Shown in pieces: positions 1-64,000 of a DNA stretch of 64,000 nucleotides. The notes under the pieces are model-generated. The model did not search any database. It was not told where the DNA came from and saw only the letters and a program-made list of their open reading frames with translations. The translations under genes and the position numbers were made by a program. Each line of letters opens with the position of its first letter. Within the stretch, counting starts at the first letter, position 1. Source of the stretch: Terriglobia bacterium (lineage in GTDB: Bacteria; Acidobacteriota; Terriglobia; Bryobacterales; UBA6623); NCBI GenBank assembly GCA_963824095.1, contig CAWGNS010000009.1, forward strand, positions 128,256 to 192,255. The letters run 5' to 3'.

Positions 1-1
1 C

Positions 2-2014
2 GATGCGGGCGGATTCGCGGGCGAGCACGAAGAGAATCTTTCGCGCAACGCCATGCTGAGCTACACGCGGATCTGGTCGCCGACCGTCATTACCGAGTCG
101 CGCGCAGCCTATTCGCGCCTGGTAACCACCCGCGTGCAGTCGCTGGCGGACGAAGACTCCTTTTCGGCCACCGGCATTGGCGGGCTCAACCCGTTCACCG
201 TCAACAACGGCGGCCTGATGCTGATCGCTCCGAACAGCTACACCAGCGTGGGCGGTTCGGAATGGCTGCCTACGCAGGAATACAACAACGTCTGGGATTT
301 CATCCAGAACGTATCGTGGAACAAGGGTTCCCACGCTTTCAAATTCGGCGCCGAGTATCGCCCGGTCGGCTTCCCGTTCTTCCAGGTGCCTTCTCCGCGC
401 GGCCAGATGGCGTTTCCGCGTGAACTGACCGGCCAGCGCGGCTTGTCCGACTCCGGTGACGGCATGGCCACCTGGTTGATCGGTACGCCCGGTTTCGCGC
501 GCATCACGACGGCGAACTTCATTTCGTCCTATCGTGACGCCTATTCGTTTTACGGGCAGGACGACTGGAAGGTGTCCTCGAAGCTGACCATCAACCTCGG
601 CTTGCGCTACGAGCTGACTTCGCCCATCGGGGAGAAGTTCGGGCGTCAGGCTCACCTCGACATTTGGGGGATCGATCACGCCAACCCCACCCTGGTGATT
701 CCGAAAGGGAAGGACCAGGATGCGCCGCTGCCTCCGAACTTCGCGACCGACTTTCCGGCCATCGATGTGGAACGCGGCACGGCCTCGCAATACCTCATCA
801 AATGGGATAAGACCAACTTCGCTCCCCGCATCGGCGCCGCTTACGAGATCCGGACCGGTACGGTAATCCGCGCCGGCTACGGCATGTTCTACGGCGCGGA
901 AGAGAACGAGGGCGGCAACCCCAACCGCGGCGAGAATCTGCCGTTCAACCAGGAAACGCAGTTCAATCAGGACAACTCGTTTTCCTTGAATCCATTCATC
1001 GACCGCTTCTCCGACGGCTTCCCGGTGAATTCATTCACGCTGCCGGCGCCGATCAACTTCCGCAGCGTCTACACCAATCGCCGCTGGCCGCTGGTTCACA
1101 AGTGGAACTTCAACGTGCAGCGCGACATCGGTTGGAACACGGTATTGGAGGTTGGTTACATTGGATCGAAGGGACAGCGCCTGACGCAAAACTACGATCC
1201 CAACCGGCCGGTCGCCGATCCGAAGCCTGGCGTGAACAGCTTGCCGCGGCGTCCCATCCAGGTCGTCGGCAACACGGGCATCCAGGGCACCAACAGCTTC
1301 GGCCGCTCCAACTACGACGCCCTGACGGTCAAGCTCGAGAAGCGCTTCTCGGATGGCATCCAGTTCCTGAGCTCCTACACCTGGGGTCACGCTCTCACCG
1401 ACGTCGGCTCGCCGCTGTCGGATGGGCCGGGCAACCGCACCGTCAACATTTCCGATGAGTATTCCCACGCCAGCTTCGATGTCCGCCATCGCTGGGTGCT
1501 GAGCGGACTGTGGGAGCTTCCGCTACTGAAGAACAATACCGGTTTGGCCGGTAAAGTCGCCGGCGGCTGGCAGCTCAACGGCATCCTGACGCTGCAGACC
1601 GGCAACTACATCAGCATCAGCTCGAGTCGTGGAGTTTGCTCCTGCTCGGGCACGATCCGACCGGACCCGGTCGCGGGTAAGGACCCCAACGGGGCGCCTC
1701 CGGGTGGCCGTACGCCGGAAGAGTGGATGGACACCAGCGCATTCCAGGATCCGACTCCGGGCACCTACGGCGCTCTGGGCAATTTCAGCAACATTCGCCC
1801 GGGCATCAGCACTCTGGACCTGTCGTTGTTCAAAGACTTCAAGATCAACGAGCGCTATCGCGTCCAGTTCCGGGCCGAAGCCTTGAACTTTGCCAACACG
1901 CCACAGTTCGATGCCCCGGGCTCAACCCAAGGCAACAGCGACTTTGGCCAGATCAACCAGACCCGCGCGGGCACAAACCGCCAGTTGCAGTTTGCCCTGC
2001 GCTTTATGTTCTAG
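2..2014 (+). CDS. TonB-dependent outer-membrane receptor, C-terminal beta-barrel part (5' end outside window)
   Basis: Frame is open from nt 2 with no upstream stop (track ORF 53..2014). Gly/Asn/Tyr/Phe-rich alternating beta-strand pattern. C-terminus ...QLQFALRFMF ends in Phe, the usual terminal aromatic of TonB-dependent/OM barrels. Confidence 0.75.
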   Translation, partial: DAGGFAGEHEENLSRNAMLSYTRIWSPTVITESRAAYSRLVTTRVQSLADEDSFSATGIGGLNPFTVNNGGLMLIAPNSYTSVGGSEWLPTQEYNNVWDFIQNVSWNKGSHAFKFGAEYRPVGFPFFQVPSPRGQMAFPRELTGQRGLSDSGDGMATWLIGTPGFARITTANFISSYRDAYSFYGQDDWKVSSKLTINLGLRYELTSPIGEKFGRQAHLDIWGIDHANPTLVIPKGKDQDAPLPPNFATDFPAIDVERGTASQYLIKWDKTNFAPRIGAAYEIRTGTVIRAGYGMFYGAEENEGGNPNRGENLPFNQETQFNQDNSFSLNPFIDRFSDGFPVNSFTLPAPINFRSVYTNRRWPLVHKWNFNVQRDIGWNTVLEVGYIGSKGQRLTQNYDPNRPVADPKPGVNSLPRRPIQVVGNTGIQGTNSFGRSNYDALTVKLEKRFSDGIQFLSSYTWGHALTDVGSPLSDGPGNRTVNISDEYSHASFDVRHRWVLSGLWELPLLKNNTGLAGKVAGGWQLNGILTLQTGNYISISSSRGVCSCSGTIRPDPVAGKDPNGAPPGGRTPEEWMDTSAFQDPTPGTYGALGNFSNIRPGISTLDLSLFKDFKINERYRVQFRAEALNFANTPQFDAPGSTQGNSDFGQINQTRAGTNRQLQFALRFMF

Positions 2015-2049
2015 AAACCCGGGTTCTTCGGAAAACCGGCTATTTAGGA

Positions 2050-2083
2050 GCCCCTGCCGCGATATCCGCGGCAGGGGCTTTTT
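2050..2083 (+). terminator. Rho-independent terminator after the receptor gene
   Basis: GCCCCTGCCGCG (2050-2061) pairs perfectly with CGCGGCAGGGGC (2067-2078). The loop is 5 nt and is followed by TTTTT (2079-2083). It lies 35 nt downstream of the stop at 2014. Confidence 0.8.
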
Positions 2084-2133
2084 CCTGCGCATCCAAACAG
2101 GAAACGGTTAAGCGCTTTCCCTGCGAAGCCTCC

Positions 2134-2336
2134 GCAGCGCAGGGCTCGTGTATTTCCAGACCTGCGGCTTGTTGTGGAGCAGCGAACGCCAACAACGGGC
2201 GGAAACTGGAACGCATCCGTCCGCTCTCCAGCCGCTTCCGCCTCCAGTTCGATCCGCCATTCGATGCAGCCGTCGAATCTTCCCCCGCGGCTCCATAGGG
2301 CCGCAGGTCTGGGAACTACACCCAGCCCTGCGCTAC
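2134..2336. repeat. MITE/REP-like inverted-repeat element, family 1, copy A (203 bp)
   Basis: Left arm GCAGCGCAGGGCTCGTGTATTTCCAGACCTGCGGC (2134-2168) and right arm GCCGCAGGTCTGGGAACTACACCCAGCCCTGCGCTAC (2300-2336) are inverted copies. The same arms recur at 15712-15863 and 36950-37093. No credible ORF inside. Confidence 0.7.
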
Positions 2337-2358
2337 GGGTGATTGGCGGTTCGCGGCG

Positions 2359-2382
2359 GAGACAGGCGGGAGCGCCTGTCTC
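2359..2382. repeat. GC-rich hairpin repeat (GAGACAGGCG-GGAG-CGCCTGTCTC)
   Basis: Perfect 10-bp stem with a 4-nt loop. Near-identical hairpins lie at 41604-41625, 41796-41819 and 44447-44470. A half copy lies at 24027-24039. Confidence 0.6.
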
Positions 2383-2482
2383 TACGTTGCGTTCTCTGTT
2401 GCGCTCTCTGCTTCGCGCTGTTTGTTAGTCTTCTAGGGGAGGGTCGATCCCGTGGTGGGGTCGGCTCTGTTGTAGATCCCGA

Positions 2483-3778
2483 ATGCTGTTGCGTCCCATG
2501 AACCGATTGTTCGTGTTCCTGCTTGTGGTTGGCCTGCTGCCGGGGCTTTACGCCGAGCCGCAGGAGAGCTTCGAAAGCGCCATGCGCGATGGCATGGCGG
2601 CCGTCCAGGCGAAAGACCTGGCCACGGCGCGCCAGAAATTCGAGCAGGCTTCGCGGCTGCGGCCGCAAGACCCACGCGTCTGGCTGGCGCTGGCCCAGAT
2701 TGATTTCAAGTCCGGCGACACCGAGCAAGCCGACCAGGCCGCCGCCAAAGCGGCTGCGCTGGCGCCCGGCGACCCCGCCACGCTGCAGGGCTTGGCCATT
2801 TATTACGCCGCCGCCAATCACTGGCAGCAGGCCGCCGAGGCCGAAGAGCGGCTGGCTCGGCTGCGGCCCGGAGATTCGGGCGCGGTTGGCCGCGGCGGCG
2901 AGTTTTATCTGCGCGCCAAGCAGCCCCAGAAGGCCGTCGATCTGCTGCGCTGGGGCATTGCCAACGACAACCGCGCGGCCCTCCAGATCCGCCTGGCGCA
3001 GGCCCTGATCGCCACCGGGAAGCCCCAAGACGCTATCGAACCGTTCGAACAGGCGATCGGCCTGGAACCCTACGAGGAGCGGCTCTACTTCGAAGAGGCG
3101 CGCCTGTTGCTGCAATTGCAGCAAACGGATCAGGCCCTCGCGGTTCTCGACCGCGGCGGCAAGATCTTCGACAAGAGCCCGCGGCTCGAGCTGTTGCGCG
3201 GTATCGCCTACTACGCGCAGCGCAAATTCTCGGCCGCCGTCGATTCCTTTCTGCGCAGCGCCACGCTCGACCCCGGCTTCGCGCAGCCCCACGCCTTCCT
3301 GGGACGCATCCTGAGCCACGCCCACGACCGCCTCCCCGAAGTCACCGCCTGTTTCACGGCTTTCGAAAAGGCAAATCCCGAAAATTATCTGGGCTATTAC
3401 CTTCACGCGATCGCATTGATCGAAGGCCTGGGTCCCGAGCCCGATGCGGCGGCCACGGCAGAGGCCGAACGCCTACTGTCGCGCGCTTTGGAGCTCAAGG
3501 AAGACCACGCGGACTCGCATTTCGAGTTGGGGGCGCTGCTGGCCAAAAAACACGATTTCGAGGGCGCCGAAAAGCACCTGAAGCGTGCCATCGAGCTCAA
3601 TCCCGACAGTTCGAAAGCGCACTACCACCTGGCGCGCGTCTACACGCGGCTGGGCAAGACCGAGCAGGCGCTCGCCGAGCAAAAGCTGCATGAAAAACTC
3701 ACCGAGCAAGAACGCCAGCAAATGCGCTCCGGCATGGCTTCCGGCGCTGAGAATGCACTCACCGATGTAGTACAATAG
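2483..3778 (+). CDS. Secreted tetratricopeptide-repeat (TPR) protein
   Basis: N-terminal signal-like MLLRPMNRLFVFLLVVGLLPGLYAEP. Multiple 34-aa TPR-like units (A..A...G....A...fe.Al.l.P), for example HFELGALLAKKHDFEGAEKHLKRAIELNPDSSKAHYHLARVY. Confidence 0.8.
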   Translation: MLLRPMNRLFVFLLVVGLLPGLYAEPQESFESAMRDGMAAVQAKDLATARQKFEQASRLRPQDPRVWLALAQIDFKSGDTEQADQAAAKAAALAPGDPATLQGLAIYYAAANHWQQAAEAEERLARLRPGDSGAVGRGGEFYLRAKQPQKAVDLLRWGIANDNRAALQIRLAQALIATGKPQDAIEPFEQAIGLEPYEERLYFEEARLLLQLQQTDQALAVLDRGGKIFDKSPRLELLRGIAYYAQRKFSAAVDSFLRSATLDPGFAQPHAFLGRILSHAHDRLPEVTACFTAFEKANPENYLGYYLHAIALIEGLGPEPDAAATAEAERLLSRALELKEDHADSHFELGALLAKKHDFEGAEKHLKRAIELNPDSSKAHYHLARVYTRLGKTEQALAEQKLHEKLTEQERQQMRSGMASGAENALTDVVQ

Positions 3779-3805
3779 CTGTAATTTTCGGGTCGAGGTG
3801 TTCTC

Positions 3806-4495
3806 ATGAAACGCCGTCATTTTTTGGCGGCTCTCGCTGCCACGGCAGGGGAAGCCGCTGCCGGTCCTAACGAAGAATCGAAGGTTTTGCTGCCCACCGA
3901 TACGCCGGACGGCTACGGCTTCCGGATCATGTGGTACAACCCGGTTGCGCCGATCGACAAGGCGAACTATCGCCTCAAAGTCGGCGGCCTGGTCGAGAAA
4001 CCGCTGGAGCTGTCGCTCGACGAGCTGCGCGAGCTGCCGCAAGTCACCCAGAACTCGCGCATGAAGTGCGTGCAGTGCTGGTCGTCGCGCACCACCTGGG
4101 GCGGCTTTCGCTTCGAGCCGTTTCTCGACAAGGTCAAGCCCAAGAAGTCCGCCCGCGCCGTGCGTTTCGACTGCGCCGATAAGTGGTACGAGTACATGTC
4201 CCTGGAGGAGATGGCGTCGCCGCGGGTATTGATGACGCTCGATTTCGACGGCAAACCGCTACCCGACAAGCACGGCGCGCCGCTGCGTCTGCTCGACCCC
4301 TCGAAATACGGCTACAAATCGGCCAAGCTGATTCTGTCGGTGACCTTCGTCGAAGAAGGCAAGGGCAGCATGGCCTGCGACATCGGCCCCTACTATTCGC
4401 CGACCGGAGAGATTCAGTCCGGCTACGATCATCCGCTCGATCTGGGCGCCAACGTCCGCAAGAAGATTCGCGGCGGAGAGATCACCGAATACTGA
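3806..4495 (+). CDS. Molybdopterin-dependent oxidoreductase domain protein (sulfite-oxidase/MsrP-like), Tat signal
   Basis: GAGGTG RBS 6 nt upstream. Tat-type N-terminus MKRRHFLAALAATAG. Oxidoreductase Mo-binding signatures LKVGGLVEKPLELSLDEL, MKCVQCWSS (Cys ligand context) and HGAPLRLLDPSKYGYKSAKL. Confidence 0.75.
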   Translation: MKRRHFLAALAATAGEAAAGPNEESKVLLPTDTPDGYGFRIMWYNPVAPIDKANYRLKVGGLVEKPLELSLDELRELPQVTQNSRMKCVQCWSSRTTWGGFRFEPFLDKVKPKKSARAVRFDCADKWYEYMSLEEMASPRVLMTLDFDGKPLPDKHGAPLRLLDPSKYGYKSAKLILSVTFVEEGKGSMACDIGPYYSPTGEIQSGYDHPLDLGANVRKKIRGGEITEY

Positions 4496-5655
4496 TGTGG
4501 AGCCTTTCCAAGCGTCAGTTTTTGCGCCTGGCGGGACTAGCGATTTCCGACCGCATTCTGCCGCGCTGGATGTGGGCGCGGCCGCCCGAGCCGGTGGTGG
4601 CGCAGGAGCGCAAGCTGATCATCGTCACCTTCGGCGGCGGCGTGCGCTACGCGGAAACCTTCACGCCGGCGGGGCTGAAAAACATCCCGCGCCTGGCCGA
4701 ACTGAAACAACAAGGGCTATTTTTCCAGAATTGCCTGAATCAGGGCGTGCTGTCGCACTATAACTCGACCGCCAGTATTTTGACCGGCCAGTGGCAGCGC
4801 GTCGACGATTTCGGATTCCAGCGGCCCTCGAGCCCGACGATCTTTGAGTACTACCGCAAGGCGACCAACGCCGGCCCGATGGACGCCTGGGCGATCTGCA
4901 CCAACAAGAGCTTCGCGTCGATCGCCGCCAGCGGCGAGAGCGGCTGGGGCGACAACTACGGCGCCAATCTGGTGCTGCCCAAGCAATTGCTGCTCGAAGC
5001 CGTCGAAGGCGTCATCAAGCGCGACCTGAACCAGGGCGTCGCCAATCGCGAAAACGTGCTGCGGCAGCTCGAAGGCATTTTGAACGCCGGTTACGAAGGC
5101 ATCGGCTGGACGATTTTCCAGGGCGGCCGGCAGATCGACCGGCAGGTCCGGGATACGCTCACCCGCAGCCTGGTCAACTATATTTACGGCCCCGAGGCGC
5201 CCACCTCCGGCGACGAGCTGACCTATTTCATCACCCAGGAAGTGATGCGCGAGTTTTCGCCGCGGCTCATCCTGGTGAATTTCTGGGATATGGACGTGGC
5301 CCATTGGGGAGCCTACTCGCTCTACCTGCAAGCGATCACCAAGACCGACCGGCTCTGCGGCATGTTGTGGGACGAGGTGCAGTCGAACCCGCAGTATAAG
5401 GACCGAACGACGATGCTGATCCTGCCCGAGCTCGGCCGCGACGGCGATATGAATACGGCCAACGGGTTTCTCAATCACCGCAGCGGCGATCCGTCGTGCC
5501 GTCACGTCTGGATGCTTGCGCTGGGCGCCGGCGTCTCCGCGGGGGAAATCGAGCGTTCCATCGCGCACGTCGATCTGTGCGCCACCGCCGCCGATATTTT
5601 GGGCGCGAAGATCCCCGAAATCAGCGGGCAGCCGGTGCGGGAATTGTTGTCGTGA
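4495..5655 (+). CDS. DUF1501-like / alkaline-phosphatase-superfamily protein with Tat-like signal
   Basis: I moved the start from track ORF 4183 to ATG 4495, which overlaps the upstream TGA (TGATG). N-terminus MWSLSKRQFLRLAGLAI. IIVTFGGGVRY, VLSHYNSTASILTG and ILPELGRDGDMNTANGFLNHRSGD...MLALGAGV resemble DUF1501/sulfatase-like cores. Family assignment is by eye only. Confidence 0.55.
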   Translation: MWSLSKRQFLRLAGLAISDRILPRWMWARPPEPVVAQERKLIIVTFGGGVRYAETFTPAGLKNIPRLAELKQQGLFFQNCLNQGVLSHYNSTASILTGQWQRVDDFGFQRPSSPTIFEYYRKATNAGPMDAWAICTNKSFASIAASGESGWGDNYGANLVLPKQLLLEAVEGVIKRDLNQGVANRENVLRQLEGILNAGYEGIGWTIFQGGRQIDRQVRDTLTRSLVNYIYGPEAPTSGDELTYFITQEVMREFSPRLILVNFWDMDVAHWGAYSLYLQAITKTDRLCGMLWDEVQSNPQYKDRTTMLILPELGRDGDMNTANGFLNHRSGDPSCRHVWMLALGAGVSAGEIERSIAHVDLCATAADILGAKIPEISGQPVRELLS

Positions 5656-5681
5656 GTCTGGTCGCGCGCGGGAGTCGCGAG

Positions 5682-5748
5682 GGGGACAGTCACCCGCCGG
5701 ACGCAGTAGCGCCTGAACGCAAGCATCCGTGACCGGGTGACTGTCCCC
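5682..5748. repeat. Inverted-repeat element, family 2 (GGGGACAGTCACC type), copy 1
   Basis: GGGGACAGTCACCC (5682-5695) and GGGTGACTGTCCCC (5735-5748) are perfect inverted copies 39 nt apart. Related copies lie at 10682-10762 and 16492-16572. Confidence 0.65.
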
Positions 5749-5777
5749 GTTCGGCACCGTTCGCCAAAAGTCACTCC

Positions 5778-7052
5778 ATGGCTGAGACCTCGAAAATCAG
5801 TCCCGAGTTGAAGCAACTCATGAAGGAAGGCCTGTTCCAGCGCCTTCCGCCGACCTTCTCTACCTACTTCTACGACCGCATCGAAGACTGGAAGCGGCTG
5901 TTTCCCGCCGAGCGCAACTATTTCGAGCGGCTGTTCGCCCTGCTCGACCGCTCCGATCCCAAAGCCGTCGAGCAGTTGTTCGCCCCGCTGCGCGCGGTCG
6001 AGGCGAAGATGGGCATCAACGAGAACAACTGGGACCGCCGCGAGTTCACGCTCGAGCACGTCGACTTCCTGCAGCGCTCGCCCTACTTGGCCGAGTGGCG
6101 CGCCACGATCGCGGATATCTTCGCGAAGATCGACCCGATGCTCGACGAAGAAGTCGCGCGCTCGGGCCACTCGCGCCTGGTGATGGTGATCTCGCCCGCC
6201 GAGTTGCCCACCGGGCCCGACCGCATGTGGCTGCGCCTCAAAGACCGCGGCAAGCTGATTCCGCTCGACCTTGGCGAAGGCGACTCGCTCAACGATTATC
6301 TGCCGCTGCTGCTCACCGGCGCGCCGCGCTCGGAGCGGGCCCCGGCGCTGTTCGACCTGGCGGGCTCCGGCCCGCGCGGCCCTTACGACAACTGGGTCCT
6401 CGAAGCCGGCGACCCGGTCCACCGCCTGGCGACGACGCTCGACGGTTGGGCCGGTTTCAGCTACGCGCGGCTGCAGCGATTGCGCGAAGTGCTGATGGAA
6501 GAAGTCGACAAGCTGGTGACGCGCGAGCAAATTCCCGGCCCACGGCAGCTTGGCGAGAAGCTGAAACATCTGAACCCGGGCGAGCTGCGCCGCGCGGCCG
6601 GACGCGACCCCATCCTGAGCGATTTTCTGCAGTCGGTGCTGCTCAACGGCAACGGCACGCTGCTCATCAACAACACTTTCGTCGAGTGGGCCAGCATGCA
6701 GGCGATCCGCCGCGCGCGCCCCACCTTGCTGTGCGCCTCGTTCGGCATTCGCACCAAGGTCAAGCCGTTCAGCAGCCTATTGATCTACACCGATCAGGAG
6801 GAAGCCAACCCCATCCCCACGCAGGCCGACATGCTGGGCTCCTACGTCGACCTCGAAGTGTTCTACCAGTACATCTGGCAGGAGTGCGAGAAGTACGCCG
6901 AGTATCGCCGCAACACGGCGTATCTTTTCGTGGGCGAAGGCATGGACGCGCTGTTCGCCATCGCGCCGCCCGATTTTCCGCTGCTGCGCGCCGCCGGTCC
7001 GGTTCCGCTTGCCGAAATCTTCGCCGGGGCCAAGCAATGGCTGCAACTTTAA
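5778..7052 (+). CDS. Hypothetical protein (424 aa, no signal peptide, no family recognised)
   Basis: Long ORF with balanced amino-acid composition, unlike the Arg/Ala-rich shadow frames. It lies in a co-directional cluster and its 3' end overlaps the next start by 16 nt. I recognise no motif. Confidence 0.6.
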   Translation: MAETSKISPELKQLMKEGLFQRLPPTFSTYFYDRIEDWKRLFPAERNYFERLFALLDRSDPKAVEQLFAPLRAVEAKMGINENNWDRREFTLEHVDFLQRSPYLAEWRATIADIFAKIDPMLDEEVARSGHSRLVMVISPAELPTGPDRMWLRLKDRGKLIPLDLGEGDSLNDYLPLLLTGAPRSERAPALFDLAGSGPRGPYDNWVLEAGDPVHRLATTLDGWAGFSYARLQRLREVLMEEVDKLVTREQIPGPRQLGEKLKHLNPGELRRAAGRDPILSDFLQSVLLNGNGTLLINNTFVEWASMQAIRRARPTLLCASFGIRTKVKPFSSLLIYTDQEEANPIPTQADMLGSYVDLEVFYQYIWQECEKYAEYRRNTAYLFVGEGMDALFAIAPPDFPLLRAAGPVPLAEIFAGAKQWLQL

Positions 7053-10000
7053 GCCGCCGCCGCTTCCTCGCCCTCAGCGCCGCGGCCGGGTTTCTGGGAA
7101 CGCGGCCCAGGCCGCTGCTCGCCGAGGTCTTCCCGGTCCATTTCCTCAAGACCAGCCCTTACGAAGAGCTTTATCGCTATATCGAACCCGGCAGCGATGA
7201 GTTCGCCATCGAAAAGCAGGCGGCGGAAATCACGCGCGTACTCGGCCGGATGATGGAAACCCGCGGTCTGCCGCTTGCCGATGGCTTTCAGGGACGCTCG
7301 CCGTTGCCGTCGGGGTATCGAAAGATTTCCGACGATGTATGCCGAAGCGGAGTTCGCGCCAGAATCCGGCGCGTTCGCGGAAAATCTGCGGCATTGGCTC
7401 GACTCGCTCGGCGAAGTTCGAAGGGTCCGCGTTACTTCGTGCTCGGCTCGAATCGCGTGCGCTACGAGATCGCCGGCCGCAACGAGTGGCGGGCTCGAAT
7501 ATCGCGTCGGACACTGGCGCCAGGTGTGGCGCGACGGCAAACTCATCGAATTCGAGCCACTCGAAGAAACCGTCGCTCGTTCCGCCGGGCCGTGGTTCGA
7601 CGAGGTCACCCCGACGCTTGTTCGGCAACGAGCAGTCTTTCCAGCGAACAACTGCAGCCATGGCGTGCCCTACTGGCGCGAGCGCCTCGACTCGGCGAGC
7701 GGCATCGATGTCTACGGCCAGAACGGCATCGCCGCCGGCGACATCGACAACGATGGTTGGGACGAGATCTACGTCTGCCAGCCGGGCGGCCTGCCCAACC
7801 GTCTCTACAAGCGCCGCGGCGACGGCACGATGGAAGACATCACCGAACGCGCCGGGGTGGGCCTGCTCGACAACACCGCCTGCGCCCTATTCGTCGATTT
7901 CCGCAACAGCGGTCTGCAGGATCTCGTCGCGCTCACCGCCGCCGGGCCGCTCTACTTTCTCAACCGGGGCGACGGAACCTTCCGCCACAAGCCCGAAGCT
8001 TTCCGCTTCGAAAGCCCGGCGCGGGGAGCGTTTACCGGGATGTCGGCCGCCGACTATGACGGCGATGGCCGCGTCGATCTTTACCTGTGCACCTACATCT
8101 ACTTTCAAAGCGAGGATCAGTACAGCTATCCCGCGCCCTACCACGACGCGCGCAACGGCCCGCCGAATTTTCTGTTCCACAACGAGCTGACCGGCGCCGG
8201 CGAGGGAGCGTTCGTCGACGTCACCGCTGCCACGGGGCTCAGCGAGAACAACGACCGCTATAGCTTTGCGCCGGCCTGGTGCGACTATGACGGCGACGGC
8301 CGCCCCGACCTCTATGTCGCCAACGATTTCGGCCGCAATAACCTCTACAAGAACGAAGGCGGGCGCTTTCGGGACGTTGCCGCTGAAGCCGGCGTCGAAG
8401 ACCTCGGCCCCGGCATGAGCGCCGCCTGGCTCGACTACGATAACGACGGCCGCCCCGATCTTTACGTGACCAACATGTGGACCGCCGCCGGCCAACGGCT
8501 CATCGAGAGCGAGGCCTTTTCGCCCGTCGCCCGCGATCACCTCAACGACGCCTACCGCCGCCACGCCAAGGGCAACAGCCTCCACCGCAACCGCGGCGAT
8601 GGAACGTTCGAAGAGAGCAGCGCCGCCGAGCACGTCGAGATGGGCCGCTGGGCGTGGAGCGGCGACGCGTTCGACTTCGATGGCGATGGAACGCCCGAAC
8701 TCTATGTCACCGCTGGAATGATCACCAACCCGCCGGCGGTCGAAGCTTGGGTCGACGGCTCAATGCCGGATTCCACGAAGGCCGGCGCTTCTGAAATCGA
8801 CCTGATGAGTTTCTTCTGGCGGCAGGTCGTGGCAAAGTCACCGTCGAAGCTGCAGCCCTCCACCGCCTACGAAAACGGCTGGAACGCCATCAATCAACTC
8901 ATCCGCGAGGACTACAGTTGGAACGGGCACGAGCCCAATGTGTTTCACGCGCGGCGCGGCAACCGCTACTACGATTTCTCCGGCGTCTCGGGGCTCGACT
9001 TCGCCGCCGACAGCCGCGCCTTCGCCGCCACCGATTTCAACGGCGACGGCCGCCCCGACCTATTCGTGAAAAACCGCCTGGGCCCGCAAATCCGCGCGCT
9101 GGAAAACCGAGCGGGCAACGCGAACAACGTCCTGGTGCTGGCGCTCGAGGGAACCCAATCCAACCGCGACGCCATCGGAGCCTGGGTGACGGTCGAGCAC
9201 GAAAACGGAAAGGCCGCGCAGGCGTTGCAAGCCGGCTCAGGCTATCTGTCGCAGCACACCAAACACCTGCATTTCGGTCTCGGCAAATCTAAACAGGCAA
9301 AAACCGTAACCGTTCGCTGGCCCGGAGGCGAGACCGAGACCCTAGCCAACCTGAAAGCCAACCACCACTACAAGGTCCAACAAGGAAAGGGAATCATCGC
9401 CACCCAACCCATTCAGCCGTCTCAAACAGCGCAGCCAGCCCAACCCATTCAGAGCCGCACCCGCAAGGGTGCGTTGAATGACACCGCCTCGGCAAAAGCA
9501 CAACAACCTACCATCGCACCCGAATCAACCGATCAACCGAACAACGGATCCACGGAATCCTGGCTCCTCGAACCCGTTCCCCTGCCACAAAAGCACTCCG
9601 GCCCCGGTTTCATCTGCCTCGCCGCCGCAGCCCTTGAAACGACGCCGCGCAGCGTCCCGTTCGATGTCATTCGTCTTGACCAACAGCCGCCCGACGTCGC
9701 CGCTTGGTATGCCATCTTCCGCCGCTACCTGTTCGACTACCGCGGCCCGCTGACCGTGCCGACGCTGCTGTTGATCGACGAGCGCAGCCGCGCCCACAAA
9801 GTCTATTTCTCGATTCCGGAAGAACCCGATCTGAAGCGCGATCTCGAACGAATGCGCGACCCCGATCGCGCCGCGCTGGCGCTCCCCTTCGCCGGACGCT
9901 ACTACCATCCGCCGTCGCGTAATTATTTTCGTCACGGAGCCGCCTTCTTTCACGCCGGCTATCCCGAGCAAGCCCTCGGCTATCTCGAAGAAGTCGTTGC

Positions 10001-10673
10001 GCGCGATCCGGCGAACTTCAAGGCGCAGCTCGCTATCGGGCAGATCCACCTGCAGGCCAACCGGCTCGCCCAAGCGCGCGAATCCCTCGACCGCGCAAGA
10101 AGTCTGCGAGAAGACTCCCCCGAACTCTGGAACAACATCGGCGGAGTCCAGATGGCCGGAAACAACTTTGCCGCCGCCGCCGAGAGCTTCGAGCGCGCGC
10201 TCGCCCTCGAGCCCGATCTGCCCTTCGCGCTCGTGAACGCCGGCCAGGCCTACGCGCAACTCAACCGCGCGGCCGAAGCCGAAAAGGACTTCCGCCGCGC
10301 GCTGGCGATCAACGGCAACGACGCCGAAGCCGCCAACCAGCTCGCGCTGCTGCTCGTTCGCCAGAACCGCGCCGCCGAAGCCAAAAAACTACTCCAACAG
10401 GCGATCGCGGCGGACCGCACCCATGTTTCCGCCATCAACAACCTGGCGGTACTCTATATCCAGGAGAACCAACTCCAGGACGCCATCGCCGCGCTACGCT
10501 ACGGAATCAAGGTCGCCCCGCAAGCCGAAATGCTTTACCTCAATCTGGCCCGCGTCTACGTTCAAAGCGGAGACCGCAAGCGCGCCCGCGACGTCCTCGA
10601 ACAGTTGCTCGCCGCAAAACCTGACAGCACAATCGCGCAGAACGCTCTGCGCGAGCTGGGAATCGCACGATGA
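7037..10673 (+). pseudogene. CRTAC1-family (FG-GAP/VCBS repeats + ASPIC/UnbV) protein with C-terminal TPR region; three apparent frame changes near the 5' end (or sequence errors)
   Basis: A Tat signal (MAATLSRRRFLALSAAAGFLG) and N-terminal domain are read in frame 2 from 7037. The main body is track ORF 7275..10673 (frame 3). It contains GDIDNDGWDEIYV-type FG-GAP repeats, the UnbV_ASPIC signature IGAWVTVEH...AGSGYLSQHTKHLHFGLG...VRWPGG, and TPR repeats at the C-terminus. Protein-like reading switches frame at about 7337, 7431 and 7487. Confidence 0.7.
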
Positions 10674-10681
10674 AGTCGCAA

Positions 10682-10762
10682 GGGAATTACCACCACGTTT
10701 CGCGCCTTGAATGGAGTGGTGTCGTCGCCGCAGCGTGCACGCGAAACGTGGTGACTGTCCCC
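10682..10762. repeat. Inverted-repeat element, family 2, copy 2
   Basis: GGGAATTACCACCACGTTTCGCG ... CGCGAAACGTGGTGACTGTCCCC. The arms match the family-2 arms at 16492-16572. Confidence 0.6.
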
Positions 10763-11137
10763 TTCCGCATATTGGCCGGCGCGACTTTGCTGGCCGCGAT
10801 CGCCCTCGCCCCACAACTGGCTCCGGCGCAAACGCCGCCGCGGGGAAATGGAGAACGCCTCCAGAACGAACAAACCACACGAACCAGCGAACAGCCCGCG
10901 TCTACCGCCACGGCGGAGCACGCCGTGCAACCCGACGCCGCCCTCCAACAGAAAATCGAACAGATCGCCGCCGAGGGCCGCGTCCAGCAAATCGGCGAAT
11001 CCTCCACCGAGCGCCTCACCCCCACACTGCGGCTGACGCCGGGCGCGCCGCCGATCCTGGCCTTTCGCTATTTCGACGGCCAAGCCCGCCACCGTTTCGG
11101 AGACCTTGACCTGGTAATGGACGATGCCGGCCACTAG
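10748..11137 (+). CDS. Possible small secreted hypothetical protein
   Basis: Part of track ORF 10670..11137. From GTG 10748 it reads VVTVPFRILAGATLLAAIALAPQLAPAQ (signal-like). Third codon positions are GC-rich and the end overlaps the next gene start. Weak call: the start lies inside a repeat arm and no homology is recognised. Confidence 0.3.
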   Translation: MVTVPFRILAGATLLAAIALAPQLAPAQTPPRGNGERLQNEQTTRTSEQPASTATAEHAVQPDAALQQKIEQIAAEGRVQQIGESSTERLTPTLRLTPGAPPILAFRYFDGQARHRFGDLDLVMDDAGH

Positions 11138-12227
11138 CAGAACCAACGTGCAAGCTCAACGTCGGGCAGGGCTCCGGCCTGCCCAGCCGGCCCTAAGTCC
11201 GGCCTTCCTCTGTGTCATCCTCTTCCTCGCCAGCGCACTGTGGCTCTCCGCCCAAACTGATCCGCTCAGCGGAGCCCTCGACCTCTATCAGAAGGGCCAA
11301 TACAGAACCGCCGAGACGCAATTCCAAACCCTGGTCCAGGCCGACCCGAAAAACGAAACCGCCAAAATCTTTCTGGCGCTGACGCGCGCGGCGCAAGGCC
11401 GCTGCTCCGAGGCGGCCAACGATCTCGAAAACTTCGAGACTCTCGCCGACAAAAATCTGCAGCGACTCGCCGGCCTCGCCCTGGCCCGCTGTCGCATCGC
11501 CGGCGATCGTTTCGACAAGGCCTTCGACGTTCTCTATCGCCTCAAGAAACTCCAACCCGACGACGCCGACGTCCTCTACGAGACCGCCCGGGCTCAGATG
11601 AAAGCCTGGAACGCCGTTGTCGAGGAGATGTTTCGAAAGACGCCGGCCTCGTTCCGGGTCAACCAACTCTCGGCGGAGATTTTCGAAATTCAGGGGCGCT
11701 ATGGCGAAGCTGTCGCCGAATACCGCAAAGCCATTGAGAAGGCGCCGGGCACGCTCAACCTGCACTACCGGCTGGCGCGCGCCCTGCTGATGGAATCGCA
11801 CGAGCCGGCGGCGCTCGAAGCCGCCAAGAAGGAATTCGAAGCCGAACTGGCCCTCAACCCCAACGACGCCGTGGCTCACTACCAGATCGCGCAGATTCTG
11901 GAAGCGCAACAGAAAAGCGCGGATGCGGTGCCGAGCTTGGAGCGCGCCGTCGAGCTCGATCCCGATTTCTCCGAAGCCCTGATCGCCCTGGGCCGCGCGC
12001 GCCTCGCCACCGGCCGCCACGACGACGCCATCAAGCTGCTGGAAAAGGCCGTGCAACTCACGCCGCAAAGCGAGTCCGCGCATTACGCGCTGATGCTTGC
12101 GTACCGCAACGCCGGCCGCCGCGAAGACGCCCAGCGCGAGAGCCAGCGCCTCAGCGAGCTCCAAAAATCGCCGCAAGGCGAATTTACGGATTTTCTGAAG
12201 CGCATCGGAGAGCAGCCGAAGCCATGA
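11124..12227 (+). CDS. TPR-repeat protein with N-terminal signal/anchor
   Basis: N-terminal hydrophobic FLCVILFLASALWLSAQ. Repeated TPR units, for example NPNDAVAHYQIAQILEAQQKSADAVPSLERAVELDPDFSEALIALGRA. Confidence 0.75.
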   Translation: MPATSRTNVQAQRRAGLRPAQPALSPAFLCVILFLASALWLSAQTDPLSGALDLYQKGQYRTAETQFQTLVQADPKNETAKIFLALTRAAQGRCSEAANDLENFETLADKNLQRLAGLALARCRIAGDRFDKAFDVLYRLKKLQPDDADVLYETARAQMKAWNAVVEEMFRKTPASFRVNQLSAEIFEIQGRYGEAVAEYRKAIEKAPGTLNLHYRLARALLMESHEPAALEAAKKEFEAELALNPNDAVAHYQIAQILEAQQKSADAVPSLERAVELDPDFSEALIALGRARLATGRHDDAIKLLEKAVQLTPQSESAHYALMLAYRNAGRREDAQRESQRLSELQKSPQGEFTDFLKRIGEQPKP

Positions 12228-13951
12228 AGGCGGCCGCCATTGTCCGTGGTGCGGAGCTTTGGCCCGCACATTCGGCCGTGAGGCCGAACCGAAACCCAAA
12301 CCACAATCTCTGGCCGTCGCTCATCACCGTATTCCTGTTGTTTTCCTGTATCCCACAAGCCGCCGCACAAACTCACCCCCATTTCGAAAACGTCGCCGCG
12401 CAGGCCGGGCTTACCCACGTCATTCCCAACGGCGGCGACCGGTCGAAGACCTGGATCCTCGAAACCACCGGCAGCGGTGCCGCCTGGGTCGACTACGACA
12501 ACGACGGCTTCCTCGACGCCCTTCTGGTTTCCGGGCCCGGCTCTCCCAATCGCCTCTACCACAACGACGGGCATGGCAAGTTCACCGACGTGACCGCCGA
12601 GGTCTTGCCCAAACGCGAAGGCTGGGGGCAAGGTGTCTGCGCCGGAGACTACGACAACGACGGTTTCACCGACCTGTTCGTCACCTATTGGGGAGAGAAC
12701 GCGCTGCTACGAAACCGAGCCGGCCAGCGCTTCGAAGACACCACCACAAAGGCCGGGCTCACTCAAAACCGCAAGCGCTATAACACCGGCTGCGCCTTCC
12801 TCGATTACGATGGCGACGGGGACCTCGATCTGTTCGTTGCCAACTACCTGCAATTCGATTTCGAGACGACGCCCAAGCCCGGCGACAATCCCTACTGCTT
12901 CTACCGCAATATCCCCGTCGCCTGCGGACCGCGCGGCCTGCCCTTCGACACGCAAATCCTCTACCGCAACAACGGCGACGGAACGTTTAGCGATGTCTCC
13001 GAAGCCGCCGGTATCACCCGGGCCGCCCAGCACTACGGCCTGGGGGTTCTCACCGGCGACTTCAACAATGACGGCTATCCCGATATCTATGTGGCCTGCG
13101 ATCGAACGCCGTCGATCCTATTCATCCATCAGAAGGACGGTACGTTTTCCGAAGAAGCTCTGATGCGGGGAACGGCGCTCGACGAAAACGGGAAGGCGTT
13201 GTCGGGGATGGGGGCCGCCGCCGCGGACTTCAACGGCGACGGCCGTCTCGACATTTTTCGAACGAACTTTTCCGACGAACGCTCGACGCTCTACCGCAAC
13301 CGTGGCGAAGGGGATTTCGACGAAGCGACCACCAACGCTGGTATGGCCCACAATACGCGCTACGTCGGCTGGGGCGCCGGTTTCTTCGACTTTGACAACG
13401 ACACCTGGCCTGACTTGCTACTCGTCAACGGCCACGTGTTTCCCGAGGTCGAGACGCTGCACACCGACATCCACTACCGCGACCACGCGATCCTCTACCG
13501 CAATCAGGGCGATGGAACGTTCGCCGATGTGTCTCAAACTTCCGGCCCGGGTATTCTCGAACCGCACGCGGCCCGCGGCGCCGCCTTCGGCGACTACGAC
13601 AACGACGGCCGTGTGGAAATCCTGATCAACAATCAGAACGAGCCGCCGACTCTGCTGCGGCAAACCGCGCCGGTCAAAGGCAACTGGATCATTCTCAAGC
13701 TAGAGGGAACGGCGGCAAATCGAAGTGCGATCGGCGCGCGGGTCGCGCTGAAAACCGGCGGCCGCACCCAGACGCAGGAAGTCCGCAGTGGCGGCAGCTA
13801 TCTCTCGCAGGGAGATCTACGCCTCCACTTCGGCCTCGGGGAAGCCCAAATCGTCGACCAGATCACGGTAACTTGGCCCGGCGGCCGCCAAACAACGCTG
13901 ACGGCGGTCGGCGCGAACCGCGTCCAAACGATTCAGGAACCGGGCCGATAG
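12224..13951 (+). CDS. CRTAC1-family FG-GAP repeat protein with ASPIC/UnbV domain
   Basis: ATGA overlap with the upstream gene. Repeated DYDNDGFLD / DYDGDGDLDLFVANY / DFNNDGYPDIYV / DFNGDGRLDIF motifs. C-terminal IGARVALKTGGRTQTQEVRSGGSYLSQGDLRLHFGLG...VTWPGG. Confidence 0.85.
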   Translation: MKAAAIVRGAELWPAHSAVRPNRNPNHNLWPSLITVFLLFSCIPQAAAQTHPHFENVAAQAGLTHVIPNGGDRSKTWILETTGSGAAWVDYDNDGFLDALLVSGPGSPNRLYHNDGHGKFTDVTAEVLPKREGWGQGVCAGDYDNDGFTDLFVTYWGENALLRNRAGQRFEDTTTKAGLTQNRKRYNTGCAFLDYDGDGDLDLFVANYLQFDFETTPKPGDNPYCFYRNIPVACGPRGLPFDTQILYRNNGDGTFSDVSEAAGITRAAQHYGLGVLTGDFNNDGYPDIYVACDRTPSILFIHQKDGTFSEEALMRGTALDENGKALSGMGAAAADFNGDGRLDIFRTNFSDERSTLYRNRGEGDFDEATTNAGMAHNTRYVGWGAGFFDFDNDTWPDLLLVNGHVFPEVETLHTDIHYRDHAILYRNQGDGTFADVSQTSGPGILEPHAARGAAFGDYDNDGRVEILINNQNEPPTLLRQTAPVKGNWIILKLEGTAANRSAIGARVALKTGGRTQTQEVRSGGSYLSQGDLRLHFGLGEAQIVDQITVTWPGGRQTTLTAVGANRVQTIQEPGR

Positions 13952-14001
13952 CCCACTGAGGCAACCATCGGCCCAGCGAACCCGCCCGGGCCTGCGTCCC
14001 G

Positions 14002-14496
14002 CTACGGCATCGGCAGCGGTTGATCGCTGTCGCCGATTTCGCGGTGCAGCTTCCACGAACCGTCGGCGCCGCGCTTGAAGATCACCAGGTAGTTGCCGGT
14101 GTTCTGCATCTCGTTGCCGCCCGATTTGGGCGTCAGCGCCATCACGTACGAGCCGTATTCATAGGCTAGGTCGCCCACGATCTGGGTATCGGCGGGAGTA
14201 ATCGCGATGTTGACGCTGAACGTCTCCACCAGCGCTTGGGCGGCCTGCTGGATGGCTTGTTTGCCGACGGCCGCCGGCTGGTTGTTGTTCATCACGACGG
14301 CGTCGTCGGTGTAAAGGTCGGAGATGCCCGACACATCGCCCGAGTTGTACATCGACATGTAGTGGTCGCGAATGGCATTGATCGGCGCCGGATCGGGTGG
14401 CGTGGCGGCCTTCGACTCCGGCGCCGGAGCCGGTTGGCACGCCAGGAAGGTCATCGACAACAAGACGGTGGTGCACAGGGACTTGAGCAACTGCAT
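14002..14496 (-). CDS. Lipoprotein with SnoaL-like / DUF4440 (NTF2-fold) domain
   Basis: I moved the start to ATG 14496, which has a GGAGAGGAGAA RBS upstream. Lipobox LSMTFLAC. NTF2-like core ...MYNSGDVSGISDLYTDDAVVM...GNYLVIFKRGADGSWKLHREI. Confidence 0.7.
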   Translation of the reverse strand: MQLLKSLCTTVLLSMTFLACQPAPAPESKAATPPDPAPINAIRDHYMSMYNSGDVSGISDLYTDDAVVMNNNQPAAVGKQAIQQAAQALVETFSVNIAITPADTQIVGDLAYEYGSYVMALTPKSGGNEMQNTGNYLVIFKRGADGSWKLHREIGDSDQPLPMP

Positions 14497-14791
14497 CGCG
14501 TTCTCCTCTCCGTAGTGCGACTCGGTTGTATTTTTGGGGCGGCAGGCGAACCGTGGCACCTGCCGCGCGCGATTATACGCCCGTTGGCCGGACGCCCGCA
14601 AAGGGCGGATATTCCCCGGCAAAGTGAAATACGCCTAGAATTGCCCGTGCCGGGATCGATACTAACCGTGGGTGGCCCTGGGGACGGGTGCGGTGTTTCG
14701 TTCTTCGGAAACGGCGCGGCAGCCCGATTTCGGTGAACGTGACACACCGGTCCGCTGAGGCCCAACAGCGATTCAGCCAGGTCGACCCACT

Positions 14792-15715
14792 TTGAGACGG
14801 ACCGTGAACCTTTCGCGCATAGCGTTTCCCGACCCCAGGCTGCTGGCCCTTTTGCCGCTGATTTGCTGCTGCCTGCCGGCGGCCCCCAACCTGGAGCCGG
14901 TGCCGGCGCGGCGGGAACGGCCCTCCGCGATCGAGAGGCAACGCGCCGCGGCCGGCCGCCAGATGGCGAGCCTCTCGGAGACCGCCGGCCGGGCACGGCA
15001 GTGGGCGCAGTCGGCGCGAGAGCGCCAGCAGGCCGCGGCTGAACGTCAGCGGGCCGCAGCCGAACGCCAACGAGCCGCAGCTCAATATCCAGCCGCGGCC
15101 GATGGCCCGCTCGCCGCGCTTGCCGGGCGGCGCAGTGCCATCGAACAGCAGCGGGCCTCGATCGGCCGTCAACTGGCGTCGGTGGAGAAGCAGGTGGGGG
15201 CCGTCCACCCCGGCGGAGCGGTCTTTACTGCCGCTGCGACTGCCGATACGGCCGACGCCGCGTCGTGGGCTTCTCCCGCCGGCCCGGAGTGTCGCCGCAT
15301 CGCGCCGGCGGAAATTCATCCCTACGTCGAACAGGTCGCGAAGCGCGAAAGCCTTTCGCCCGAATTGCTGCGCGTGGTGATCGCCCATGAATCCAGTTTT
15401 TGGCCCTGCGCGGTTTCGCGCAAGGGGGCGATGGGAATGATGCAGTTGATGCCGGGGACGGCCGCCGACTTGGGCGTGACGCATCCGTTCGACGCCGAGG
15501 AGAACATCGACGGCGGCGCACGCTATCTCAGCTACCTGAAGGAGCGCTTCGGCGGCGATCTGCGATTGGCGCTGGCCGCCTACAACGCCGGGCCGCGGCG
15601 CGTCGACGCCTACCGCGGAGTGCCGCCGATTCCCGAGACGGTGAGCTACGTGTCGAGCATCCTGAGGCAGTTGGACGCGCCGGCACGGGCGAATGCCCCA
15701 CTGGAAACCCCGTAA
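14792..15715 (+). CDS. Lytic transglycosylase (SLT domain) with N-terminal ERQRAAA repeats
   Basis: SLT signatures IAHESSFWPCAVSRKGAMGMMQLMPGTA and AAYNAGPRRV. TTG 14792 (track) or GTG 14804 is the possible start. Signal-like LLALLPLICCCLPA. Confidence 0.8.
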   Translation: MRRTVNLSRIAFPDPRLLALLPLICCCLPAAPNLEPVPARRERPSAIERQRAAAGRQMASLSETAGRARQWAQSARERQQAAAERQRAAAERQRAAAQYPAAADGPLAALAGRRSAIEQQRASIGRQLASVEKQVGAVHPGGAVFTAAATADTADAASWASPAGPECRRIAPAEIHPYVEQVAKRESLSPELLRVVIAHESSFWPCAVSRKGAMGMMQLMPGTAADLGVTHPFDAEENIDGGARYLSYLKERFGGDLRLALAAYNAGPRRVDAYRGVPPIPETVSYVSSILRQLDAPARANAPLETP

Positions 15716-15863
15716 CGCAGGGCTGGCGCATTTCCGGACCTGCGGCTTTTTGCCTGGCCCCACGCCCGCAAGTGCGCCCGGTTCCAGCACTTGCGGCCTG
15801 TTACTCGGCCTCCCCAAATGCCCCAAAAGCCGCAGGTCTGGAAATGCGCCAGCCCTGTGCTAC
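15712..15863. repeat. MITE/REP-like inverted-repeat element, family 1, copy B (152 bp)
   Basis: Arms GTAACGCAGGGCTGGCGCATTTCCGGACCTGCGGC (15712-15746) and GCCGCAGGTCTGGAAATGCGCCAGCCCTGTGCTAC (15829-15863). The TAA stop of the transglycosylase (15713-15715) lies inside the left arm. Confidence 0.7.
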
Positions 15864-15920
15864 GCGGGTTTCGAAGCGATTCTTGGGCGGGTGATAGACT
15901 GGGAGCAGGAGGCAGAAGAA

Positions 15921-16352
15921 TTGAACTATCCGGAACCTTTTATTGCGCCCATGAGGCGGGAACTGGCTGAGCAGGGCGTGATCGAGACGCGTACGCCTCA
16001 GCAGGTCGACGAGCTATTGGGACCCGATAGCGGAACCGTTCTTATGGTCGTCAATTCGGTGTGTGGCTGCGCCGCCGGCAAGGCCCGCCCGGGCCTGCTC
16101 GAGTCGCTCAAGCACACGGTCGTGCCGGACAAAGTGGCCACGGTTTTTGCTGGCGGCGACCCCGAAGCGACAGCGCGTGTTCGCGAGATCCTGTCGGAAT
16201 ATCCGCCTTCTTCGCCGTCGATGGCGCTGTTTCGGGACGGCCGCCCGGTGTTCATGCTACAGCGCTTCGAGATTGAAGGCCGCGACGCCCCGGCGATCGC
16301 CGGCATTCTCAAGCAAGCCTACGACGATCACTGCGCCAAGAAAACGGCCTGA
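15921..16352 (+). CDS. Bacilliredoxin-like protein (BrxA/BrxB, YphP/YqiW, DUF1094 family)
   Basis: TTG 15921 is preceded by GGAGCAGGAGG. ATG 15951 is an alternative start. PMRRELAEQGVIETRTPQQVDELL and VVNSVCGCAAGKARPG (CGC redox motif) match the YphP-type pattern. Confidence 0.7.
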   Translation: MNYPEPFIAPMRRELAEQGVIETRTPQQVDELLGPDSGTVLMVVNSVCGCAAGKARPGLLESLKHTVVPDKVATVFAGGDPEATARVREILSEYPPSSPSMALFRDGRPVFMLQRFEIEGRDAPAIAGILKQAYDDHCAKKTA

Positions 16353-16491
16353 CGCTTCGCGACCTGGCGCGTTTCGGAGGGGGGGGTGCCTTGGAATCGA
16401 GGCGCTTCGCCGCGGGCTTTTGCGGCGACTCGGCCCGCCGCCTTACCAGGCTGCGGAAAAACTCCGGTGTGGCCCGGCAGTGGTGCTTCAT

Positions 16492-16572
16492 GGGGACAGT
16501 CACCGCGTTTCGCGCCTCAATTTTTCAGGGGTTTGCGGGATTCGCAGGGTGCGAAATACGGTGACTGTCCCC
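16492..16572. repeat. Inverted-repeat element, family 2, copy 3
   Basis: GGGGACAGTCACCGCGTTTCGCGCC ... GGTGCGAAATACGGTGACTGTCCCC. The arms are about 25 nt with a 31-nt interior. Confidence 0.65.
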
Positions 16573-16594
16573 CTCCGGCAGAGTTTTTCTGCAG

Positions 16595-16617
16595 CCTGTT
16601 ACGCCTGCGGCTCTGTT
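16595..16617. repeat. Solo arm of family-3 repeat (CCTGTTACGCCTGCGGCTCTGTT)
   Basis: Matches the right arm of the 33241-33501 element (GCTTACGCCTGCGGCTCTGTT) and the reverse complement of 63918-63954. Confidence 0.45.
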
Positions 16618-16641
16618 TTTGGGTTTGGGGCTGGGTCGGCG

Positions 16642-17274
16642 CTACCTTTCCTCGTTGAGCATGGCGGCTACGACGTTGGAGCCGCTGGCCGTGAGCCGGC
16701 GGCCGGCTGCTTGGATCTCGCTCACTCGCGTGACGCGCGGCGCGACCGCCAGCACGATGGCGTCGGGTACGTCGAACGGAAATGTCAGGTATTCGGCGTC
16801 GTCGGCCGCCGGCAGGTCGATGATCATGTTTGGGAAACGCTGCCGCAGCCTTTTGTAATAGCCTCGAAAGCGCCTGCCGACTTCTTCCTTTTGCCGCCGC
16901 TCGTGCAACGGCCTGCCCGCGGGCAGCACGCTCAGGCGCGGCATTGCCGTGCGGTGGATCACCCGCTCTTCTTCCATGCCGTCGAACAGGGCTTCGACCA
17001 GCCCGGGGCCCGCGGGGGCTCCCAGCGAGGCCGCCAGCCCGGGATGGCGCAGGTTGGCTTCCACCAACAGCACCGGCTCGTCGGCGTACTGCGTGATCCA
17101 TTCGCCCAGCGCCGCGGTCAGATAGGCCGCTCCCTGCCGCGGGCTTGCCGGGCAGATGCCCAGCGACTCGCAGCTTTCCAGCGCCGACTTGCCCAGCAGG
17201 TCCGCCAGGACTTCGCCCCAGCGGCTGCGCGGCCCTCCCAGCCGCCCTTCGATGCGCTCCGCTAACGTCGCCAC
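16642..17274 (-). CDS. BY-kinase-like (CpsD/CapB/Wzc C-terminal, ParA/MinD-fold) protein with degenerate Walker A
   Basis: GTG start with a GGGAGGA RBS. Walker A' region VLLVEANLRHP and Walker B-like MIIDLPAADD are present. The position expected for P-loop (P)GEGKS/T reads SPRQGAAY. No C-terminal Tyr cluster. Confidence 0.6.
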   Translation of the reverse strand: MATLAERIEGRLGGPRSRWGEVLADLLGKSALESCESLGICPASPRQGAAYLTAALGEWITQYADEPVLLVEANLRHPGLAASLGAPAGPGLVEALFDGMEEERVIHRTAMPRLSVLPAGRPLHERRQKEEVGRRFRGYYKRLRQRFPNMIIDLPAADDAEYLTFPFDVPDAIVLAVAPRVTRVSEIQAAGRRLTASGSNVVAAMLNEER

Positions 17275-17637
17275 TCCGGCTTCCTCCCTTGGTTACACCG
17301 ACCCGTTTTTCTCGACCCGCTCCCCCGTGGGGTCGTTGCTCCACTACCGCCGAACTTTATTGACCACCCTCTGTCTCGGTTTTCTGGTTCCATTTCGTTG
17401 TCTCTCCCGGTGTTTCCCGGTTGTTTCTGGAACTCGTTGCCGATTGAGCTTGGCGCGGCCACCGCTTGCTTACGCGCGCGGTTCGGTTTGGTTGTGTGCC
17501 TTTCGCTCTTCGCTGTTGTTCGTTCCTCGCTGTGTCCTGTCGCTACGTCCACTTCGCTTGTCTACTGCACTGCGTGTTCGTCACTGTCTTTGTGTCACCG
17601 CGTCTACATTCCTGCGTCGAAGCGTCTCGCGAGTTGG

Positions 17638-19191
17638 TCACCTTGCTTGACGTTTGGTGACCTCGGCCGCGGTGCTGAGCACGGGCAGACCGGTCAGAGC
17701 CGCGATTTCGGCCGCGCTGCTGACCGCCCGGTTCCGGTGGTCGCGCACCACCGCCGCTCCCACTCCGGTGCAGCCGCCCAGCAACAGCCCCATCAGCATC
17801 ACCATCGCCAGCGGCCGCTCCGCCGGCAGCGCCGGTTCCCTCGCCGGCTCCACGATCGAGACGTGCAGCAACTGTTCGAGGTCCAGCGCCGTCGCGATGC
17901 GCGCCTGCTCCTTGCGCTCTTCGTAGCGCAGGTAGTTTTCCTCGGCCAGCTTCACCTTGCGCTCCAACGTGTCGTGCTCGGCCGTCAGCGACTCCAGCCG
18001 CGTCTGCCGGCTCTTCTGCTCGCCCAGCTTCTGCCGGAGCTCGCGCTGCCGCGCTTCCAGCCCCGCCAACTCGGTCTGCGTTCGAAAATACTCGGCTTCC
18101 ACCGACTGCCGAATCGGGTTCAACGCTTCGGTCTCGTCGACCACCACCGCCTGCTCTTCCTGCTCCAGCGCCTTCTTGGTGTCGGCCAGTTTTTTATCCA
18201 CCTCGACCACCAGCCGATAGCCCGGCTCGTAACGCGTCAGCAGCTCGGTGCGTTGATTCTCCAGATCCAGTAGCGAACTCTTGAGCTTTTCGATCAGCGC
18301 CTGGTTGCGCGCGCTGCGGCTCGCCGTCTTCACCGTCTCGGGTAGCTTCTCGCCCTGTTGCCGCAACTGTTCGAGGCGCCGCCGGCTCGATTGAATCTCG
18401 CCCGTCACCGACGTCAGCTCGGTTTCGAGCTCTTCGCCGCGCCGCAGCGCCGACGCCTTCTGTTGCTGCAACAGCGACACCTGGTTGGCCGTGCTGAAAT
18501 CGCCCATCCGCTCTTGCGCTTGTTCCAACTCGCCGCCGTGAACGCCGGCCTGTTCCTGGAAAAACTCCAGCGCCTCGCCGTGCCGCTCGATCGCCGCGCG
18601 CTTATCGAGATAGAGCGCCGCCAGGCTGTTGAGCACCTCGGCGGATTGCTTCGGGTTGCTGCCGGCATAGCGCAGCGCGATCAGGTTAGTGCTGGGCACT
18701 GCGCCCACCTTCAGATCGTCCGCCAGCCGCCGCACCGCCCGCTCGAGCTTCGCCGGCGAGCCATCCGCGGCCAGCCCTTCGCGCTGCGCCACCTGCGCCA
18801 GCAACTCATGGCTGCGCAACAACTCGACCTCGGAGCTCACTTCCTGGGGGCTCACCGGCCCGGCCTCGCCGACCGCCGCGCCTTCGGTTCGCTCGCGCTG
18901 CACCAGAATGCGCAGCTCGGCTTCATAGACCGGTGGCGCAAACAAGGCCCATAGCAGCATCGGCAGCACGACCGCCGCGAAGCCGGCCGCCGCCGCCCAG
19001 CGATTGCGCTCGATCATTTCCCAAAGCCGCCGCGCCCAATCCTTGCGGCCAAACTTCGGCGCCGTCCGGGGAACCGCCGCCACCAGAGCGCCGGGCTCTT
19101 CGGGACGCCGCACCAGCCGCACTTCGCGCCGCACGCGCCCCAGCAGGCCGATCACTCCCTCCCGCCGGGTGAGTTCCTTGCCCTCGTTCAT
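17638..19191 (-). CDS. Polysaccharide chain-length determinant (Wzz/GumC, PCP family)
   Basis: N-terminal TM WAAAAGFAAVVLPMLLWALFA. Long coiled-coil periplasmic region. C-terminal TM PLAMVMLMGLLLGGCTGVGAAVV. I prefer ATG 19191 (GGGGAG upstream) over track GTG 19254. Confidence 0.75.
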   Translation of the reverse strand: MNEGKELTRREGVIGLLGRVRREVRLVRRPEEPGALVAAVPRTAPKFGRKDWARRLWEMIERNRWAAAAGFAAVVLPMLLWALFAPPVYEAELRILVQRERTEGAAVGEAGPVSPQEVSSEVELLRSHELLAQVAQREGLAADGSPAKLERAVRRLADDLKVGAVPSTNLIALRYAGSNPKQSAEVLNSLAALYLDKRAAIERHGEALEFFQEQAGVHGGELEQAQERMGDFSTANQVSLLQQQKASALRRGEELETELTSVTGEIQSSRRRLEQLRQQGEKLPETVKTASRSARNQALIEKLKSSLLDLENQRTELLTRYEPGYRLVVEVDKKLADTKKALEQEEQAVVVDETEALNPIRQSVEAEYFRTQTELAGLEARQRELRQKLGEQKSRQTRLESLTAEHDTLERKVKLAEENYLRYEERKEQARIATALDLEQLLHVSIVEPAREPALPAERPLAMVMLMGLLLGGCTGVGAAVVRDHRNRAVSSAAEIAALTGLPVLSTAAEVTKRQAR

Positions 19192-19308
19192 CGCTGCCGC
19201 TTCTCCCCGTTCTATCTCGTGAATGTGCTTCGAACGCATTTTAGTGGGAACCACACAAGTCGTTTGCCCGGATTCCGAGTCCAGGCCTTCGGCGCCCGGC
19301 CGCGGCGC

Positions 19309-20040
19309 CTAGAACAAAAACAACGGATTGAAGAACAATCCCAATTTGCTCGCTTCCATAAATTTTTGAACCTTGCCCAACTTCGAACGCGAGACATAGA
19401 TCGAATCGCCGGGTTTCAGCGCGACGTCTTCCCGCAGGCCGTTCTGCAGGGCTTCCTTGAAGTTGATGCGCCGGGTCTCAACCCAGTCTTTGGAGACGCG
19501 GCGGAACAGCAACACTTCATTGGTCTGCGCCCCGGGGCCGAAGCCGCCGGCGACCTGGATCGCCTCGCTCAGCATGATCTCGCCCCTAAGATCGTAGCGG
19601 CCCGGTTTCCCCACTTCGCCGCCCACGATGTAGTGGGGCATGCTGAACTCTTTCAGAATGACGCTCACCACCGGGTCGCGTAGTTTTTCGCTGTAGGCCT
19701 GCACGGTGGCGTCGCGCGCCTCTTGCACGGTCATGCCGCCGATCTTGAGCTCGCCCGCCTCCTGCAGCGGGACGTAGCCGTCGGGTTGCACTCGGACGCT
19801 TTGGTTGAACTCGGGAGTAAAGCGAAACTGGAACTCGACCACGTCGCCGGGCTGGATGCGGTAGCGGTCTTCCCGCCGCGCGAAGCCGGGAACGGTGGAC
19901 TCCTGGCCGACGGCGGCGGTGTTGCCCGAGTTTTCGGCGCCGTAAACCGGAAGGATTCCCAGCAGCGCCGCCAGAGCCCAGCCGAGCGCTCGCGGTCCGC
20001 TTACCCCGATCCGGTTGCGGGCGAGAGGTTTGTTGCACAT
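19309..20040 (-). CDS. Polysaccharide export protein (Wza-like, Poly_export + SLBB)
   Basis: YRIQPGDVVEFQF, VRVQPDGYVPL, GELKIGGMTVQEARDAT and GRYDLRGEIMLSEAIQVAGG motifs. Signal-like ALGWALAALLGILPVYGA from ATG 20040. The track start is GTG 20112. Confidence 0.75.
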   Translation of the reverse strand: MCNKPLARNRIGVSGPRALGWALAALLGILPVYGAENSGNTAAVGQESTVPGFARREDRYRIQPGDVVEFQFRFTPEFNQSVRVQPDGYVPLQEAGELKIGGMTVQEARDATVQAYSEKLRDPVVSVILKEFSMPHYIVGGEVGKPGRYDLRGEIMLSEAIQVAGGFGPGAQTNEVLLFRRVSKDWVETRRINFKEALQNGLREDVALKPGDSIYVSRSKLGKVQKFMEASKLGLFFNPLFLF

Positions 20041-20145
20041 GACTTTTCTGCGGGGAGGGCTGTTAAGCCTCTTTACACCCAAGGCCTCGCGATGCGTTTC
20101 CGAGACGCACACACGGCGGCAGACCCTCCGACCGCCGCTTTCACC

Positions 20146-20161
20146 TGCAAAGGGACCACCA
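20146..20161 (-). promoter_or_regulatory. Candidate sigma-54 (-24/-12) promoter upstream of the EPS export genes
   Basis: The minus strand reads TGGTGGTCCCTTTGCA. GG and GC have the canonical 12-nt register of TGGCAC-N5-TTGCA, and the TTGCA half is perfect. It lies about 105 nt upstream of ATG 20040. An 8-position match like this is expected roughly by chance once or twice in this window. Confidence 0.3.
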
Positions 20162-20401
20162 AACGAGAAAGGACGGAGAGAATGGGCTTGTGGCTGCCAA
20201 GTTATTGATTGTAAGTGTGTTCCATTCCGGAGGGTCGGGTGCGCGCCCGGCTCTTGGGAGGCAGCCGGCCGGCGACACTGACGTGGCCATCCTGAAACCC
20301 TGACCTTTGCATCAGACCCACGGTCCTGGGGAGGGCTCCCCGGCAGGGTGGCGCACCTACCTCCCGGCGGGGGCCCGTCCGCTCAAGGTGGTTGGGTGGG
20401 G

Positions 20402-21289
20402 CTATTCCTTGGGGTGTTCCTGCAGGAATTTCAAAAACTGGGCGGCGATGGGGCTGAAGCGCTTCTTACGGCGGTAGAGGATACCCACCGGGCGCACCAG
20501 GCCTTCGGCCTCCAACGGCAGCGCCATCATCCGGCCGTCGGCCACCTCCTGGCGCACGGTGCGGTCGGGCAGGATGCTGATGCCCGAGCCGATCGAGACG
20601 GCTTCTTTGATCATCTGGATGTTGTCGAATTCGAGCACGATGCTGCGCTGCACGCCGTGCTCGCGAAAGAATCGGTCCATCGCCTTGCGGATCGACAGGT
20701 CCGGATCGAAGCTCACGAAATTGCAGCCGTCCAGGTCGGCCGGTTTGACACTGGTTTTCTTCGCTAGCGGGTGGCCTGGGTGGCACACCAGCACCATCGT
20801 TTCGAGTCTCCAGGGGATCGCCTTGATCTCTTTGCCGGGGTTGGGGTAGCTGATCAGGCCAAGGTCCGCTTGATCAGCAAAAACCGCCTGGTAGACCTTG
20901 TCGGGACGCATGTATTCAAGGTGAATGTGGGCCTGGGCGTGGAGTTCCTCGAACTGCTGGGTGATCTGCGCCATCTCGTACAGGCCGATGGAGTAGATCG
21001 AGGCCACGCGTACCGCCCCGACCAGCTCCTTTTTGAGCGCCTCGATCTGCGACTCGGCCTCCTCGTAGCGACGGACGATGTCGCGGCAGGCGGTGAGGTA
21101 GAGCCGGCCGGCATGGGTCAGCCGCAGCGGCCGGTTGGCGCGGTCGAACAGCTCGACGCCGAGGTTCTTTTCGAGGTGCTTGAGGTTCTGGCTGGCGGCC
21201 GACTGGCTGATGCTGTTCATGGCGGCGCCGCGGCTGATGCTGTTGGTTTGGGCGATGTCGCGGAAAACCTTGAGGTGCTCGATCGTCAC
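20402..21289 (-). CDS. LysR-family transcriptional regulator
   Basis: N-terminal wHTH MTIEHLKVFRDIAQTNSISRGAAMNSISQSAASQNLKHLEKNLGVELFDR. LysR substrate-binding domain follows. GTG start at 21289. Confidence 0.85.
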   Translation of the reverse strand: MTIEHLKVFRDIAQTNSISRGAAMNSISQSAASQNLKHLEKNLGVELFDRANRPLRLTHAGRLYLTACRDIVRRYEEAESQIEALKKELVGAVRVASIYSIGLYEMAQITQQFEELHAQAHIHLEYMRPDKVYQAVFADQADLGLISYPNPGKEIKAIPWRLETMVLVCHPGHPLAKKTSVKPADLDGCNFVSFDPDLSIRKAMDRFFREHGVQRSIVLEFDNIQMIKEAVSIGSGISILPDRTVRQEVADGRMMALPLEAEGLVRPVGILYRRKKRFSPIAAQFLKFLQEHPKE

Positions 21290-21292
21290 AAT

Positions 21293-21307
21293 ATAAGTAT
21301 ATCTTAT
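21293..21307. promoter_or_regulatory. LTTR-box-like palindrome ATAAG-TATAT-CTTAT (T-N11-A)
   Basis: Perfect 5-bp half sites in an unusually AT-rich patch (21290-21325). It starts only 4 nt upstream of the LysR GTG start. Confidence 0.4.
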
Positions 21308-21468
21308 TTAATAAACCAGCAGGAAGAAGGTTTGCGGCTATCGACGCCGGTTTGCGGTTGTGAGGTTTCGTGGAGAGGCCCTGTGGGCCCTGGCCGTGGT
21401 ACTGGCTGTGGCGCGGGCCTCTGGCCGGCAGGGCCCGCGCCACGCTCGTCGACCTGCGCTGGGAGCGG

Positions 21469-21894
21469 TCAGTCGGCCGATTGACGGCGCAGCGACCGCG
21501 CCAGGCTGTCGACCAGGGTTTCGATCTGTTCGCGGACGCGGCGGTATTTGCGCAGCGAGCGGCCCATGGGGTCGGGGACCGGCCAGATCAGGTTGCCGCC
21601 CTCGTAGCCGGGCAGCATCTGGAGAATCCCCGAGCCGCTCATGTTGACGACCAGGTCGGCGGTTCGCCAATCGACGTCGCGGATCGGTTTGGGATGCTGG
21701 TCCGCGATCGAAATGCCGGCCTCGGCCATCACTTCGATGGTTTGGGGCTGGACGATGGGGGCGGGAAGCAGGCCGGCGCTCATCGGAAGCATCAGGTCGG
21801 GATAGCGGTAGCGCGCGAATCCCTCGGCCATCTGGCTGCGGCAGGAATTGCCGATGCAGATGAACAGGACACGATACTGCTTCGGCTCGCCCAC
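21469..21894 (-). CDS. Low-molecular-weight protein phosphatase (LMW-PTP/ArsC-like fold, PTP-type)
   Basis: P-loop VLFICIGNSCRSQMAEG (CX5R). It lacks the downstream Cys pair of thioredoxin-coupled ArsC. The GTG start lies 3 nt after the pdxT stop. Confidence 0.8.
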   Translation of the reverse strand: MGEPKQYRVLFICIGNSCRSQMAEGFARYRYPDLMLPMSAGLLPAPIVQPQTIEVMAEAGISIADQHPKPIRDVDWRTADLVVNMSGSGILQMLPGYEGGNLIWPVPDPMGRSLRKYRRVREQIETLVDSLARSLRRQSAD

Positions 21895-21897
21895 GGT

Positions 21898-22485
21898 TCA
21901 GTCGTGACTCCGGGCCAGGTCGAGAAACAGACGGTGGACGCGGTCGTCGGCGGTCAGCTCGGGGTGAAAGGTGGCGGCCATGTGGTGACCCTGCTCGATG
22001 AGCACGGGGTCGTCGCCCTGGCGTGCCAGGACCTGCACGTCGGGGCCGACGCGGCGGATGATCGGCGCGCGAATGAACACGCCTTCGACCTCGCCGGGCG
22101 CGGTGCGCCGCAGGAACTCGTCGCTGGCGTCGAGGCGTCGGATGGAGCTATCCACCTGGCGGCCGTAGGCGTTGCGCTCGACGGCGATATCGAGCAGGTC
22201 CAGGGAGCGCTGCTGCGGCTGGCTGACCTCGTTGGCCATCAGGATCGTTCCGGCGCAGGTGCCGAACAGCGGGCGCCGCGCGGCGAACTCGGCGAGCGGG
22301 TCGAACAGTTTCTCCTCGTCGAGCAGTTTCAGCATGGTGGTGCTTTCGCCGCCGGGCAGGATCACGCCGTTCAGGCCGTCGAGCTGCGCCGGTTCGCGGA
22401 CGTAGACCACTTCAGCGCCCAAGCGATCGAGCACGCGTCCGTGCGCCGCAAAATCGCCTTGCAAGGCAAGCACACCGATCTTCAT
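21898..22485 (-). CDS. pdxT: Pyridoxal 5'-phosphate synthase glutaminase subunit PdxT
   Basis: MKIGVLALQGDF..., ILPGGESTTM, FGTCAGTILMA (catalytic Cys) and ATFHPELT motifs. Confidence 0.9.
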   Translation of the reverse strand: MKIGVLALQGDFAAHGRVLDRLGAEVVYVREPAQLDGLNGVILPGGESTTMLKLLDEEKLFDPLAEFAARRPLFGTCAGTILMANEVSQPQQRSLDLLDIAVERNAYGRQVDSSIRRLDASDEFLRRTAPGEVEGVFIRAPIIRRVGPDVQVLARQGDDPVLIEQGHHMAATFHPELTADDRVHRLFLDLARSHD

Positions 22486-22537
22486 GTGGGCAACCCGCGT
22501 GTGGCGGTCACGGTGCGGACTCCGGCGAAGGCGGCGC

Positions 22538-23422
22538 TCACCATCCGCGGGTTGACATCAACTCGGCCTGCGGTAGTTTCGAGGTTTCCAGGCCGGGCAT
22601 GGCCTCGCCGAGCTCGTTGCTGGCTTGGAGCACCTTTTCCGGATCGTTGAAGAACGTGGTGGCCTTGACGATGGCGCGGGCGCGAGCGTCGGGGTCGGAG
22701 GACTTGAAGATACCCGAGCCGACGAAGACGGCCTCGGCGCCGAGCTGCATCACCAGCGCGGCGTCGGCGGGTGTGGCGATGCCGCCGGCCGAAAAGTTCG
22801 GCACCGGCAGCTTGCCGTGCTCGGCGACATATTGCACCAGCTCGCGGGGCGCCTGCAGCTCTTTGGACGCCGTCCCCAGCTCTTCCTTGCTCATCACGCT
22901 GAGCTGCTTCATCTGCTTCTGGATGGCGCGCATATGGCGGACGGCTTCGACGATATTGCCCGAGCCGGCCTCGCCCTTGGTGCGGATCATCGCCGCGCCT
23001 TCGCCGATGCGCCGCAGCGCCTCGCCGAGGTTGCGCGCGCCGCACACGAACGGCACCTTGAAGCCCCACTTATCGACGTGATTCTCTTCGTCGGCCGGCG
23101 TGAGCACTTCGCTTTCGTCGACGTAATCGACTTCGAGAGACTGCAGCACCTGGGCTTCGGCGAAATGGCCGATGCGGCATTTGGCCATCACAGGGATGCT
23201 GACCGTCTGCATGATCTCGCGGATCTTCGAGATGCTGGCCATGCGCGCCACGCCGCCCTCTTTGCGGATGTCGGACGGCACGCGCTCCAACGCCATCACG
23301 GCGCAAGCGCCCGCTTTCTCGGCGATGAGCGCCTGCTCGGCGTTGGTGACGTCCATGATGACGCCGCCCTTGAGCATTTCCGCCAAGCCGACTTTGAGCC
23401 GAAACTCTTCGGTCAGAAACAT
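22538..23422 (-). CDS. pdxS: Pyridoxal 5'-phosphate synthase lyase subunit PdxS
   Basis: [37 protein letters not shown] and [18 protein letters not shown] motifs. I chose ATG 23422, which has a GAGGTG RBS. The track start is 23440. Confidence 0.92.
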
Positions 23423-23865
23423 AACGACACCTCGCTTCACGCAAAACGGGACCGCTTCTGGCGACCGTTGGGGAGACCTCCGGCGGGCTTGCGTGAAAGC
23501 CAGGCCTGTATCTCCCTCGCGGTGCTACGTGGCCAAGCCGGCTGACGGGCCAACCGGCGGGAACGGACAGCTACCCCTGTTCCTATGTTAGCGTTGGCCC
23601 GGCAGCGCAGCAAGAGATGCCGTGGATGATTTGAAGGGGCCGGTGGCGGCGGGGTTGGGGCGAGTTTGAGGGATGCTGACGGCGGCGGCCGTTTTGGGGG
23701 CGGTGGGGAGACAGGCACCCGTTTAGAGAAAGGTCGTGGAGACGGAGGCCTATGTAGAAACAGGTGCTCTCGCCTGTCGCCGCCGTCAGGCGGCTTCTTG
23801 CCGGCTACGGAAAGACCGGATTCAGACCTGGCAGTGGTCCCTCTCCATCGCGGCTTCGGTGGCGT

Positions 23866-23925
23866 GGGGCCCTACGTCGCGACGAATCGTCGACGCGGCA
23901 AACCTGGAGGTTCACGCCACGGGTG
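23866..23925. repeat. Family-4 repeat (GGGGCCCTACGTCGCGACGAATCG..GCGGCAAACCTGGAGGTTCACGCCACGGGTG), copy 1
   Basis: About 60-nt unit. Close copies lie at 33335-33394 and 40361-40406, with an inverted copy at 40209-40254. Confidence 0.6.
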
Positions 23926-24061
23926 CCGCTTCCGGCTTCGGTTGCTCCTTGGAGTACTGGTTCCGTCGCACGCCAAGAGGGCCTAACTCCAGGCCTCGCC
24001 GTTCCATGGCGAGGGACCGGTGGGCGCGCCTGTCTCTACTTTGGATTGCCTCGAGTCGGGA

Positions 24062-24625
24062 TTATTTCAGGTGGGGGAGCATTTGCTTGAACTCGGGGCG
24101 GCTGCTGTTTCCCAGCAGCTCGTAGATCGCCATTTCGGTGGAGCTGACGGTCGCGCCTGCGTCGCGCATGCGATCGAGGCCGAGTTGGCGGTTGGCCGGC
24201 GAGCGCGAGCCTACGGCGTCGGAGACGACGTGGACGTTGTAGCCGTTGTTGAGCGCTCCCAGGGCGCTTTGCATCACGCAGATGTGCGATTCGACCCCGG
24301 CCAATAGCAGCGTGCCGCCCGGGGGCAGTGTTTGCGCCAGCGCGACGCGGAAGGGGTCGTCGCCGAGGCAGCCGAAGCTGACCTTGTCGAGCGCTCCCGG
24401 CTCACCGAGCAGCTCCTTGAGCGACGGCACGATATCTCCCAGTCCCTTGCGGTATTGCGTGGTCGCCAGGGTTTTGATCTCGAGCGCTTTCGCCAGGTGG
24501 AGCAATTTGGTCGTGTTGGCCACGATCTCGTCGCGACCGTCGATGGCGGGGAGCAGCTTTTCCTGCAGGTCGATGACGATCAGGGCCGTCGAGCGGGGAT
24601 GGATCAGGACGCGGGGGCGCGGCAT
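24062..24625 (-). CDS. Isochorismatase-family cysteine hydrolase
   Basis: ALIVIDLQEKLLP and LLLAGVESHICVMQSALGALNNGYNVHVVSDAVGSR (catalytic Cys context). Confidence 0.8.
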   Translation of the reverse strand: MPRPRVLIHPRSTALIVIDLQEKLLPAIDGRDEIVANTTKLLHLAKALEIKTLATTQYRKGLGDIVPSLKELLGEPGALDKVSFGCLGDDPFRVALAQTLPPGGTLLLAGVESHICVMQSALGALNNGYNVHVVSDAVGSRSPANRQLGLDRMRDAGATVSSTEMAIYELLGNSSRPEFKQMLPHLK

Positions 24626-24725
24626 GTTTCGATTGTAGCCAGCCGGGGCGGTGGACCGGCCGTGGTCTTGGTCCCCGGTGCCTGGTGGGCTACACCCGGG
24701 GCCGCTGCCGGGGACCGGGACGAGG

Positions 24726-25175
24726 CTAGGCCGGGTCGGGCCGCGGCGGCTTGCGTGGTACGTCGTAAAATAGGGCGTTTCTTTCGCGCAGGAACGTCGA
24801 GAAACCCAGGCGTTCGAAAAAACCGGTGGCGCTGGTGACGGTGAGGATCTGCTTGATGCGCCGGGCGCGGGCCCTCTGCTGGCAGCGCTCCACCAGGCGG
24901 CGGCCGATGCCGTGCGCGGCGAAATCGGGATGCACGGCCAGGCTGCGCACCTCGGCCAGCCGCCGCGAATAAACCTGCAGCGCGCAGCAGCCGACGATGC
25001 GGCCGTTCACCACGGCCACCAGGAACGAGCGCAGCCCCGGCAGATCTTCGTACATCAGCTTGTCGGGATAGAGGCGAACGAGCTCGCGGATCGCGGGCAG
25101 TTCTCCGCGGCGCGCCGGGCGGATTTCGATGGCAGATGCTTTGAGGGACGTGGAGGCAGGCCCCGAATTGCTCAT
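24726..25175 (-). CDS. GNAT-family N-acetyltransferase
   Basis: Acetyl-CoA binding region LAVHPDFAAHGIGRRLVERCQQRA. C-terminal FFERLGF. Confidence 0.8.
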   Translation of the reverse strand: MSNSGPASTSLKASAIEIRPARRGELPAIRELVRLYPDKLMYEDLPGLRSFLVAVVNGRIVGCCALQVYSRRLAEVRSLAVHPDFAAHGIGRRLVERCQQRARARRIKQILTVTSATGFFERLGFSTFLRERNALFYDVPRKPPRPDPA

Positions 25176-25227
25176 CGGGGCCTACTCGACGCTGGCGCTG
25201 GACCGCTGCCTCCGGTCATGAAGATCC

Positions 25228-26562
25228 TCAACTGACCACGGGCCGGTCGACGATCTGCTCGTTCTTGCGGTCCCAGAACACTTTCTTGCCACCGCGGTAG
25301 CTCATATTAGCCATCACGACCGCGACGGCGTGGGCGAAGCCGGTGTCGATGCTGCCGTTGGGCGTCTTGCGGCTGCGCATGCACTGCAACCAGTTGTCGG
25401 TGTGGTATTGCAGATTGTCGCTTTGCTCGATGGGCGGCGGCTCGGGACGGCCCGGCAGAGTCACCGGTTCGGCCTCGACTTTGCCCACCTTCAGGCTGAA
25501 GACGCGGTTGGAGCGCCAGCCGCTGTGGGTTTCGGGCTGGAACCACCATTGCGGGCAGCCTTCGCCGCCCGGCGAAAACAGCGTGCCGCGCGTGCCCCGG
25601 ATGATGGTGTGGTCGCCGTAGCCGTTGCCAAACGTCGTGCCGTAGCTGTAGAGCACTTCCTTTTCCTGAAAGGTGGACAGGCACTGGAAGGTGTCGGGAT
25701 TCTCGCGCACGTCGTGCCAGGCGAAGATGCCGCCGTTGGAGACGGTGTCGTCGGGGATGAACGTGTCCAGATAGAAATGGGCCAGGCCTGAGCCGTGGCT
25801 GTACCACTGGTCGGTGATGCCGCCGGAGAAATCCTTGAAAATGCGGAATTCGAAGTAGGCGACCGGATCGAACGGGCGCGGGGCGCGGCCCAGCAGCCAG
25901 CGGTTCCAGTCGGTATCCTGCTCGCGGATCGCGGCGACGTTTTCGTCTTTGGGCGTGTGCCAGCGGGGACCGTTGAAATTCCAGCTCTGGCTGATGGAGA
26001 CGATCTTGCCGAGCTTGCCCTCGCGAATCATCTCGCGCACGCGCTGCTGGTAGGGGTCGCTGAGCCACTGCGAGCCCATCTGCACGACCTGCTTGCTGGC
26101 CTTCACGGTGTCGCGCGCCAGCTTGGCGTCTTCGAGCGTGTTGGCCATCGGCTTTTCGCAATAGCAGTCTTTGCCGGCCTTGATGACTTCGGCCAGCACG
26201 CGCGCGTGCTGGAAATCGCCGGTGGCGATCATCACGGCGTCGAGCTCGGGGTCGGCGAGCAGCTCTTCGGAATATTGATACGTCTTGGGCCGCTTTCCAA
26301 ACAGCTTGTTGACGTCGTCGGCGGCGCGCTCGCGATTCACCGACCACAGGTCGCAGACGCTGCGCATGTCGAAGTTGGGGTCGGACTGCATGGACATCTT
26401 CATCATGCGGCGGTGACCGCTCGAGCGATGGCCGCAGCCGATCAGGCCGATCTGGATGCGGTCGTTGGCTCCCAGAATGCGGCCGTAGGACAGGGCCGAC
26501 ACGGCGACCGCGGTTTGCGCCGCTGTCCGCATCAGTTTTCTGCGCGTGATGGATTCGTCCAT
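25228..26562 (-). CDS. Gfo/Idh/MocA-family oxidoreductase with Tat signal
   Basis: Tat-like N-terminus ITRRKLMRTAAQTAVAVSAL. Rossmann motif IQIGLIGCGHRS. The EKP motif is CYCEKPMA. Confidence 0.8.
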   Translation of the reverse strand: MDESITRRKLMRTAAQTAVAVSALSYGRILGANDRIQIGLIGCGHRSSGHRRMMKMSMQSDPNFDMRSVCDLWSVNRERAADDVNKLFGKRPKTYQYSEELLADPELDAVMIATGDFQHARVLAEVIKAGKDCYCEKPMANTLEDAKLARDTVKASKQVVQMGSQWLSDPYQQRVREMIREGKLGKIVSISQSWNFNGPRWHTPKDENVAAIREQDTDWNRWLLGRAPRPFDPVAYFEFRIFKDFSGGITDQWYSHGSGLAHFYLDTFIPDDTVSNGGIFAWHDVRENPDTFQCLSTFQEKEVLYSYGTTFGNGYGDHTIIRGTRGTLFSPGGEGCPQWWFQPETHSGWRSNRVFSLKVGKVEAEPVTLPGRPEPPPIEQSDNLQYHTDNWLQCMRSRKTPNGSIDTGFAHAVAVVMANMSYRGGKKVFWDRKNEQIVDRPVVS

Positions 26563-27017
26563 GGGTTCGCCTCCGTGTGGTGTTTTGAGAATTCGTGTGG
26601 GAAACGCCGCTCGCGACTCGGGCGATGGGATCGAGCGGGACGCGGCGAGGTTTGTATGATTCTTTCACGGCGGCTTGCGAGGCGTCAACGACGGAGGGGC
26701 GGAAAAAGGCCTAGCGGCGAGGGCCGGTGGCCGGGAAGGCCCGCGTGAACGATGACCTTTTCCTGAGGTTTCCCTGAAGAAAGTCGACTGGCCCAAACGT
26801 GGCGCAGGCCTCCGGCGTCGGCGTCGGCGTCGGCGTGAGAGCCGATGTTTTCCGGGCTGGGCGAAAATCTTTGACCGCTTTGTTGCTCATCGGCCGCGGC
26901 GGGCTATCGCGTCTGCTGCTGAAGGTGATTCAAGGTATGGAAGAACGTCGACTGGATGTCGACGCCGCCGGCCGGAGGCCCGCGCCACGTCTGTGCCGCG
27001 CCACGTTTGAGTTGCTT

Positions 27018-29426
27018 CTATTCTGAGTGGCGGATGGCGGTCCAGGGCTCGATGCGCACGGCGCGTAGGGCGGGGCCCAGCGACGAGACGATGGCGGCCA
27101 GTAGCAAGGCCGCGCAGGTTACCAGCAGGGGCCACGGGTCGCCCGCCGGCGTGCCGGGCGCGAGCGGGCGCACCCATTCTTCGAGGCGGTTTCCCAACAG
27201 CAACCCGAGCAGCAGTCCTCCGCCGGCCACCAGCAGGCCCTGTCGCAGGACCACGCGCAGTACGGCCGCGCGCGACGCGCCCAGCGCCTGGCGAATTCCG
27301 ATCTCGCGGGTTCTTTCCGAGACCATCAGGAAGAGATTGGCCATCAGTCCGCCGGCGGCCACCAGCAGCGCGATGCCGCCGAGCGCGCCGAAGAAAGCCG
27401 CCAGGTAGGATTGCTCGCGAATCAGGCCGGCCAGTTGCGAGTCGACGGTGCTGGGAGCGGCCACAATGGCGTCCGGATAGATGCCCTGCACGGTGTCCCG
27501 GATCGCCTGCCAGGCCGAGGCGGCCGAAGCCCGCGAGCGCACCAGGAACGCCGGGCTGCCGCCGGGATCGTTTTCGGCCGAGTCGTAGAAGTAGGGGATA
27601 TCGTTCTGCCAAAGCGTGTGGTATTTCGCGTTGCGCGCGACGCCGACGATCGTCAACCGCTTGCGCAGATCGCCTTCTTCGTTGAGCACGTCGAGGGTGT
27701 GGCCCAGCACCTCGCCGCGAGGGTCGATCACGCGCGCCAGCGTTTGATTGACGACCGCTTCAGCGGCGCCCGCCGCGCCGGCGGCGAAGGTGCGTCCGCG
27801 ATCAAGCGGCAGCCGCAGGGTTTCGAAGTAATTGCTGCTGACGGTGTTTGAGAAGGCCGGGATGCTGGCCCCGGCGGTATCGCGGATGCGGCCGGGCTTG
27901 CGAAAGATCGTCAACGGCATCAGCGAGGCGACGGCGGCCTGCTCGATTTCGGGCCGCTGCTGGAGCGAGGCCAGCGTCTGCCGCACGACTTGCAGGCGCT
28001 TGGCGGAGTCTGCGCCTTGCCCGTAGAGTTCGACGTCGGCCATCACGAGGTTGCCGGGGGCGAAGCCGAGGTCGACGGTGTGCGCCGCCATCACGGTGCG
28101 CAGTACGAAGCCGGTGGCGACCAGGATCGCCGCCGCGACGGTCACCTGCAGAGCGACCAGAGCGGCCCGCAAGCGGCGCGCCGGACGCGACGGGCCGGAA
28201 TACACCGCCTGCACGGGCGTGGCGCTGCCGCGCAGGGCGACGAAGGCGGGGGCCATGCCCGCCAGCAGCACGGCGAGCGCGGTCCAGCCGGCGGTGAGCG
28301 ACCAGACGCGCCAGTCCCAGGCGGGCTGGAAGACGATCATGGCCAGCGGCGGCGGATAGGCGGCGAGCAGTTGGATCCACCACGCCGCCAAGGCGCTGCC
28401 GGCGAGCAGCGCGCCGCCGCACAGCAGCGCGGCTTCGGCGAAGCGGCGGCGGCCGATGCGCAGCGTGCCTGCGCCGAGCGCGCGTTCCATCGCCGCCTGG
28501 CGCGTTTCGCCCAGCGCCTTTCCGACCAGAAACAGGCCTGCATTGAGACAGCCCAACACCAGCAGCAAACCGGCCAGCGCGGTCGACAGGGCCAGCGTTC
28601 GCTCGACCTTGGACCGCGACTCGGGGTGGAAGTTGGCGCGCTCGGCCGAGAACACACGCGCATCGCGTTCCGTAGCGCCGGCCGGGGGAGGCGTTCGTTT
28701 TTCGAAAGCCGCCACGGCGAGCTGGGCCTGCTCGGCCGTCACGCCGGGTCGTAGCCGCCCGACGCCGACGAACCAGTTGAACACCCAGCTCTGGCGCAGG
28801 TCGATGCCTTCCAGAAACGGCAGCAGGGTTTGCGAGCGCAGCGAGATCCAGGCCTTGGGATTGCCCATGTAGTCGAGCAGCGAGCCGCGGTAGCCGCGGC
28901 CCATCACGCCGCTGATGATGTATGGTTTTCCCGTCAGCCGGACGACCTTGCCCAGCGTGTCGCGGCGGGCGGCGAAGCGGTTGCGCCAGAAGTCGTAGCT
29001 GAGCAGGATCTCGCCCGATTCGCTGGGCGCGCGGCCCATCTCGAGCGGCGGCCGCACCACATCGAAATAGTTTTCGCTCACCATCTCGATGCCAAGCGGC
29101 TCGGCCGACTCGCCCGATTCCCACACGAGTTGCAAGCGCGTGAAGGCGGCGATGCCTTCGAACACGTCGAGCGCCGCGAGCCGTTCCAGTTGCGGACGCG
29201 CGATGTTGGTGAGGCTGCCGATCATCGCGCTGTGGCCGTAGATCGTGACCATGCGATCGGGTTGGGGCACCGGCAGCGGCTTCCACAACACGGCGTTGGC
29301 GCAACTGAGCACGACGATCTGCGCGGCGAACCCCAGCGCCAGCGAAAGCGCCGCCGCCGCGACGGCCCAGGGCCTGCGGCGCAGGCCGCGCAAAGCAAGC
29401 TTGAGTTCGAGCAGGAGTCCGGTCAT
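27018..29426 (-). CDS. ADOP-type duplicated FtsX/MacB-like orphan permease (divergent copy)
   Basis: I moved the start to ATG 29426 (MTGLLLELKLALRGLRRRPWAVAAAALSLALG). Two large extracytoplasmic domains are each followed by an FtsX-type helix block (LVLGCLNAGLFLVGKALGE...; ...IGIRQALGASRAAVLRVVLRQG...). No ATPase domain and no adjacent ATPase gene. Confidence 0.8.
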   Translation of the reverse strand: MTGLLLELKLALRGLRRRPWAVAAAALSLALGFAAQIVVLSCANAVLWKPLPVPQPDRMVTIYGHSAMIGSLTNIARPQLERLAALDVFEGIAAFTRLQLVWESGESAEPLGIEMVSENYFDVVRPPLEMGRAPSESGEILLSYDFWRNRFAARRDTLGKVVRLTGKPYIISGVMGRGYRGSLLDYMGNPKAWISLRSQTLLPFLEGIDLRQSWVFNWFVGVGRLRPGVTAEQAQLAVAAFEKRTPPPAGATERDARVFSAERANFHPESRSKVERTLALSTALAGLLLVLGCLNAGLFLVGKALGETRQAAMERALGAGTLRIGRRRFAEAALLCGGALLAGSALAAWWIQLLAAYPPPLAMIVFQPAWDWRVWSLTAGWTALAVLLAGMAPAFVALRGSATPVQAVYSGPSRPARRLRAALVALQVTVAAAILVATGFVLRTVMAAHTVDLGFAPGNLVMADVELYGQGADSAKRLQVVRQTLASLQQRPEIEQAAVASLMPLTIFRKPGRIRDTAGASIPAFSNTVSSNYFETLRLPLDRGRTFAAGAAGAAEAVVNQTLARVIDPRGEVLGHTLDVLNEEGDLRKRLTIVGVARNAKYHTLWQNDIPYFYDSAENDPGGSPAFLVRSRASAASAWQAIRDTVQGIYPDAIVAAPSTVDSQLAGLIREQSYLAAFFGALGGIALLVAAGGLMANLFLMVSERTREIGIRQALGASRAAVLRVVLRQGLLVAGGGLLLGLLLGNRLEEWVRPLAPGTPAGDPWPLLVTCAALLLAAIVSSLGPALRAVRIEPWTAIRHSE

Positions 29427-29493
29427 GGTGTTGTGAGGCCTGGATACAGCATAGCGGGCGTGGCGGTGGCGGGGCGCAACCACCAGAATCGGC

Positions 29494-30126
29494 TTACAAC
29501 TGGCGCAGGAAGGGGTTGTGCTCGCGCTCGCGGCCGATGGTGGTTTTGCCTCCGTGGCCGGGAATGACGATGACTTCGTCGTTGAGCGGGAGCAGCTTTT
29601 CGTGGATCGAGAGCAGGATTTGGCGGCCGTCGCCGCCGGGCAGGTCGGTGCGGCCGATGCTATTGCGGAATAGCGTGTCACCGGCGACCAGCTTGTTTTC
29701 GTCCGGCAGAAAGAGGCTGATGCTTCCCTGCGTGTGGCCGGGGGTGTGCAGGATCTGGAACGGGTGGCCGTTGAGTTCGAGTTGCTCGCCGTCGCGCGCC
29801 GGCACGTCGATGTCCGGCTTTTCCGGCGTGGCCGTGCCCACCCAGGCGGCTTGCATTTCGAGTTGGCCGCTCAGCTCGATGTCGTTTTCATTCATGTAGA
29901 CGGGCGCCTGGGTTAGCTTTTTCAACTTGGCGGCGCCGCCGATGTGGTCGATGTGGGCGTGCGTGATGACGATGGCCTTGACGCGCAACTGGTGGCGGTC
30001 GAGGATCCGCTGGATCTGTTCGATGTCATCGCCCGGGTCGATGACGATCGCTTCTCGCGTCTGTTCGTCCCCGAAGATCGAGCAGTTGCACTGCAGAACG
30101 CCGACCGGGAGAATCTCGTGAATCAT
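29494..30126 (-). CDS. MBL-fold metallo-hydrolase (glyoxalase II-like)
   Basis: I moved the start to ATG 30126 (MIHEILPVG...). THAHIDHIGG (HxHxDH), HTPGHTQGS and GDTLF motifs. The N-terminal 245 aa of track ORF 29494..30861 is Arg/Pro-rich junk. Confidence 0.85.
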   Translation of the reverse strand: MIHEILPVGVLQCNCSIFGDEQTREAIVIDPGDDIEQIQRILDRHQLRVKAIVITHAHIDHIGGAAKLKKLTQAPVYMNENDIELSGQLEMQAAWVGTATPEKPDIDVPARDGEQLELNGHPFQILHTPGHTQGSISLFLPDENKLVAGDTLFRNSIGRTDLPGGDGRQILLSIHEKLLPLNDEVIVIPGHGGKTTIGREREHNPFLRQL

Positions 30127-30435
30127 CGACCGGTATAATAGCAGTTCGATTGCGGATTTCCGGTTGTTGATGTGGTGGCTGTTGGCCCGATGCGGCCGTG
30201 GGATAACGGCTGCGGTCGGCGGCTTTGGAAATGGATGCATGCGTTGGGTCGTGATGCATACGTTCGGTAGCTTGCGGTGGGGTGTTTGGCGCGTCCGGCG
30301 GCCCGCACCCTTCCGGGCGCGGCTCTGTTTTCGGGGTTTGTTGGTTCGGTAGGGCTTCGCCCCGGTTGGTTTGTGCCGGCGGATCGGGTTTGTTGGCTTG
30401 AGCGGGCCCGGGCGCCTGCTGTCTGGAGAAAAACC

Positions 30436-30867
30436 TTGGCTATCCTGGCGCGATTTTTGCACATCATGGCGGCGGCTTGGACGGTGGGCTCGTTGGTGTA
30501 CACCTGTTATGTGCTGAGCCCCTCGGTGCAGGCGATGGCCGCCGAGGAGCGCGCGCGGTTGTTGGGGCGGATTTCCTCGCACCTGCGGCCGCTGTCGTTG
30601 TCGGCGATCGTGCTGCTGCTGGTGACGGGCCTCTACAATTTCATTCGCATCAATGCGGCCGGCGTGGTGATGCCCGCTTATCACATCGCGTTCGGCATCA
30701 AGTTCCTGCTGGCGCTGCACGTGTTCGGGATGCTGTTCGTGCTTTCCAAGCCGCCCAGCGCCGACCCGGGCCAGGACGCCAAGCGTTCGCGGCTGGCGCT
30801 GGGGGCGCTGATCTCGGCCGTGATCATCGTCGCGATCGGGGCGTATCTGCGGACTCTGCATCTCTAG
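30436..30867 (+). CDS. Hypothetical integral membrane protein (about four predicted TM helices)
   Basis: Hydrophobic segments ILARFLHIMAAAWTVGSLVY, LSLSAIVLLLVTGLYNF, FGIKFLLALHVFGMLFV and LGALISAVIIVAIGAYL. TTG 30436 with GGAG 8 nt upstream would include helix 1. ATG 30466 is an alternative. Confidence 0.5.
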   Translation: MAILARFLHIMAAAWTVGSLVYTCYVLSPSVQAMAAEERARLLGRISSHLRPLSLSAIVLLLVTGLYNFIRINAAGVVMPAYHIAFGIKFLLALHVFGMLFVLSKPPSADPGQDAKRSRLALGALISAVIIVAIGAYLRTLHL

Positions 30868-31148
30868 CCGCGTTGGATCCGCGGGCTTGACGGAGATCGG
30901 TCCACCCTGTACGAACGCGCTGCCCGAAGCGCCACTCGGAGCCGCAAGCGTGAGCTCGCGCTGCGCGGCCGGGCGCCGTTGGCGTTTTGCGGTGCATGGG
31001 AACTCCGCGTGAATGCTCAGCGCGGGCTTACGCCCGCGGCTCTGAGTGGCGAGTGCGGCAGCGCGGGTTCGCGTGGAGCGGGTTTGGCAATTCCGCGCTT
31101 GAATCTGTTGGAAAACGAATCCCTTCCTATGAGTGGTTATACGGCATT

Positions 31149-32087
31149 ATGAGCGGCTACACGGCGCTTCACGAATCGGCTGCCTGGCTGGATATTTCCT
31201 CGCGTGGACGGGTTGCAGCGCGCGGCGCGGACCGCTTGCGGCTGCTGCACGCGATTGCCAGCAATGCGGTCGAGGGGCTGGCGCCGGGGCGGGGAACCTA
31301 CGCCTTTTTTCTGAACGCGCAGGGGCGTATTCAGTCTGACGGCCGCATCTTCGTGCTCGAAGACCTTGCCTGGATCGACTGCGAGCCCGAAGCAGGGCCG
31401 GCCCTGCGCGCGCACATCGACAGCTACATCATCATGGACGACGTGCAGCTCGAGGACCTGGGCGAATCGACCTTCGCGGCGGCTCTCGAAGGGCCGCGCG
31501 CCGACGAGATCGCGATCCAGACCGTGGGCGACGTGCTCCCCGATGCTGCTTCTTATGCGCACCGCGAGACGGACGGCGTCCGGGTCTTGCGCAGTTCGCT
31601 CAGCGGCCAGTCGGGTTTGTGGTTCGTCTGTTCCGCCGAGCGCAAGGAGCAACTCATCGAGGCGCTGGAGCTGGCGGGCGCCGCGGCGGCCACGGCCGAC
31701 GACTTCCGGGTCGTGCGCGTCGAAAACCGCCGGCCTCGCTTCGGGGAAGATTATTCCAACTCCAACATCCCGCAAGAGACCGGCCTAATGCAGGCGGTGT
31801 CTTTTTCGAAGGGTTGCTACCTGGGCCAGGAGATCGTCGAGCGCGTCCGAGCCCGGGGGCAGGTCAACAAACTGCTGGTGGGCCTGGAACTCGACGCCGC
31901 GGAGCCGCCCGCAGCCGGCACGGCGGTCGAACACGCGGGCCATGAGGTCGGCCGGCTTACGAGCGCGGTGTTCTCGCCGCGCCGGGGCAAGGTTGCGGCG
32001 TTCGCCATCCTGCGCCGCGAGGCGGCCGCGCCGGGCGCGGAGGTCACGGCCGGCGGGTTTGCGGGACGCGTCTTGCCGCTGGGCTGA
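31149..32087 (+). CDS. YgfZ/GcvT-family folate-binding protein
   Basis: I moved the start to ATG 31149 (MSGYTALHESAAWLDISSRGRV..RGADRLRLLH). C-terminal KGCYLGQEIVERVRARGQVNK signature. Confidence 0.75.
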   Translation: MSGYTALHESAAWLDISSRGRVAARGADRLRLLHAIASNAVEGLAPGRGTYAFFLNAQGRIQSDGRIFVLEDLAWIDCEPEAGPALRAHIDSYIIMDDVQLEDLGESTFAAALEGPRADEIAIQTVGDVLPDAASYAHRETDGVRVLRSSLSGQSGLWFVCSAERKEQLIEALELAGAAAATADDFRVVRVENRRPRFGEDYSNSNIPQETGLMQAVSFSKGCYLGQEIVERVRARGQVNKLLVGLELDAAEPPAAGTAVEHAGHEVGRLTSAVFSPRRGKVAAFAILRREAAAPGAEVTAGGFAGRVLPLG

Positions 32088-32410
32088 ATCCTCCGGCGAC
32101 ACTCCGTCGGCCGCCGAGGCCCGCCGGATACCCGAAATCGGCCAGCTCCGTCCTTTCCCAAAAACCAAGCCTGTGGCAAACTAGACTAGACCGTTTCCGG
32201 GCCAAGCGAGTATCATCAGGCTTTGCCGGAACGGCCGGGTTGCCGTTCCTCAACCGGAATGCGCGACAGAGCCGATCGGCGGGACTCGAGGGTGGACCTC
32301 GGTTGGCTACAGGCGCCAGGCAAGCCTGGGCCGATTTGTCCGCCGAAGACGCTTTCGCCGCAGGCCGCCCAGCCGCAAGCGGGTACGTCGCGAAGGACCA
32401 AGAGCTTGTC

Positions 32411-33172
32411 ATGATCAGGGCCTACGGAATGTCTCATGTCGGCATGGTGCGTTCCAATAATGAAGACAGCTTCGCGACGGTGCCCGAACTCGGTCTGTTC
32501 ATCGTGGCCGACGGCATGGGGGGCGCCAAAGCCGGAGAGAAGGCCTCGCGGATCGCGGTCGAGACCGTAGTCGCCGAGATGCGCCGCGCCGGACCCAGCG
32601 CAACCCCGGAAATGCTGGCCGAAGCCGTCCATCTGGCCAACCAGAACATCCGCTGGGAGGCCGAGCAGAACCCCCAGGATTCGGGCATGGGCACGACCAT
32701 CGTCGCGGCCCTGGTGCGCGAGCCGATCGCGCATATCGTCAACGTCGGCGACAGCCGCGGCTACCTGCGTACCGGCGGCGAGCTCTACTGCATCACTTCC
32801 GACAATTCCTGGGTCAACGAGGTCGGCCGCGGGCTGGGCCTTAGCGAAGAGCAGTTGCGTTCGCACCCCTACCGCAACGTGCTGACCAAGGCGGTGGGCG
32901 CCGAGGAAAGCATCGAAGTGGCGGTTGAAGAAATCGAGCTGGTGCCGGGCGACGTGCTGTTGTTGTGCTCCGACGGATTGCATGGCGTGGCGGGTGAAAG
33001 CGCCCTGTTCGACGTGCTGTCGCGCGAAGACACGCTGCGGCGCAAATGCGAGGCGCTGATCACCGCGGCGCTCGATCACGGGGCTCCCGACAACGTGACG
33101 GCGGTGCTGGTGGAGGCCTTCGAGCCGGCGGAGGAAGAGATGAACGGCTCGGCAGCGTCCTCGGCGGGCTGA
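32411..33172 (+). CDS. PP2C-family Ser/Thr protein phosphatase
   Basis: I moved the start to ATG 32411. Motifs: MSHVGMVRSNNEDSF, FIVADGMGGAKAGEKAS, VNVGDSRGYL, LLLCSDGLHG and DNVTAVLVE. Confidence 0.85.
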   Translation: MIRAYGMSHVGMVRSNNEDSFATVPELGLFIVADGMGGAKAGEKASRIAVETVVAEMRRAGPSATPEMLAEAVHLANQNIRWEAEQNPQDSGMGTTIVAALVREPIAHIVNVGDSRGYLRTGGELYCITSDNSWVNEVGRGLGLSEEQLRSHPYRNVLTKAVGAEESIEVAVEEIELVPGDVLLLCSDGLHGVAGESALFDVLSREDTLRRKCEALITAALDHGAPDNVTAVLVEAFEPAEEEMNGSAASSAG

Positions 33173-33240
33173 TTTTTTTCGCTGCCCCTCACCACGAAAT
33201 TCCCCACCATACAAGGATCCTGATTCCCCTCCCATACAAG

Positions 33241-33501
33241 AACAGAGCCGCAGGCGTAAGCCGGCGGGCCGAGGCGGCGGGTCAGTCCGGTCATTCCCGG
33301 GCAGGTTTTGGTCTTTGCCCTGCTTCGCTGCGGCGGGGCCCTACGTCCCGACGCATCGGGACGCGGCAAACCTGGGGGTTCGCGCCACGGGTGGATGCTC
33401 CGACTTGGGTAAGCCGAAGGTGGATGCGGTTTTTAGGATGTGGGCTGCGCCGCGGGCTTTGTTGGCGGCTTGGCCCGCTGGCTTACGCCTGCGGCTCTGT
33501 T
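33241..33501. repeat. Composite inverted-repeat element, family 3 (261 bp), carrying a family-4 unit inside
   Basis: Left arm AACAGAGCCGCAGGCGTAAGCCGGCGGGCCGAGGCGGC (33241-33278) versus right arm GCGGCTTGGCCCGCTGGCTTACGCCTGCGGCTCTGTT (33465-33501). These are inverted copies of about 37 nt. The interior contains family-4 copy 33335-33394. Confidence 0.65.
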
Positions 33502-33575
33502 TGCTTGATTCTTGGCTGGGTTGCGGGGATTCCCCTGCTTGACCCAGCCCGCGAAATGGATTGAGGGGGCTTGGT

Positions 33576-34277
33576 CTAGCGCGGCGTGGGTACGGTTTCC
33601 TGGCCGGTGCGTTGTTCGCTCACCACCCAGCCGTCTTGCAGGTTGATGATGCGGTCGCTGGAGGCGGCGTTGACTTCGGAGTGGGTCACCTGGATGATGG
33701 TCGTGCCTTCGCTGTTGAGCTTCTTGAATAGCTCCATGATCTCTTTGCCCTGGGCGGTGTGCAGGTTGCCGGTGGGCTCGTCGGCGAGAATCAGCTTCGG
33801 ATGGGCGATGACGGCGCGGGCGACGGCCACCAACTGCTGCTGGCCTCCCGAGAGCTGGTTGGGGAACAGGTTCTGCTTGGCGACGATGTTGAAGCGGTCG
33901 AGGCAGTCGGCGACCATGCCGGCGCGTTCGCTTGACTTGACGTTGCGGTAGGAGAGCGGGATGTCGAGGTTTTCGTAGACCGTCAGGTTGTCGAGCAGAT
34001 GGTAGCTCTGGAACACGAAGCCGATGTACTGGCGGTTGAGCTGCACGCGGTCCTTGGGCTTCATCTTGTGTACGGGATGGCCGACGAAATGAAATTCGCC
34101 GCCGAACTCGCCGTCGAGCATGCCCAGGATCCCCAGGATGGTCGACTTTCCCGCGCCCGACGGCCCCATGATCGTCACGAATTCGCCTTCGCGGATATCG
34201 AGCGTGACGCTGCGCAGCACGTAGGTGCGGCCGTAGCCGGTCTCGTAGAACTTTTCGAGATTGCGTAGTTGGATCAT
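33576..34277 (-). CDS. ABC transporter ATP-binding protein (MacB/LolD-type)
   Basis: Walker [11 protein letters not shown]-loop, signature LSGGQQQ, Walker [12 protein letters not shown] and H-loop VTHS. Confidence 0.88.
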
Positions 34278-34458
34278 GTTGGTCTCGCGGGAACGACTAT
34301 CAGGACCGGAGGCCGCGTCAGGCCACTGCGCCGGGCGGCGCCGTTGCGTTCCGCCAAATCCCCTGGCCCGATTCTAGCGGTACTATCGCCAAGGGGCTTT
34401 TCGCGGCCGGGGCGCGGGCGTCGCGCTACGCCCCGCATAAGGCCGCCGGGCGTCTTTC

Positions 34459-35178
34459 TTAGGCTTCGCCCTCGGGCATCTCGCTTTCGTCGACGATGCG
34501 GCCGTCGAACAGGTGGATGTTGCGATCGGCGTATTTGGCGTAGCGCGGGTCGTGCGTGACCATGCAGATGGTGGCGCCGACGCGGTGCAATTCGCCCAGC
34601 AGGTCCATCACCGCTTCGCCGTTTTTGGAGTCCAGGTTTCCGGTCGGCTCATCGGCCAGCAGGATGGCGGGGTCGCCGACCAGCGCGCGGGCCACCGCGA
34701 CGCGCTGCTGCTGACCTCCCGAGAGCTGCGAGGGGTAGTGCTTCATGCGGTGGGCCATCGCGACGCGCTCCAGGGCGTGCTGCACGCGCTCCTTGCGCTC
34801 TTTGCCGGGCATGCCGCGGTAGGTGAGCGGCAGCTCGACGTTTTCATAGACGTTGAGGTCGCCGATCAGGTTGAACGCCTGGAAGATGAAGCCGATGTCG
34901 CGGTTGCGCACGCGGGCGCGGTCGCTGGCCGACAGATTTTCTACCGGCTGGCCCTTGAGGTGGTGCTCGCCGCCCGAGGGCGTGTCGAGCAGGCCCAGGA
35001 TCGACAGCAGTGTCGATTTGCCGCAGCCCGACGGACCGCCGATCGCCACGTATTCCCCCTTCTTGATCTCCAGATGAATGCCCGCCAGCGCGTGCGTTTC
35101 AACCTCATCGGTGTAAAACACTTTGGTTACACCGTTGAGGTGAATCATCGCTTCCCCGTTTGTCGTTCCGTTCGTCAT
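34459..35178 (-). CDS. ABC transporter ATP-binding protein (MacB/LolD-type), paralog
   Basis: GAGGAAG RBS upstream of ATG 35178. Walker A GPSGCGKST, signature LSGGQQQR, Walker [12 protein letters not shown] and H-loop VTHD. Confidence 0.88.
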   Translation of the reverse strand: MTNGTTNGEAMIHLNGVTKVFYTDEVETHALAGIHLEIKKGEYVAIGGPSGCGKSTLLSILGLLDTPSGGEHHLKGQPVENLSASDRARVRNRDIGFIFQAFNLIGDLNVYENVELPLTYRGMPGKERKERVQHALERVAMAHRMKHYPSQLSGGQQQRVAVARALVGDPAILLADEPTGNLDSKNGEAVMDLLGELHRVGATICMVTHDPRYAKYADRNIHLFDGRIVDESEMPEGEA

Positions 35179-35432
35179 GGTCTCTTCCTCGAAAATAGGT
35201 TCCGGTATTGTCGTTGCGAGCGGGACTTGCCGGTCGTTACCCGCCTTTTACGTGCTTTGGACGCGCCAGCGGCGAAGCCGATAGCCGCCGGCCGCTTTTT
35301 CCCTGGCCGAGGGCGCTTTCCCGGTCCGCGCGCCGACCGAATCGTTTGCCCGGCCGCCGCCGCGGCCTCCCCCCGGGGGCGCGTACCCAGCGGCAGGTCC
35401 GCTCCCTGCCGACTACATACGTCGCGGGCGGT

Positions 35433-36692
35433 CTAACGGTTCAATCGAATCCGATCGTAATTGTCCCAGGCCGACATATCCGACAGAATTACCTTGTCGC
35501 CTTCCTGCAGGCCATTGCGAATCTCGAAGTAATTGACCGATCCTTTGCCCAGCTCGACCTGGGTTCGGACCGCATATTCTCCGCCGGGCTGGATCTTGAA
35601 CAGCGAAATGGTGCTCTCGGGCTGGCCGTAAACAGGCCGGCCGACATAGAGTACGTTGTCGAGCCGTTCGAGTTCAATGGTGCCGTCGACGCTCAGGTCG
35701 GGGCGCGCGCCGCGGGGCAGTTCGCCGTCGAGCTGCACGTCGACGGTAACGGTACCCTCGGTGGAGGCCGGGTCGATGCGCATGACGGTGCCTGGGATGA
35801 TACCGTTGCGGGTGTCAATCTCGGCGTGCTGGCCGAACTGCACGTCGCGCACCTGGGTTTCAGGGATCCTCAGGGCGGCTTTGAGCCGTCGGGGGTCGGA
35901 GACGCGGGCCAGCACCGTTCCGGCCGTCACGAGTTGGCCGACCTCGACCTCCAACTGCTGCAGCACGCCCGAGATCCCGGCGCGGACCTTCAGGTCGTCG
36001 AATTCCTGTTTGCGCAAATCGTAGAGCGCTTGGGACTGCTCGATCTTGGCGCGCTGCGTCGCCAACTGCGCTTCGACCGATTTTCCGCGGATGTCAAGCC
36101 GCTCGGCCTCGAGTTTCAGGCGGATTCCCAACTGCTGCGCGGTGACCCGCGACTTGGCCAGAGTGAGCTGGTCGAGCAGTCCCGCTTTGGCCAACTGCTC
36201 GTCGGCCTGGAGCTGCGCCTTGGCCTGCTCGTAGTCGGATTCGACCTGCGCTTTCACCGATTCCTGGTCGAGGCGCTCGGTCTCCAGACGAGCGCGAATC
36301 GCCTCGAAATCGGCCCGGTCAGCCTTGAGCTGCGTCTCGACGTTGAAGACTTCCTGCTCGAGCTGCGGGCTGCTCATTTCCAGCAGAATCGTGTCGGCCT
36401 GGACCTCCGAGCCGGGCAGTAGCAGCCGCTTCACCACGCGGCCCTCGCGCTTGGCGGGGATGAAGACGATGCTTTCCGGGACCAGGGTGCCCAGCCCGCG
36501 GACCGAACGCATCATCGGACCGCGCTTGACCGTATCGGGGAATACGGTTCCCATCTCGACCGTCGGCGCCGCCGGCTCCAGCCGCGACAGGCCATAGGTC
36601 ACCGCGGCGATCGCCGCCAGCCCGATCACCGAGTAGATGATCCGTTTGATGCGGCGCTTGCGGGCGAAATCTTTGCGCTGAATATCGGGCAA
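35433..36692 (-). CDS. Periplasmic adaptor subunit (MacA/HlyD family membrane-fusion protein)
   Basis: TTG start with GGAG 9 nt upstream. N-terminal anchor IIYSVIGLAAIAAVTY. Long coiled-coil hairpin (Q/E/A/L-rich) lies between beta-barrel-like segments. Confidence 0.8.
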   Translation of the reverse strand: MPDIQRKDFARKRRIKRIIYSVIGLAAIAAVTYGLSRLEPAAPTVEMGTVFPDTVKRGPMMRSVRGLGTLVPESIVFIPAKREGRVVKRLLLPGSEVQADTILLEMSSPQLEQEVFNVETQLKADRADFEAIRARLETERLDQESVKAQVESDYEQAKAQLQADEQLAKAGLLDQLTLAKSRVTAQQLGIRLKLEAERLDIRGKSVEAQLATQRAKIEQSQALYDLRKQEFDDLKVRAGISGVLQQLEVEVGQLVTAGTVLARVSDPRRLKAALRIPETQVRDVQFGQHAEIDTRNGIIPGTVMRIDPASTEGTVTVDVQLDGELPRGARPDLSVDGTIELERLDNVLYVGRPVYGQPESTISLFKIQPGGEYAVRTQVELGKGSVNYFEIRNGLQEGDKVILSDMSAWDNYDRIRLNR

Positions 36693-36788
36693 CTCAAAAC
36701 TCCTGAGCGGGAAAAGGTCTTACCCGCTGATGTCGCGTCTGCGCCGCGGCTGCGTCCCTTGTGCGGCGTAGCGTGACAGCCCTGCTTG

Positions 36789-36804
36789 TGCAGGCGGGGG
36801 GCCA
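36789..36804 (-). promoter_or_regulatory. Candidate sigma-54 (-24/-12) promoter for the adaptor/ATPase operon
   Basis: The minus strand reads TGGCCCCCCGCCTGCA. TGGC and TGCA have the canonical GG-to-GC register. It lies 97-112 nt upstream of the adaptor start. A sigma-54-dependent activator gene sits just upstream on the same strand. A perfect 12-bp palindrome GGCGATATCGCC lies at 36867-36878. Confidence 0.35.
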
Positions 36805-36949
36805 TTTGGTCTGGCCGGTTTAACTTACTGAAAACAAGCCGAAAAAGGCACCTCGGGTGACATTCGGGCGATATCGCCGTCCGATTTTGGGACGATACCA
36901 TTTCACCTGTGGGACCGTAGACGCCGACACTTCCATCCTACAGCCGACT

Positions 36950-37093
36950 GTAGCGCAGGGCTGAAGCTTTTCCAGACCTGCGGCATGATTTCGGCTGGAG
37001 AGAAGAGGGCAAGATCGGGGACATCTTCCTTGCGGTTCGGTCCAGCGTCCCAAAAAGCCGCAGGTCTGGGAAATGCACCCAGCCCTGCGCTAC
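36950..37093. repeat. MITE/REP-like inverted-repeat element, family 1, copy C (144 bp)
   Basis: Arms GTAGCGCAGGGCTGAAGCTTTTCCAGACCTGCGGC (36950-36984) and GCCGCAGGTCTGGGAAATGCACCCAGCCCTGCGCTAC (37057-37093). It lies 34 nt downstream of the kinase stop. Confidence 0.7.
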
Positions 37094-37126
37094 GGGGCGG
37101 CGTGCGGCCCCCGGGTTGGCGGCAGC

Positions 37127-38456
37127 CTACGCCGCGGTTTCCAGCGGCAGGCGCAGCTTGGCGATGCAGCCTTGCGGGCCCTGGCGGTTTTCCAGCGTCA
37201 GGCTTCCGCCGTGGTTTTCGGTGATCTTGCGGCAGAGCACCAGGCCGATCCCCGAGCCGCCGGGCTTGGTCGTGAAAAAGGGGACGAACAGGTTGGCTTC
37301 GCTCGACAGGCCGGGGCCGTCGTCTTCGACCCAGACTTCCAGATGGCGCTTGTTCCGGCTCCAGCCCACGCGGACTCCGCCGCCGGTTTCGCCGGCCGCG
37401 TCGGCGGCGTTGCGGATCAGATTGATCAGCAGTTGCTCGAGCTGGTCGCCGTCGGCCTGCACGTTCAACTCGGGACCGGCGTCGATGTGCACCGGCATGC
37501 GGGTTTCGAGTCCGGCGGCCCGCTGCACCCATTCGGAGACGTTGACCGTCGCCAGGGTCGGCTCGGGCAACTTGGCGAGGCGGGCATAGGCGCTCATGAA
37601 GCGGCTGAGCGAATCGGCGCGCGAGGCGATCACCGAAAGGCCCTGCTGCATATCGTCCTGCCAGTCGTCGGTTTTGGGGCGCGAGAGCAGGCTGGCGAGG
37701 CTGGCGGCGATGGACTTGATGGGAGCCAGCGAGTTGTTCAGCTCGTGGCCGATGACGCGCACGAGGCGCTGCCAGGCTTTGAGTTCCTCTTCGCGCAGCT
37801 CGCGGGTGAGGTCGGAGATGACCAGCAGGGTGTGGCGTACGCCGTGCTCGCGAAACGAGCTGCGGCGGACGCTCCAACGGCCGGCGCCGCCGGGGAAGGT
37901 CATCTCCATGGTGCGGCTGCGTCCTCGTGTGAAGCAGTCGGCGAGCCCGATTTCGTCTGCCCCATGGCCCACCAGCCGCTCGGCGGGCTTGGCCAGCAGG
38001 CGGGCGCCGGCACGGTTCACCAGTTGCAGCCGCTGCTCCTGGTCGAAGGCGAATACGGCGACGTCGATCTGCTCCATGACGGTGCGCAGCAAGCGTGGCG
38101 GCCTCGATGGCGTCGAGGCGCTGCTCGCGCAGCATGCGGCTCATCGAGTTGATTTCGTACATCACCTCGCCCAGCGCGTCGCGCGAGGCGCGCGCCCGCA
38201 GCGAGTAGTCGCCCTCGCGCAGGGCGGCCAGCAGGTTCGACAAAGTGCGCAGCGGATAGACGACGCGCTCGCGCAGCGCGAAGGCGAAGCCCAGCCAGAA
38301 GCCGAGGATCAGCACCGACAGAGTCCACTGGACCTTGGGCGTATAGTCGCCGCTCCACAGAAAGATCATCGCGATCAGCACGGCGGGCAGACCGCCGGCG
38401 AGGGCGTAGAGCAGCACGCGCCGTTCGTGGGGCATGGGGCGCTTGGGTTGGGTCAA
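37127..38456 (-). pseudogene. Sensor histidine kinase (2 TM + HAMP-like + PAS + HisKA + HATPase) split by a 1-nt frameshift (or sequence error)
   Basis: The N-terminal 122 aa are in the frame of track ORF 36903..38456 (TM helices LLYALAGGLPAVLIAMIFLW and LSVLILGFWLGFAFAL). The rest is track ORF 37127..38092, with H-box IGHELNNSLAPI, N-box LINLIRNAADA, and G-boxes DDGPGL and GGSGIGL. The junction is at 38091-38093. Confidence 0.8.
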
Positions 38457-38586
38457 GGGTTTTCCAGCCGTTCGCTGTGGCGCGGGCCTCGGGCCGGCGG
38501 CGTCGACCTAGGGTCGACGTTCGCATGGGCCGGCCGCAAGGTATGTGACTGTCGTTTCCGAGCCTGTGCGTTTGGGCTGCTTGCTT

Positions 38587-38608
38587 GGGCAGGCCGGAGC
38601 CCTGCCCC
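38587..38608. repeat. GC-rich hairpin repeat (GGGCAGGCCGGAGCCCTGCCCC)
   Basis: 7-bp stem GGGCAGG/CCTGCCC with an 8-nt loop. A near-identical 32-nt stretch including the flank CACTGG(G)AT lies at 60262-60293. Confidence 0.5.
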
Positions 38609-38623
38609 ACTGGATCGCTCTAC

Positions 38624-39979
38624 TCACAGGCCATGCTTCTGGAGCCGGCGGTACATGGCGCTGCGGCTCAGACCGAGCGCTTTGGCGGCTTCGGTGACGT
38701 TGCCGTCGTTTTTCTCGAGTGCTTTTTTGATCAGGAAGCGCTCGACGTCGTCCAGGCTCATGTCTTCGATGCGGCCGGCGCCGTCGCGGCGGGCCTGCAA
38801 GCCGAGATCCGCCGAGGTAAGCTGGTCGCCTTTGGCCATCAGGACGGCGCGCTGCAACGCATGGTCGAGCTCGCGCACGTTACCGGGCCAGGGGTGGTCC
38901 AGGATGGCCTGCAGGGCGCCGTGGTCGAAGCCGCCGGTCTCTTTGCGGTAGCGCCGCGCATAGCGCTGCAGAAAATGATTCGCCAGCAGCGGAATGTCTT
39001 CCTTGCGCTGCCGCAGCGGCGGCAGATGGATCTCCACTGTGTTGAGGCGAAACAGCAGGTCCTCGCGAAAGCGCCCTTCGTCGACCTCGCGGCGCACGTC
39101 GGCGTTGGTGGCCGAAACGATACGTACGCTGACCTGGCGCGATTTCGACGAGCCGACGCGCTCGACCTCGCCGGTTTCGATCACGCGCAGCAGCCGCGAC
39201 TGCTGGTTCATGCTGATGTTGGCGATTTCGTCGAGAAACAGCGTGCCGCCGTTGGCCAGCTCAAAACGCCCGATGCGGTCGGTGTTGGCGCCGGTGAACG
39301 AGCCCTTGATGTGGCCGAACATCTCGCTCTCGAAAACGCCCTCGACCAGGCCGCCGACGTTGACCGACACCAGGGGCTTCGCGGCGCGCGGCGAAATGGC
39401 GTGCAGCGTCTGCGCCACGACTTCCTTGCCGGTGCCGTGCTCGCCGGTGATCAGCACATTGGCGTCGGAGGGCCCGACGCGCGAAATCATTTCGAGGATC
39501 GGCCGCATCACGGGCGAATCAGCGATCAGCTTCGGCAGCCCCTCGCCGCGCAGCAGCTCGTTTTCGGCTTCGAGGTGCTCGCTCTGGCGCAGCGCCCGAG
39601 CCAGTTCGACCTGCGTGCGAACGATGGCCAGCAGCCGCGCATTGTCCCAGGGCTTCTGGACGAAATCACGCGCGCCGCGGCGCATCGCCTCGACGGCCAC
39701 CTCGACGCTGCCCCAAGCGGTCATCACGACGACCGGCAGGGTGCTGTCCACCGCCTGGATCTGCGAGAGCAGGTCGAGGCCCTCTTTGCCCGAGGTGGTG
39801 TCGCGGGTGTAGTTGAGGTCCATCAACAGCGCGTCGAAGTCGTCCTCTTCGAGGGCTTTGAGAACGCCGGCCGGCGAGGTGACGGTTTCGGTGAGGAAGC
39901 CCTCGCCCTTGAGCAGCAGCCGCAGGGCGGTGAGGACGTCGGGCTGGTCGTCGGCGACGAGTAGTTTGGGTTTCTGCAT
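38624..39979 (-). CDS. Sigma-54-dependent Fis-family response regulator (NtrC-type: REC + AAA+ + HTH)
   Basis: REC domain with DDQPDV...DLNY. AAA+ Walker [15 protein letters not shown]-type loop (GSFTGA), ESEMFGH and Walker B LFLDEI. C-terminal Fis-type [28 protein letters not shown]. Confidence 0.9.
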
Positions 39980-40208
39980 TCCTTCTCTCGGACCCTGGGG
40001 CCGGGGCGGTCTAGAGAACGCAATCCGGGGGCCGCACCCCAGTCACACCGCCTAACGTATTGTAACTCTTTGGTTTTCAGTGGATTCCTGGATCAAGGCT
40101 GTGGCTGTGGAGTGTCCGCTTTTGGGACGATGGCGGTCCCAACTCTGCGACGAGGGTTCTGGAATGGCGGTTGTGGCAATGAGCATCGGCTGCAGAGGCG
40201 GAGATCCG

Positions 40209-40406
40209 CCACCCGTGGCGTGAAGCTCCAGCTTTGCCGCCTTTCGATTCATCGATAGGTGTCTTGGGGAGGCGACGTGGTGCGTTTTGGGCGCGTGAGG
40301 AGAGGAGGGCTGGTGGAAGGGAGGCGGCTCGCACACACTGTGCCTCCCGGCCATGCATCGCGACGAATCGCGATGCGGCAAACCTGGAGGTTCACGCCAC
40401 GGGTGG
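40209..40406. repeat. Inverted pair of family-4 units (46-nt arms, about 106-nt spacer)
   Basis: CCACCCGTGGCGTGAAGCTCCAGCTTTGCCGCCTTTCGATTCATCG (40209-40254) is the near reverse complement of CGACGAATCGCGATGCGGCAAACCTGGAGGTTCACGCCACGGGTGG (40361-40406). Confidence 0.6.
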
Positions 40407-40495
40407 CGATGCAAGCCTCTGGAGTCTTCGGGGCCGGCTCGTTGCTGGGCCCGTTCGCTGCTGGGCCGGGGCACGATATGGCCTCGGCCTGGAAA

Positions 40496-41533
40496 TCAGG
40501 GTTTCAGATGAACCTGGAAGAACTCGATCAGGGCGTCAAAGGCTTCCATCGAGAAGCCGTGGTGCCCCGGTTGCTGGTGGACGACGAAGTTGCCGGGCTT
40601 TCCGGCTTGCTCGTAGGCCGGGCGCACGATGCTCAGGAAGCGATCGACGGCGGGTTTGGGCATCGCGATGTCTTCGGTGGGCGCCCAGAGCATCAAGGGG
40701 CGGGGGGCCATGGCGGCGGCGAAATCGGCCTGGTCGCCTTTGGCGAGCATGCCGGGAATCCACCAGTAGGTCCCGTGATAGCCCAGGCTGCCCTGCTCGA
40801 TGAACAGGGCGATCGAGCCGACCCCGCCGCAGATCGGCGCCGCGGCGGCGATGCGGCTGTCGAGCAGCCAAGTATAGAAGGTCGTGATGCCGCCGAAGGA
40901 AAGGCCGGTCATGCCGATGCGGCTGGCGTCGACGTCGGGCCGCTTTTCGAGGTAGCTGAGCCCCTGGCGGATCTCGTAGAGCACGGCCCCCATTTCGGTG
41001 CGCCCCTGGACCAGCAGGGCATTGGCTTGCGCGTTGCTTTTGGGCACACGGCGGTCGAGCCCGCGCTGCGTGATCGCCAGCGCCAGGTAGCCGCGGCGGG
41101 CCAGCTCGCGCGCCCAGCCGAGCAGCCGGTCGTGCGGCTCGCTTCGGCCAGGGCCCTGCCAGGGGCCGATGACGAACTCCTTGGTCGACATCGATTCGCG
41201 GCTACCGCTGCTCCCATGCAGGCAGACCACGGCGGGCAGGCGACCAGCGGGTTTCGCCGGGCGGATCACGAATGCCGGTACGACCTCGCCGTCGAGGGAG
41301 ACCCACGAAACGTCCTCGGTGACCAGGCCTTCCTCTTCCTGCGTGCCGTGAACGGTGACCTCCACCTGGGGAGCCTCGGCCGGGATTTTCAGCAGATCGG
41401 CAAACGTGTTGCGGGCGACGGTGCTGTAGGGGGAACTCTGCGCCGGGGCAGACTGGCCGGCCGCGGTGAGCAGCAGCGCCCCGCAAATCAGGGAACGCCA
41501 AAGATTCTGACGGATGAATCGCGATTCCAACAT
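40496..41533 (-). CDS. Secreted alpha/beta-fold hydrolase (dienelactone hydrolase / acetyl-xylan-esterase-like)
   Basis: Signal-like LICGALLLTAAGQSAPA. Nucleophile elbow GLSFGG. VVCLHGSSGS and a C-terminal PGHHGF (His) context. Confidence 0.75.
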   Translation of the reverse strand: MLESRFIRQNLWRSLICGALLLTAAGQSAPAQSSPYSTVARNTFADLLKIPAEAPQVEVTVHGTQEEEGLVTEDVSWVSLDGEVVPAFVIRPAKPAGRLPAVVCLHGSSGSRESMSTKEFVIGPWQGPGRSEPHDRLLGWARELARRGYLALAITQRGLDRRVPKSNAQANALLVQGRTEMGAVLYEIRQGLSYLEKRPDVDASRIGMTGLSFGGITTFYTWLLDSRIAAAAPICGGVGSIALFIEQGSLGYHGTYWWIPGMLAKGDQADFAAAMAPRPLMLWAPTEDIAMPKPAVDRFLSIVRPAYEQAGKPGNFVVHQQPGHHGFSMEAFDALIEFFQVHLKP

Positions 41534-41572
41534 GCACCTCGCCCGTCCATTCTACTAGCGGAGGCCATACCC

Positions 41573-41625
41573 GTGGAACAGACAATCCTGTCTGTTTCCC
41601 GTAGAGACAGGCGGTCCCGCCTGTC
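41573..41625 (-). promoter_or_regulatory. Conserved leader module, copy L1 (palindrome AACAGACA-n4-TGTCTGTT plus GAGACAGGCG hairpin) upstream of the hydrolase
   Basis: The minus strand reads GGACAGGCGGGACCGCCTGTCTCTACGGGAAACAGACAGGATTGTCTGTTCCACG and ends 39 nt before ATG 41533. The same core lies at 44417-44441 and 46954-46978, with a diverged copy at 51990-52017. Confidence 0.5.
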
Positions 41626-41795
41626 CGCGCCGCAGCCGCGTCCGCGCTGTGCCGCGAAGGGGCGAGCGCTCGGTCGCTGGCTCAGACAGTAGCGCGCCAG
41701 CGTCGTCGAGGAGCCGGGCGTTATGCGGAGTGCCGCTTGCCTTGTGCTAAGAATTCGTTGGGTGTCCCTGCTTAGGCCTCGCCGCTTCGCGACGA

Positions 41796-41893
41796 GGGAC
41801 AGGCGGGAGCGCCTGTCTCTACCCAGCACAGGCAGGATTGCCTGCGCCACATGCAGGCGGGATTTGCTGCACGCAGGCAACCTCGCCTGTGCC
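41796..41893. repeat. Cluster of short GC-rich hairpins directly 3' of the first ADOP gene
   Basis: GGGACAGGCGGGAGCGCCTGTCTC (41796-41819). AGCACAGGCAGGATTGCCTG (41825-41844), which is identical to 44491-44510. Weaker TGCAG..CTGCA and CAGGC..GCCTG stems extend up to 41893. Confidence 0.55.
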
Positions 41894-41895
41894 GG

Positions 41896-44406
41896 CTACT
41901 CGTAGCGCAGCGCGGCCATCGGATCCGTTCGCGCGGCTCGCCGCGCCGGCAAATAGGCAGCCACGGCCGCCACCAGCAGCAACACACCGGTCGCCGCCGC
42001 CATCGCCAGCGGATCGGTCGCCGAGGTCTGATAGAGCAGGCTCGCCACAAGCCGCGCCACTACGAAAGCGCCCGCCAGGCCGATCGCCACTCCGGTCGCG
42101 ACCAGCCCCAGCGACTCAATCAACACCAGGCGCAGTACGTTGGCGCTCTCGGCGCCGAGCGCCAGACGAATGCCGATCTCGCTGGTGCGGCGGCTGACGT
42201 TGTAGCTCATCAGCCCGTAGAGCCCCAGCGTCGCCAGCAGCAAAGCCAGCAGCCCGAACGCCGCGGTGAGCTGCATCATCAGACGCTGCCGGGTGAGCAC
42301 GCGATCGACGCGGTCGTCCATGGTCAGGATGTCGTTCACGGGCAGATTGGGTGCGGCCTCGGCCAGCGCCGCCCGCACTGCCGACGCGACCGCGGCAGGA
42401 TCGCCGCTCGAGCGCACTTCGAGCGAGCTGAGATACTCGGGGCGCGCGGCCACGGGCACGAACATCAGCACGTTGGGCTTCTCGCTCGCCGAACGAAAGT
42501 GCACATTGTCCACGACTCCGACGATCTCGATCGTATCCTGTGGGCCGCCGCCTGTCTTGATGCGGCCGCCGACGGCCGAACGGTTGGGGAAGAAGCGTTC
42601 CGCCAGCTTGCGGTTGACGACCGTAACCAGGGGAGCGCCGTCGCGGTCTCGATCGGTCAAACCGCGGCCGTCGAGCAGGCGCATGCCGACCGTCTCGAAG
42701 TATTGCGGCGTGACGAAGACCTGCTCCACGTCGTGGTCTTCGCCCTCGGCGTAGGTGTAGCCCTCGACATCAACCGAATTCGTGCGCGTGGAGCCCCCGA
42801 GCAGCGAATAGATCGACAGGCTGGCCGATTGCACGCCGGGGATGGCGTCGACCCGCTCGAGCACGCGCTGGTAGAGTGGCGTGAGCTGCTCGCTAGTAAA
42901 CCCGGCGCCTCGCGGATCGATGCCCGCCACCAGCACGTGCGACGTATCGAAGCCCCAATCGACGTGGCGCAGGTTCTGCAGGCTCCTCAGAAACAGGCCG
43001 GCGCCCACCAGCAGCATCAGCGACAGGGCGACCTGCGAAACCACCAGCGCGCGGTTCAGCCCGAACCGGGAGCGTTCGGCGATGCCGCCGCGGGTGTTGA
43101 CCTGCAGCGTCGGCGCAAGGTCGAAGCGGGTGGCGCGCAGCGCGGGGACCAGTCCGAACAGCAATACGGCGAGTAGCGTCAGCCCCGAGGTGAACGCCAG
43201 CACGCGCGGGTCGATGCCCGCGTCGAGAGGCAGGCGCGTGGCGTCATTCGAAGCCATGCGCAGCAGCAGCTCGAGCGCCCAACTGGCCACCAGCAGAGCG
43301 ACCAGGCCGCCGGCGGCGGCCAGCAGCAGACTCTCGGTGAGCAGTTGGCGAATCAGACGCGCTCGCCCGGCTCCCAAAGCGAGGCGAACACCAATTTCTT
43401 TGCGCCGCGCCGTGGCCCGAGCCAGCAGCAGGTTGGCGATGTTGGCGCAGGCGATCAACAGCACAACGCCCACCACGGCCATCAGCAGGATCAACGGGTC
43501 GGCGTAGCTCTCGCGCATGTTCGAGAGCCCTTGCGCGGCGGGGACGAGCGTCGCCCGCAGTTGGCGGGTTTTCTCGCGCTCCCGCTCACTCATGTTCTTA
43601 GCGGCGAGGTCGTAGATGTGGTGCTGGAAGACGACGTCCACTTCGGCGCGGGCCTGTTCGAGCGAGATGCCGGGTTTGAGGCGGCCAATCGCGCGCATCC
43701 AATAGATCTGCGCATCGTCGAGAAACGAGTTCTGGCGGGTGATCTGCGCCTGCATGGTCAGCGGCGCCCATAGGTCAGGCCGTTGGCCGACGCGCTCTCC
43801 AAAAAACTGCGCCGGGGCCACTCCCAAAATCGTGTAGTGCAGCCCATTGATGAGCAGCGTCTTGCCCGCAATCTCGGCGTCGCCTCCGAATTTTCGCTGC
43901 CAGTAGCCGTAGCTCAGCACAGCGACAGCGTCGGCGCCTGGGCTGCGGTCATCGCCCGGTTGCAGCAGGCGTCCTAGCAACGGGCGCACGCCGAGCACGT
44001 CGAAGTAGTTGCCGCTGACCAGTTCCGCCATGGCGGCCTCGGGGCTGCCGCCCGCCGAATTGGGTGAATCGCTGATGTACACCCGTGACATGGTGCTGTT
44101 GTGCGCCGCCACGCCTGCAAACGATTGCAACTCGTGTTGATAGGCGCGGAACATGGGATAAGAGACCGCGTGGTGCGTCGGCATCGTGGAGGTGGTAATG
44201 CCTTGATAGTCGCCGTCGCCGAAGTACACCAGCGCACTGGGTTTTTCGACCGGCAGCGTCTTGAGCAGAAGCGCGTCGATGAGGCTGAAGATGGCGGTGT
44301 TGGCGCCGATGCCGAGCGCCAGCGAAAGCACGGCCACGGCGGCGAAGCCCGGGTTGTGGGCCAGTGTGCGTAGCGCATAGCGCAGATCGTGCAAAAAGTC
44401 GGTCAT
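41896..44406 (-). CDS. ADOP-type duplicated FtsX/MacB-like orphan permease, tandem copy 1
   Basis: I moved the start to ATG 44406 (GGAG RBS): MTDFLHDLRYALRTLAHNPGFAAVAVLSLALGIGANTAIFS. First FtsX block ...VVLLIACANIANLLLARATARRKEIGVRLALGAGR. Second block ...SEIGIRLALGAESANVLRLVLIE. C-terminal DPMAALRYE. Confidence 0.85.
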   Translation of the reverse strand: MTDFLHDLRYALRTLAHNPGFAAVAVLSLALGIGANTAIFSLIDALLLKTLPVEKPSALVYFGDGDYQGITTSTMPTHHAVSYPMFRAYQHELQSFAGVAAHNSTMSRVYISDSPNSAGGSPEAAMAELVSGNYFDVLGVRPLLGRLLQPGDDRSPGADAVAVLSYGYWQRKFGGDAEIAGKTLLINGLHYTILGVAPAQFFGERVGQRPDLWAPLTMQAQITRQNSFLDDAQIYWMRAIGRLKPGISLEQARAEVDVVFQHHIYDLAAKNMSEREREKTRQLRATLVPAAQGLSNMRESYADPLILLMAVVGVVLLIACANIANLLLARATARRKEIGVRLALGAGRARLIRQLLTESLLLAAAGGLVALLVASWALELLLRMASNDATRLPLDAGIDPRVLAFTSGLTLLAVLLFGLVPALRATRFDLAPTLQVNTRGGIAERSRFGLNRALVVSQVALSLMLLVGAGLFLRSLQNLRHVDWGFDTSHVLVAGIDPRGAGFTSEQLTPLYQRVLERVDAIPGVQSASLSIYSLLGGSTRTNSVDVEGYTYAEGEDHDVEQVFVTPQYFETVGMRLLDGRGLTDRDRDGAPLVTVVNRKLAERFFPNRSAVGGRIKTGGGPQDTIEIVGVVDNVHFRSASEKPNVLMFVPVAARPEYLSSLEVRSSGDPAAVASAVRAALAEAAPNLPVNDILTMDDRVDRVLTRQRLMMQLTAAFGLLALLLATLGLYGLMSYNVSRRTSEIGIRLALGAESANVLRLVLIESLGLVATGVAIGLAGAFVVARLVASLLYQTSATDPLAMAAATGVLLLVAAVAAYLPARRAARTDPMAALRYE

Positions 44407-44416
44407 CGATCTCCTC

Positions 44417-44510
44417 GTGGAACAGACCATCCTGTCTGCTCAAGTAGAGACAGGCGCTCCGGCCTGTCCCCGCCACAACGCGGCGAGCACAGCACAGGCA
44501 GGATTGCCTG
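44417..44510 (-). promoter_or_regulatory. Conserved leader module, copy L2 (three hairpins) upstream of ADOP copy 1
   Basis: The minus strand reads CAGGCAATCCTGCCTGTGCT ... GGGACAGGCCGGAGCGCCTGTCTCTACTTGAGCAGACAGGATGGTCTGTTCCACGAGGAGATCGATG. The palindrome ends 9 nt before the ATG and abuts the GGAG RBS. Confidence 0.5.
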
Positions 44511-44528
44511 TACGACTAGTCATGACCA

Positions 44529-46943
44529 CTACTCATGGCGCAGCGTCACCGCGGGATCCACCGCCGCCGCCCGCCGCGCGGGCACATAACTCGCCAGCAG
44601 CGCCGCTGCCAGCAAGACAACAAAGGCCCAGGCGAAAGCCAGCGGATCGGTCGCCGTCACGGAGTAGAGCATATTCGAGATCAGGCGCGTGAGCGCCAGC
44701 GCGCCGGCCACGCCCAGCGCCAGGCCTGCACATGTCAGGCCGAGCCCACGCCGCACGAACATCGCCGTCACGTCGTGCGCGCGTGCTCCCAGCGCCAGGC
44801 GCACGCCGATTTCGCGCACGTGCGTTGCGACCGTGTAGGCGATGACCCCGTAGATGCCGATCGCGGCGAGCGCCAGCGCCAGGGCGGAAAACACGCCGAG
44901 CAGCAGCGTCTGGAAGCGGGGCTCGGCCATGGAATTCCAGACCACCTGCTCCATCGTCGAGACCTCGTAGACCGGAATGTTGGGGTCGGCTTCCGTCACC
45001 GACTGCCGCAGCACTTCCGCCATTGAATCCGGATCGGACTGGGTGCGGACCACGAACGACATCATCGGCAGGAAGAACATGCTGTCCACCTGCCGGTAGG
45101 GCAGATAGAGAGCGGGCGGCGGCTCTTCGGCGAGATTGCTTTGCGTGATGTCGCCAACGACGCCAACCACCGTCGCCCAGGGCGCGACGCCGGGTAGATC
45201 GGCGTCGAGTTGCCGCCCCACGGGATCCTGATCTTTCCAGAGAAGGTGCGCCAGTTTCTCGCTGATGATGACGGCTGGCGCGGAATCCTCGCGGTCGGCG
45301 GCGGTGAACCCGCGTCCTCGCCGCAAGGGGATCCCCATCGCGCCGAAGTAGCCGGGGCTGATGAGGATCTTGCTGGCATAGACTTCGTCGCGGCCGGAGG
45401 CGCGCGCCTGGATCGAGACCGAGCCACGCAGCAGCATCTGGCTCAACGGCCTCCAGTTGACGACCCCGGCGGTAAGGACGCCGGGCTGCGTGTTCAGCCT
45501 TTCGAGCACCGAGCTGTAGAAGGCCCTCATCTGCTGCGGCGTCCGGTAAACCGGCTGTGGCAGCGAGACGCTCATCGAAAGCACGTGGTCGGGCCGGAAG
45601 CCGGGGTCGACGTCGAGCAGGCGCGAGAAGCTGCGCAGGAGCAGAGCGGCGCCGGTCAGCAGCACCACGGCCATGGCCGTTTCGCCGACGATGAGCAGGG
45701 CGCGAAAGCGGCGCGCGCGGGTGGATCCGGTAGTCCGCGTACTTTCTTTGAGGAACGGCGCGATCTCGGCGCGGGCGGCGCGCCAGGCCGGGGCGAGGCC
45801 GAACAACAGCGCCGCGAGCAGAGAGATCAGCAGCCCGAAAGCGAAGACGCGCCAGTCGATGGCGACTTCGGCCAGCCGCGGAATCTTGTTTGCGGGGATG
45901 ATCGAGACCAACAGGGTGCTGCCCCAAAGGGCAAACAGAAAGGCGAGCGAGCCGCCTAGGAACGTCAGTACGCTGCTTTCGATCAGCAACTGGCGAGCAA
46001 GCCGCCAGCGCCCGGCGCCGAGCGCGGCGCGCACCGTGATCTCGCGCTGCCGCTGTTCACTGCGCGCCAGCGCCAGGTGCGCCACGTTGGCGCAGGCGAT
46101 CAGCAGAACGAAACCGACCGCGCCCAGAAACAGCCACAGGGCCGAACGAACCTGGCCGACGATCGAATCCTGCAGGCCGACGGCGCGCAGGCCCATGTGC
46201 GCGTTCTCGCCGCCGCTCTGCGCGGCGAACGTGGCGGCAAACGTGTCAAGCTCGGCTTGCGCCTGCTCGCTCGAGACGCTGGTTTTGCGGCGCGCGATGA
46301 CCTGCCGGAAGGCATTGTGGCGGTCGGCGCCAAGCTGCGACGGCGCCCAGATTTGCGTCGAGTTGGGAAAGCGGAACGAATCGGGCATCACGCCAACGAC
46401 CGTGAAAGGCTCGCCGTCGAGTTGCACGGTCTGGCCGACGATACCGGGGTCGGCGGCGAACTGGCCGCGCCAGAGCTCGTTGCCGATGACGGCGACGTTG
46501 GCCGGGCCCTGTGCGAAATCCTCGGCTTGGAACGCGCGCCCGAGCGCAGGAGCCAAGCCGAAGACACGGAAGAAATCTTCCGTGACCTTCATTCCCGCAA
46601 GCAACGCCGGCTCGCCCTGGCCCGTCAGTGTCGGCAGCATTCCGTTGTAGGCGGCGACGGCGTCAAACGAGCGGTTCTGATCGCGCAGTTGGGCGATATC
46701 GGGATCGAAGAACGCCCCGGCCGCCGGTGCGCCCGGCTTGCGGGTGTCGTAGGCGCCGACCATGACGAGCTGCGCGGGGTCCGGGTAAGGCAGCGGCCGC
46801 AGCAGAACGGCGTTGACGACGGTGAACATGGCGACGTTCGAGCCGATGCCAAGAGCGAGAGTCAAAACCGCGACCGCGGTGAACCCCGGATTCCGCCGCA
46901 GTTGCCGGAAGGCGAAGCGAAGGTCTTGCAGAAGGTCGTTCAT
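44529..46943 (-). CDS. ADOP-type duplicated FtsX/MacB-like orphan permease, tandem copy 2
   Basis: I moved the start to ATG 46943: MNDLLQDLRFAFRQLRRNPGFTAVAVLTLALGIGSNVAMF. FtsX blocks ...[35 protein letters not shown] and ...REIGVRLALGARAHDVTAMFVRRG. C-terminal DPAVTLRHE. Confidence 0.85.
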   Translation of the reverse strand: MNDLLQDLRFAFRQLRRNPGFTAVAVLTLALGIGSNVAMFTVVNAVLLRPLPYPDPAQLVMVGAYDTRKPGAPAAGAFFDPDIAQLRDQNRSFDAVAAYNGMLPTLTGQGEPALLAGMKVTEDFFRVFGLAPALGRAFQAEDFAQGPANVAVIGNELWRGQFAADPGIVGQTVQLDGEPFTVVGVMPDSFRFPNSTQIWAPSQLGADRHNAFRQVIARRKTSVSSEQAQAELDTFAATFAAQSGGENAHMGLRAVGLQDSIVGQVRSALWLFLGAVGFVLLIACANVAHLALARSEQRQREITVRAALGAGRWRLARQLLIESSVLTFLGGSLAFLFALWGSTLLVSIIPANKIPRLAEVAIDWRVFAFGLLISLLAALLFGLAPAWRAARAEIAPFLKESTRTTGSTRARRFRALLIVGETAMAVVLLTGAALLLRSFSRLLDVDPGFRPDHVLSMSVSLPQPVYRTPQQMRAFYSSVLERLNTQPGVLTAGVVNWRPLSQMLLRGSVSIQARASGRDEVYASKILISPGYFGAMGIPLRRGRGFTAADREDSAPAVIISEKLAHLLWKDQDPVGRQLDADLPGVAPWATVVGVVGDITQSNLAEEPPPALYLPYRQVDSMFFLPMMSFVVRTQSDPDSMAEVLRQSVTEADPNIPVYEVSTMEQVVWNSMAEPRFQTLLLGVFSALALALAAIGIYGVIAYTVATHVREIGVRLALGARAHDVTAMFVRRGLGLTCAGLALGVAGALALTRLISNMLYSVTATDPLAFAWAFVVLLAAALLASYVPARRAAAVDPAVTLRHE

Positions 46944-46953
46944 GTTGATTTCC

Positions 46954-46978
46954 GTGGAACAGACAATTCTGTCTGTTC
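46954..46978 (-). promoter_or_regulatory. Conserved leader module, copy L3 upstream of ADOP copy 2
   Basis: The minus strand reads GAACAGACAGAATTGTCTGTTCCACGGAAATCAACATG. The stem is 9 bp and ends 9 nt before the ATG. It occupies most of the 58-nt intergenic gap. Confidence 0.5.
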
Positions 46979-47001
46979 GGCTAGAGACGAGGCCGTGCCG
47001 G

Positions 47002-49413
47002 CTATTCGTGGCGCAACGCCACCATCGGGTCGACTCTGCTGGCACGGCGGGCGGGGAGATATACAGCCAAAAAACCGGCCGTGCTAAGCAAAACCGACAC
47101 CGCCGCGAACGTCAGCGGATCCAGCGGCGAAACCGCAACGAGTTGACTCGCGATCAAACGCGTCAACACCGCCGAGCCTGCCAACCCAACTACCAAACCG
47201 AAGGCGATCAGCTTCGTGCCTTCGCGGAGGAACAAGCGCACCACCTCGCTACTCTCGGCCCCCAACGCCAAACGCAAGCCGATCTCCTGGCTGCGCTGGC
47301 GCACTCCGTGGGCCACTGACCCGAAAATCCCGAGCAGCGCCAGCAGCAGAGCGATCGACGCAAGAACCCCGAGCAACCAGGCCCGAAAGCGCCTTACCAC
47401 AACGGCTATGTCTTGCCAGTAGGCTCGTTCCATCTGTCGCGTCGTCACGGGGTAGCGGGGCTCGACCTTCAACATCGCGGCGCGTACCGAGCGAGCCACT
47501 TGTTCGGGCGGTGCGAGGCACGTGACGATGAACTGCACGCTGGAATCGGGGTTCTGCAAAAACGGCGTATAGATCGTGGGGCGGACCCGGAGGTCCCTGC
47601 TTACCGACCTGGTGTCAGCGGCTACGCCGATCACCCGATACGCGGTGGACTTCTCGCGGTCCTGCTCAAATACCTGCAACGTCTTCCCGACGGCCGGCTC
47701 GCCGGGCCACACGCCCCGCGCCAAGGTCTCATTCACTATGGCGACGTTGGGCGAACCTTGGTCATCCCGATCCTCAAAGGGCAGGCCGGCGATCAAGGGG
47801 ATTTCCAACACCTGGAAAAAATTGGGGCTGACGGAGGTGACATAGGCGCGTTCGGCACTCTTCGCCCGGCCTTCATCAGCGAAAGAGCGAAGGTTATGCG
47901 CGTCGGGCAGCGGCAGGTACGAAGCTACAGCGACGGCGCCGACCGCGGGGAGGCGGCCGATTTGCTCGAGGCCCTCGCGATAGTATGTACGCTGTTTTTC
48001 CGGAGATTGGTACTCCCGCCAGGCGTATTCGGCGCGGCTAACGATCTTCTGCGAGGGATCGAAGCCCAGATCAACCGGCCGCGTCAACCAGAAGGTTCGA
48101 AGCAGCAAACCCGCGCCGACCAGCAGCACCATCGACAACGCGAATTCGCTGATAATCATGACGCCGCGAAAGCGACGAAACCGGCGATCGGCTGAGCCTA
48201 CGATGCCGGTTCGCGACAACATGGAACGCAAGGGCTGAACCACCAGAGCCAGAGCCGGCCCAAGTCCGAAGACGACGGCGGTCATCAAAGAGACGCCCAG
48301 CGTGAACAGAGCCACCCTCGGATCGATGGCAACCTGATCCAGGCGCGGAGTGTTCCCGGGAGCCAACCGCACGACGACCGGCAAAGCCCACCAAGCCATT
48401 AAAAGACCGAGGGAGCCTCCCGCGACCGCCAGCAGAACGCTTTCCGCGAGCAGTTGCCGGATGAGTCGAAGGGCCCTTGCGCCAAGGGCCGCCCGGACCG
48501 CGATTTCGCTCTGACGGGCGGGGACGCGAGCGAGCAGGAGATGGGCAAGATTGGCGCACGCCAGCAACAGAACGAAGCTCACCGCCCCCAATAGAAACAG
48601 CATGTCGTCGCGCTGCCCTCCGATCAGATCATCGAGAACGGTTGACGATAGGACGCGCGAGCCGGAACGTATTGCGAGGCTTGGCAAGCGTGCGGGCAGC
48701 GTTGCCAGGTAGGCTTGCACTTCCTCGGAGGAACGACCCGGGGCGACTCGAGCCATGACATTCAGCCCATAGTCCCATTCGCGAAACACGTTGCTCGTCT
48801 CGAGAGGGGCCCAGAGTTCGATCTTGGGTCCCCAGGTGTGCGGCCCCTGGAAGTTCGGCGGGAGAATCCCGATGATCGAGTAGGTCCCTTCGGCCAGATG
48901 AAGGACGCGACCCAAGGCTCTCGGATCACCGCCCAGGCGGTTTTGCCAGAAGCCGTAGCTGACGACCGCGGCGGGCGAGGCGCCAGGCTGGGCATCCACA
49001 GGAAGAAAGGCCCGGCCCGCGAAGGGGAGGACTCCCAACAGATCGAAGAAATTCGTCGTGACGAGACTACCCGAAATCCAGACAGGACCTTCCTCAGTTT
49101 GAAGCACGCCACCGCCCCCGCTCATGAAGGCGGCAACGTTCTCGAATAAGCCAGGCTGTTGTTTGAGGGCGTTGAAATCGGCAAGTTTAAAGCTATCGGT
49201 CCGGGCCTCTCCTTGCCGCTGAAATTCCAATAGCAGCAGACGGTCGGGGTCGCGATACGGCAGCGGGCGAAAGACAACCGTGTCAACGATGCTGAAAACT
49301 AGCGTCGTTGAACCAATGCCGAGGGCGAGCACAAAGATAGCCACCAGGCTGAAACCCGGAGTTCGCCCGAGCATCCGCAGGCCGTAGCGAAAATCCCGCA
49401 GCAAATCGTACAT
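47002..49413 (-). CDS. ADOP-type duplicated FtsX/MacB-like orphan permease, tandem copy 3
   Basis: ATG 49413 gives MYDLLRDFRYGLRMLGRTPGFSLVAIFVLALGIGSTTLVF, matching the paralog N-termini. GTG 49425, 3 nt after the upstream stop, is an alternative. FtsX blocks ...LLLACANLAHLLLARVPARQSEIAVRAALGAR and ...QEIGLRLALGAESSEVVRLFLREG. C-terminal DPMVALRHE. Confidence 0.85.
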   Translation of the reverse strand: MYDLLRDFRYGLRMLGRTPGFSLVAIFVLALGIGSTTLVFSIVDTVVFRPLPYRDPDRLLLLEFQRQGEARTDSFKLADFNALKQQPGLFENVAAFMSGGGGVLQTEEGPVWISGSLVTTNFFDLLGVLPFAGRAFLPVDAQPGASPAAVVSYGFWQNRLGGDPRALGRVLHLAEGTYSIIGILPPNFQGPHTWGPKIELWAPLETSNVFREWDYGLNVMARVAPGRSSEEVQAYLATLPARLPSLAIRSGSRVLSSTVLDDLIGGQRDDMLFLLGAVSFVLLLACANLAHLLLARVPARQSEIAVRAALGARALRLIRQLLAESVLLAVAGGSLGLLMAWWALPVVVRLAPGNTPRLDQVAIDPRVALFTLGVSLMTAVVFGLGPALALVVQPLRSMLSRTGIVGSADRRFRRFRGVMIISEFALSMVLLVGAGLLLRTFWLTRPVDLGFDPSQKIVSRAEYAWREYQSPEKQRTYYREGLEQIGRLPAVGAVAVASYLPLPDAHNLRSFADEGRAKSAERAYVTSVSPNFFQVLEIPLIAGLPFEDRDDQGSPNVAIVNETLARGVWPGEPAVGKTLQVFEQDREKSTAYRVIGVAADTRSVSRDLRVRPTIYTPFLQNPDSSVQFIVTCLAPPEQVARSVRAAMLKVEPRYPVTTRQMERAYWQDIAVVVRRFRAWLLGVLASIALLLALLGIFGSVAHGVRQRSQEIGLRLALGAESSEVVRLFLREGTKLIAFGLVVGLAGSAVLTRLIASQLVAVSPLDPLTFAAVSVLLSTAGFLAVYLPARRASRVDPMVALRHE

Positions 49414-49428
49414 GTTCCGAGGCACCGC

Positions 49429-51954
49429 CTACTCGTAGCGCAGCGCCACCATCGGATTCACCCGCGCAGCGCGCCGGGCCGGAAGGTACGCCGCCAGGGC
49501 GGCTACGCCCAGCAACACCGCTGCCGCCAGCGTGAACGCCAGCGGATCGGTTGGCGAGGTGTCGTAAAGCAGGTTCGCCAACAGCCGGGTACTCGCGAAC
49601 GCCGCGACCAGGCCGGCCGCCGCGCCGATGACCACCAGCAGCAGCGATTCGCGCAGAACCATCCACAACACCGAGCGCTGCTCGGCGCCCAGCGCCATGC
49701 GAATGCCGATTTCGCTGGTGCGGCGCGAGACCGCGTAACTCATCACGCCGAACAGCCCGATCGAGGCCAGCAGCAGCGCCAGCAGGCCGAAGAACGTCGT
49801 CAGGTTGGTCATCAGGCGTTCCTGCTGCAGCGCGCGGTCGACTTGCGCGTCCATGGTGATCACCGAGCGCACCGGCAGATTGCGGTCGACTTCGGCCAGG
49901 GCCTGCTTGACCTCGCCCGTCAAGGCCGTCGTGTCGCCCCGCGTGCGAATCTCGAGCGACTGCAGCATCTGGGGCTCTTGATACACCGGCAGGAATGCCA
50001 GTTCCGGCTCTTCCTCGCGCATATCGTTGTACTTGGCATCGCGAGCAACGCCGACGATTTCGATGTTGGTTGTCTTGCCGTCGAAGCCGATGTGGCCCCC
50101 CAGGGCCGAGCGGCCCGCAAAGTAGCGCTCGGCGAACTTCTGGTTCACGATGGCTACCGGTGCGCCGCCGGTGCGGTCGTGTTCGTCGAACACGCGTCCC
50201 TCGGCCAGCGTCATGCCCACGGTTTCGAAATAGCCCGGCGTCACATGCATTTGCCTCACGTTGCTCGGCTCGTCTTTGCCGGGCGTATAGCCTTCCACCT
50301 GCGCGCTCGAACTGCGCCGCGCGCCGCTCAACAGCGGCATGAACGACACGCTCGCCGACTCGACCCCGGGAATCGCCTGCATGCGGTCGCGGATCTTGCG
50401 ATAAAGCTCAGTCAGCCGCTCGGGCTTCTCTTCCGAGTAGCCGGCGCCGCGCGGATCGATGCCGACCAACAGGAGTTTTTCGGGCCGGAAGCCGAGGTTC
50501 AGACTGCGCAGGTTTCGCAGGCTGCCGACGAAGAGTCCGGCGCCCACCAGCAGCAGCAGCGACAGCGCCACCTGGGTCACCACCAGCCCTTTGCTGAGCG
50601 TGAAGCGCGAGGTCTCGCCGATGGTGCCGCGCGATTGAACCTTGAGCGTGGGAGCGAGATCGAGCCGCGTGGCGCGCAGTGCCGGCGCCAGTCCGAACAG
50701 CAGGCCGGTGAGCACCGATATCGCCAAGGTGAAGCCGAGCACGCGCGCATCGGGATCGAGGTTGAGCGGGATCGTCTCCGCGCTGGCGTACACCATGCGC
50801 ACCAGGAACTGTGTCGCCCAAGGCGCGATCAACAAGCCGGCCAGGCCGCCGGCGCCGGCGAGCAGCAGACTTTCGGTCAACAACTGCCGCACCAGCCGCC
50901 CGCGGCTGGCGCCCAGGGCGAGCCGCACACCGACTTCCTTGCGGCGTCCCGCGGCGCGCGCCAGCAGCAGGTTGGCGACGTTGGCGCAGGCGATCAGCAA
51001 CACCAGCCCGACCACGCCCATCAGCAGGAACAAGGGTTGTTCATAGTTGCGGCGCAGCGACGAAAGAGCCTGCTGGGCCGGAACGATTTCGACGTGCCGC
51101 TGCGCAAGCCTGCGTTCCCGGTCGGGCGAGAGTTCACCGCCCGCTTCGGCGCGCAACGCCTGCTGGAACTCGAGGGTCATCGCCGCGCTGGCCTGCTTGA
51201 CCGTGACGCCCGGTTTCAAGCGGCCCAGCAACAGCAGGAACGACACCTTACGATCATTGAGCATCGGCCCAAAACGCGAGATTTCCTGCTGCATCGCCAG
51301 CGGAGCGAAGATGTCGGCATCTTGGCCGACCGTTTCGCCCCGAAAACCCTTCGGAGCCACTCCAAGGACCGAGTAGGCCTGCCCGTTGAGGAGCAGGCTC
51401 CTGCCAACGATCGAAGGATCGGAAGCGAATCGCCGTTGCCAGTAACCATGCGTCAACACCACCACCGGATGCGCTCCGGCGGTGACATCGTCGGGGGGAT
51501 GGATGAGCCGCCCCAGGAGCGGCTGAATCCCCAAAACATCGAAGTAGTTGCCGCTGACCACGCGCGCGTTGGCCGCCTCCGGCTGCGCATCCGGACGCGC
51601 CGCGCTGTCGCGCATGTAGACGGTGTGGTCCATGCTATCGATGGCGGCCAGACTCTGAAAGATTGCGTTGCCGTCCCGCAGGTCTTTGTAGAGCGGGTAG
51701 GAATACAGCACGGTCGACCGATTGACCGGGTCGTCTTCGCCGTTGATGCCGCGGCCCATTCCTTGTCCGAAGACAGCCAGTTCCTGCGGATCTTTGACGG
51801 GCAGCATTTTGAGCACGACGGCGTCGAGCAGCGTGAAGATGGCGGTGTTGGCGCCGATGCCGAGCGCCAGCGAGAGCACGGCGACGGCGGTGAAGCCGGG
51901 GTTGTTGCGGAACATCCGCAGCGCGTAACGCAGGTCTCCGAAAAGGTAGCTCAT
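49429..51954 (-). CDS. ADOP-type duplicated FtsX/MacB-like orphan permease, tandem copy 4
   Basis: I moved the start to ATG 51954 (GGAG RBS): MSYLFGDLRYALRMFRNNPGFTAVAVLSLALGIGANTAIFT. FtsX blocks ...LVLLIACANVANLLLARAAGRRKEVGVRLALGASR and ...SEIGIRMALGAEQRSVLWMVLRES. C-terminal NPMVALRYE. Confidence 0.85.
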   Translation of the reverse strand: MSYLFGDLRYALRMFRNNPGFTAVAVLSLALGIGANTAIFTLLDAVVLKMLPVKDPQELAVFGQGMGRGINGEDDPVNRSTVLYSYPLYKDLRDGNAIFQSLAAIDSMDHTVYMRDSAARPDAQPEAANARVVSGNYFDVLGIQPLLGRLIHPPDDVTAGAHPVVVLTHGYWQRRFASDPSIVGRSLLLNGQAYSVLGVAPKGFRGETVGQDADIFAPLAMQQEISRFGPMLNDRKVSFLLLLGRLKPGVTVKQASAAMTLEFQQALRAEAGGELSPDRERRLAQRHVEIVPAQQALSSLRRNYEQPLFLLMGVVGLVLLIACANVANLLLARAAGRRKEVGVRLALGASRGRLVRQLLTESLLLAGAGGLAGLLIAPWATQFLVRMVYASAETIPLNLDPDARVLGFTLAISVLTGLLFGLAPALRATRLDLAPTLKVQSRGTIGETSRFTLSKGLVVTQVALSLLLLVGAGLFVGSLRNLRSLNLGFRPEKLLLVGIDPRGAGYSEEKPERLTELYRKIRDRMQAIPGVESASVSFMPLLSGARRSSSAQVEGYTPGKDEPSNVRQMHVTPGYFETVGMTLAEGRVFDEHDRTGGAPVAIVNQKFAERYFAGRSALGGHIGFDGKTTNIEIVGVARDAKYNDMREEEPELAFLPVYQEPQMLQSLEIRTRGDTTALTGEVKQALAEVDRNLPVRSVITMDAQVDRALQQERLMTNLTTFFGLLALLLASIGLFGVMSYAVSRRTSEIGIRMALGAEQRSVLWMVLRESLLLVVIGAAAGLVAAFASTRLLANLLYDTSPTDPLAFTLAAAVLLGVAALAAYLPARRAARVNPMVALRYE

Positions 51955-51989
51955 GCTTTCGCTCCTGGAACGAACCGCTGCCCACGACC

Positions 51990-52017
51990 GTGGGATAGAC
52001 AATCCTGTCTGGTCCCA
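51990..52017 (-). promoter_or_regulatory. Conserved leader module, diverged copy L4 upstream of ADOP copy 4
   Basis: The minus strand reads GGGACCAGACAGGATTGTCTATCCCACGG. It has the same CAGACAGGATTGTCT core and ends 35 nt before ATG 51954. Confidence 0.4.
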
Positions 52018-52406
52018 CTAGGGACCGGCAATTCCGCTGGTCGCCCGCCGGGTCAGCCGTGGGCAGGCCACGCTCACTGCCTCCGCTCGAAAGATCCTCA
52101 CGGATATGCACCTCGGATGCCGCACCCGATCGGTTCGTAAATCTAGGAATCTAAAGGAGAAAGAGGGGGCGCTGGCCGTCCGCTTCTGGGAAAGTGTGTC
52201 TCGGAACCGGGATCGGGGCGCGGGGAAGCGCCGTACGTGGGTAGCAATTCGGGAAACGACTCGCTGCCGCCGCCGGGGCCGGCGTGGCATGCGGCCCGCA
52301 CCACCTCCGGTGCGGACCTTTCGCCGGGCTTGTAGCTCTGTTGCCCGGCCCGCGGCGTGGATGTCCGGGCCGTAAGAAATGCGCCGTAAGAAATCAGTTG
52401 GCGGAA

Positions 52407-53633
52407 CTACTCGGTTTGCTCCGCGGTATGCTCCCCGGCATCGTGCACGGTGACCTCGGCGCCATCTTTGAGATCGTTGCTGGGATGGACCACGACCTGG
52501 TCGCCCTCGTTGAGTCCGGAAACCACCTCGGCGGTCAATCCGCTGCGGTGGCCAACCTCAACCACGCGCCGCGCCGCCTTGCCTTCCGCAATCACGAAAA
52601 CAGCCCAGCCGTCGCCGTGGCGAAACAAGGCGCTGGCGGGAACCTGCAGCACGTTCTGGCCTTCCCAGAGAATGAAAACCGCCTCGACGCGATAGCCGTC
52701 GCCGAGCCGTTCCCACTGCTCGTGGGGTGAAGTGAAGTCGGCGATGACCAGGACGCGCTGCTCTTCGACGCCCAGAGCCGACACCTTGGTAAACCCGAAC
52801 GGCTCAACGGTGCGCACGATGCCTTCGAGGGGCTGGTCGCCGCCCCAACGCTCGAACAACACGCGCGTGCCGGGGGCGATGCGCACGGCGTCGGATGAAA
52901 GCACTTCGATCTGCACTTCAAGCGTACGCGGGCTCCCCATCTCGAGCAGCGATTCGCCGGCGTTGACCACGCCCTCACTTTCGCGAAAGCGCTTCAGGAC
53001 GCGCCCCGCGGTCGGCGCCCGCACCTCGACAAGCTCCGCCGGCGCCGTGTGGCTCGCCGCCGTGAAGTTCTTCAAAGCGACCCGCGCGGCTTCCAGTTCG
53101 CGCTCGGCCACGGTGACGTTGGCCTGCGAGGTTTCGAGGTTGGCCTTGGTGCGGCGGGCTTCGGTCTCGGCCCGATCGAGCTGTTCGCGGGGAATGGTCC
53201 CGGCGTCATAGAGCGATTGCAGGCGCGCCAGCTCTGATTCGGCAAAGCGCGCGTCCTCGGCGGCGACGCGCGTCGATTCCTGCGACGCTTGCAGCGAAGC
53301 CTGTGCCGTCTCGATGCGTGCTTCGGCCTCGGCGCGGCTGCGCGGGTCGAGCGCGCTTGAGCGCAGCGGCTCCAGGCGCGCCACGATCTGCCCGCCGCGC
53401 ACGCTATCGCCGACCTCGAGCGCTATCCGCTGCAGAAAGCCGCTCACTGGCGCCGAAATCACGTAGCGGTCGACCACCCGCGTCTTGCCTTCCTCGCGCA
53501 CGGTGACGCGCAGCAGCCCACGGGTCACCGGGGCGGCGTCGACGAGCACTGGCTGCGGCAGAAAGCCGTAGCCGATCGCCATTACGACGACAATCAGTGC
53601 GATGATCCAGCCGATTTTTCTGCGCCACTTCAT
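52407..53633 (-). CDS. Periplasmic adaptor subunit (HlyD/MacA family)
   Basis: N-terminal anchor IGWIIALIVVVMAIGYGFL. Central coiled coil (EAEARIETAQASLQAS...LETSQANVTVAERELEAARVAL) is flanked by beta-barrel segments. The start lies 6 nt after the permease stop. Confidence 0.8.
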   Translation of the reverse strand: MKWRRKIGWIIALIVVVMAIGYGFLPQPVLVDAAPVTRGLLRVTVREEGKTRVVDRYVISAPVSGFLQRIALEVGDSVRGGQIVARLEPLRSSALDPRSRAEAEARIETAQASLQASQESTRVAAEDARFAESELARLQSLYDAGTIPREQLDRAETEARRTKANLETSQANVTVAERELEAARVALKNFTAASHTAPAELVEVRAPTAGRVLKRFRESEGVVNAGESLLEMGSPRTLEVQIEVLSSDAVRIAPGTRVLFERWGGDQPLEGIVRTVEPFGFTKVSALGVEEQRVLVIADFTSPHEQWERLGDGYRVEAVFILWEGQNVLQVPASALFRHGDGWAVFVIAEGKAARRVVEVGHRSGLTAEVVSGLNEGDQVVVHPSNDLKDGAEVTVHDAGEHTAEQTE

Positions 53634-53639
53634 GCGTAT

Positions 53640-56003
53640 CTACTCGCGGGTCTTGAGCACCGCTACGAGGTCGAGATGGTCCACCTTGCGCCGCACGATC
53701 AACCCCGAAATCACCGACGCCAGCAACACCACGACCGCCGCAAAGCTGTAGGTGCTGGGATCGATGATGAGCGGAATGCGGTAGAGATCGGTCTGCATCC
53801 CTATGCTCATCGAATAACACATCGCATAGCCGACGACAAAGCCGAGCGGAATCGCGAGGACCGTTAGAATCGCGAGCTCACCCAGCAGGATATAAGAAAC
53901 CTCGCCGCGCGTGAAACCCAGCACGCGCAGGCTGGCCAGCTCGCGCGAGCGTTCCGAAAGCGCGATGCGCGCGCTGTTATAGACGACGCCGAAGGCGATC
54001 GAGCCTGCCAGCAGCGTGTTGAAGAAGGCAAAGGTGAGGATGGTTTGCGCCATCGTATCCTGGAAACTCTTCAGCGCCTTTCGGCGGACGACGGTGGCTG
54101 CGATGCGCGGCATCCCTTTCAACTCGGTGTAGATGGCGTTCTGGTAGCGCTGGTCGGCGCGCAGGAACGCTCCCGAAATGGCGTCCCCTTCGCGCATCAT
54201 GCGATTGAGGGCGTCGCGCCGCATGTAGGCCGACACGCCGATGAACTCCTTCACCACCGCCGCCAGCGGCACCTGGCGCACCGGCCGCGCGCCTTCGAGG
54301 ATCTCGACCGTGAGCATGTCGCCGGGCTTGGCGCCCAGGATCGAGGCAAGCTGATCGGTAAGCAGGAGCCCGCCGGCAGGCAGCGCGATCGGGTCAAGGT
54401 TTTCGTCGAGCAGCCGCATCAGGTCGCCGCCGGGGTCGAAACCCTGAATCGCGCTGCGATATTCGCGGTGCTCGAAATGCAGCCGGACGGGGACCGAGCG
54501 AAACACCTCCCCATATTCGACACCGGGCAAGCTCAGCAGATCGTAGTAGGAGCGGTAGGAAGTGGGCTCGACGAAGGTCACCGAAATGTCGTCGCGCTGC
54601 GCCAGCCCGAATTGCACGTTGATCATGTAGTCCACCGCGTCCGACGAGAACGTGCCCGTCATCACGATGGCGCACGAGAACGCGATGCCGACGGCGCTGA
54701 GCAGCGATTTCAGGGGTCGCCGCTCGAGGTTGCGGACGATCATGCGGGTGGGCTGGGCGAGCCAGCGCCGCAGGCCCAGCTTTTCGACCACGGATTCCCG
54801 ATAGTGAGCCGGCGGTTCGGGCCGCATCGCCTCGGCCGGCGGCTGCCGCGCCGCCTGCATCACCGCATACAGCGTGCCGAGCAGCGCCGCGCCGACGCTG
54901 ATCAACGCCGCGATCGCCACCACGCGCGGCTGCAGCTCGTAGAGCATAAACGGGAACTTGTAGAACTTCGAATAGAGCGACGAGAGCCCGTACCCAAACC
55001 AGATTCCGAGCCCGGTTCCCAGAACGACGCCGGCCAGCACGATCACGATGATCAGCTTCGAGAAATGTTCGATGACGTCGAGATTCGAATAGCCGAAGGC
55101 TTTCAGCGTGGCGATTTCTTCGCGTTGCGTACGCACCAGCCGGCTCACCACCACGTTCAACAGGAAGGCTGCGACGCCCAGGAAAATCGTCGGGAACATC
55201 GTCGCCATCTGTTCGAGCTGTTTAAACTCTTCGGAAAGGTAGCGGTGCGAAACCTGATCCTTGCGAGAGTAGGCGCCGAGACCTCCGTAGCGCGCCAGAA
55301 GCTGGTCGAGGCGTTGAATGACGTCGTCGGCCGAGGCGTGGGCGGCGAGCGTGATCGCGACGTCGTTGAACGCGCCGTCCATGTCGAAGGCGTTGGCGAG
55401 CGGCTGGTGGGCCATCCACAGGATGCCGTAACTCTTGAAATCGGGGAACATGTCCCCGGCGCGAATCTGATAGATGAATTCGGGGGCGAGCGCGGTGCCG
55501 ACGATGGTCAGCTCCTTTCTCCGGCCGTTGAGGATGGCCGCTATGTGGTCGCCGGGGCGGTAGCCGTGCGCTTCGGCGAAGGCGTCGCTGACCAGCACCT
55601 CGTCGTCGCGCGTCGGGTCGACCATGCGGCCCTCGCGCAAATAGATTTGATTGAGCAGCGACTCGCCGAACTGCCCGGTGGAGACCAGGTGTCCGGTAGC
55701 GGGGTCGGGGTAGTCCGGTAGGTCGAGATTCGCCGAAGCCACGATGCGGGTTTCGACCTGCTGCACTCCGGGAATCGCGCGGATGCTCTCGCGGAGGCTC
55801 TCGGGAGCGCGTTTCAGCGAGGCGAAGACGTCGGCGAAGTGATAGTCGCGGTAGAAAACCGATTGCGTCAGCTTGAGCGAATGCAGCGTGCTGAGCGACA
55901 TCACGAACGTCGCCACGCCGCTGGCGATCACCACGGCGATGGCCAGCGCCTGGCCCTTCATGCCCCACAGGTCACGCCACAGTTTGCGGTCGAGAGAGCT
56001 CAT
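53640..56003 (-). CDS. ABC transporter permease with two FtsX-type domains (YbbP-like)
   Basis: N-terminus MSSLDRKLWRDLWGMKGQALAIAVVIASGVATF. There are two blocks of FtsX-like helices (...REEIATLKAFGYSNLDVIEHF... and ...RELASLRVLGFTRGEVSYILLGE...). It lies directly downstream of its ATPase. Confidence 0.85.
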   Translation of the reverse strand: MSSLDRKLWRDLWGMKGQALAIAVVIASGVATFVMSLSTLHSLKLTQSVFYRDYHFADVFASLKRAPESLRESIRAIPGVQQVETRIVASANLDLPDYPDPATGHLVSTGQFGESLLNQIYLREGRMVDPTRDDEVLVSDAFAEAHGYRPGDHIAAILNGRRKELTIVGTALAPEFIYQIRAGDMFPDFKSYGILWMAHQPLANAFDMDGAFNDVAITLAAHASADDVIQRLDQLLARYGGLGAYSRKDQVSHRYLSEEFKQLEQMATMFPTIFLGVAAFLLNVVVSRLVRTQREEIATLKAFGYSNLDVIEHFSKLIIVIVLAGVVLGTGLGIWFGYGLSSLYSKFYKFPFMLYELQPRVVAIAALISVGAALLGTLYAVMQAARQPPAEAMRPEPPAHYRESVVEKLGLRRWLAQPTRMIVRNLERRPLKSLLSAVGIAFSCAIVMTGTFSSDAVDYMINVQFGLAQRDDISVTFVEPTSYRSYYDLLSLPGVEYGEVFRSVPVRLHFEHREYRSAIQGFDPGGDLMRLLDENLDPIALPAGGLLLTDQLASILGAKPGDMLTVEILEGARPVRQVPLAAVVKEFIGVSAYMRRDALNRMMREGDAISGAFLRADQRYQNAIYTELKGMPRIAATVVRRKALKSFQDTMAQTILTFAFFNTLLAGSIAFGVVYNSARIALSERSRELASLRVLGFTRGEVSYILLGELAILTVLAIPLGFVVGYAMCYSMSIGMQTDLYRIPLIIDPSTYSFAAVVVLLASVISGLIVRRKVDHLDLVAVLKTRE

Positions 56004-56010
56004 CGGGAAG

Positions 56011-56748
56011 CTACCAGCTCAGGTCGCGCGCACGCTTCTTGGCCGCGTTTTCGGCGACGTCGCTGACCAGCCCGTCGTGGATATGCATCACGCGGTCGGC
56101 CATGCCCTGGATGTCGGCGTTGTGGGTGATGATCACCGTCGTGGTGCCGAGTTCGTGATTGGCGCGCTCCAGCGCTTCGAGAACGACCACGCCGGTCGAC
56201 GAATCGAGCGCGCCAGTCGGCTCGTCGCACAACAATACCGAGGGATTTTTGGCGATCGCCCGCGCGATTGCGACGCGCTGCTGCTGGCCGCCGGAAAGCT
56301 GCGCCGGGAAGTGATCGAGGCGGTCGGCGAGCCCAACCACGGCCAGGGCGTCCTCGGGCTTCATCGGGTCGCGCGCGATTTCGGTGACGACGGCGACGTT
56401 TTCTCGCGCCGTCAGGCTCGGAATCAGGTTGTAGAACTGGAACACAAAACCGACGTGATAGCGCCGGTATTCGGTCAATTCGCGGTCGGTCGCCCGGGTC
56501 AGGTCCTTGTCGTGATAGGTGACGCGCCCGCTGGTCGCGGTGTCGAGCCCGCCGAGAATGTTGACCAGAGTCGATTTTCCGCTGCCCGAGGGGCCCAGCA
56601 ACACGACGAGTTCGCCGGAATACAACTCCAGGTCGATGCCCCGCAGCGCCTTCACCTGCACCTCGCCCATGTCGTACACCTTAGTCAGCCCTTCGGTGCG
56701 AAACACGACGGTCTTCGACGCGGCGGCCGTTGGTTCGTGGAGCGCCAT
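56011..56748 (-). CDS. ABC transporter ATP-binding protein (MacB/LolD-type)
   Basis: I moved the start to ATG 56748 ([25 protein letters not shown]). Walker [10 protein letters not shown], signature LSGGQQQR, Walker [12 protein letters not shown] and H-loop ITHN. Confidence 0.88.
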
Positions 56749-56854
56749 GATGGGGCGGGGCAGGGAAGCGAGGTCGCGGCCGGCCCGGCTGTGGAATCCC
56801 GGGGCTGGCGCATGGATGTTCACCGCCGGCCCCATGCTTCTGATTGTCGCGCAG

Positions 56855-58114
56855 TCAGCCGACGATTTCGCGGATGTCGATCAGATAAAGCTGCCGCCCG
56901 TCACCGCCATGCGGCGAGTCGATCACCACTTTGCGCCCGTCAGGGCTGAATCGCGGGTGCGTATCGCATCGCCATTCGCCCTTGTACTCGGGTGGAGAAC
57001 GAAAATGGCCCAGCGGGACACGCCGTCCCGTGGCGACTTCATACAGGTAAGGATGCTGCAAGCGCTCCTTGTCGGGATAGGTGTCGTTGAGAATCCAGTG
57101 GTTCCCCGGCAGATAAGTGCAGTGCCCATTGACGGTCATTACGTCGGGTCCGATCACTTCCACTTTCTCGGTGCGATCGGTGTAGAGGTAGAACTTGTTG
57201 CCGTGGGAAGGATGAAATGCCCAGGCGAGCACGTGCTCGGGATCGCGCCAGATGAAATGCGAGGTGTCGCCGTAAGGGTCGAGCACGTAAGGGTCTTCGC
57301 CGTGGGTGCCCATCGTAAACATGCGCGTGCCAAAGCCCCGGTTTCCCGAGCGGAATACCCAGCGGTGCAGGAAAATCATCCGCGACCCGTCGGGAGAGAC
57401 CAGCAGGTGATTGAAGTACTGCTTCAGGCCGGTCGCGTCGCTGTGTGTATCGGGAATTTTCGCCGCCTGTGCGACCGAAAAGATCAGCTCCCGCTTGCCG
57501 GTTTTCAGATCCATGCGCCAGATGCCGACATCGTCGGGAATCAGTTTGTCCTTGTTGGGGTCGGGAATCCCGGTGTAGCCGTAGCCGGGCCGGGTATCGT
57601 TCAAGCGCCGGAAATCGGGCGCCACGGCCCAGCTTCCGTCGGGCGACAGCGCATAGATCGGGTGAGGCAGAGTGCGGCGCCGGCCCGTCTTGACGTCGAG
57701 AATGTGGCTGACGAAATGGTCCCCTTCGCGGTCGTTCCAGATGATTTCGCTCGGCGACCCGGGAATCCACTGCAACATGCAGCCCTGCTGCCAGCACCAG
57801 GCGCGCGTCTCGCCCAGGTCGGTCCAGCGGTCGTTGTCCTCGGTATCCACCATGCCGATGCGAATGACGTCGTTGGGGCGCGGCGAGCGGTGCTGGAAAT
57901 CGACCTCCATGCCGAGCACATAGCGGCTTGAGGGGTCGAACTCCCGCTTGTCGTAGTAGCCGAACCAGTGGTACTTCGGTCCGCGCGTAATGGCCCGCAC
58001 CGGCGGCAGCTTTTCGCCGGCCGCCTGCAGAAACGACAGCTTGGCGGCGGTGAGACCCGCCGCGGCGAGGCCGCCCAGAAGCTGGCGCCGGCTGAGTTGG
58101 AACGATCGATCCAC
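56855..58114 (-). CDS. Tat-signal beta-propeller protein (TolB/PD40-like, oligogalacturonide-lyase-like architecture)
   Basis: GTG 58114 has a GGGAG RBS. Tat-like [19 protein letters not shown]40-like repeats [23 protein letters not shown] and [16 protein letters not shown]. The family call is approximate. Confidence 0.5.
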
Positions 58115-58274
58115 TTTGTCTCCCTCGTATACGCCTGGCTCTCGTATACGCCCTAACAGTTTACCGACAACCTGGCATGTAGAGCAGGCCCGCACTACAG
58201 TCGGGGCGCCGGACTGAGACACAAAGGACGGCTCGGGCGAGAACAAGTTTTCGCTAGACTGGGCAAAGGATCCC

Positions 58275-59048
58275 ATGGTCTCCGTCATCATCCCGGTGCT
58301 CAACGATGCGGCGCCGTTGCGCGCGCTGCTGGCGCGCCTCGAAAGCGAGCCGGGGCCGATGGAGATCATCGTTGCCGATGGCGGCAGCACCGATGGAACC
58401 ACCGTGTTGGAACGGCAGTTCCCCGGCGTTCGCTGGACGTTCGGCCCGCCCGGCCGCGGCCGCCAGATGAACGCCGGCGCGCGCCTGTCACAGGGGGACG
58501 TGCTGCTGTTTCTCCATGGCGATACGCTGGCGCCGCCGGGCGCCATTGCCGAATTGCCCGTGCTGCTGGCATCGCACGGCGCCGATTTCGGAGCCTTCCG
58601 TATCGGTTTCGATCCGCCCGTGTGGCTGCCGCAGTTGCTGGCGCAGGCAACGCGGCTGGCCAGCCCGTGGTGTTGTTTTGGCGATCAGGGGATTTTCGTG
58701 CGCCGCGAGTTCTTTTTCGCCAGCGGTGGTTTTCCGGAGATTCCGTTGCTCGAAGACGTCCATTGGGCGCGCGCCGCGGGCAAGCGCGGGCGCATGGTTC
58801 GCTCCCGCGGCGTCGTGCTTTCGTCGGCGCGCCGTTTCGAGAAAATCGGTACGGTACGGCAGAGTTTGCGGAACCTGTCGATCCTGATCCGCGATCTGTT
58901 CGGCCAGGATCCGGCGGCCCTGGCGTGTCTCTATGACAAGGGCTACAGAGCCGTCCCCCTGCCGGCGACGCCAACGATTCACCGTGAAGCGCCGCCGAAT
59001 CCCGCACGGCCCGGAACCCGCGTGGCAACGACGGGCCCACCGGCGTGA
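58275..59048 (+). CDS. Glycosyltransferase family 2
   Basis: VSVIIPVLNDAAPL and IIVADGGSTDGT (DxD-type context), FLHGDT, and a C-terminal conserved ARRFEK-like region. Confidence 0.8.
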   Translation: MVSVIIPVLNDAAPLRALLARLESEPGPMEIIVADGGSTDGTTVLERQFPGVRWTFGPPGRGRQMNAGARLSQGDVLLFLHGDTLAPPGAIAELPVLLASHGADFGAFRIGFDPPVWLPQLLAQATRLASPWCCFGDQGIFVRREFFFASGGFPEIPLLEDVHWARAAGKRGRMVRSRGVVLSSARRFEKIGTVRQSLRNLSILIRDLFGQDPAALACLYDKGYRAVPLPATPTIHREAPPNPARPGTRVATTGPPA

Positions 59049-59102
59049 CGCCTCGTGAAGTGAGCCCAACCCCGCGAAGCCTCAAGGCTTGAGTCCAACC
59101 GC

Positions 59103-60171
59103 ATGACCACCACTTCCGCATTCAGCCGCTTCCTGCGCGCCGCTCCAAAGGCCGAACTCCACGTACACCTGCGCGGCGCGATGCCGCTGCCTTTCTTTCA
59201 GGAACGTCTGCGTAAATACCACCCCGAGGACGTTCTGGCGAACGCGCCGCCCCGCTTCCGCGAGCTGTTCGAGCAGTTCGAGAACATCCGTCCGTTCCTG
59301 AAGTCGCGGCCGAACCTGGCCGAAAGCGCCACGCAACTATTCCGCTACCGCACCTTCGATCAATTCCTGGCGACCTATCTGTTCAGCTCCTATTTCGTGC
59401 GCGACGCCGCTGACTTCCGCGGCTTGGTGGCGGCCGTGCTCGAACGGCTGGCGGCCGAAAACATCGTCTACGCCGAGATCACCGTCTCATTTATCGAGTA
59501 CATCCAGCAGGGGATCGCGCTCGACGATATTGTGGCCGCACTCGATGAAGCGTCCACGGTGAGCGGCCCCGTGCGTGTGCAGTGGATCCTCGATCCGGTG
59601 CGCAACATCGGGCCCGATCGCGCGCTCGAGCTGCTTCAGGAGGTGTTGCGCTCGCGGCCGAAGCACTTGGTTGGCATTACGATCGGAGGCAGCGAACATC
59701 TCTATCCGCCGGCGCAATTCTCGAAGGTCTACGCGCTGGCCCGCGACGCCGGGCTACGCCGCACGGTCCACGCCGGCGAGGGGCTGGGCCCCGAAAGTGT
59801 TTGGGATGCGATTCGCGAGCTTGGCGCGGAGCGCATCGGCCACGGCGTGCGCTCGATCGAGGACCCCGAACTGGTGAGCCACCTGGCGGAGAATCAGATC
59901 CCGCTCGAAGTCTGCCCGACCAGTAACCTATGGACCGCGATCTATCCGTCCTACGAAGCGCATCCGCTCAAGGCGCTGCACCAGGCGGGAGTTCCGCGTG
60001 AGCGTCAACACCGACGACCCGGAATTTTTCCGCACCAGCCTCAGCGAAGAGTTCGAGCACGCCCGGCAGATGGGATTGTCGGAGCGCGCGGTCCGCGAGA
60101 TCCTGCGGAACGGATTCCGGCACGCGTTTCTGCCGGAGGATGAGGCTGAGCGGCTTGCAAAGCAAGCCTGA
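59103..60171 (+). pseudogene. add: Adenosine/adenine deaminase family protein with a 1-nt frameshift near the 3' end (or sequence error)
   Basis: ELHVHLRGAM and HAGE motifs are in frame with ATG 59103. The expected VSVNTDDPEFF... motif and a clean C-terminus (...ERLAKQA, stop TGA 60169-60171) lie in the +1 frame after 59994/59995 (GTTCCGCGTG versus expected GTTCGCGTG). The in-frame continuation to 60143 is Arg/Pro-rich junk. Confidence 0.8.
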
Positions 60172-60261
60172 CGCTTGCGAAGCGGCGTCGGCATTGCCCG
60201 CAAGGTTGCGCGAGGGAGCGCCTATCTCTTCAGCAATGGGTGATCGTAATCGATTCGATGG

Positions 60262-60283
60262 AGGGCAGGCGGGAGCCCTGCCC
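60262..60283. repeat. GC-rich hairpin repeat (GGGCAGGCGGGAGCCCTGCCCC)
   Basis: Second copy of the 38587-38608 hairpin with the conserved 3' flank CACTGGGATTGC. It lies between convergent genes. Confidence 0.5.
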
Positions 60284-60327
60284 CACTGGGATTGCGAGTC
60301 TTTGGAACGTTTTCGTCATAACCCCGC

Positions 60328-61884
60328 TTAAGGGTTCCCGCCCACGATCGGAACGTGAATCACGGTTACCTCACCGGAAGCGAGGCCCGTGCGCAACGCC
60401 TCGCGAATCTCGTCCTCGGTAGTCGCCCGCACGCCACGCGCGCCGAACGCCTCGGCCATCTTCACAAAATCGACGGCTCCCAACACGCTGCTGATCGCCT
60501 CGCCGTATTTCGCCTCGTGCCCGGCGCGCGTAATTCCCCAGGCCTGATCGTCGGCGACGATGGCGACGAAGGGCAGCCGCTGGCGTACGGCGCACTCGAT
60601 CTCGGCGGGACCGAACGTGAACGAGCCGTCACCCGAAAGCAGAACCACCGGCCTGTCGGGATAAACCAGCCGCGCCGCCATCGCGCCGCCCAATCCCCAG
60701 CCGACCACGCCGCTGCGCCCGCACGTCAGCCAATGCCCCGGGTAGCGGTCGCACAAAAGCTGATGCGCCCATTGCCCGATGCTGCCGCCGTCGATGCCCA
60801 ACACGGCATCGCCCGGGAGCGCCTCGCGGAGCACGTTCATCACGTGCATCGCGTGCAATCCATGCGCGGCCTGGCCGGCGGCGGTCTGTTCGACGGTCGC
60901 TCGAAACGCTTGACGCCGTTGCCGGGCCTCGGCGAGCCAGCCCGCGTGAGCTTTGCCTTCGCGCGCCTGAGAGCTTTCTGCCATTGCGCTCCAGCCGCGA
61001 TCGAGCCGCACCAGCGTTGCATCGTCGCCAAGCGCGCTGGGCTGCAGAAATCCCACGCGGTAATCGGCCGCCGCGCCGGCCAGCACAACCACGTCGGCGT
61101 CGGGCAGCAGGCGCGGCCCGCCCGAGGCGGCTCCGATGACTCCGAGAAAAACGTCGCTGGGGCGATCGATCGAGCCGCGATCCCAGATCGGGGTTACCAC
61201 GGGAATCGAAAACTCTTCACAGAACGCGAGCAGCGCGGCGCCTTCTTCGGCGTAGTAGACACCGCTGCCCGCCACAACAAGCGGCCGCTCGGCTTTGGCG
61301 AGGGCCGCGGCAACATCGCCGGGATCGCCGCACGGCGCAGCGGCGCCCGCGCCCGATTTGCGCGGCGGGATCATGCGCTCGCGTGGAACCTCGCTGGTCT
61401 GCACATCCATGGGAAAGGTCAGATGCACCGGCCCCGGCGGCGGGCCGCTGGCCGCTTCCCAGGCCTGCTGCAGAATCTCGAGCGTCCTTTCGGGATGATC
61501 GATGACCCGCGCGAACTTCGTCACGGGAGCGGCGAGCGCCACTTGGTCGACGTCCTGAAAATGCCCCATGCCCGAGGTGCGCAGATCGGCCGCGCCCGAG
61601 ATCAGCAACAACGGCGCGCCGTCGAAGTAAGCGTCGACCACGCCGCTCATGGCGTTGGCATGGGCCACGCCGCTCGAAACCGCGACCACGCCCGGCTGCC
61701 GCGTCAATCGCCCGCAGGATCCGGCTAGGTATGACGCCGTCTGCTCGTTGCGCGTATCGACGAGGCGCAAGCCGCCCTGTTTCGCCGCGTGATAGAGCGG
61801 GTCGAGCCCATGGCCGCAAAGCGTCGCTATCCAGGTGATGCCGCGCTCGCGCAACCCTTCCACAAGCCATTCACAAGCCGTCAT
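60328..61884 (-). CDS. Thiamine-pyrophosphate-dependent enzyme (acetolactate-synthase large-subunit-like family)
   Basis: The N-terminal TPP-pyrimidine domain, central domain and C-terminal TPP-binding motif LLSGDGSFTFGPAEIE...VIADDQAWG (GDG-X24-27-N-like) are all present. Confidence 0.8.
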   Translation of the reverse strand: MTACEWLVEGLRERGITWIATLCGHGLDPLYHAAKQGGLRLVDTRNEQTASYLAGSCGRLTRQPGVVAVSSGVAHANAMSGVVDAYFDGAPLLLISGAADLRTSGMGHFQDVDQVALAAPVTKFARVIDHPERTLEILQQAWEAASGPPPGPVHLTFPMDVQTSEVPRERMIPPRKSGAGAAAPCGDPGDVAAALAKAERPLVVAGSGVYYAEEGAALLAFCEEFSIPVVTPIWDRGSIDRPSDVFLGVIGAASGGPRLLPDADVVVLAGAAADYRVGFLQPSALGDDATLVRLDRGWSAMAESSQAREGKAHAGWLAEARQRRQAFRATVEQTAAGQAAHGLHAMHVMNVLREALPGDAVLGIDGGSIGQWAHQLLCDRYPGHWLTCGRSGVVGWGLGGAMAARLVYPDRPVVLLSGDGSFTFGPAEIECAVRQRLPFVAIVADDQAWGITRAGHEAKYGEAISSVLGAVDFVKMAEAFGARGVRATTEDEIREALRTGLASGEVTVIHVPIVGGNP

Positions 61885-61941
61885 AAAATCAGCAACGAAA
61901 ATCGAACCCTCAGAAGAATGGGAGTGAGCCGTCGACCGGCC

Positions 61942-63363
61942 TCAGCGACTCCCCACCGCGGCGTAGCGCCCCTCGAACCTCGGCAAGAACCGCTGGCGGT
62001 GCTGGATCAACATTCGCACCGCCGCATCGACGAGCATTTCTCCGCCGCCGGCCGCGACGCGCGAGTTGACTACTTCGTAAGCGCCTTCAGGATACGCTTT
62101 GCGGTCGGGTACATAGCCGATCGAACCGTTCGCCAACTCAGCCACAATGGTAACCGGAAACGGCGAGGCCAGCTTGATGGCCTTGCCTAGCTCGACGAAA
62201 ATTTCTCCCGGCAAACCGACCCACGCGATCTGATCGCCGAGCGAGATCACTTGCACTTCCGCATCCACCGGCTTGCCCCTTAGTTCCTCGATCTCAAGCA
62301 CCTTGAAGGCGTAAACCTGATCGTAGAACGGAGCCGCCTGGGGCGTGCCATACTTCGCGACCACGCCGCGCGCCCAGGCGGGGTCCTGCGGCTGGATCGG
62401 CGCGGGCGGCAGCTCAACGACCTCTCGGCTGGCCTGCAATTCTCCGGGCTCGACGGCTTGCAGCTTGCGCAGCGTACGCAGAACCTCACCCGCCAAGATT
62501 GCTCCGATGCGAGCCGCTTCGGCGTTGCCCTTCTGCGGTGTGGCGCTGGTGACGTCGATATGGTTTACGTTCCCCGCCGTGCCGATTGTGAAGACCGTCA
62601 GCAGGTTGGGACCTTTCGCGGCGCCGACGAGCTTCGCCAGCGTGTAGGCATAATCGGCCGAATACTCCATGCCGCCGACGGTATCGAGATGGTCGGCATA
62701 GTTGACATAGAGCGCGCGGGGCTCGCCTTCGGCCGTTTCGAAATAGACCACCGGTACCGCCGGATCGATCTCGCCCACCGGCCGCACGATCTTGGGATTG
62801 AGCTTGCCCGGATTCCAGCCGATCGAGCCGTCGTTCATCAGAAAGCGGCGGATGAACGCCACCGAATCCTCGCGGCCGGTCGCCGCCGACACGCGCATGG
62901 GCGCGAGGTCCGCCTCGGCCTGGCGCACGCTCTCGGCGATCTTTTGCGGCAGCGCCTCGGCATACTCCTCGACCAGCCGCAGCGTTTTCTCATCGAGGCC
63001 GTCGAGGCGCGCGCTGATGCTCGGCCCGGTGTGCGAGTGGGTGGCGCTGATCATGACGTTGTCGCCGGGAACGCCGGTCGTCGCCGCGATGCGCGCACGC
63101 GCTTTCGCAATCACCTCGGCGGGAATCCCAATCAGATCGCAAGCCACCAGCGCCGCCTTGACGCCGCCGCTTTCGAGCACGATCGCCTTGGCGAACAGAT
63201 CGTCGTGAACGCCCTCATTGAGCCGCACGCTGTAGTACCCGGCCATCGGCAGCCCCATGCCGGGAGTGATCTTGACCGCCGCGCGGCCAACGCGAAGTTC
63301 GGCGCCCGAGGCCGGCGTCAGCAGAGCTACGGCGAGAGCAAGGAAAGCAATCCAGTTCCCCAT
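61942..63363 (-). CDS. Neutral/alkaline ceramidase-like N-terminal-domain hydrolase, secreted
   Basis: I moved the start to ATG 63363 (signal MGNWIAFLALAVALLTPASGA). Motifs GLPMAGY, DDLFAKAIVLE and ISATHSHTGP are typical of this family. Confidence 0.7.
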   Translation of the reverse strand: MGNWIAFLALAVALLTPASGAELRVGRAAVKITPGMGLPMAGYYSVRLNEGVHDDLFAKAIVLESGGVKAALVACDLIGIPAEVIAKARARIAATTGVPGDNVMISATHSHTGPSISARLDGLDEKTLRLVEEYAEALPQKIAESVRQAEADLAPMRVSAATGREDSVAFIRRFLMNDGSIGWNPGKLNPKIVRPVGEIDPAVPVVYFETAEGEPRALYVNYADHLDTVGGMEYSADYAYTLAKLVGAAKGPNLLTVFTIGTAGNVNHIDVTSATPQKGNAEAARIGAILAGEVLRTLRKLQAVEPGELQASREVVELPPAPIQPQDPAWARGVVAKYGTPQAAPFYDQVYAFKVLEIEELRGKPVDAEVQVISLGDQIAWVGLPGEIFVELGKAIKLASPFPVTIVAELANGSIGYVPDRKAYPEGAYEVVNSRVAAGGGEMLVDAAVRMLIQHRQRFLPRFEGRYAAVGSR

Positions 63364-63541
63364 TTGGTTTGGTCCCCGACAACGGTTTCGCCGGCGGCGG
63401 CGATCACGTTTCCGACCAGCATACCATCGGCCGCCGGGCCTTCCGTCTTGCGGCCGCGGCGGTCCCCGTGAATCGCGACGCCGTAGCGAGTTCCGTGGCG
63501 CAGGCTCGCAGGGGCCCACGGTTTCCGGCAAAGCCTGACGC

Positions 63542-63903
63542 TCCAGCGTAGGCGACCAGGCAGCCCGCGACGGCCCCACACAGCGACAGCAACAAGCTCT
63601 CGACGAGCAGTTGACGTAGAATGCGCGAACGGCTGGCCCCTAGAGCCGCGCGCACCGTCATCTCTCTTTCGCGGGACGTGGCCCGGGCCAGCAGCATGTT
63701 GGCGACGTTGCAGCAGGCGATCAACAACAGAAGACCGACGGCCACGAGCAGCGTATAGAGCACTCCCCGGAAACGGCCGACAACCTTGTCGAACAGGTCA
63801 TGACCTGGATGTGGAACTGCTTGGGGTACTCGTCCGGGTGATCGATGGCGCGGCGGGCGGCGATCACGTTGAGTTCTACTTCGGCCTGGACTCCGTAGCA
63901 CAA
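63542..63903 (-). pseudogene. Internal fragment of an ADOP/FtsX-type permease gene (truncated at both ends, frameshifted)
   Basis: 63542-63799 encodes [86 protein letters not shown], which is the first FtsX block of the ADOP paralogs. The preceding segment ([31 protein letters not shown], 63802-63891) is in another frame. There is no N-terminal or second-half sequence. Confidence 0.7.
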
Positions 63904-63917
63904 TCAGGACGCGAGAG

Positions 63918-63954
63918 ACAGAGCCGCAGGCGTCAGCCGGCGGGCCGAGGCGGC
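63918..63954. repeat. Solo arm of family-3 repeat
   Basis: ACAGAGCCGCAGGCGTCAGCCGGCGGGCCGAGGCGGC matches the left arm of 33241-33278 almost exactly. It abuts the 5' truncation point of the ADOP fragment. Confidence 0.6.
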
Positions 63955-64000
63955 AGAGCGCCATGGGTTTGGCTCTCGTGCCGGAGAATCGTTTTCGGTT

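Follow-up and report, generated by a model that had tools for sequence, protein, structure and literature searches.

The solved MacB-type systems (MacB, LolCDE, BceAB, and YbbAP) use homodimeric ATPase domains. In MacAB-TolC, a type VII ABC system that works by mechanotransmission, the ATPase is fused to the permease, and one gene encodes MacB, which forms a homodimer. LolCDE and DarBCD/YbbAP combine an asymmetric permease (LolC/LolE; the duplicated DarB and YbbP) with separate LolD/DarD/YbbA-type ATPases, using one ATPase gene (homodimer) and a fixed, cis-encoded permease set. BceAB-BceRS of the Firmicutes links a type VII ABC transporter with the 10-TM permease BceB to an OmpR-type regulator and a two-component kinase that has two TM segments and almost no extracellular loop. 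Sharing of one ATPase module by many substrate-specific membrane components encoded elsewhere is a feature of group II ECF transporters (EcfAA'T with exchangeable S components), whose energising module is heterodimeric, and of MsiK/MsmK systems, all of which are importers with unrelated folds; no equivalent shared energising module for MacB-type exporters or ADOPs was found in the literature searched. A 2025 survey reported that predicted sigma-54 promoters are enriched in front of COG0577 permeases and COG1136 ATPases in gamma-Proteobacteria, Opitutia, and Bacteroidia (PMC12316311), with no mention of Acidobacteria, ADOPs, an enhancer motif, an ATPase pair, or permease-less operons.

We analysed a 64-kb stretch of DNA (the window) in which an adaptor and two ATPases are encoded near several ADOP permeases. 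Judged from the sequence, this locus is probably one sigma-54-dependent regulon for a modular MacB-type (type VII ABC) tripartite extrusion system, and the best reading is that one adaptor and one ATPase pair would serve exchangeable ADOP permeases within it; the computational results that bear on this reading are the gene content, the synteny in relatives, purifying selection, and a common motif. The likeness to MacAB-TolC lies in ATPases near the MacB domain, ADOP halves with MacB_PCD and FtsX domains, and a HlyD/MFP adaptor alongside; unlike MacAB-TolC, the system has a duplicated single-chain permease with two separate ATPase genes, 0-7 permease genes per locus, sigma-54 two-component control, and an adaptor that is not a MacA equivalog. 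In contrast to LolCDE and DarBCD/YbbAP, there are two diverged ATPases and many alternative permeases, and in contrast to BceAB-BceRS, there are an NtrC-type activator, an ADOP permease, and an adaptor, in hosts that are diderm Acidobacteriota and Bacteroidota. Given the BceAB-BceRS likeness, the kinase may use the transporter for sensing; the likeness to ECF and MsiK/MsmK systems concerns the logic of ATPase sharing.

Gene content of the locus

Positions 33576-52194 form one co-directional 18.6-kb cluster on the minus strand, comprising an array of four ADOPs, a hydrolase gene, the regulators, and the adaptor/ATPase operon. From the regulator onward the order is NtrC-type regulator, histidine kinase, inverted repeat, sigma-54-like box, adaptor, ATP1, a 181-bp spacer, and ATP2; Pfam/NCBIfam searches and reading of the sequence found all of these where a preliminary description of this DNA had placed them. 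The sigma-54 activator (38624-39979) has REC, Sigma54_activat (AAA+ with a GSFTGA loop), and HTH_8 (Fis-type HTH) domains. The kinase (37127-38456) has two TM segments separated by only about 8-10 residues, followed by HAMP, PAS, and HATPase domains; it had been described as a single ORF, but a +1 T near 38092 (a 1-nt frameshift) breaks it into an N-terminal part (TM-TM-HAMP, 38091-38456) and a C-terminal part (PAS/HATPase, 37127-38092). The kinase gene of the related locus L005 is unbroken at this site and the ortholog in L210 is intact throughout (435 aa); should the frameshift prove genuine, this strain may misregulate the regulon. The inverted-repeat (MITE/REP-like) element (36948-37096; repeat families D14/D19/I4) does separate the kinase gene from the adaptor promoter, but measures 149 bp rather than the 144 bp first given, and has two further copies at 2118-2339 and 15705-15879.

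The adaptor (35433-36692, 419 aa) is of the periplasmic, membrane-anchored HlyD/MFP type, with matches to HlyD_3, HlyD_D23, and TIGR01730 (score 112 vs a cutoff of 95) and a MacA equivalog score of only 23 bits against a cutoff of 342. ATP1 (34459-35178), a MacB/LolD-type ABC ATPase, and its paralog ATP2 (33576-34277) each have an ABC_tran domain and are 45% identical; ATP1 has a canonical D-loop (GNLD) and ATP2 has all catalytic motifs with the D-loop Asp replaced by His. Their best NCBIfam matches are DarD, MacB, LolD, and FtsE, with YbbA alongside DarD and LolD, all with scores under the equivalog cutoffs; among solved structures they are closest to the MacB nucleotide-binding domain and to the Streptococcus pneumoniae MacAB-like Spr0694 (5XU1), with BceA also among the near solved homologs of ATP2. 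No FtsX-type ORF is present in 33000-36900, and seven permeases used as tblastn queries against this region reached an E of 0.25 at best, in agreement with the earlier report of an operon without a permease. Just past the 3' end of the operon, and outside the system, is the previously noted 261-bp element (33241-33501), which has terminal inverted repeats of about 30 bp.

The four ADOP duplicated permeases, located by TIGR03434 and tblastn maps, form a tandem array on the minus strand at 41896-51954 (49429-51954, 47002-49425, 44529-46943 with its start inferred by homology, and 41896-44430) and score 803-967 bits against the TIGR03434 cutoff of 622. Five orphan ADOPs had been proposed; the fifth permease (27018-29681) scores 484 bits, under the family cutoff, and is without an enhancer site in the window matrix scan or any link to the system that we could see. 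Between the array and the regulator lies, on the same strand, an alpha/beta-hydrolase gene (40496-41533; Abhydrolase_7/DLH matches), which is found in L005 and missing from L001 and L210; it may be a lineage-specific passenger, of uncertain membership in the system. The window also holds a self-sufficient ATPase-permease-adaptor system (52407-56835) and no outer-membrane factor gene.

Neighbourhoods in relatives and the ATPase pair

In related loci, the space that corresponds to the non-conserved 181-bp spacer (34278-34458) is in some cases occupied by ADOP genes. Both ATPases lie on one side of the adaptor gene in 23 loci, of which 15 lack an intervening permease and eight (L001, L004, L016, L019, L054, L123, L133, and L144) have 1-4 between the ATPases, with the two states interleaved by sequence similarity; in L009, seven permeases flank the adaptor/ATPase core. 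The permeases between or beside ATP1 and ATP2 score 802-1045 bits against the TIGR03434 cutoff of 622, which contradicts, for these relatives, the initial premise that ADOPs are defined by the lack of a linked ATPase. Three independent lines, synteny, the shared motif, and selection, support, computationally and for four of the five permeases, the proposal that the operon supplies an adaptor and ATPases to nearby ADOPs; supply "in trans" holds insofar as these are separate transcription units, but the units all lie inside one gene cluster.

Each ADOP is a single-chain pseudo-dimer of two MacB-like halves requiring two nucleotide-binding domains, which we propose come from ATP1 and ATP2. The halves carry MacB_PCD and FtsX domains, MacB being the only solved permease fold matched, and in a comparison of 22 ADOP paralogs, conservation within each half is highest at the N-terminal helix/TM1 and over the TM2-coupling helix-TM3 region. 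All FtsX-domain proteins typically have conserved coupling helices, so this pattern fits the model but does not discriminate. With cytoplasmic coupling regions kept and periplasmic domains diversified, the paralogs would therefore be exchangeable modules, each specific for its presumed substrate, on a common motor and adaptor, and the single membrane-anchored adaptor would join the engaged ADOP to an outer-membrane channel encoded elsewhere, for transport in the predicted outward direction.

Because ATP2 has His or Asn at the D-loop Asp position, ATP1 and ATP2 probably form an asymmetric heterodimer. The orthologs of ATP1 are 64-81% identical, and those of ATP2 are 60-97% identical across phyla; the D-loop position is D in 28/28 ATP1 orthologs and H (26) or N (4), never D, in those of ATP2. 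The module could instead be common to ADOPs with no ATP1/ATP2 heterodimer, the two forming separate homodimers (for example, ATP1 and the adaptor for one ADOP set and ATP2 for another) or ATP2 having a regulatory or sensing role toward the kinase. We consider this unlikely, though it is the strongest of the alternatives. It would fit the closest PDB matches (MacB, LolCDE, BceAB, and YbbAP), each deposited with a single ATPase sequence, as well as the long, non-conserved ATP1-ATP2 spacers and the adaptor-ATP1-permease arrangements lacking ATP2 in L074 and L163; moreover, since ATP2 occurs alone in L212 and adaptor-ATP1 occurs with no ATP2 within 10 kb in L052, L053, and L074, an obligate heterodimer is not established. 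However, ATP1 and ATP2 are found together in most loci with enough flank, the family-wide D-loop substitution confined to ATP2 suggests asymmetry, and the ADOPs are asymmetric themselves, with coupling motifs that differ systematically between the two halves in the 22 paralogs.

Enhancer-like motif and sigma-54-like boxes

At least 10 loci have, 5' of the adaptor gene, a conserved enhancer-like motif, GTCCCAnAAnCGGACAC, with a GG-N10-GC box downstream of it. A matrix trained on seven sites, all from other genomes, picks exactly three window sites, at 25.5, 19.3, and 17.8 bits (next match, 10.9); in 200 null simulations, the largest single score was 19.6, the mean maximum was 13.5, and the third-best score never exceeded 13.7. 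All three sites and their boxes are on the minus strand. The top match, TCGTCCCAAAAGCGGACACT (40111-40130), lies 5' of the regulator gene, as does an identical site upstream of NtrC in L005, and precedes the box CGGCCCCCGGATTGCG (40019-40034), which has correct GG-N10-GC spacing. The second, CTTTCCCAGAAGCGGACGGC (52175-52194), 5' of the four-ADOP array, has one core mismatch and a score that equals the extreme of the null maxima; the -24/-12 box cGGCATccgagGTGCA (52107-52122) follows this UAS at about 56 bp and precedes the start of the first ADOP by about 150 bp, and similar boxes come after the UAS in front of ADOP genes in L102, L106, and L140. The third, TCGTCCCAAAATCGGACGGC (36876-36895), lies 5' of the adaptor operon and is followed by TGGCCCCCCGCCTGCA (36789-36804), a box whose match is by itself not significant within the window and which takes its weight from equivalent boxes in orthologous loci. 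Sigma-54 box matches as a class are weak taken alone, with 23 two-mismatch matches in the window vs 28 expected.

The common motif at the regulator gene, the ADOP array, and the adaptor operon is computational support for the earlier suggestion of a modular system under sigma-54 control. A kinase with almost no periplasmic loop and the NtrC-type activator, the putative motif-binding protein, would switch on three sigma-54 promoters, each with an enhancer site 55-95 bp upstream, that drive the four-ADOP array, the regulator/kinase genes (autoregulation), and the adaptor-ATP1-ATP2 operon.

A blind metagenome scan with a 17-mer of the motif returned 120 loci, 63 of which are upstream of a system component at a distance of at most 700 bp (adaptor, 34; ADOP, 16; NtrC, 11; DUF4097, 1; ATP2, 1), while 54 have no recognised component next to them. 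Sigma-54-like boxes are found 40-70 bp downstream of the motif in scan loci. In several, the motif precedes one or two ADOPs on contigs of 7-14 kb in which neither an ATPase nor an adaptor was detected; three of these ADOPs score 838-917 bits with TIGR03434. The motif is likewise found upstream of DUF4097 genes and, in two loci, of genes of the TIGR03435 family, as would be expected if it marked a general stress regulon that happens to include ADOPs, with the operon serving a non-ADOP permease encoded elsewhere. A different duplicated FtsX permease is indeed close by (53640-56003), but it shares a compact operon with an ATPase and an adaptor of its own, and the permeases adjoining ATP1 and ATP2 in relatives are only ADOP or ADOP-like; we regard service to a non-ADOP permease as improbable.

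Selection on the permease-less operon

The adaptor, ATP1, and ATP2 are under purifying selection in permease-less lineages. In comparisons of the window with the permease-less L005 and L006, at dS of 0.3-0.6, dN/dS was 0.03 for ATP2 and 0.015-0.018 for ATP1, and that of the adaptor was 0.042 against L006. A decayed operon, whose adaptor and ATPase genes would have lost their function after deletion of the cognate permease, is therefore very improbable, even with a frameshifted kinase gene, surrounding repeat elements, and, in L001 and L004, a permease between ATP1 and ATP2 exactly where the window has its spacer. Every catalytic motif is preserved, 33000-36900 holds no detectable remnant of a permease, and a core of this permease-less kind is seen in at least 14 more loci, independently assembled and of several lineages. 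A permease in relatives at the position of the repeat element had been named in advance as a sign of decay. Some relatives do carry a permease, but theirs is placed between the ATPases and is an ADOP in its own right, which argues for the ADOP link rather than for decay. The low dN/dS at this dS implies that selection outlasted any permease loss by a long time.

The adaptor and paired ATPases with their two-component system

The minus-strand order given in the preliminary description (regulator, kinase, repeat element, promoter-like box, adaptor and two ATPases) is borne out by an open reading frame (ORF) listing and by HMM scans. The activator (38624-39979, minus strand; Response_reg, 80 bits; Sigma54_activat, 214 bits; HTH_8, 53 bits) combines a REC domain, a sigma-54 AAA+ domain and a C-terminal Fis-type HTH, which assigns it to the NtrC type; its GAFTGA loop reads GSFTGA. 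The histidine kinase described for 37127-38456 is present, but it does not form a single ORF. Relative to L005, a locus from a close relative, the gene carries one additional T near 38092 (38085-38100; ACGCTTGCTG versus ACGCTGCTG) and is split into an N-terminal TM-TM-HAMP ORF of 122 aa (38091-38456, minus strand) and a C-terminal PAS/HATPase ORF of 321 aa (37127-38092, minus strand). The gene is unbroken at this site in L005 and unbroken throughout (435 aa) in L210, another close relative. Either the kinase gene is genuinely a pseudogene, or the split is an artifact of assembly; while just one frameshift was found in the window, L005 has multiple frameshifts, and assembly error is hence plausible in the L005 data set. 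A real frameshift would imply that the regulon is mis-regulated in the window strain. With two TM helices approximately 8-10 residues apart, as read from the sequence, the kinase appears similar, purely by analogy, to the intramembrane-sensing kinases of Bce modules, which have two TM helices and a short gap; by contrast, Bce modules have an OmpR-type regulator and the 10-TM permease BceB, while the window encodes an NtrC-type regulator and permeases of the ADOP type (i.e., duplicated permeases of TIGR03434), which places it outside the Bce group.

The adaptor (35433-36692, minus strand) is a membrane-anchored protein of the HlyD/MFP type (TIGR01730, 112.3 bits versus a cutoff of 94.9; HlyD_3 and HlyD_D23) with an N-terminal hydrophobic segment, IIYSVIGLAAIAAVTYGL, as candidate membrane anchor, and is not a MacA equivalog (score of 23 versus a cutoff of 342). 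No gene for an OEP-family outer-membrane factor (TolC/OEP) was found within the 64-kb window; an OEP-family gene is located upstream of the adaptor gene in the related locus L004. The two MacB/LolD-type ATPases, ATP1 (34459-35178, minus strand; PF00005, 117 bits) and ATP2 (33576-34277, minus strand; PF00005, 102 bits), share 45% identity, and both contain Walker A, Q-loop, LSGGQ signature, Walker B with the catalytic Glu, and H-loop; motif reading gave THD in ATP1 and THS in ATP2. Neither ATPase reached the curated equivalog cutoffs for DarD, LolD, MacB, FtsE or YbbA; DarD was the top equivalog match (259 and 246 bits for ATP1 and ATP2, respectively, versus a cutoff of 375), with lower scores for LolD (227 and 185 versus 308) and MacB (226 and 202 versus 966). 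The nearest solved ATPase structures were 5XU1, MJ0796, MacB, BceA, LolD and YbbA.

The D-loop distinguishes the two ATPases. It reads GNLD in ATP1, with the canonical Asp found in 28 of 28 ATP1 orthologs, and GNLH in ATP2, where the canonical Asp (SALD/GNLD) is missing; ATP2 orthologs carry His (26) or Asn (4) and in no case Asp, a residue retained by 58 of the 61 other MacB-type paralogs in the examined loci. Asymmetric D-loops are a typical trait of heterodimeric ABC nucleotide-binding domains, and the asymmetry introduced by ATP2 would suit a single-chain permease that is internally asymmetric. A heterodimer of ATP1 and ATP2 may thus be predicted from these motifs, to which we give somewhat less than even chances; our confidence is lowered because some loci show ATP2 or adaptor-ATP1 on its own within 10 kb (L212, L052, L053 and L074).

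As the preliminary description had also reported, the operon encodes no permease; tblastn with seven permease queries identified neither an FtsX-type ORF nor a permease remnant in 33000-36900 (best E = 0.25, i.e., noise). ATP1 and ATP2 are separated by 181 bp. The adaptor-ATP1 spacer is unusually long (254 bp, 35179-35432; 255 bp in L210 and only 40 bp in the related locus L001), and its sequence is not conserved. L210 is a 95%-identical relative, yet its intergenic spacers are essentially unalignable with those of the window; the ATP1-ATP2, adaptor-ATP1 and kinase-adaptor spacers show approximately 50-58% identity, versus 86-92% for coding DNA. A conserved regulatory element or a deletion scar in the 181-bp gap was rejected, as this spacer is not conserved in L210. 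The window yielded no Rfam or tRNA matches, and predictions of terminators and sigma-70 promoters in the operon stayed at chance level.

Permeases in the window and in related loci

Four ADOP genes form an array at 41896-51954 (minus strand; TIGR03434, 803-967 bits versus a cutoff of 622.3), each chain with two copies of MacB_PCD plus FtsX. The array is not adjacent to an ATPase in the window, its nearest edge being 6.7 kb from ATP1. While the preliminary description had counted five orphan permeases, only these four are bona fide ADOPs; the fifth (27018-29681, minus strand) is a divergent duplicated MacB_PCD/FtsX permease that scored below the TIGR03434 cutoff (484 bits). No enhancer site accompanies this permease gene, and the lack of a copy at the syntenic position of L210 suggests a recent insertion or loss. 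Directly upstream of the array lies a self-sufficient compact ABC operon (52407-56835, minus strand) encoding an ATPase (56011-56835, minus strand), a duplicated FtsX permease of 787 aa (53640-56003, minus strand; no NCBIfam match at E<=1e-20) and an HlyD-type adaptor (52407-53633, minus strand). A fragment of approximately 90 aa (63512-63796, minus strand) aligns with ADOPs solely in their TM2-coupling helix-TM3 region (47-65% identity); it may be what is left of a truncated ADOP, or else the conserved core of a divergent FtsX permease that extends to the window end.

Conservation among 22 ADOP paralogs was highest in the N-terminal helix/TM1 and the TM2-coupling helix-TM3 segment of each half, with divergent periplasmic domains. 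This pattern, which is generic to FtsX domains, fits with a common cytoplasmic partner. MacB was the top solved-structure match for an ADOP permease (E = 1e-17), and no ADOP structure was found.

ATP2 is strongly conserved (75-97% identity in database relatives), and named matches were from Bryobacterales, Bryobacteraceae or Acidobacteriia. Neighborhoods drawn from a contig index and a scan of species-representative genomes, with genes mapped by tblastn, showed a constant core composed of the sigma-54 regulator and kinase, adaptor, ATP1 and ATP2, together with ADOP-like permeases, the number of which varied. The gene order was NtrC-HK-adaptor-ATP1-ADOP-ATP2 in L001 (HK, histidine kinase), ATP1-four ADOPs-ATP2 in L016, three ADOPs-ATP1-ATP2-NtrC in L058 and four ADOPs-ATP2-adaptor-ATP1-three ADOPs in L009 (Pyrinomonadaceae), and further orders included adaptor-ATP1-three permeases-ATP2-NtrC-HK in L019 (a gammaproteobacterium), adaptor-ATP1-ATP2-four permeases in L026 (Ignavibacteria) and adaptor-ATP1-three permeases-ATP2 in L018 (Mucilaginibacter). 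ADOPs reportedly received their name, which marks them as duplicated orphan permeases, in 2009, and, to our knowledge, the family description has their genes almost never next to one for an ABC ATPase. However, the acidobacterial permeases that separate or flank ATP1 and ATP2 orthologs scored 802-1045 bits against TIGR03434; ADOPs are hence not always orphans, and the preliminary definition of the family by lack of a linked ATPase does not hold in these relatives.

Among the 23 loci with both ATPases on the same side of the adaptor gene, 15 had no permease between the ATPases and eight had one to four. When ordered by similarity, permease-less and permease-bearing loci were intermixed. L087 and L004, for instance, have an adaptor-ATP1-DUF4097 layout in common, one without and the other with an ADOP. 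The closest relatives of the window (L005, L006, L210 and L211; ATP2 identity 95-97%), which come from independent samples and assemblies, were all permease-less, and in both L005 and L210 one ADOP gene is located a short distance upstream of the regulator gene.

Comparison of the window with the permease-less loci L005 and L006 by the Nei-Gojobori method yielded dN/dS values of 0.015-0.018 for ATP1 (dS 0.32-0.36), 0.03 for ATP2 (dS 0.57-0.60), 0.042 for the adaptor (dS 0.39) and 0.05 for the regulator (dS 0.34). These low values, together with the unalignable spacers, indicate strong purifying selection on the genes in the absence of a permease in cis. The alternative raised in the preliminary description, a decayed operon whose permease was deleted, is ruled out by the strong purifying selection in permease-less lineages (dN/dS 0.015-0.042 for ATP1, ATP2 and adaptor).

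A candidate enhancer motif and the proposed common export module

Upstream of the adaptor gene, many loci carry a near-palindrome with the consensus (T/C)GTCCCAnAAnCGGACAC, followed by a GG-N10-GC box (e.g., TGGCACCTGAAATGCA in L010 and TGGCACGGCGCTTGCT in L019); an enhancer pattern with N6 spacing returned nothing meaningful, the correct spacing being N5. A 20-nt matrix was built from seven sites, none of them from the window, and used to scan both window strands. The best three matches, all on the minus strand, were located 132 bp upstream of the regulator gene (40111-40130, 25.5 bits), approximately 220 bp upstream of the first ADOP gene of the array (52175-52194, 19.3 bits) and 184 bp upstream of the adaptor gene (36876-36895, 17.8 bits); the fourth-best match scored 10.9 bits. 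In 200 first-order Markov simulations, the mean maximum was 13.5 and the third-best match never exceeded 13.7, making the predicted activator site statistically strong. Outside of the training set, the matrix also identified sites upstream of the adaptor gene (L005 and L087), the NtrC gene (L005), ATP2 (L018), an ADOP-like gene (L014) and a DUF4097 gene (L007). In all three cases in the window, a GG-N10-GC box lies 55-95 bp downstream of the site; the one upstream of the adaptor gene is the sigma-54-like box TGGCCCCCCGCCTGCA (36789-36804, minus strand). Comparable boxes occur in other loci; the sigma-54 consensus alone showed no enrichment in the window scan.

The exact 17-mer of the motif was found at 120 or more loci in a metagenome collection, and in 63 of the 120 matches listed it was located no more than 700 bp upstream of a system component (adaptor, 34; ADOP, 16; NtrC, 11; DUF4097, 1; ATP2, 1). 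Sigma-54-like boxes followed 40-70 bp downstream. In several loci on contigs of 7-14 kb (L114, L192, L197 and L208), the site precedes one or two ADOP genes, with adaptor and ATPase undetected; in L102 it precedes ADOP-NtrC-HK, and in L203 a single site separates a divergent adaptor operon and ADOP gene. Three ADOPs of motif-bearing loci scored 838-917 bits against TIGR03434. Through these arrangements, ADOP genes that lie apart from any ATPase gene are linked to the predicted regulon that also comprises the adaptor/ATPase operon.

As the best supported reading of gene order and motif, the adaptor and ATPase pair probably serve ADOPs as a common module. The system would then perform modular type VII ABC extrusion, with exchangeable ADOP permeases drawing on one common adaptor and ATPase pair, and a dedicated two-component system and the conserved enhancer would drive all parts from sigma-54 promoters; the window permeases, which do not lie between the ATPases, would constitute a separate sigma-54 unit (41896-51954) upstream of the regulators. 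ATPase modules common to several transporters are known from ECF importers and MsiK-type ATPases, and the sharing principle is hence not new. In group II ECF transporters, one module serves many S components, to which the proposed ADOP sharing would be analogous. A wider, doubtful extension of this analogy concerns ADOPs as a whole, a large family that soil Acidobacteriota and Bacteroidota carry in tens of copies per genome. All ADOPs would then be interchangeable substrate-specific heads of one combinatorial type VII machine run by a dedicated sigma-54 two-component system, with a single asymmetric ATP1/ATP2 heterodimer and adaptor, and with the loop-less kinase sensing load via the transporter in a Bce-like manner.

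The common-module reading appears to be new in four respects, namely sharing in a MacB-type exporter family, the partners identified, the second ATPase with its D-loop mark, and the enhancer motif. In the literature searched on ADOPs, the function is given as unknown and only clusters or copy numbers are noted; the ADOP name is confirmed in PMC3914696, which describes one genome cluster of ten highly translated ADOP paralogs, and 28-33 ADOP copies are reported for Dyadobacter genomes (PMC11573002). A 2025 survey (PMC12316311) reported predicted sigma-54 promoters in front of FtsX-type permease and ATPase genes for gamma-Proteobacteria, Opitutia and Bacteroidia, with ADOPs and Acidobacteria unmentioned. 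Our searches on ADOP partners, on sigma-54 with MacB/FtsX, and for Ward et al. 2009 identified no prior description of a linkage between ADOPs and ATP1/ATP2. The analysis provides a testable parts list (two ATPases, one with a His/Asn D-loop, the adaptor, the NtrC-type regulator with the loop-less kinase, and the 17-nt motif), and the motif can be used to list candidate regulon members in any genome. If ADOPs do share this module, soil bacteria would widen the substrate range of an envelope pump by multiplying the permease only, and the MacB superfamily would gain a case of a common, probably heterodimeric, motor.

Other motif-bearing genes and intergenic repeats

A DUF4097 ('toastrack') gene was repeatedly found in the operon or directly 3' of the enhancer motif in relatives (L007, 2995-3789, with the motif at 2756-2775; L004, 6594-7367; L087, 9185-9970; and L121), and may represent a further regulon member; no DUF4097 gene was found in the window. 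The remaining 54 of the 120 17-mer matches listed preceded heterogeneous ORFs, with a TIGR03435-family pair as the only recurrent case along with one unannotated 135-aa ORF pair, and most of these matches were treated as chance or unrelated. The TIGR03435-family genes, members of a soil-bacterial paralogous family of unknown function, have the 17-mer 113-128 bp upstream in L105 and L111, the only two cases among the matches listed; the L111 protein scored 243 bits in a TIGR03435 scan, and the L105 protein groups with it by BLAST.

The kinase-adaptor interval holds a MITE/REP-like inverted-repeat element without Rfam match (36948-37096), one of three intergenic copies of approximately 150-220 bp (also 2118-2339 and 15705-15879) with inverted arms that contain CGCAGGGCTGG...CCAGACCTGCGGC. 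A second intergenic family (33241-33501, 40207-40408 and 23869-23926) has the common core CCACCCGTGGCG(T/C)GAAC..CCAGGTTTGCCGC. Its 261-bp member at 33241-33501, already recognized in the preliminary description, is real and has terminal inverted repeats of approximately 30 bp, and the copy at 40207-40408 is an inverted pair between a hydrolase gene and the enhancer site of the regulator. Short GC-rich intergenic palindromes (GACAGGCGGGAGCGCCTGTC and ACAGACAATCCTGTCTGT) were found around and between the ADOP genes (41571-41850, 44444-44490, 46952-47006 and 51988-52042) as well as at 2339-2385 and 23991-24039; they may represent REP-like elements or terminators, or else a further binding site. 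The direct-repeat families D1 and D7 stem from two large FG-GAP/ASPIC (UnbV) repeat proteins and TPR proteins encoded at 7275-13951 (plus strand).

Follow-up and report, generated by a model that had tools for sequence, protein, structure and literature searches.

An array of duplicated 'orphan' permeases as candidate membrane subunits of an inducible MacAB-like ABC system

Here, we propose that four clustered genes of the 'acidobacterial duplicated orphan permease' (ADOP) family each supply one of several alternative membrane subunits to a single inducible, MacAB-like ABC system of type VII, a reading to which, going by the sequence, we assign a probability of roughly 60%. The proposal builds on family, predicted fold, gene order, orthology, common motifs and conservation pattern, as seen in a 64-kb stretch of DNA (hereafter the window) and in related loci. 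Rather than orphans, the permeases of the array are probably envelope pumps powered by ATP.

The array encodes four ADOP-family permeases

The array consists of the following genes:

41896..44406, minus strand: ADOP1, 836 aa
44529..46943, minus strand: ADOP2, 804 aa
47002..49425, minus strand: ADOP3, 803 aa (ATG 49413) or 807 aa (GTG 49425)
49429..51954, minus strand: ADOP4, 841 aa, which opens the array and is its conserved anchor copy

All four consecutive minus-strand genes that the first-pass annotation had placed at 41896-51954 were found, in the tandem same-strand arrangement it described. Its choice of family also holds, with every gene above the NCBIfam TIGR03434 cutoff of 622.3 bits that we used as the threshold for ADOP membership (ADOP1 945, ADOP2 948, ADOP3 803 and ADOP4 967 bits). 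Two MacB_PCD and two FtsX domains were detected by Pfam in each of the four, in agreement with the duplicated unit of extracytoplasmic domain plus FtsX that had been claimed, and both terminal motifs (N-terminal M-x-DL-x-DLRYALR...NPGF...LALGIG and C-terminal (D/N)P-x-x-(A/T)LR(Y/H)E) are present with small variations. The lineage restriction attributed to the family is outdated, as Bacteroidota also carry ADOP paralogs (PMC3914696, PMC11573002). Large paralog sets and clustered copies are likewise already known for this family (PMC3914696, PMC11573002).

ADOP3 follows ADOP4 after 3 nt if it begins at the GTG and after 15 nt if it begins at the ATG; the other gaps are 58 and 122 nt, all matching the sizes first given. 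The hairpins said to fill the two longer gaps are present: both gaps fold more stably than shuffled sequences (z = -2.0 and -2.8), and the 3' flank of ADOP1 folds very strongly by the same comparison (z = -5.8). No T-run terminator tail was found at any array hairpin. A REP-like palindrome recurs in the region:

51989..52010, minus strand: REP-like palindrome AGACAGGATTGTCTATCCCACG, within the ADOP4 leader
46953-46974, 44416-44437 and 41572-41593: further copies

These four copies compare with 0.02 expected. The palindrome family occurs on at least 120 metagenome contigs, with none of the metagenome copies just upstream of an ADOP start.

The predicted fold matches ATPase-dependent transporter subunits

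Each ADOP forms a pseudo-dimer within one chain: its eight transmembrane helices (4+4) are accompanied by two MacB-type domains in the periplasm and two coupling helices on the cytoplasmic side. The best PDB match of the AF2 model of ADOP4 (pLDDT 84.8) is YbbP (9ge6_A), followed by MacB, LolC/E and BceB, and all structural matches at E <= 1e-7 are either ATPase-dependent type VII transporters or isolated periplasmic domains of MacB-type permeases. As modelled, the ADOP fold is thus that of an ATPase-dependent transporter subunit. Per-column conservation in an alignment of 12 paralogs reaches 0.77 and 0.82 in coupling helices 1 and 2 and 0.80 in the C-terminal tail, as against only 0.47 and 0.51 in the periplasmic domains. 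The tail aligns to the C-terminus of MacB, for which a review describes a minor coupling helix (PMC5985334). The best-conserved ADOP segments are therefore the predicted regions of ATPase contact.

ATPase and adaptor genes lie near ADOP genes here and beside them in other genomes

Within 7 kb of the array, on the same strand, lie three MacB/LolD-type ATPase genes, two genes for membrane-fusion proteins (MFPs, periplasmic adaptors) and one sigma-54 two-component system, which the earlier reading had overlooked. All three ATPases belong to the MacB/LolD/FtsE/DarD class. Two of the ATPase genes, of the MacB type, and one MFP gene are found 6.7 kb downstream of the array, with the two-component system in between:

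33576..34277, minus strand: ATPase-b, MacB/DarD-type (NCBIfam)
34459..35148, minus strand: ATPase-a, MacB/LolD/DarD-type, 229 aa from ATG 35148 (NCBIfam and PDB matches)
35433..36692, minus strand: MFP, MacA/DarC-like (Pfam and NCBIfam), one N-terminal hydrophobic segment
37127..38435, minus strand: histidine kinase (NCBIfam kinase matches for 37127-38092)
38624..39979, minus strand: sigma-54-dependent response regulator (Pfam: receiver, AAA+ sigma-54 interaction, Fis-type HTH)

ATPase-a, whose longest open reading frame starts at 35178, has intact Walker A/B, signature and H-loop motifs by eye and is about 45% identical to ATPase-b. The MFP-ATPase operon (33576-36692) has no permease gene of its own, a state shared with L133, a 90% relative, and is followed by a PP2C phosphatase gene on the opposite strand. 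No outer-membrane channel or TolC-like gene is present within the window.

MFP orthologues of constant length (57-69% identity) occur on many contigs. At each of four distant loci retrieved through the MFP (L129-L132; MFP identity 59-67%), ATPase genes lie directly beside or between ADOP genes:

L129 and L132: MFP-ADOPx3-ATPase-ADOP
L130: MFP-ATPase-ADOP-ATPase-ADOP-ADOP-ADOP
L131: MFP-ATPase-ADOP

The complete permeases of these loci all pass the TIGR03434 cutoff (10 of 10, 781-997 bits). Between the window and L129 and L130, identity is 60-67% for the MFP and 78-79% for the ATPases: ATPase-a is 79% identical to the ADOP-adjoining ATPases of both loci, and ATPase-b 78% identical to ATPase233 of L130, which is flanked by ADOP genes. 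The MFP family hence travels with ADOPs, from which it does not follow that most ADOPs travel with an MFP. L131 encodes just one ATPase, and a PadR gene stands where the two-component system would be; neither a second ATPase nor sigma-54 control is therefore universal.

The first-pass annotation had considered the permeases orphans with no known energy coupling. This is contradicted by the ATPases and MFP 6.7 kb downstream with their common control motifs, and by four other genomes in which orthologues of these proteins are encoded right beside genuine ADOP genes. The orphan label of the family fails both here and in these four related operons, where MacB-type ATPase and MFP genes adjoin. A dedicated ATPase in a conserved pair, which the annotation had named as evidence against itself, is approached by gene order and motifs, from which we infer the ADOP-ATPase pairing itself.

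Array, regulator and MFP-ATPase operon share putative control signals

Three intergenic copies of a motif, TYCCARAANCGGACR, are found in the window, upstream of the array, of the regulator gene and of the MFP gene (3 against 0.25 expected in 64 kb; 0 of 100 shuffles reach 3). Each is followed after 56-79 nt by a GG-N10-GC box:

52177..52191, minus strand: upstream activator-like motif TCCCAGAAGCGGACG, ahead of the array
52106..52121, minus strand: sigma-54-like -24/-12 element GGCATCCGAGGTGCAT (GG-N10-GC), 152 nt before the ADOP4 start
40113..40127, minus strand: upstream activator-like motif TCCCAAAAGCGGACA, ahead of the response-regulator gene
40019..40034, minus strand: sigma-54-like -24/-12 element CGGCCCCCGGATTGCG, about 40 nt before the regulator start codon
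36878..36892, minus strand: upstream activator-like motif TCCCAAAATCGGACG, ahead of the MFP-ATPase operon
36788..36803, minus strand: sigma-54-like -24/-12 element GGCCCCCCGCCTGCAC, 96 nt before the MFP start

Both motif and box are found again at the orthologous sites of L003, L004 and L133, and the motif only in L129. Ahead of ADOP4 orthologues, TCCCAGAAGCGGACG is conserved in L003 and L004, with GGCATCCGAGGTGCAT at an identical offset from it in all three sequences. The TCCCAAAAGCGGACA-type motif also precedes the regulator gene in L003 and ADOP799-RR in L133, where counterparts of CGGCCCCCGGATTGCG read TGGCCCTCGGATTGCT and TGGCTACTGGATTGCT, respectively. The TCCCAAAATCGGACG-type motif likewise precedes the MFP orthologues of L129 and L133, the L133 sequence aligned to GGCCCCCCGCCTGCAC being TGGAAGCGCGACTGCA. 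In L133, motif and box stand ahead of a different ADOP paralog that fills the array slot. A plain sigma-54 consensus search of the window gave 23 matches against 28 expected, hence no enrichment; the putative boxes are weak consensus matches, and it is their position and conservation that speak for them. The two-component system appears to act through similar putative promoters on three transcription units: the array, its own two genes and the operon of MFP and ATPases.

Orthologues of the response regulator (64-94%) lie beside the MFP in L129, L130 and L133. The histidine kinase has two hydrophobic segments about 8 residues apart (by eye) and a +1 frameshift near 38091, as seen by site comparison and by tblastn with the intact L133 kinase, whose alignment to the window falls into two frames. 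In L003 the kinase is annotated as two separate genes. Assembly errors may lie behind both breaks, or else the regulatory arm may be impaired.

A working model and related transporters

From these observations we infer physical pairing, sigma-54 control, a direction of transport and a class of substrate, as follows. The MFP and two different ATPases encoded downstream (35433-36692, 34459-35148 and 33576-34277) would form the engine, and the response regulator and nearly loop-less kinase encoded between array and engine would exert control. Upon induction, the ATPase-a/ATPase-b pair would dock onto both coupling helices of whichever ADOP is produced. ATP binding would zip the helices together and mechanotransmission would squeeze the periplasmic domains, so that substrate is pushed from the periplasm or outer leaflet into the MFP and then outward. 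Fast-diverging periplasmic domains and turnover of ADOP genes could give rise to differing substrate specificities, our best guess at substrates being antimicrobial or hydrophobic envelope-damaging compounds. Counting against the model, the ADOPs and ATPases of the window belong to different transcription units with three genes between them, the kinase is frameshifted, the sigma-54-like boxes are weak and an outer-membrane channel gene is missing from the window.

ADOPs share with MacAB-TolC, a type VII mechanotransmission system, FtsX units of four helices in which a periplasmic domain is inserted between TM1 and TM2 and a major coupling helix links TM2 to TM3, together with the conserved C-terminal tail, and the locus has a MacA-like adaptor and MacB-class ATPases. 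They differ in having permease units fused in one chain, separate ATPases of two kinds, several alternative permeases per adaptor/ATPase set and no TolC-like gene in the window. Escherichia coli YbbAP-TesA (PDB 9GE6-9GE8; PMC12646458), the top full-length structural match of ADOP4, is likewise built on a double permease, pseudo-symmetric and made as one chain, that has two periplasmic domains and two coupling helices and works with separate ATPase subunits. However, YbbP, with its two linker helices, has 10 transmembrane helices, whereas ADOPs have 8 and a direct cytoplasmic linker; YbbAP uses two copies of one ATPase; and for ADOPs the hydrolase partnership is not conserved and an MFP is present at the locus.

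As in BceAB-BceRS, a type VII transporter stands beside a two-component system (PMC9169098 for Bce) whose kinase has two membrane segments. Because there is almost no extracytoplasmic loop, the analogy hints, speculatively, at sensing through the transporter. In contrast to Bce, the regulator here is a sigma-54 activator, an MFP is present, and ADOPs have two periplasmic domains and 8 helices where BceB has one domain and 10 helices (PMC5985334). DarD of the darobactin exporter DarBCD is the closest named NCBIfam match of ATPase-a and ATPase-b, which at 259 and 245 bits fall short of the cutoff. Weak matches link the MFP, over its full length, to DarC and the ADOPs to DarB, a permease model of 777 aa; a third ATPase, ATPase-c, best matches DevA of the heterocyst glycolipid exporter DevBCA. 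All these scores are far under the equivalog cutoffs, and no darobactin-type precursor peptide or radical-SAM gene was found among the proteins scanned.

Alternative readings

The ADOPs might instead be true orphans that work without an ATPase (e.g. as proton-driven exporters, receptors or scaffolds), the nearby MFP-ATPase operon being a coincidence in a transporter-rich region. The original TIGRFAM text reportedly has ADOP genes essentially never adjoining ATPase genes, which counts in favour of this view. So does the name 'duplicated orphan permease' (PMC3914696, PMC11573002), together with the lack of an ATPase gene on ADOP-bearing contigs retrieved other than through the MFP (mostly short, only L001 and L072 reaching 12-15 kb) and next to the PadR-ADOP pairs of L129 and L133. 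In L004 (a 70% relative), the flanks of the array that were covered (950 nt on the upstream side, about 2.3 kb on the downstream side) contain no two-component system, MFP or ATPase gene. We nonetheless consider true orphans unlikely, since the conservation of coupling helices and tail is hard to explain without ATPase docking, and the structural matches, the four MFP-orthologue loci and the upstream motif common to array and ATPase operon all argue against them. A different engine is offered by the operon upstream of the array:

52407..56835, minus strand: self-contained operon of ATPase-c (56011-56835), a double-FtsX permease (53640-56003, 787 aa) and an MFP (52407-53633)

ATPase-c is likewise of the MacB/LolD class and its operon, an immediate neighbour on one strand here and in L003, could form one long ATPase-permease-MFP-ADOPx4 operon with the array. 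We find this very doubtful: its three genes, packed with 6-7 nt gaps, already make a complete set; the 452-nt gap before ADOP4 has its own conserved motif and sigma-54-like box, and the ATPase-c operon itself lacks the shared upstream motif; it is absent upstream of the arrays of L004 and L133, where the neighbour is a TPR protein and a PadR-ADOP pair, respectively; and no ATPase-c orthologue occurs in the ADOP operons examined, with 39-41% identity to their ATPases.

Two further readings concern the array's origin and its neighbours. The first-pass annotation saw local amplification, and recent tandem duplication of one gene into redundant copies would suit the head-to-tail order on one strand, the similar lengths, the common terminal motifs and the mutual closeness of ADOP1 and ADOP4 within the window. 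It is hardly tenable. Pairwise identities are 34-55%, and the mutually closest paralogs within the window, ADOP1 and ADOP4 (54.5%; every other pair 34-37%), are not adjacent. ADOP4, ADOP2 and ADOP1 all have nearer orthologues on other contigs, at 94% in L003 (70% in L004), 81% in L003 and 77% in the second position of the L004 array, respectively. ADOP3 has no orthologue in L003 (a 94% relative) and a GC3 of 0.73 against 0.84-0.88 in its neighbours; compositionally atypical, it is probably a recent acquisition. Array content differs wholly among relatives with 90-97% identical flanking genes, the slot in L003, L004 and L133 being filled by unrelated paralogs. Therefore, the neighbours are old paralogs, gained and lost, as distant as the annotation itself had said would tell against amplification. 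Recent amplification is ruled out, and an ancient duplication of the ADOP1/ADOP4 lineage is possible. The annotation also had the permeases working with hydrolases, and both genes it named (MBL-fold, 29494-30126, and alpha/beta) are present, the second directly downstream of ADOP1:

40496..41533, minus strand: alpha/beta hydrolase (Abhydrolase_7/DLH, Pfam), signal-peptide-like N-terminus (by eye)

Sharpened into a YbbAP-TesA-like complex, this idea draws on YbbP as top structural match, on the periplasmic hydrolase TesA as partner of YbbAP (PMC12646458), on a thioesterase in a Psychroflexus ADOP island (PMC3914696), on a secreted-looking hydrolase after the array in the window, L003 and L004, and on a leader element common to hydrolase and ADOP genes. 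That element is a generic REP-like repeat. The hydrolase adjoins ADOPs only in L003 and L004 and not in L125-L128 or L133, whose slot holds an ADOP without a hydrolase; its orthologues at 64-70% are found in three unrelated settings, away from any ADOP gene, and none of the four L129-L132 operons includes such a hydrolase. The cooperation is thus very unlikely, and the hydrolase is probably a passenger.

A solo copy and a relic

Two further ADOP-like sequences lie in the window:

27018..29426, minus strand: solo divergent ADOP-like permease, between MBL and GFO/IDH genes
63548..63811, minus strand: ADOP relic of 88 codons (TM2, coupling helix, start of TM3)

The solo copy, claimed as a fifth divergent member, exists and has the matching architecture, but at 484 bits it falls below the TIGR03434 cutoff, and it is 26-29% identical to the array copies. 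It is absent from the MBL-GFO interval of L133, so its claimed association with the MBL-fold gene is not borne out there. The fragment first placed at 63542-63903 is real but shorter, matching only positions 287-374 of a custom ADOP profile (hmmsearch of a six-frame translation).

Permease array and candidate ATPase partners

We propose that the four permeases encoded at 41896-51954, described in the first-pass annotation as orphans, do have candidate ATPases close by. This is based on two MacB-type ATPase genes lying 6.7 kb downstream on the same strand, having upstream motifs in common with the array, and having orthologues that adjoin ADOP genes. Together with the adaptor (membrane-fusion protein, MFP) encoded beside them, both ATPases can be named as candidate partners, a genomic pairing that we infer from class, synteny and common motifs. 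Orphan status does not hold at this locus, but it comes from the name of the family and plays no part in the HMM; the array sequences therefore stay ADOP members.

The permease genes themselves are as previously called: four consecutive, head-to-tail, minus-strand open reading frames (836, 804, 803/807 and 841 codons) with intergenic gaps of 3-15, 58 and 122 nt, all carrying the expected N- and C-terminal motifs. They are designated ADOP1 to ADOP4 in order of increasing coordinate, so that transcription, on the minus strand, runs from ADOP4 to ADOP1. Assignment to the ADOP family is upheld by the curated HMM (NCBIfam TIGR03434, whole-protein cutoff 622.3 bits), against which ADOP1 to ADOP4 score 945, 948, 803 and 967 bits, and the internal duplication of each chain is seen as two stretches of PF12704 (MacB_PCD) and two of PF02687 (FtsX). 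The supposed fifth member, a solo copy (27018-29426), shares this architecture yet falls under the cutoff at 484 bits; it is 26-29% identical to the array copies. The reported fragment is a genuine relic, but of only 88 codons (63548-63811), covering TM2, the coupling helix and the start of TM3. It adjoins a ceramidase-like gene (61942-63579), and the surrounding reading frame is otherwise without ADOP similarity.

Genes flanking the array
56011-56835, minus strand, ATPase-c, in a compact upstream operon (52407-56835)
53640-56003, minus strand, 787-aa double-FtsX permease, same operon, between ATPase-c and the MFP gene
52407-53633, minus strand, upstream MFP, same operon
38624-39979, minus strand, sigma-54-dependent response regulator (RR) with AAA+ sigma-54 interaction domain
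37127-38435, minus strand, histidine kinase (HK)
35433-36692, minus strand, downstream MFP
34459-35148, minus strand, ATPase-a
33576-34277, minus strand, ATPase-b

After ADOP1 the order is hydrolase, RR, HK, MFP and the two ATPases, followed by a PP2C gene on the opposite strand. All three ATPases belong to the MacB/LolD/FtsE/DarD class; ATPase-a and ATPase-b are about 45% identical, with catalytic motifs intact by eye. Their operon (MFP-ATPase-ATPase) is without a permease gene, a state shared by the related contig L133. The window proteins scanned include an MFP, which is conserved together with ADOP operons; no TolC-like outer-membrane channel was found among them. At the position that we take to be the D-loop, ATPase-b reads GNLH where ATPase-a reads GNLD, which hints at an asymmetric ATPase pair. 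In the upstream operon, the 787-aa permease has 8 predicted helices, no Pfam MacB_PCD match and weak matches to LolC, LolF and ADOP only; the counterpart of its MFP in the related contig L003 is called as a truncated 285-aa protein.

Read by eye, the HK sequence contains a pair of hydrophobic segments, at about residues 7-28 and 37-54, with roughly 8 residues between them. Relative to an intact 435-aa orthologue in L133, it carries a +1 frameshift near 38091 (38085-38095; ...acgcttgctgcgcacc... in the window, ...acgctgctccgcaac... in L133), and the L003 gene calls likewise split it into two reading frames. This is either true pseudogenisation or an assembly error.

Synteny with ADOP genes

Orthologues of the downstream MFP, at 57-69% identity and of constant length, occur on many contigs. 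Four such loci, selected through the MFP (59-67% identity), were examined.

Gene order at the four MFP-selected loci
L130: RR-HK-MFP-ATPase-ADOP-ATPase-ADOP-ADOP-ADOP
L129: RR ... HK-MFP-ADOP-ADOP-ADOP-ATPase-ADOP
L132: MFP-ADOP-ADOP-ADOP-ATPase-ADOP
L131: PadR ... MFP-ATPase-ADOP (single ATPase; PadR gene instead of a two-component system)

ATPase-a is 79% identical to ATPases of L129 and L130 and ATPase-b 78% identical to the second ATPase of L130, and identity is 64-75% for the RR and 57-69% for the HK; ATPase genes stand beside ADOP genes in L131 and L132 as well. The ADOPs of the four loci are 31-44% identical to the window copies, and all ten complete ones score above the TIGR03434 cutoff (781-997 bits). 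On these gene orders and scores, this MFP/ATPase set has bona fide ADOP genes as its operon partners. Judged by gene order, the window reads as a rearranged version, with the permeases in a unit of their own just upstream of the two-component genes. The MFP family travels with ADOPs at these four MFP-selected loci, which do not address the share of all ADOPs that do so. ADOP-bearing contigs found by other routes are few and mostly short, making ATPase adjacency hard to judge; within the short flanks around the array of the related contig L004 there are no genes of the engine (our term for MFP, ATPase-a and ATPase-b).

Shared upstream motif

The window contains three copies of the motif TYCCARAANCGGACR (candidate regulator sites also written TCCCARAANCGGAC), where 0.25 would be expected, and 0 of 100 shuffles reach three. 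All copies are intergenic and on the minus strand, each followed after 56-79 nt by a GG-N10-GC box.

Motif copies and associated boxes
52177-52191, minus strand, motif before ADOP4; box at 52106-52121, minus strand
40113-40127, minus strand, motif before the RR gene; box at 40019-40034, minus strand
36878-36892, minus strand, motif before the MFP gene; box at 36788-36803, minus strand

The motif recurs before the ADOP4 orthologues of L003 and L004, before the RR gene of L003, before the MFP gene of L129 and L133, and before the unrelated ADOP that occupies the array slot in L133; the solo copy is without it. Conservation of the motif extends to every relative that carries it, and that of the box to L003, L004 and L133. 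The window boxes are imperfect matches to the -24/-12 consensus, and the best versions in relatives (TGGCTACTGGATTGCT, TGGCCCTCGGATTGCT) are near the sigma-54 consensus. A plain sigma-54 consensus search of the window is not enriched (23 matches vs 28 expected); what singled out the candidate boxes was solely their conservation and their constant spacing from the common motif. Matches to sigma-70 promoters and intrinsic terminators in the array are at chance level, with none inside the gaps. From this arrangement we infer a single sigma-54 regulon of three units, which the adjacent activator would drive.

In L003, a 62-codon reading frame (19489-19677) between the sigma-54-like promoter and the RR gene reads by eye as an ADOP N-terminus (MNGLIQDLIYGIWMLARSPG...LALGIG). 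This frame appears to be left over from an ADOP gene, which in L133 still holds that position (ADOP799).

Divergence and turnover of the permeases

The array had been explained by local amplification. Pairs of array copies are 34-37% identical, except ADOP1/ADOP4 at 54.5%, and amplification is not recent. A protein search with ADOP4 returned a 100% identical protein on record and orthologues down to 70%. In L003 the array consists of ADOP4 (94%), ADOP2 (81%), another paralog (45-47%) and the hydrolase, with neither ADOP3 nor an ADOP1 orthologue; in L004 it consists of ADOP4 (70%), ADOP1 (77%), two other paralogs and the hydrolase. Flanking genes in L133 are 90-97% identical to those of the window, and the corresponding site there holds one ADOP alone, which reaches just 37-38% identity with the window copies; a hydrolase gene is absent. 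The GC3 of ADOP3 (47002-49425) is 0.73 vs 0.84-0.88 in every other gene checked, and this copy was apparently inserted recently, perhaps by horizontal transfer. These array contents and the GC3 of ADOP3 mark the site as a hot spot for the gain and loss of old, divergent ADOP paralogs.

Permease fold and conservation

Hydropathy gives eight hydrophobic helices in a 4+4 pattern, in agreement with the secondary structure of an AlphaFold2 model of ADOP4 (64-sequence alignment as input; pLDDT 84.8, pTM 0.76). In the model, TM4 (403-429) leads into TM5 (452-483) through a short, low-confidence cytoplasmic linker, so that the four-helix units are joined directly. Structural comparison of the model yielded E. 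coli YbbP as the best full-length PDB match (Foldseek, E = 5e-22), followed by MacB, the pneumococcal Spr0694-0695 permease, LolE/C, BceB, YtrF and HrtB, with E values of up to about 1e-7. YbbP is a single-chain double permease of ten helices that engages two ATPase subunits via two coupling helices (PMC12646458); two of its helices are linkers between the units, whereas ADOP has eight helices and no linker helices.

Pfam and Foldseek both show a trait expected of type VII (MacB-type) membrane subunits, an FtsX unit of four helices whose TM1 and TM2 are separated by a periplasmic domain. The ADOP segment ...SEIGIRMALGAEQ... aligns with MacB ...KEIGVRMAIGARQ..., the major coupling helix between TM2 and TM3 (position in MacB from PMC5985334). 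Of the two ADOP coupling helices, the second aligns to its MacB counterpart. The C-terminal "minor coupling helix" of MacB also contacts the ATPase (PMC5985334). Across 12 paralogs, column conservation is highest in the coupling helices (0.77 and 0.82), the C-terminal tail (0.80) and the N-terminal helix plus TM1 (0.73), and lowest in the periplasmic domains (0.47, 0.51). When distant window copies are compared, identity is 24-29% over the periplasmic parts vs 43-49% over the membrane and cytoplasmic parts. This pattern fits continued ATPase docking while the periplasmic faces diversify.

Hydrolase neighbours

MBL-fold and alpha/beta hydrolase genes are both present as annotated, and a working partnership with the permeases had been suggested. 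The alpha/beta hydrolase has a signal-peptide-like N-terminus (by eye) and adjoins ADOPs in the window, L003 and L004 only, being absent from L133 and L129-L132. The partnership is not borne out by its orthologues, which at 64-70% identity occur in three unrelated contexts without ADOP genes. A hydrolase complex of the YbbAP-TesA type was rejected on synteny, there being no conserved pairing of the double permease with a periplasmic hydrolase across these loci. The solo copy sits between the MBL-fold and GFO/IDH genes, and these are direct neighbours in L133, where the solo copy is absent from the interval, so it is an insertion (or was lost in L133).

Proposed mechanism and significance

Induction via the two-component system would yield the ADOP set along with the MFP and both ATPases. 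An ATPase pair would then dock on an ADOP at its two coupling helices, which differ from each other, and ATP-driven mechanotransmission, as in MacAB (PMC5985334), would shift a periplasmic or outer-leaflet substrate into the MFP. Variable periplasmic domains and gene turnover point to diverse substrates, possibly antimicrobial or hydrophobic compounds. MacAB is the closest system in this proposed working mode, with the ADOP system being built on a YbbP-like fused permease. Its points of difference are the eight helices, the two ATPase types, the choice of several permeases for each engine and the putative sigma-54 control. The HK resembles Bce-type kinases, which sense through their transporter (PMC9169098), in its two membrane segments and tiny external loop, a parallel that is only suggestive.

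Our broadest reading, to which we tentatively give a probability of about 0.3, is that one fixed engine would serve an ADOP repertoire that is rapidly swapped at a genomic hot spot, is partly horizontally acquired and takes in the PadR-linked "orphans" found across the genome, as a modular envelope defence with exchangeable specificity modules. This engine would comprise an ATPase-a/ATPase-b heterodimer and one MFP, under sigma-54 two-component control with a kinase sensing through the transporter. If one engine does serve the whole repertoire, this would account for ADOPs looking orphaned. The locus gives a testable answer on the energy source (two named ATPases and a periplasmic adaptor), proposes a circuit (sigma-54 activator, near-loopless kinase, common upstream motif, three promoters) and presents an evolutionary pattern in which the engine is conserved, the periplasmic domains diverge fast and genes turn over at a single site. 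Were interchangeable fused permeases to share one ATPase pair and adaptor, annotation and study of these abundant soil-bacterial genes would change.

Text searches of the literature returned no paper giving ADOPs a function or energy source, and nothing linking them to ATPases, sigma-54, the type VII ABC class, partners or regulation; nor did they return a shared ATPase pair and adaptor for several fused permeases in the MacB superfamily. One study, on Psychroflexus, notes that ATP-binding transporter genes and a thioesterase accompany an ADOP cluster, and does not analyse their function (PMC3914696).

Intergenic palindromes and distribution

The longer gaps (58 and 122 nt), for which the first-pass annotation noted hairpins, and the 3' flank of ADOP1 form stable hairpins (z = -2.0, -2.8 and -5.8); none of these array-gap or 3'-flank hairpins has a T-run. 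Four copies of the 22-mer AGACAGGATTGTCTGTTCCACG are present in the window (0.02 expected); they precede the start codons of ADOP4, ADOP2, ADOP1 and the hydrolase gene by 10-39 nt.

Copies of the 22-mer and related hairpins
51989-52010, 22-mer
46953-46974, 22-mer
44416-44437, 22-mer
41572-41593, 22-mer
44494-44511, related hairpin
44449-44468, related hairpin
41828-41845, related hairpin
41798-41817, related hairpin
2361-2380, related hairpin

The palindrome family (stem ACAGRCA/TGYCTGT, loop GGAT or ATCC, plus the GACAGGCGCTCCCGCCTGTC type) is strongly clustered in the ADOP gaps, and roughly reverse-complementary hairpins lie 3' of the ADOP2 and ADOP1 stop codons. ADOP3 follows immediately on the ADOP4 stop codon, lacks the hairpins usual here and is missing from the 94% relative L003. 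The 22-mer was considered as an ADOP-specific RNA leader, and variants that keep its pairing occur in L004. Rfam gave no match for the hairpins, and a degenerate-pattern metagenome scan found the palindromes on at least 120 soil and peat contigs in unrelated contexts, with 0 of 122 occurrences directly before an ADOP start. This rejects the leader, and the palindrome is therefore a generic REP-like repeat, locally enriched here. An integron-like cassette array with palindromic junctions was likewise rejected, there being no integrase among the proteins scanned and the palindromes being generic repeats. The palindromes may stabilise transcript segments, and in ADOP arrays the copy ending CCACGG(A/G)G lies 9-10 nt ahead of start codons, where it may provide the ribosome-binding site.

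Named ADOP homologues come from Terriglobia, Bryobacterales and Blastocatellia, and paralogs have been reported in Bacteroidota (PMC3914696; PMC11573002). The paralog families can be very large, two Dyadobacter genomes being reported to have 28-33 copies (PMC11573002). The contig L001, which bears the label of an uncultured Actinomycetota MAG, carries an ADOP gene preceded by the exact 22-nt palindrome (11196-11217), and the 42 nt that lead up to and span its start codon are identical to those of the third ADOP of L003; this may reflect a wrong bin assignment or a transferred segment.
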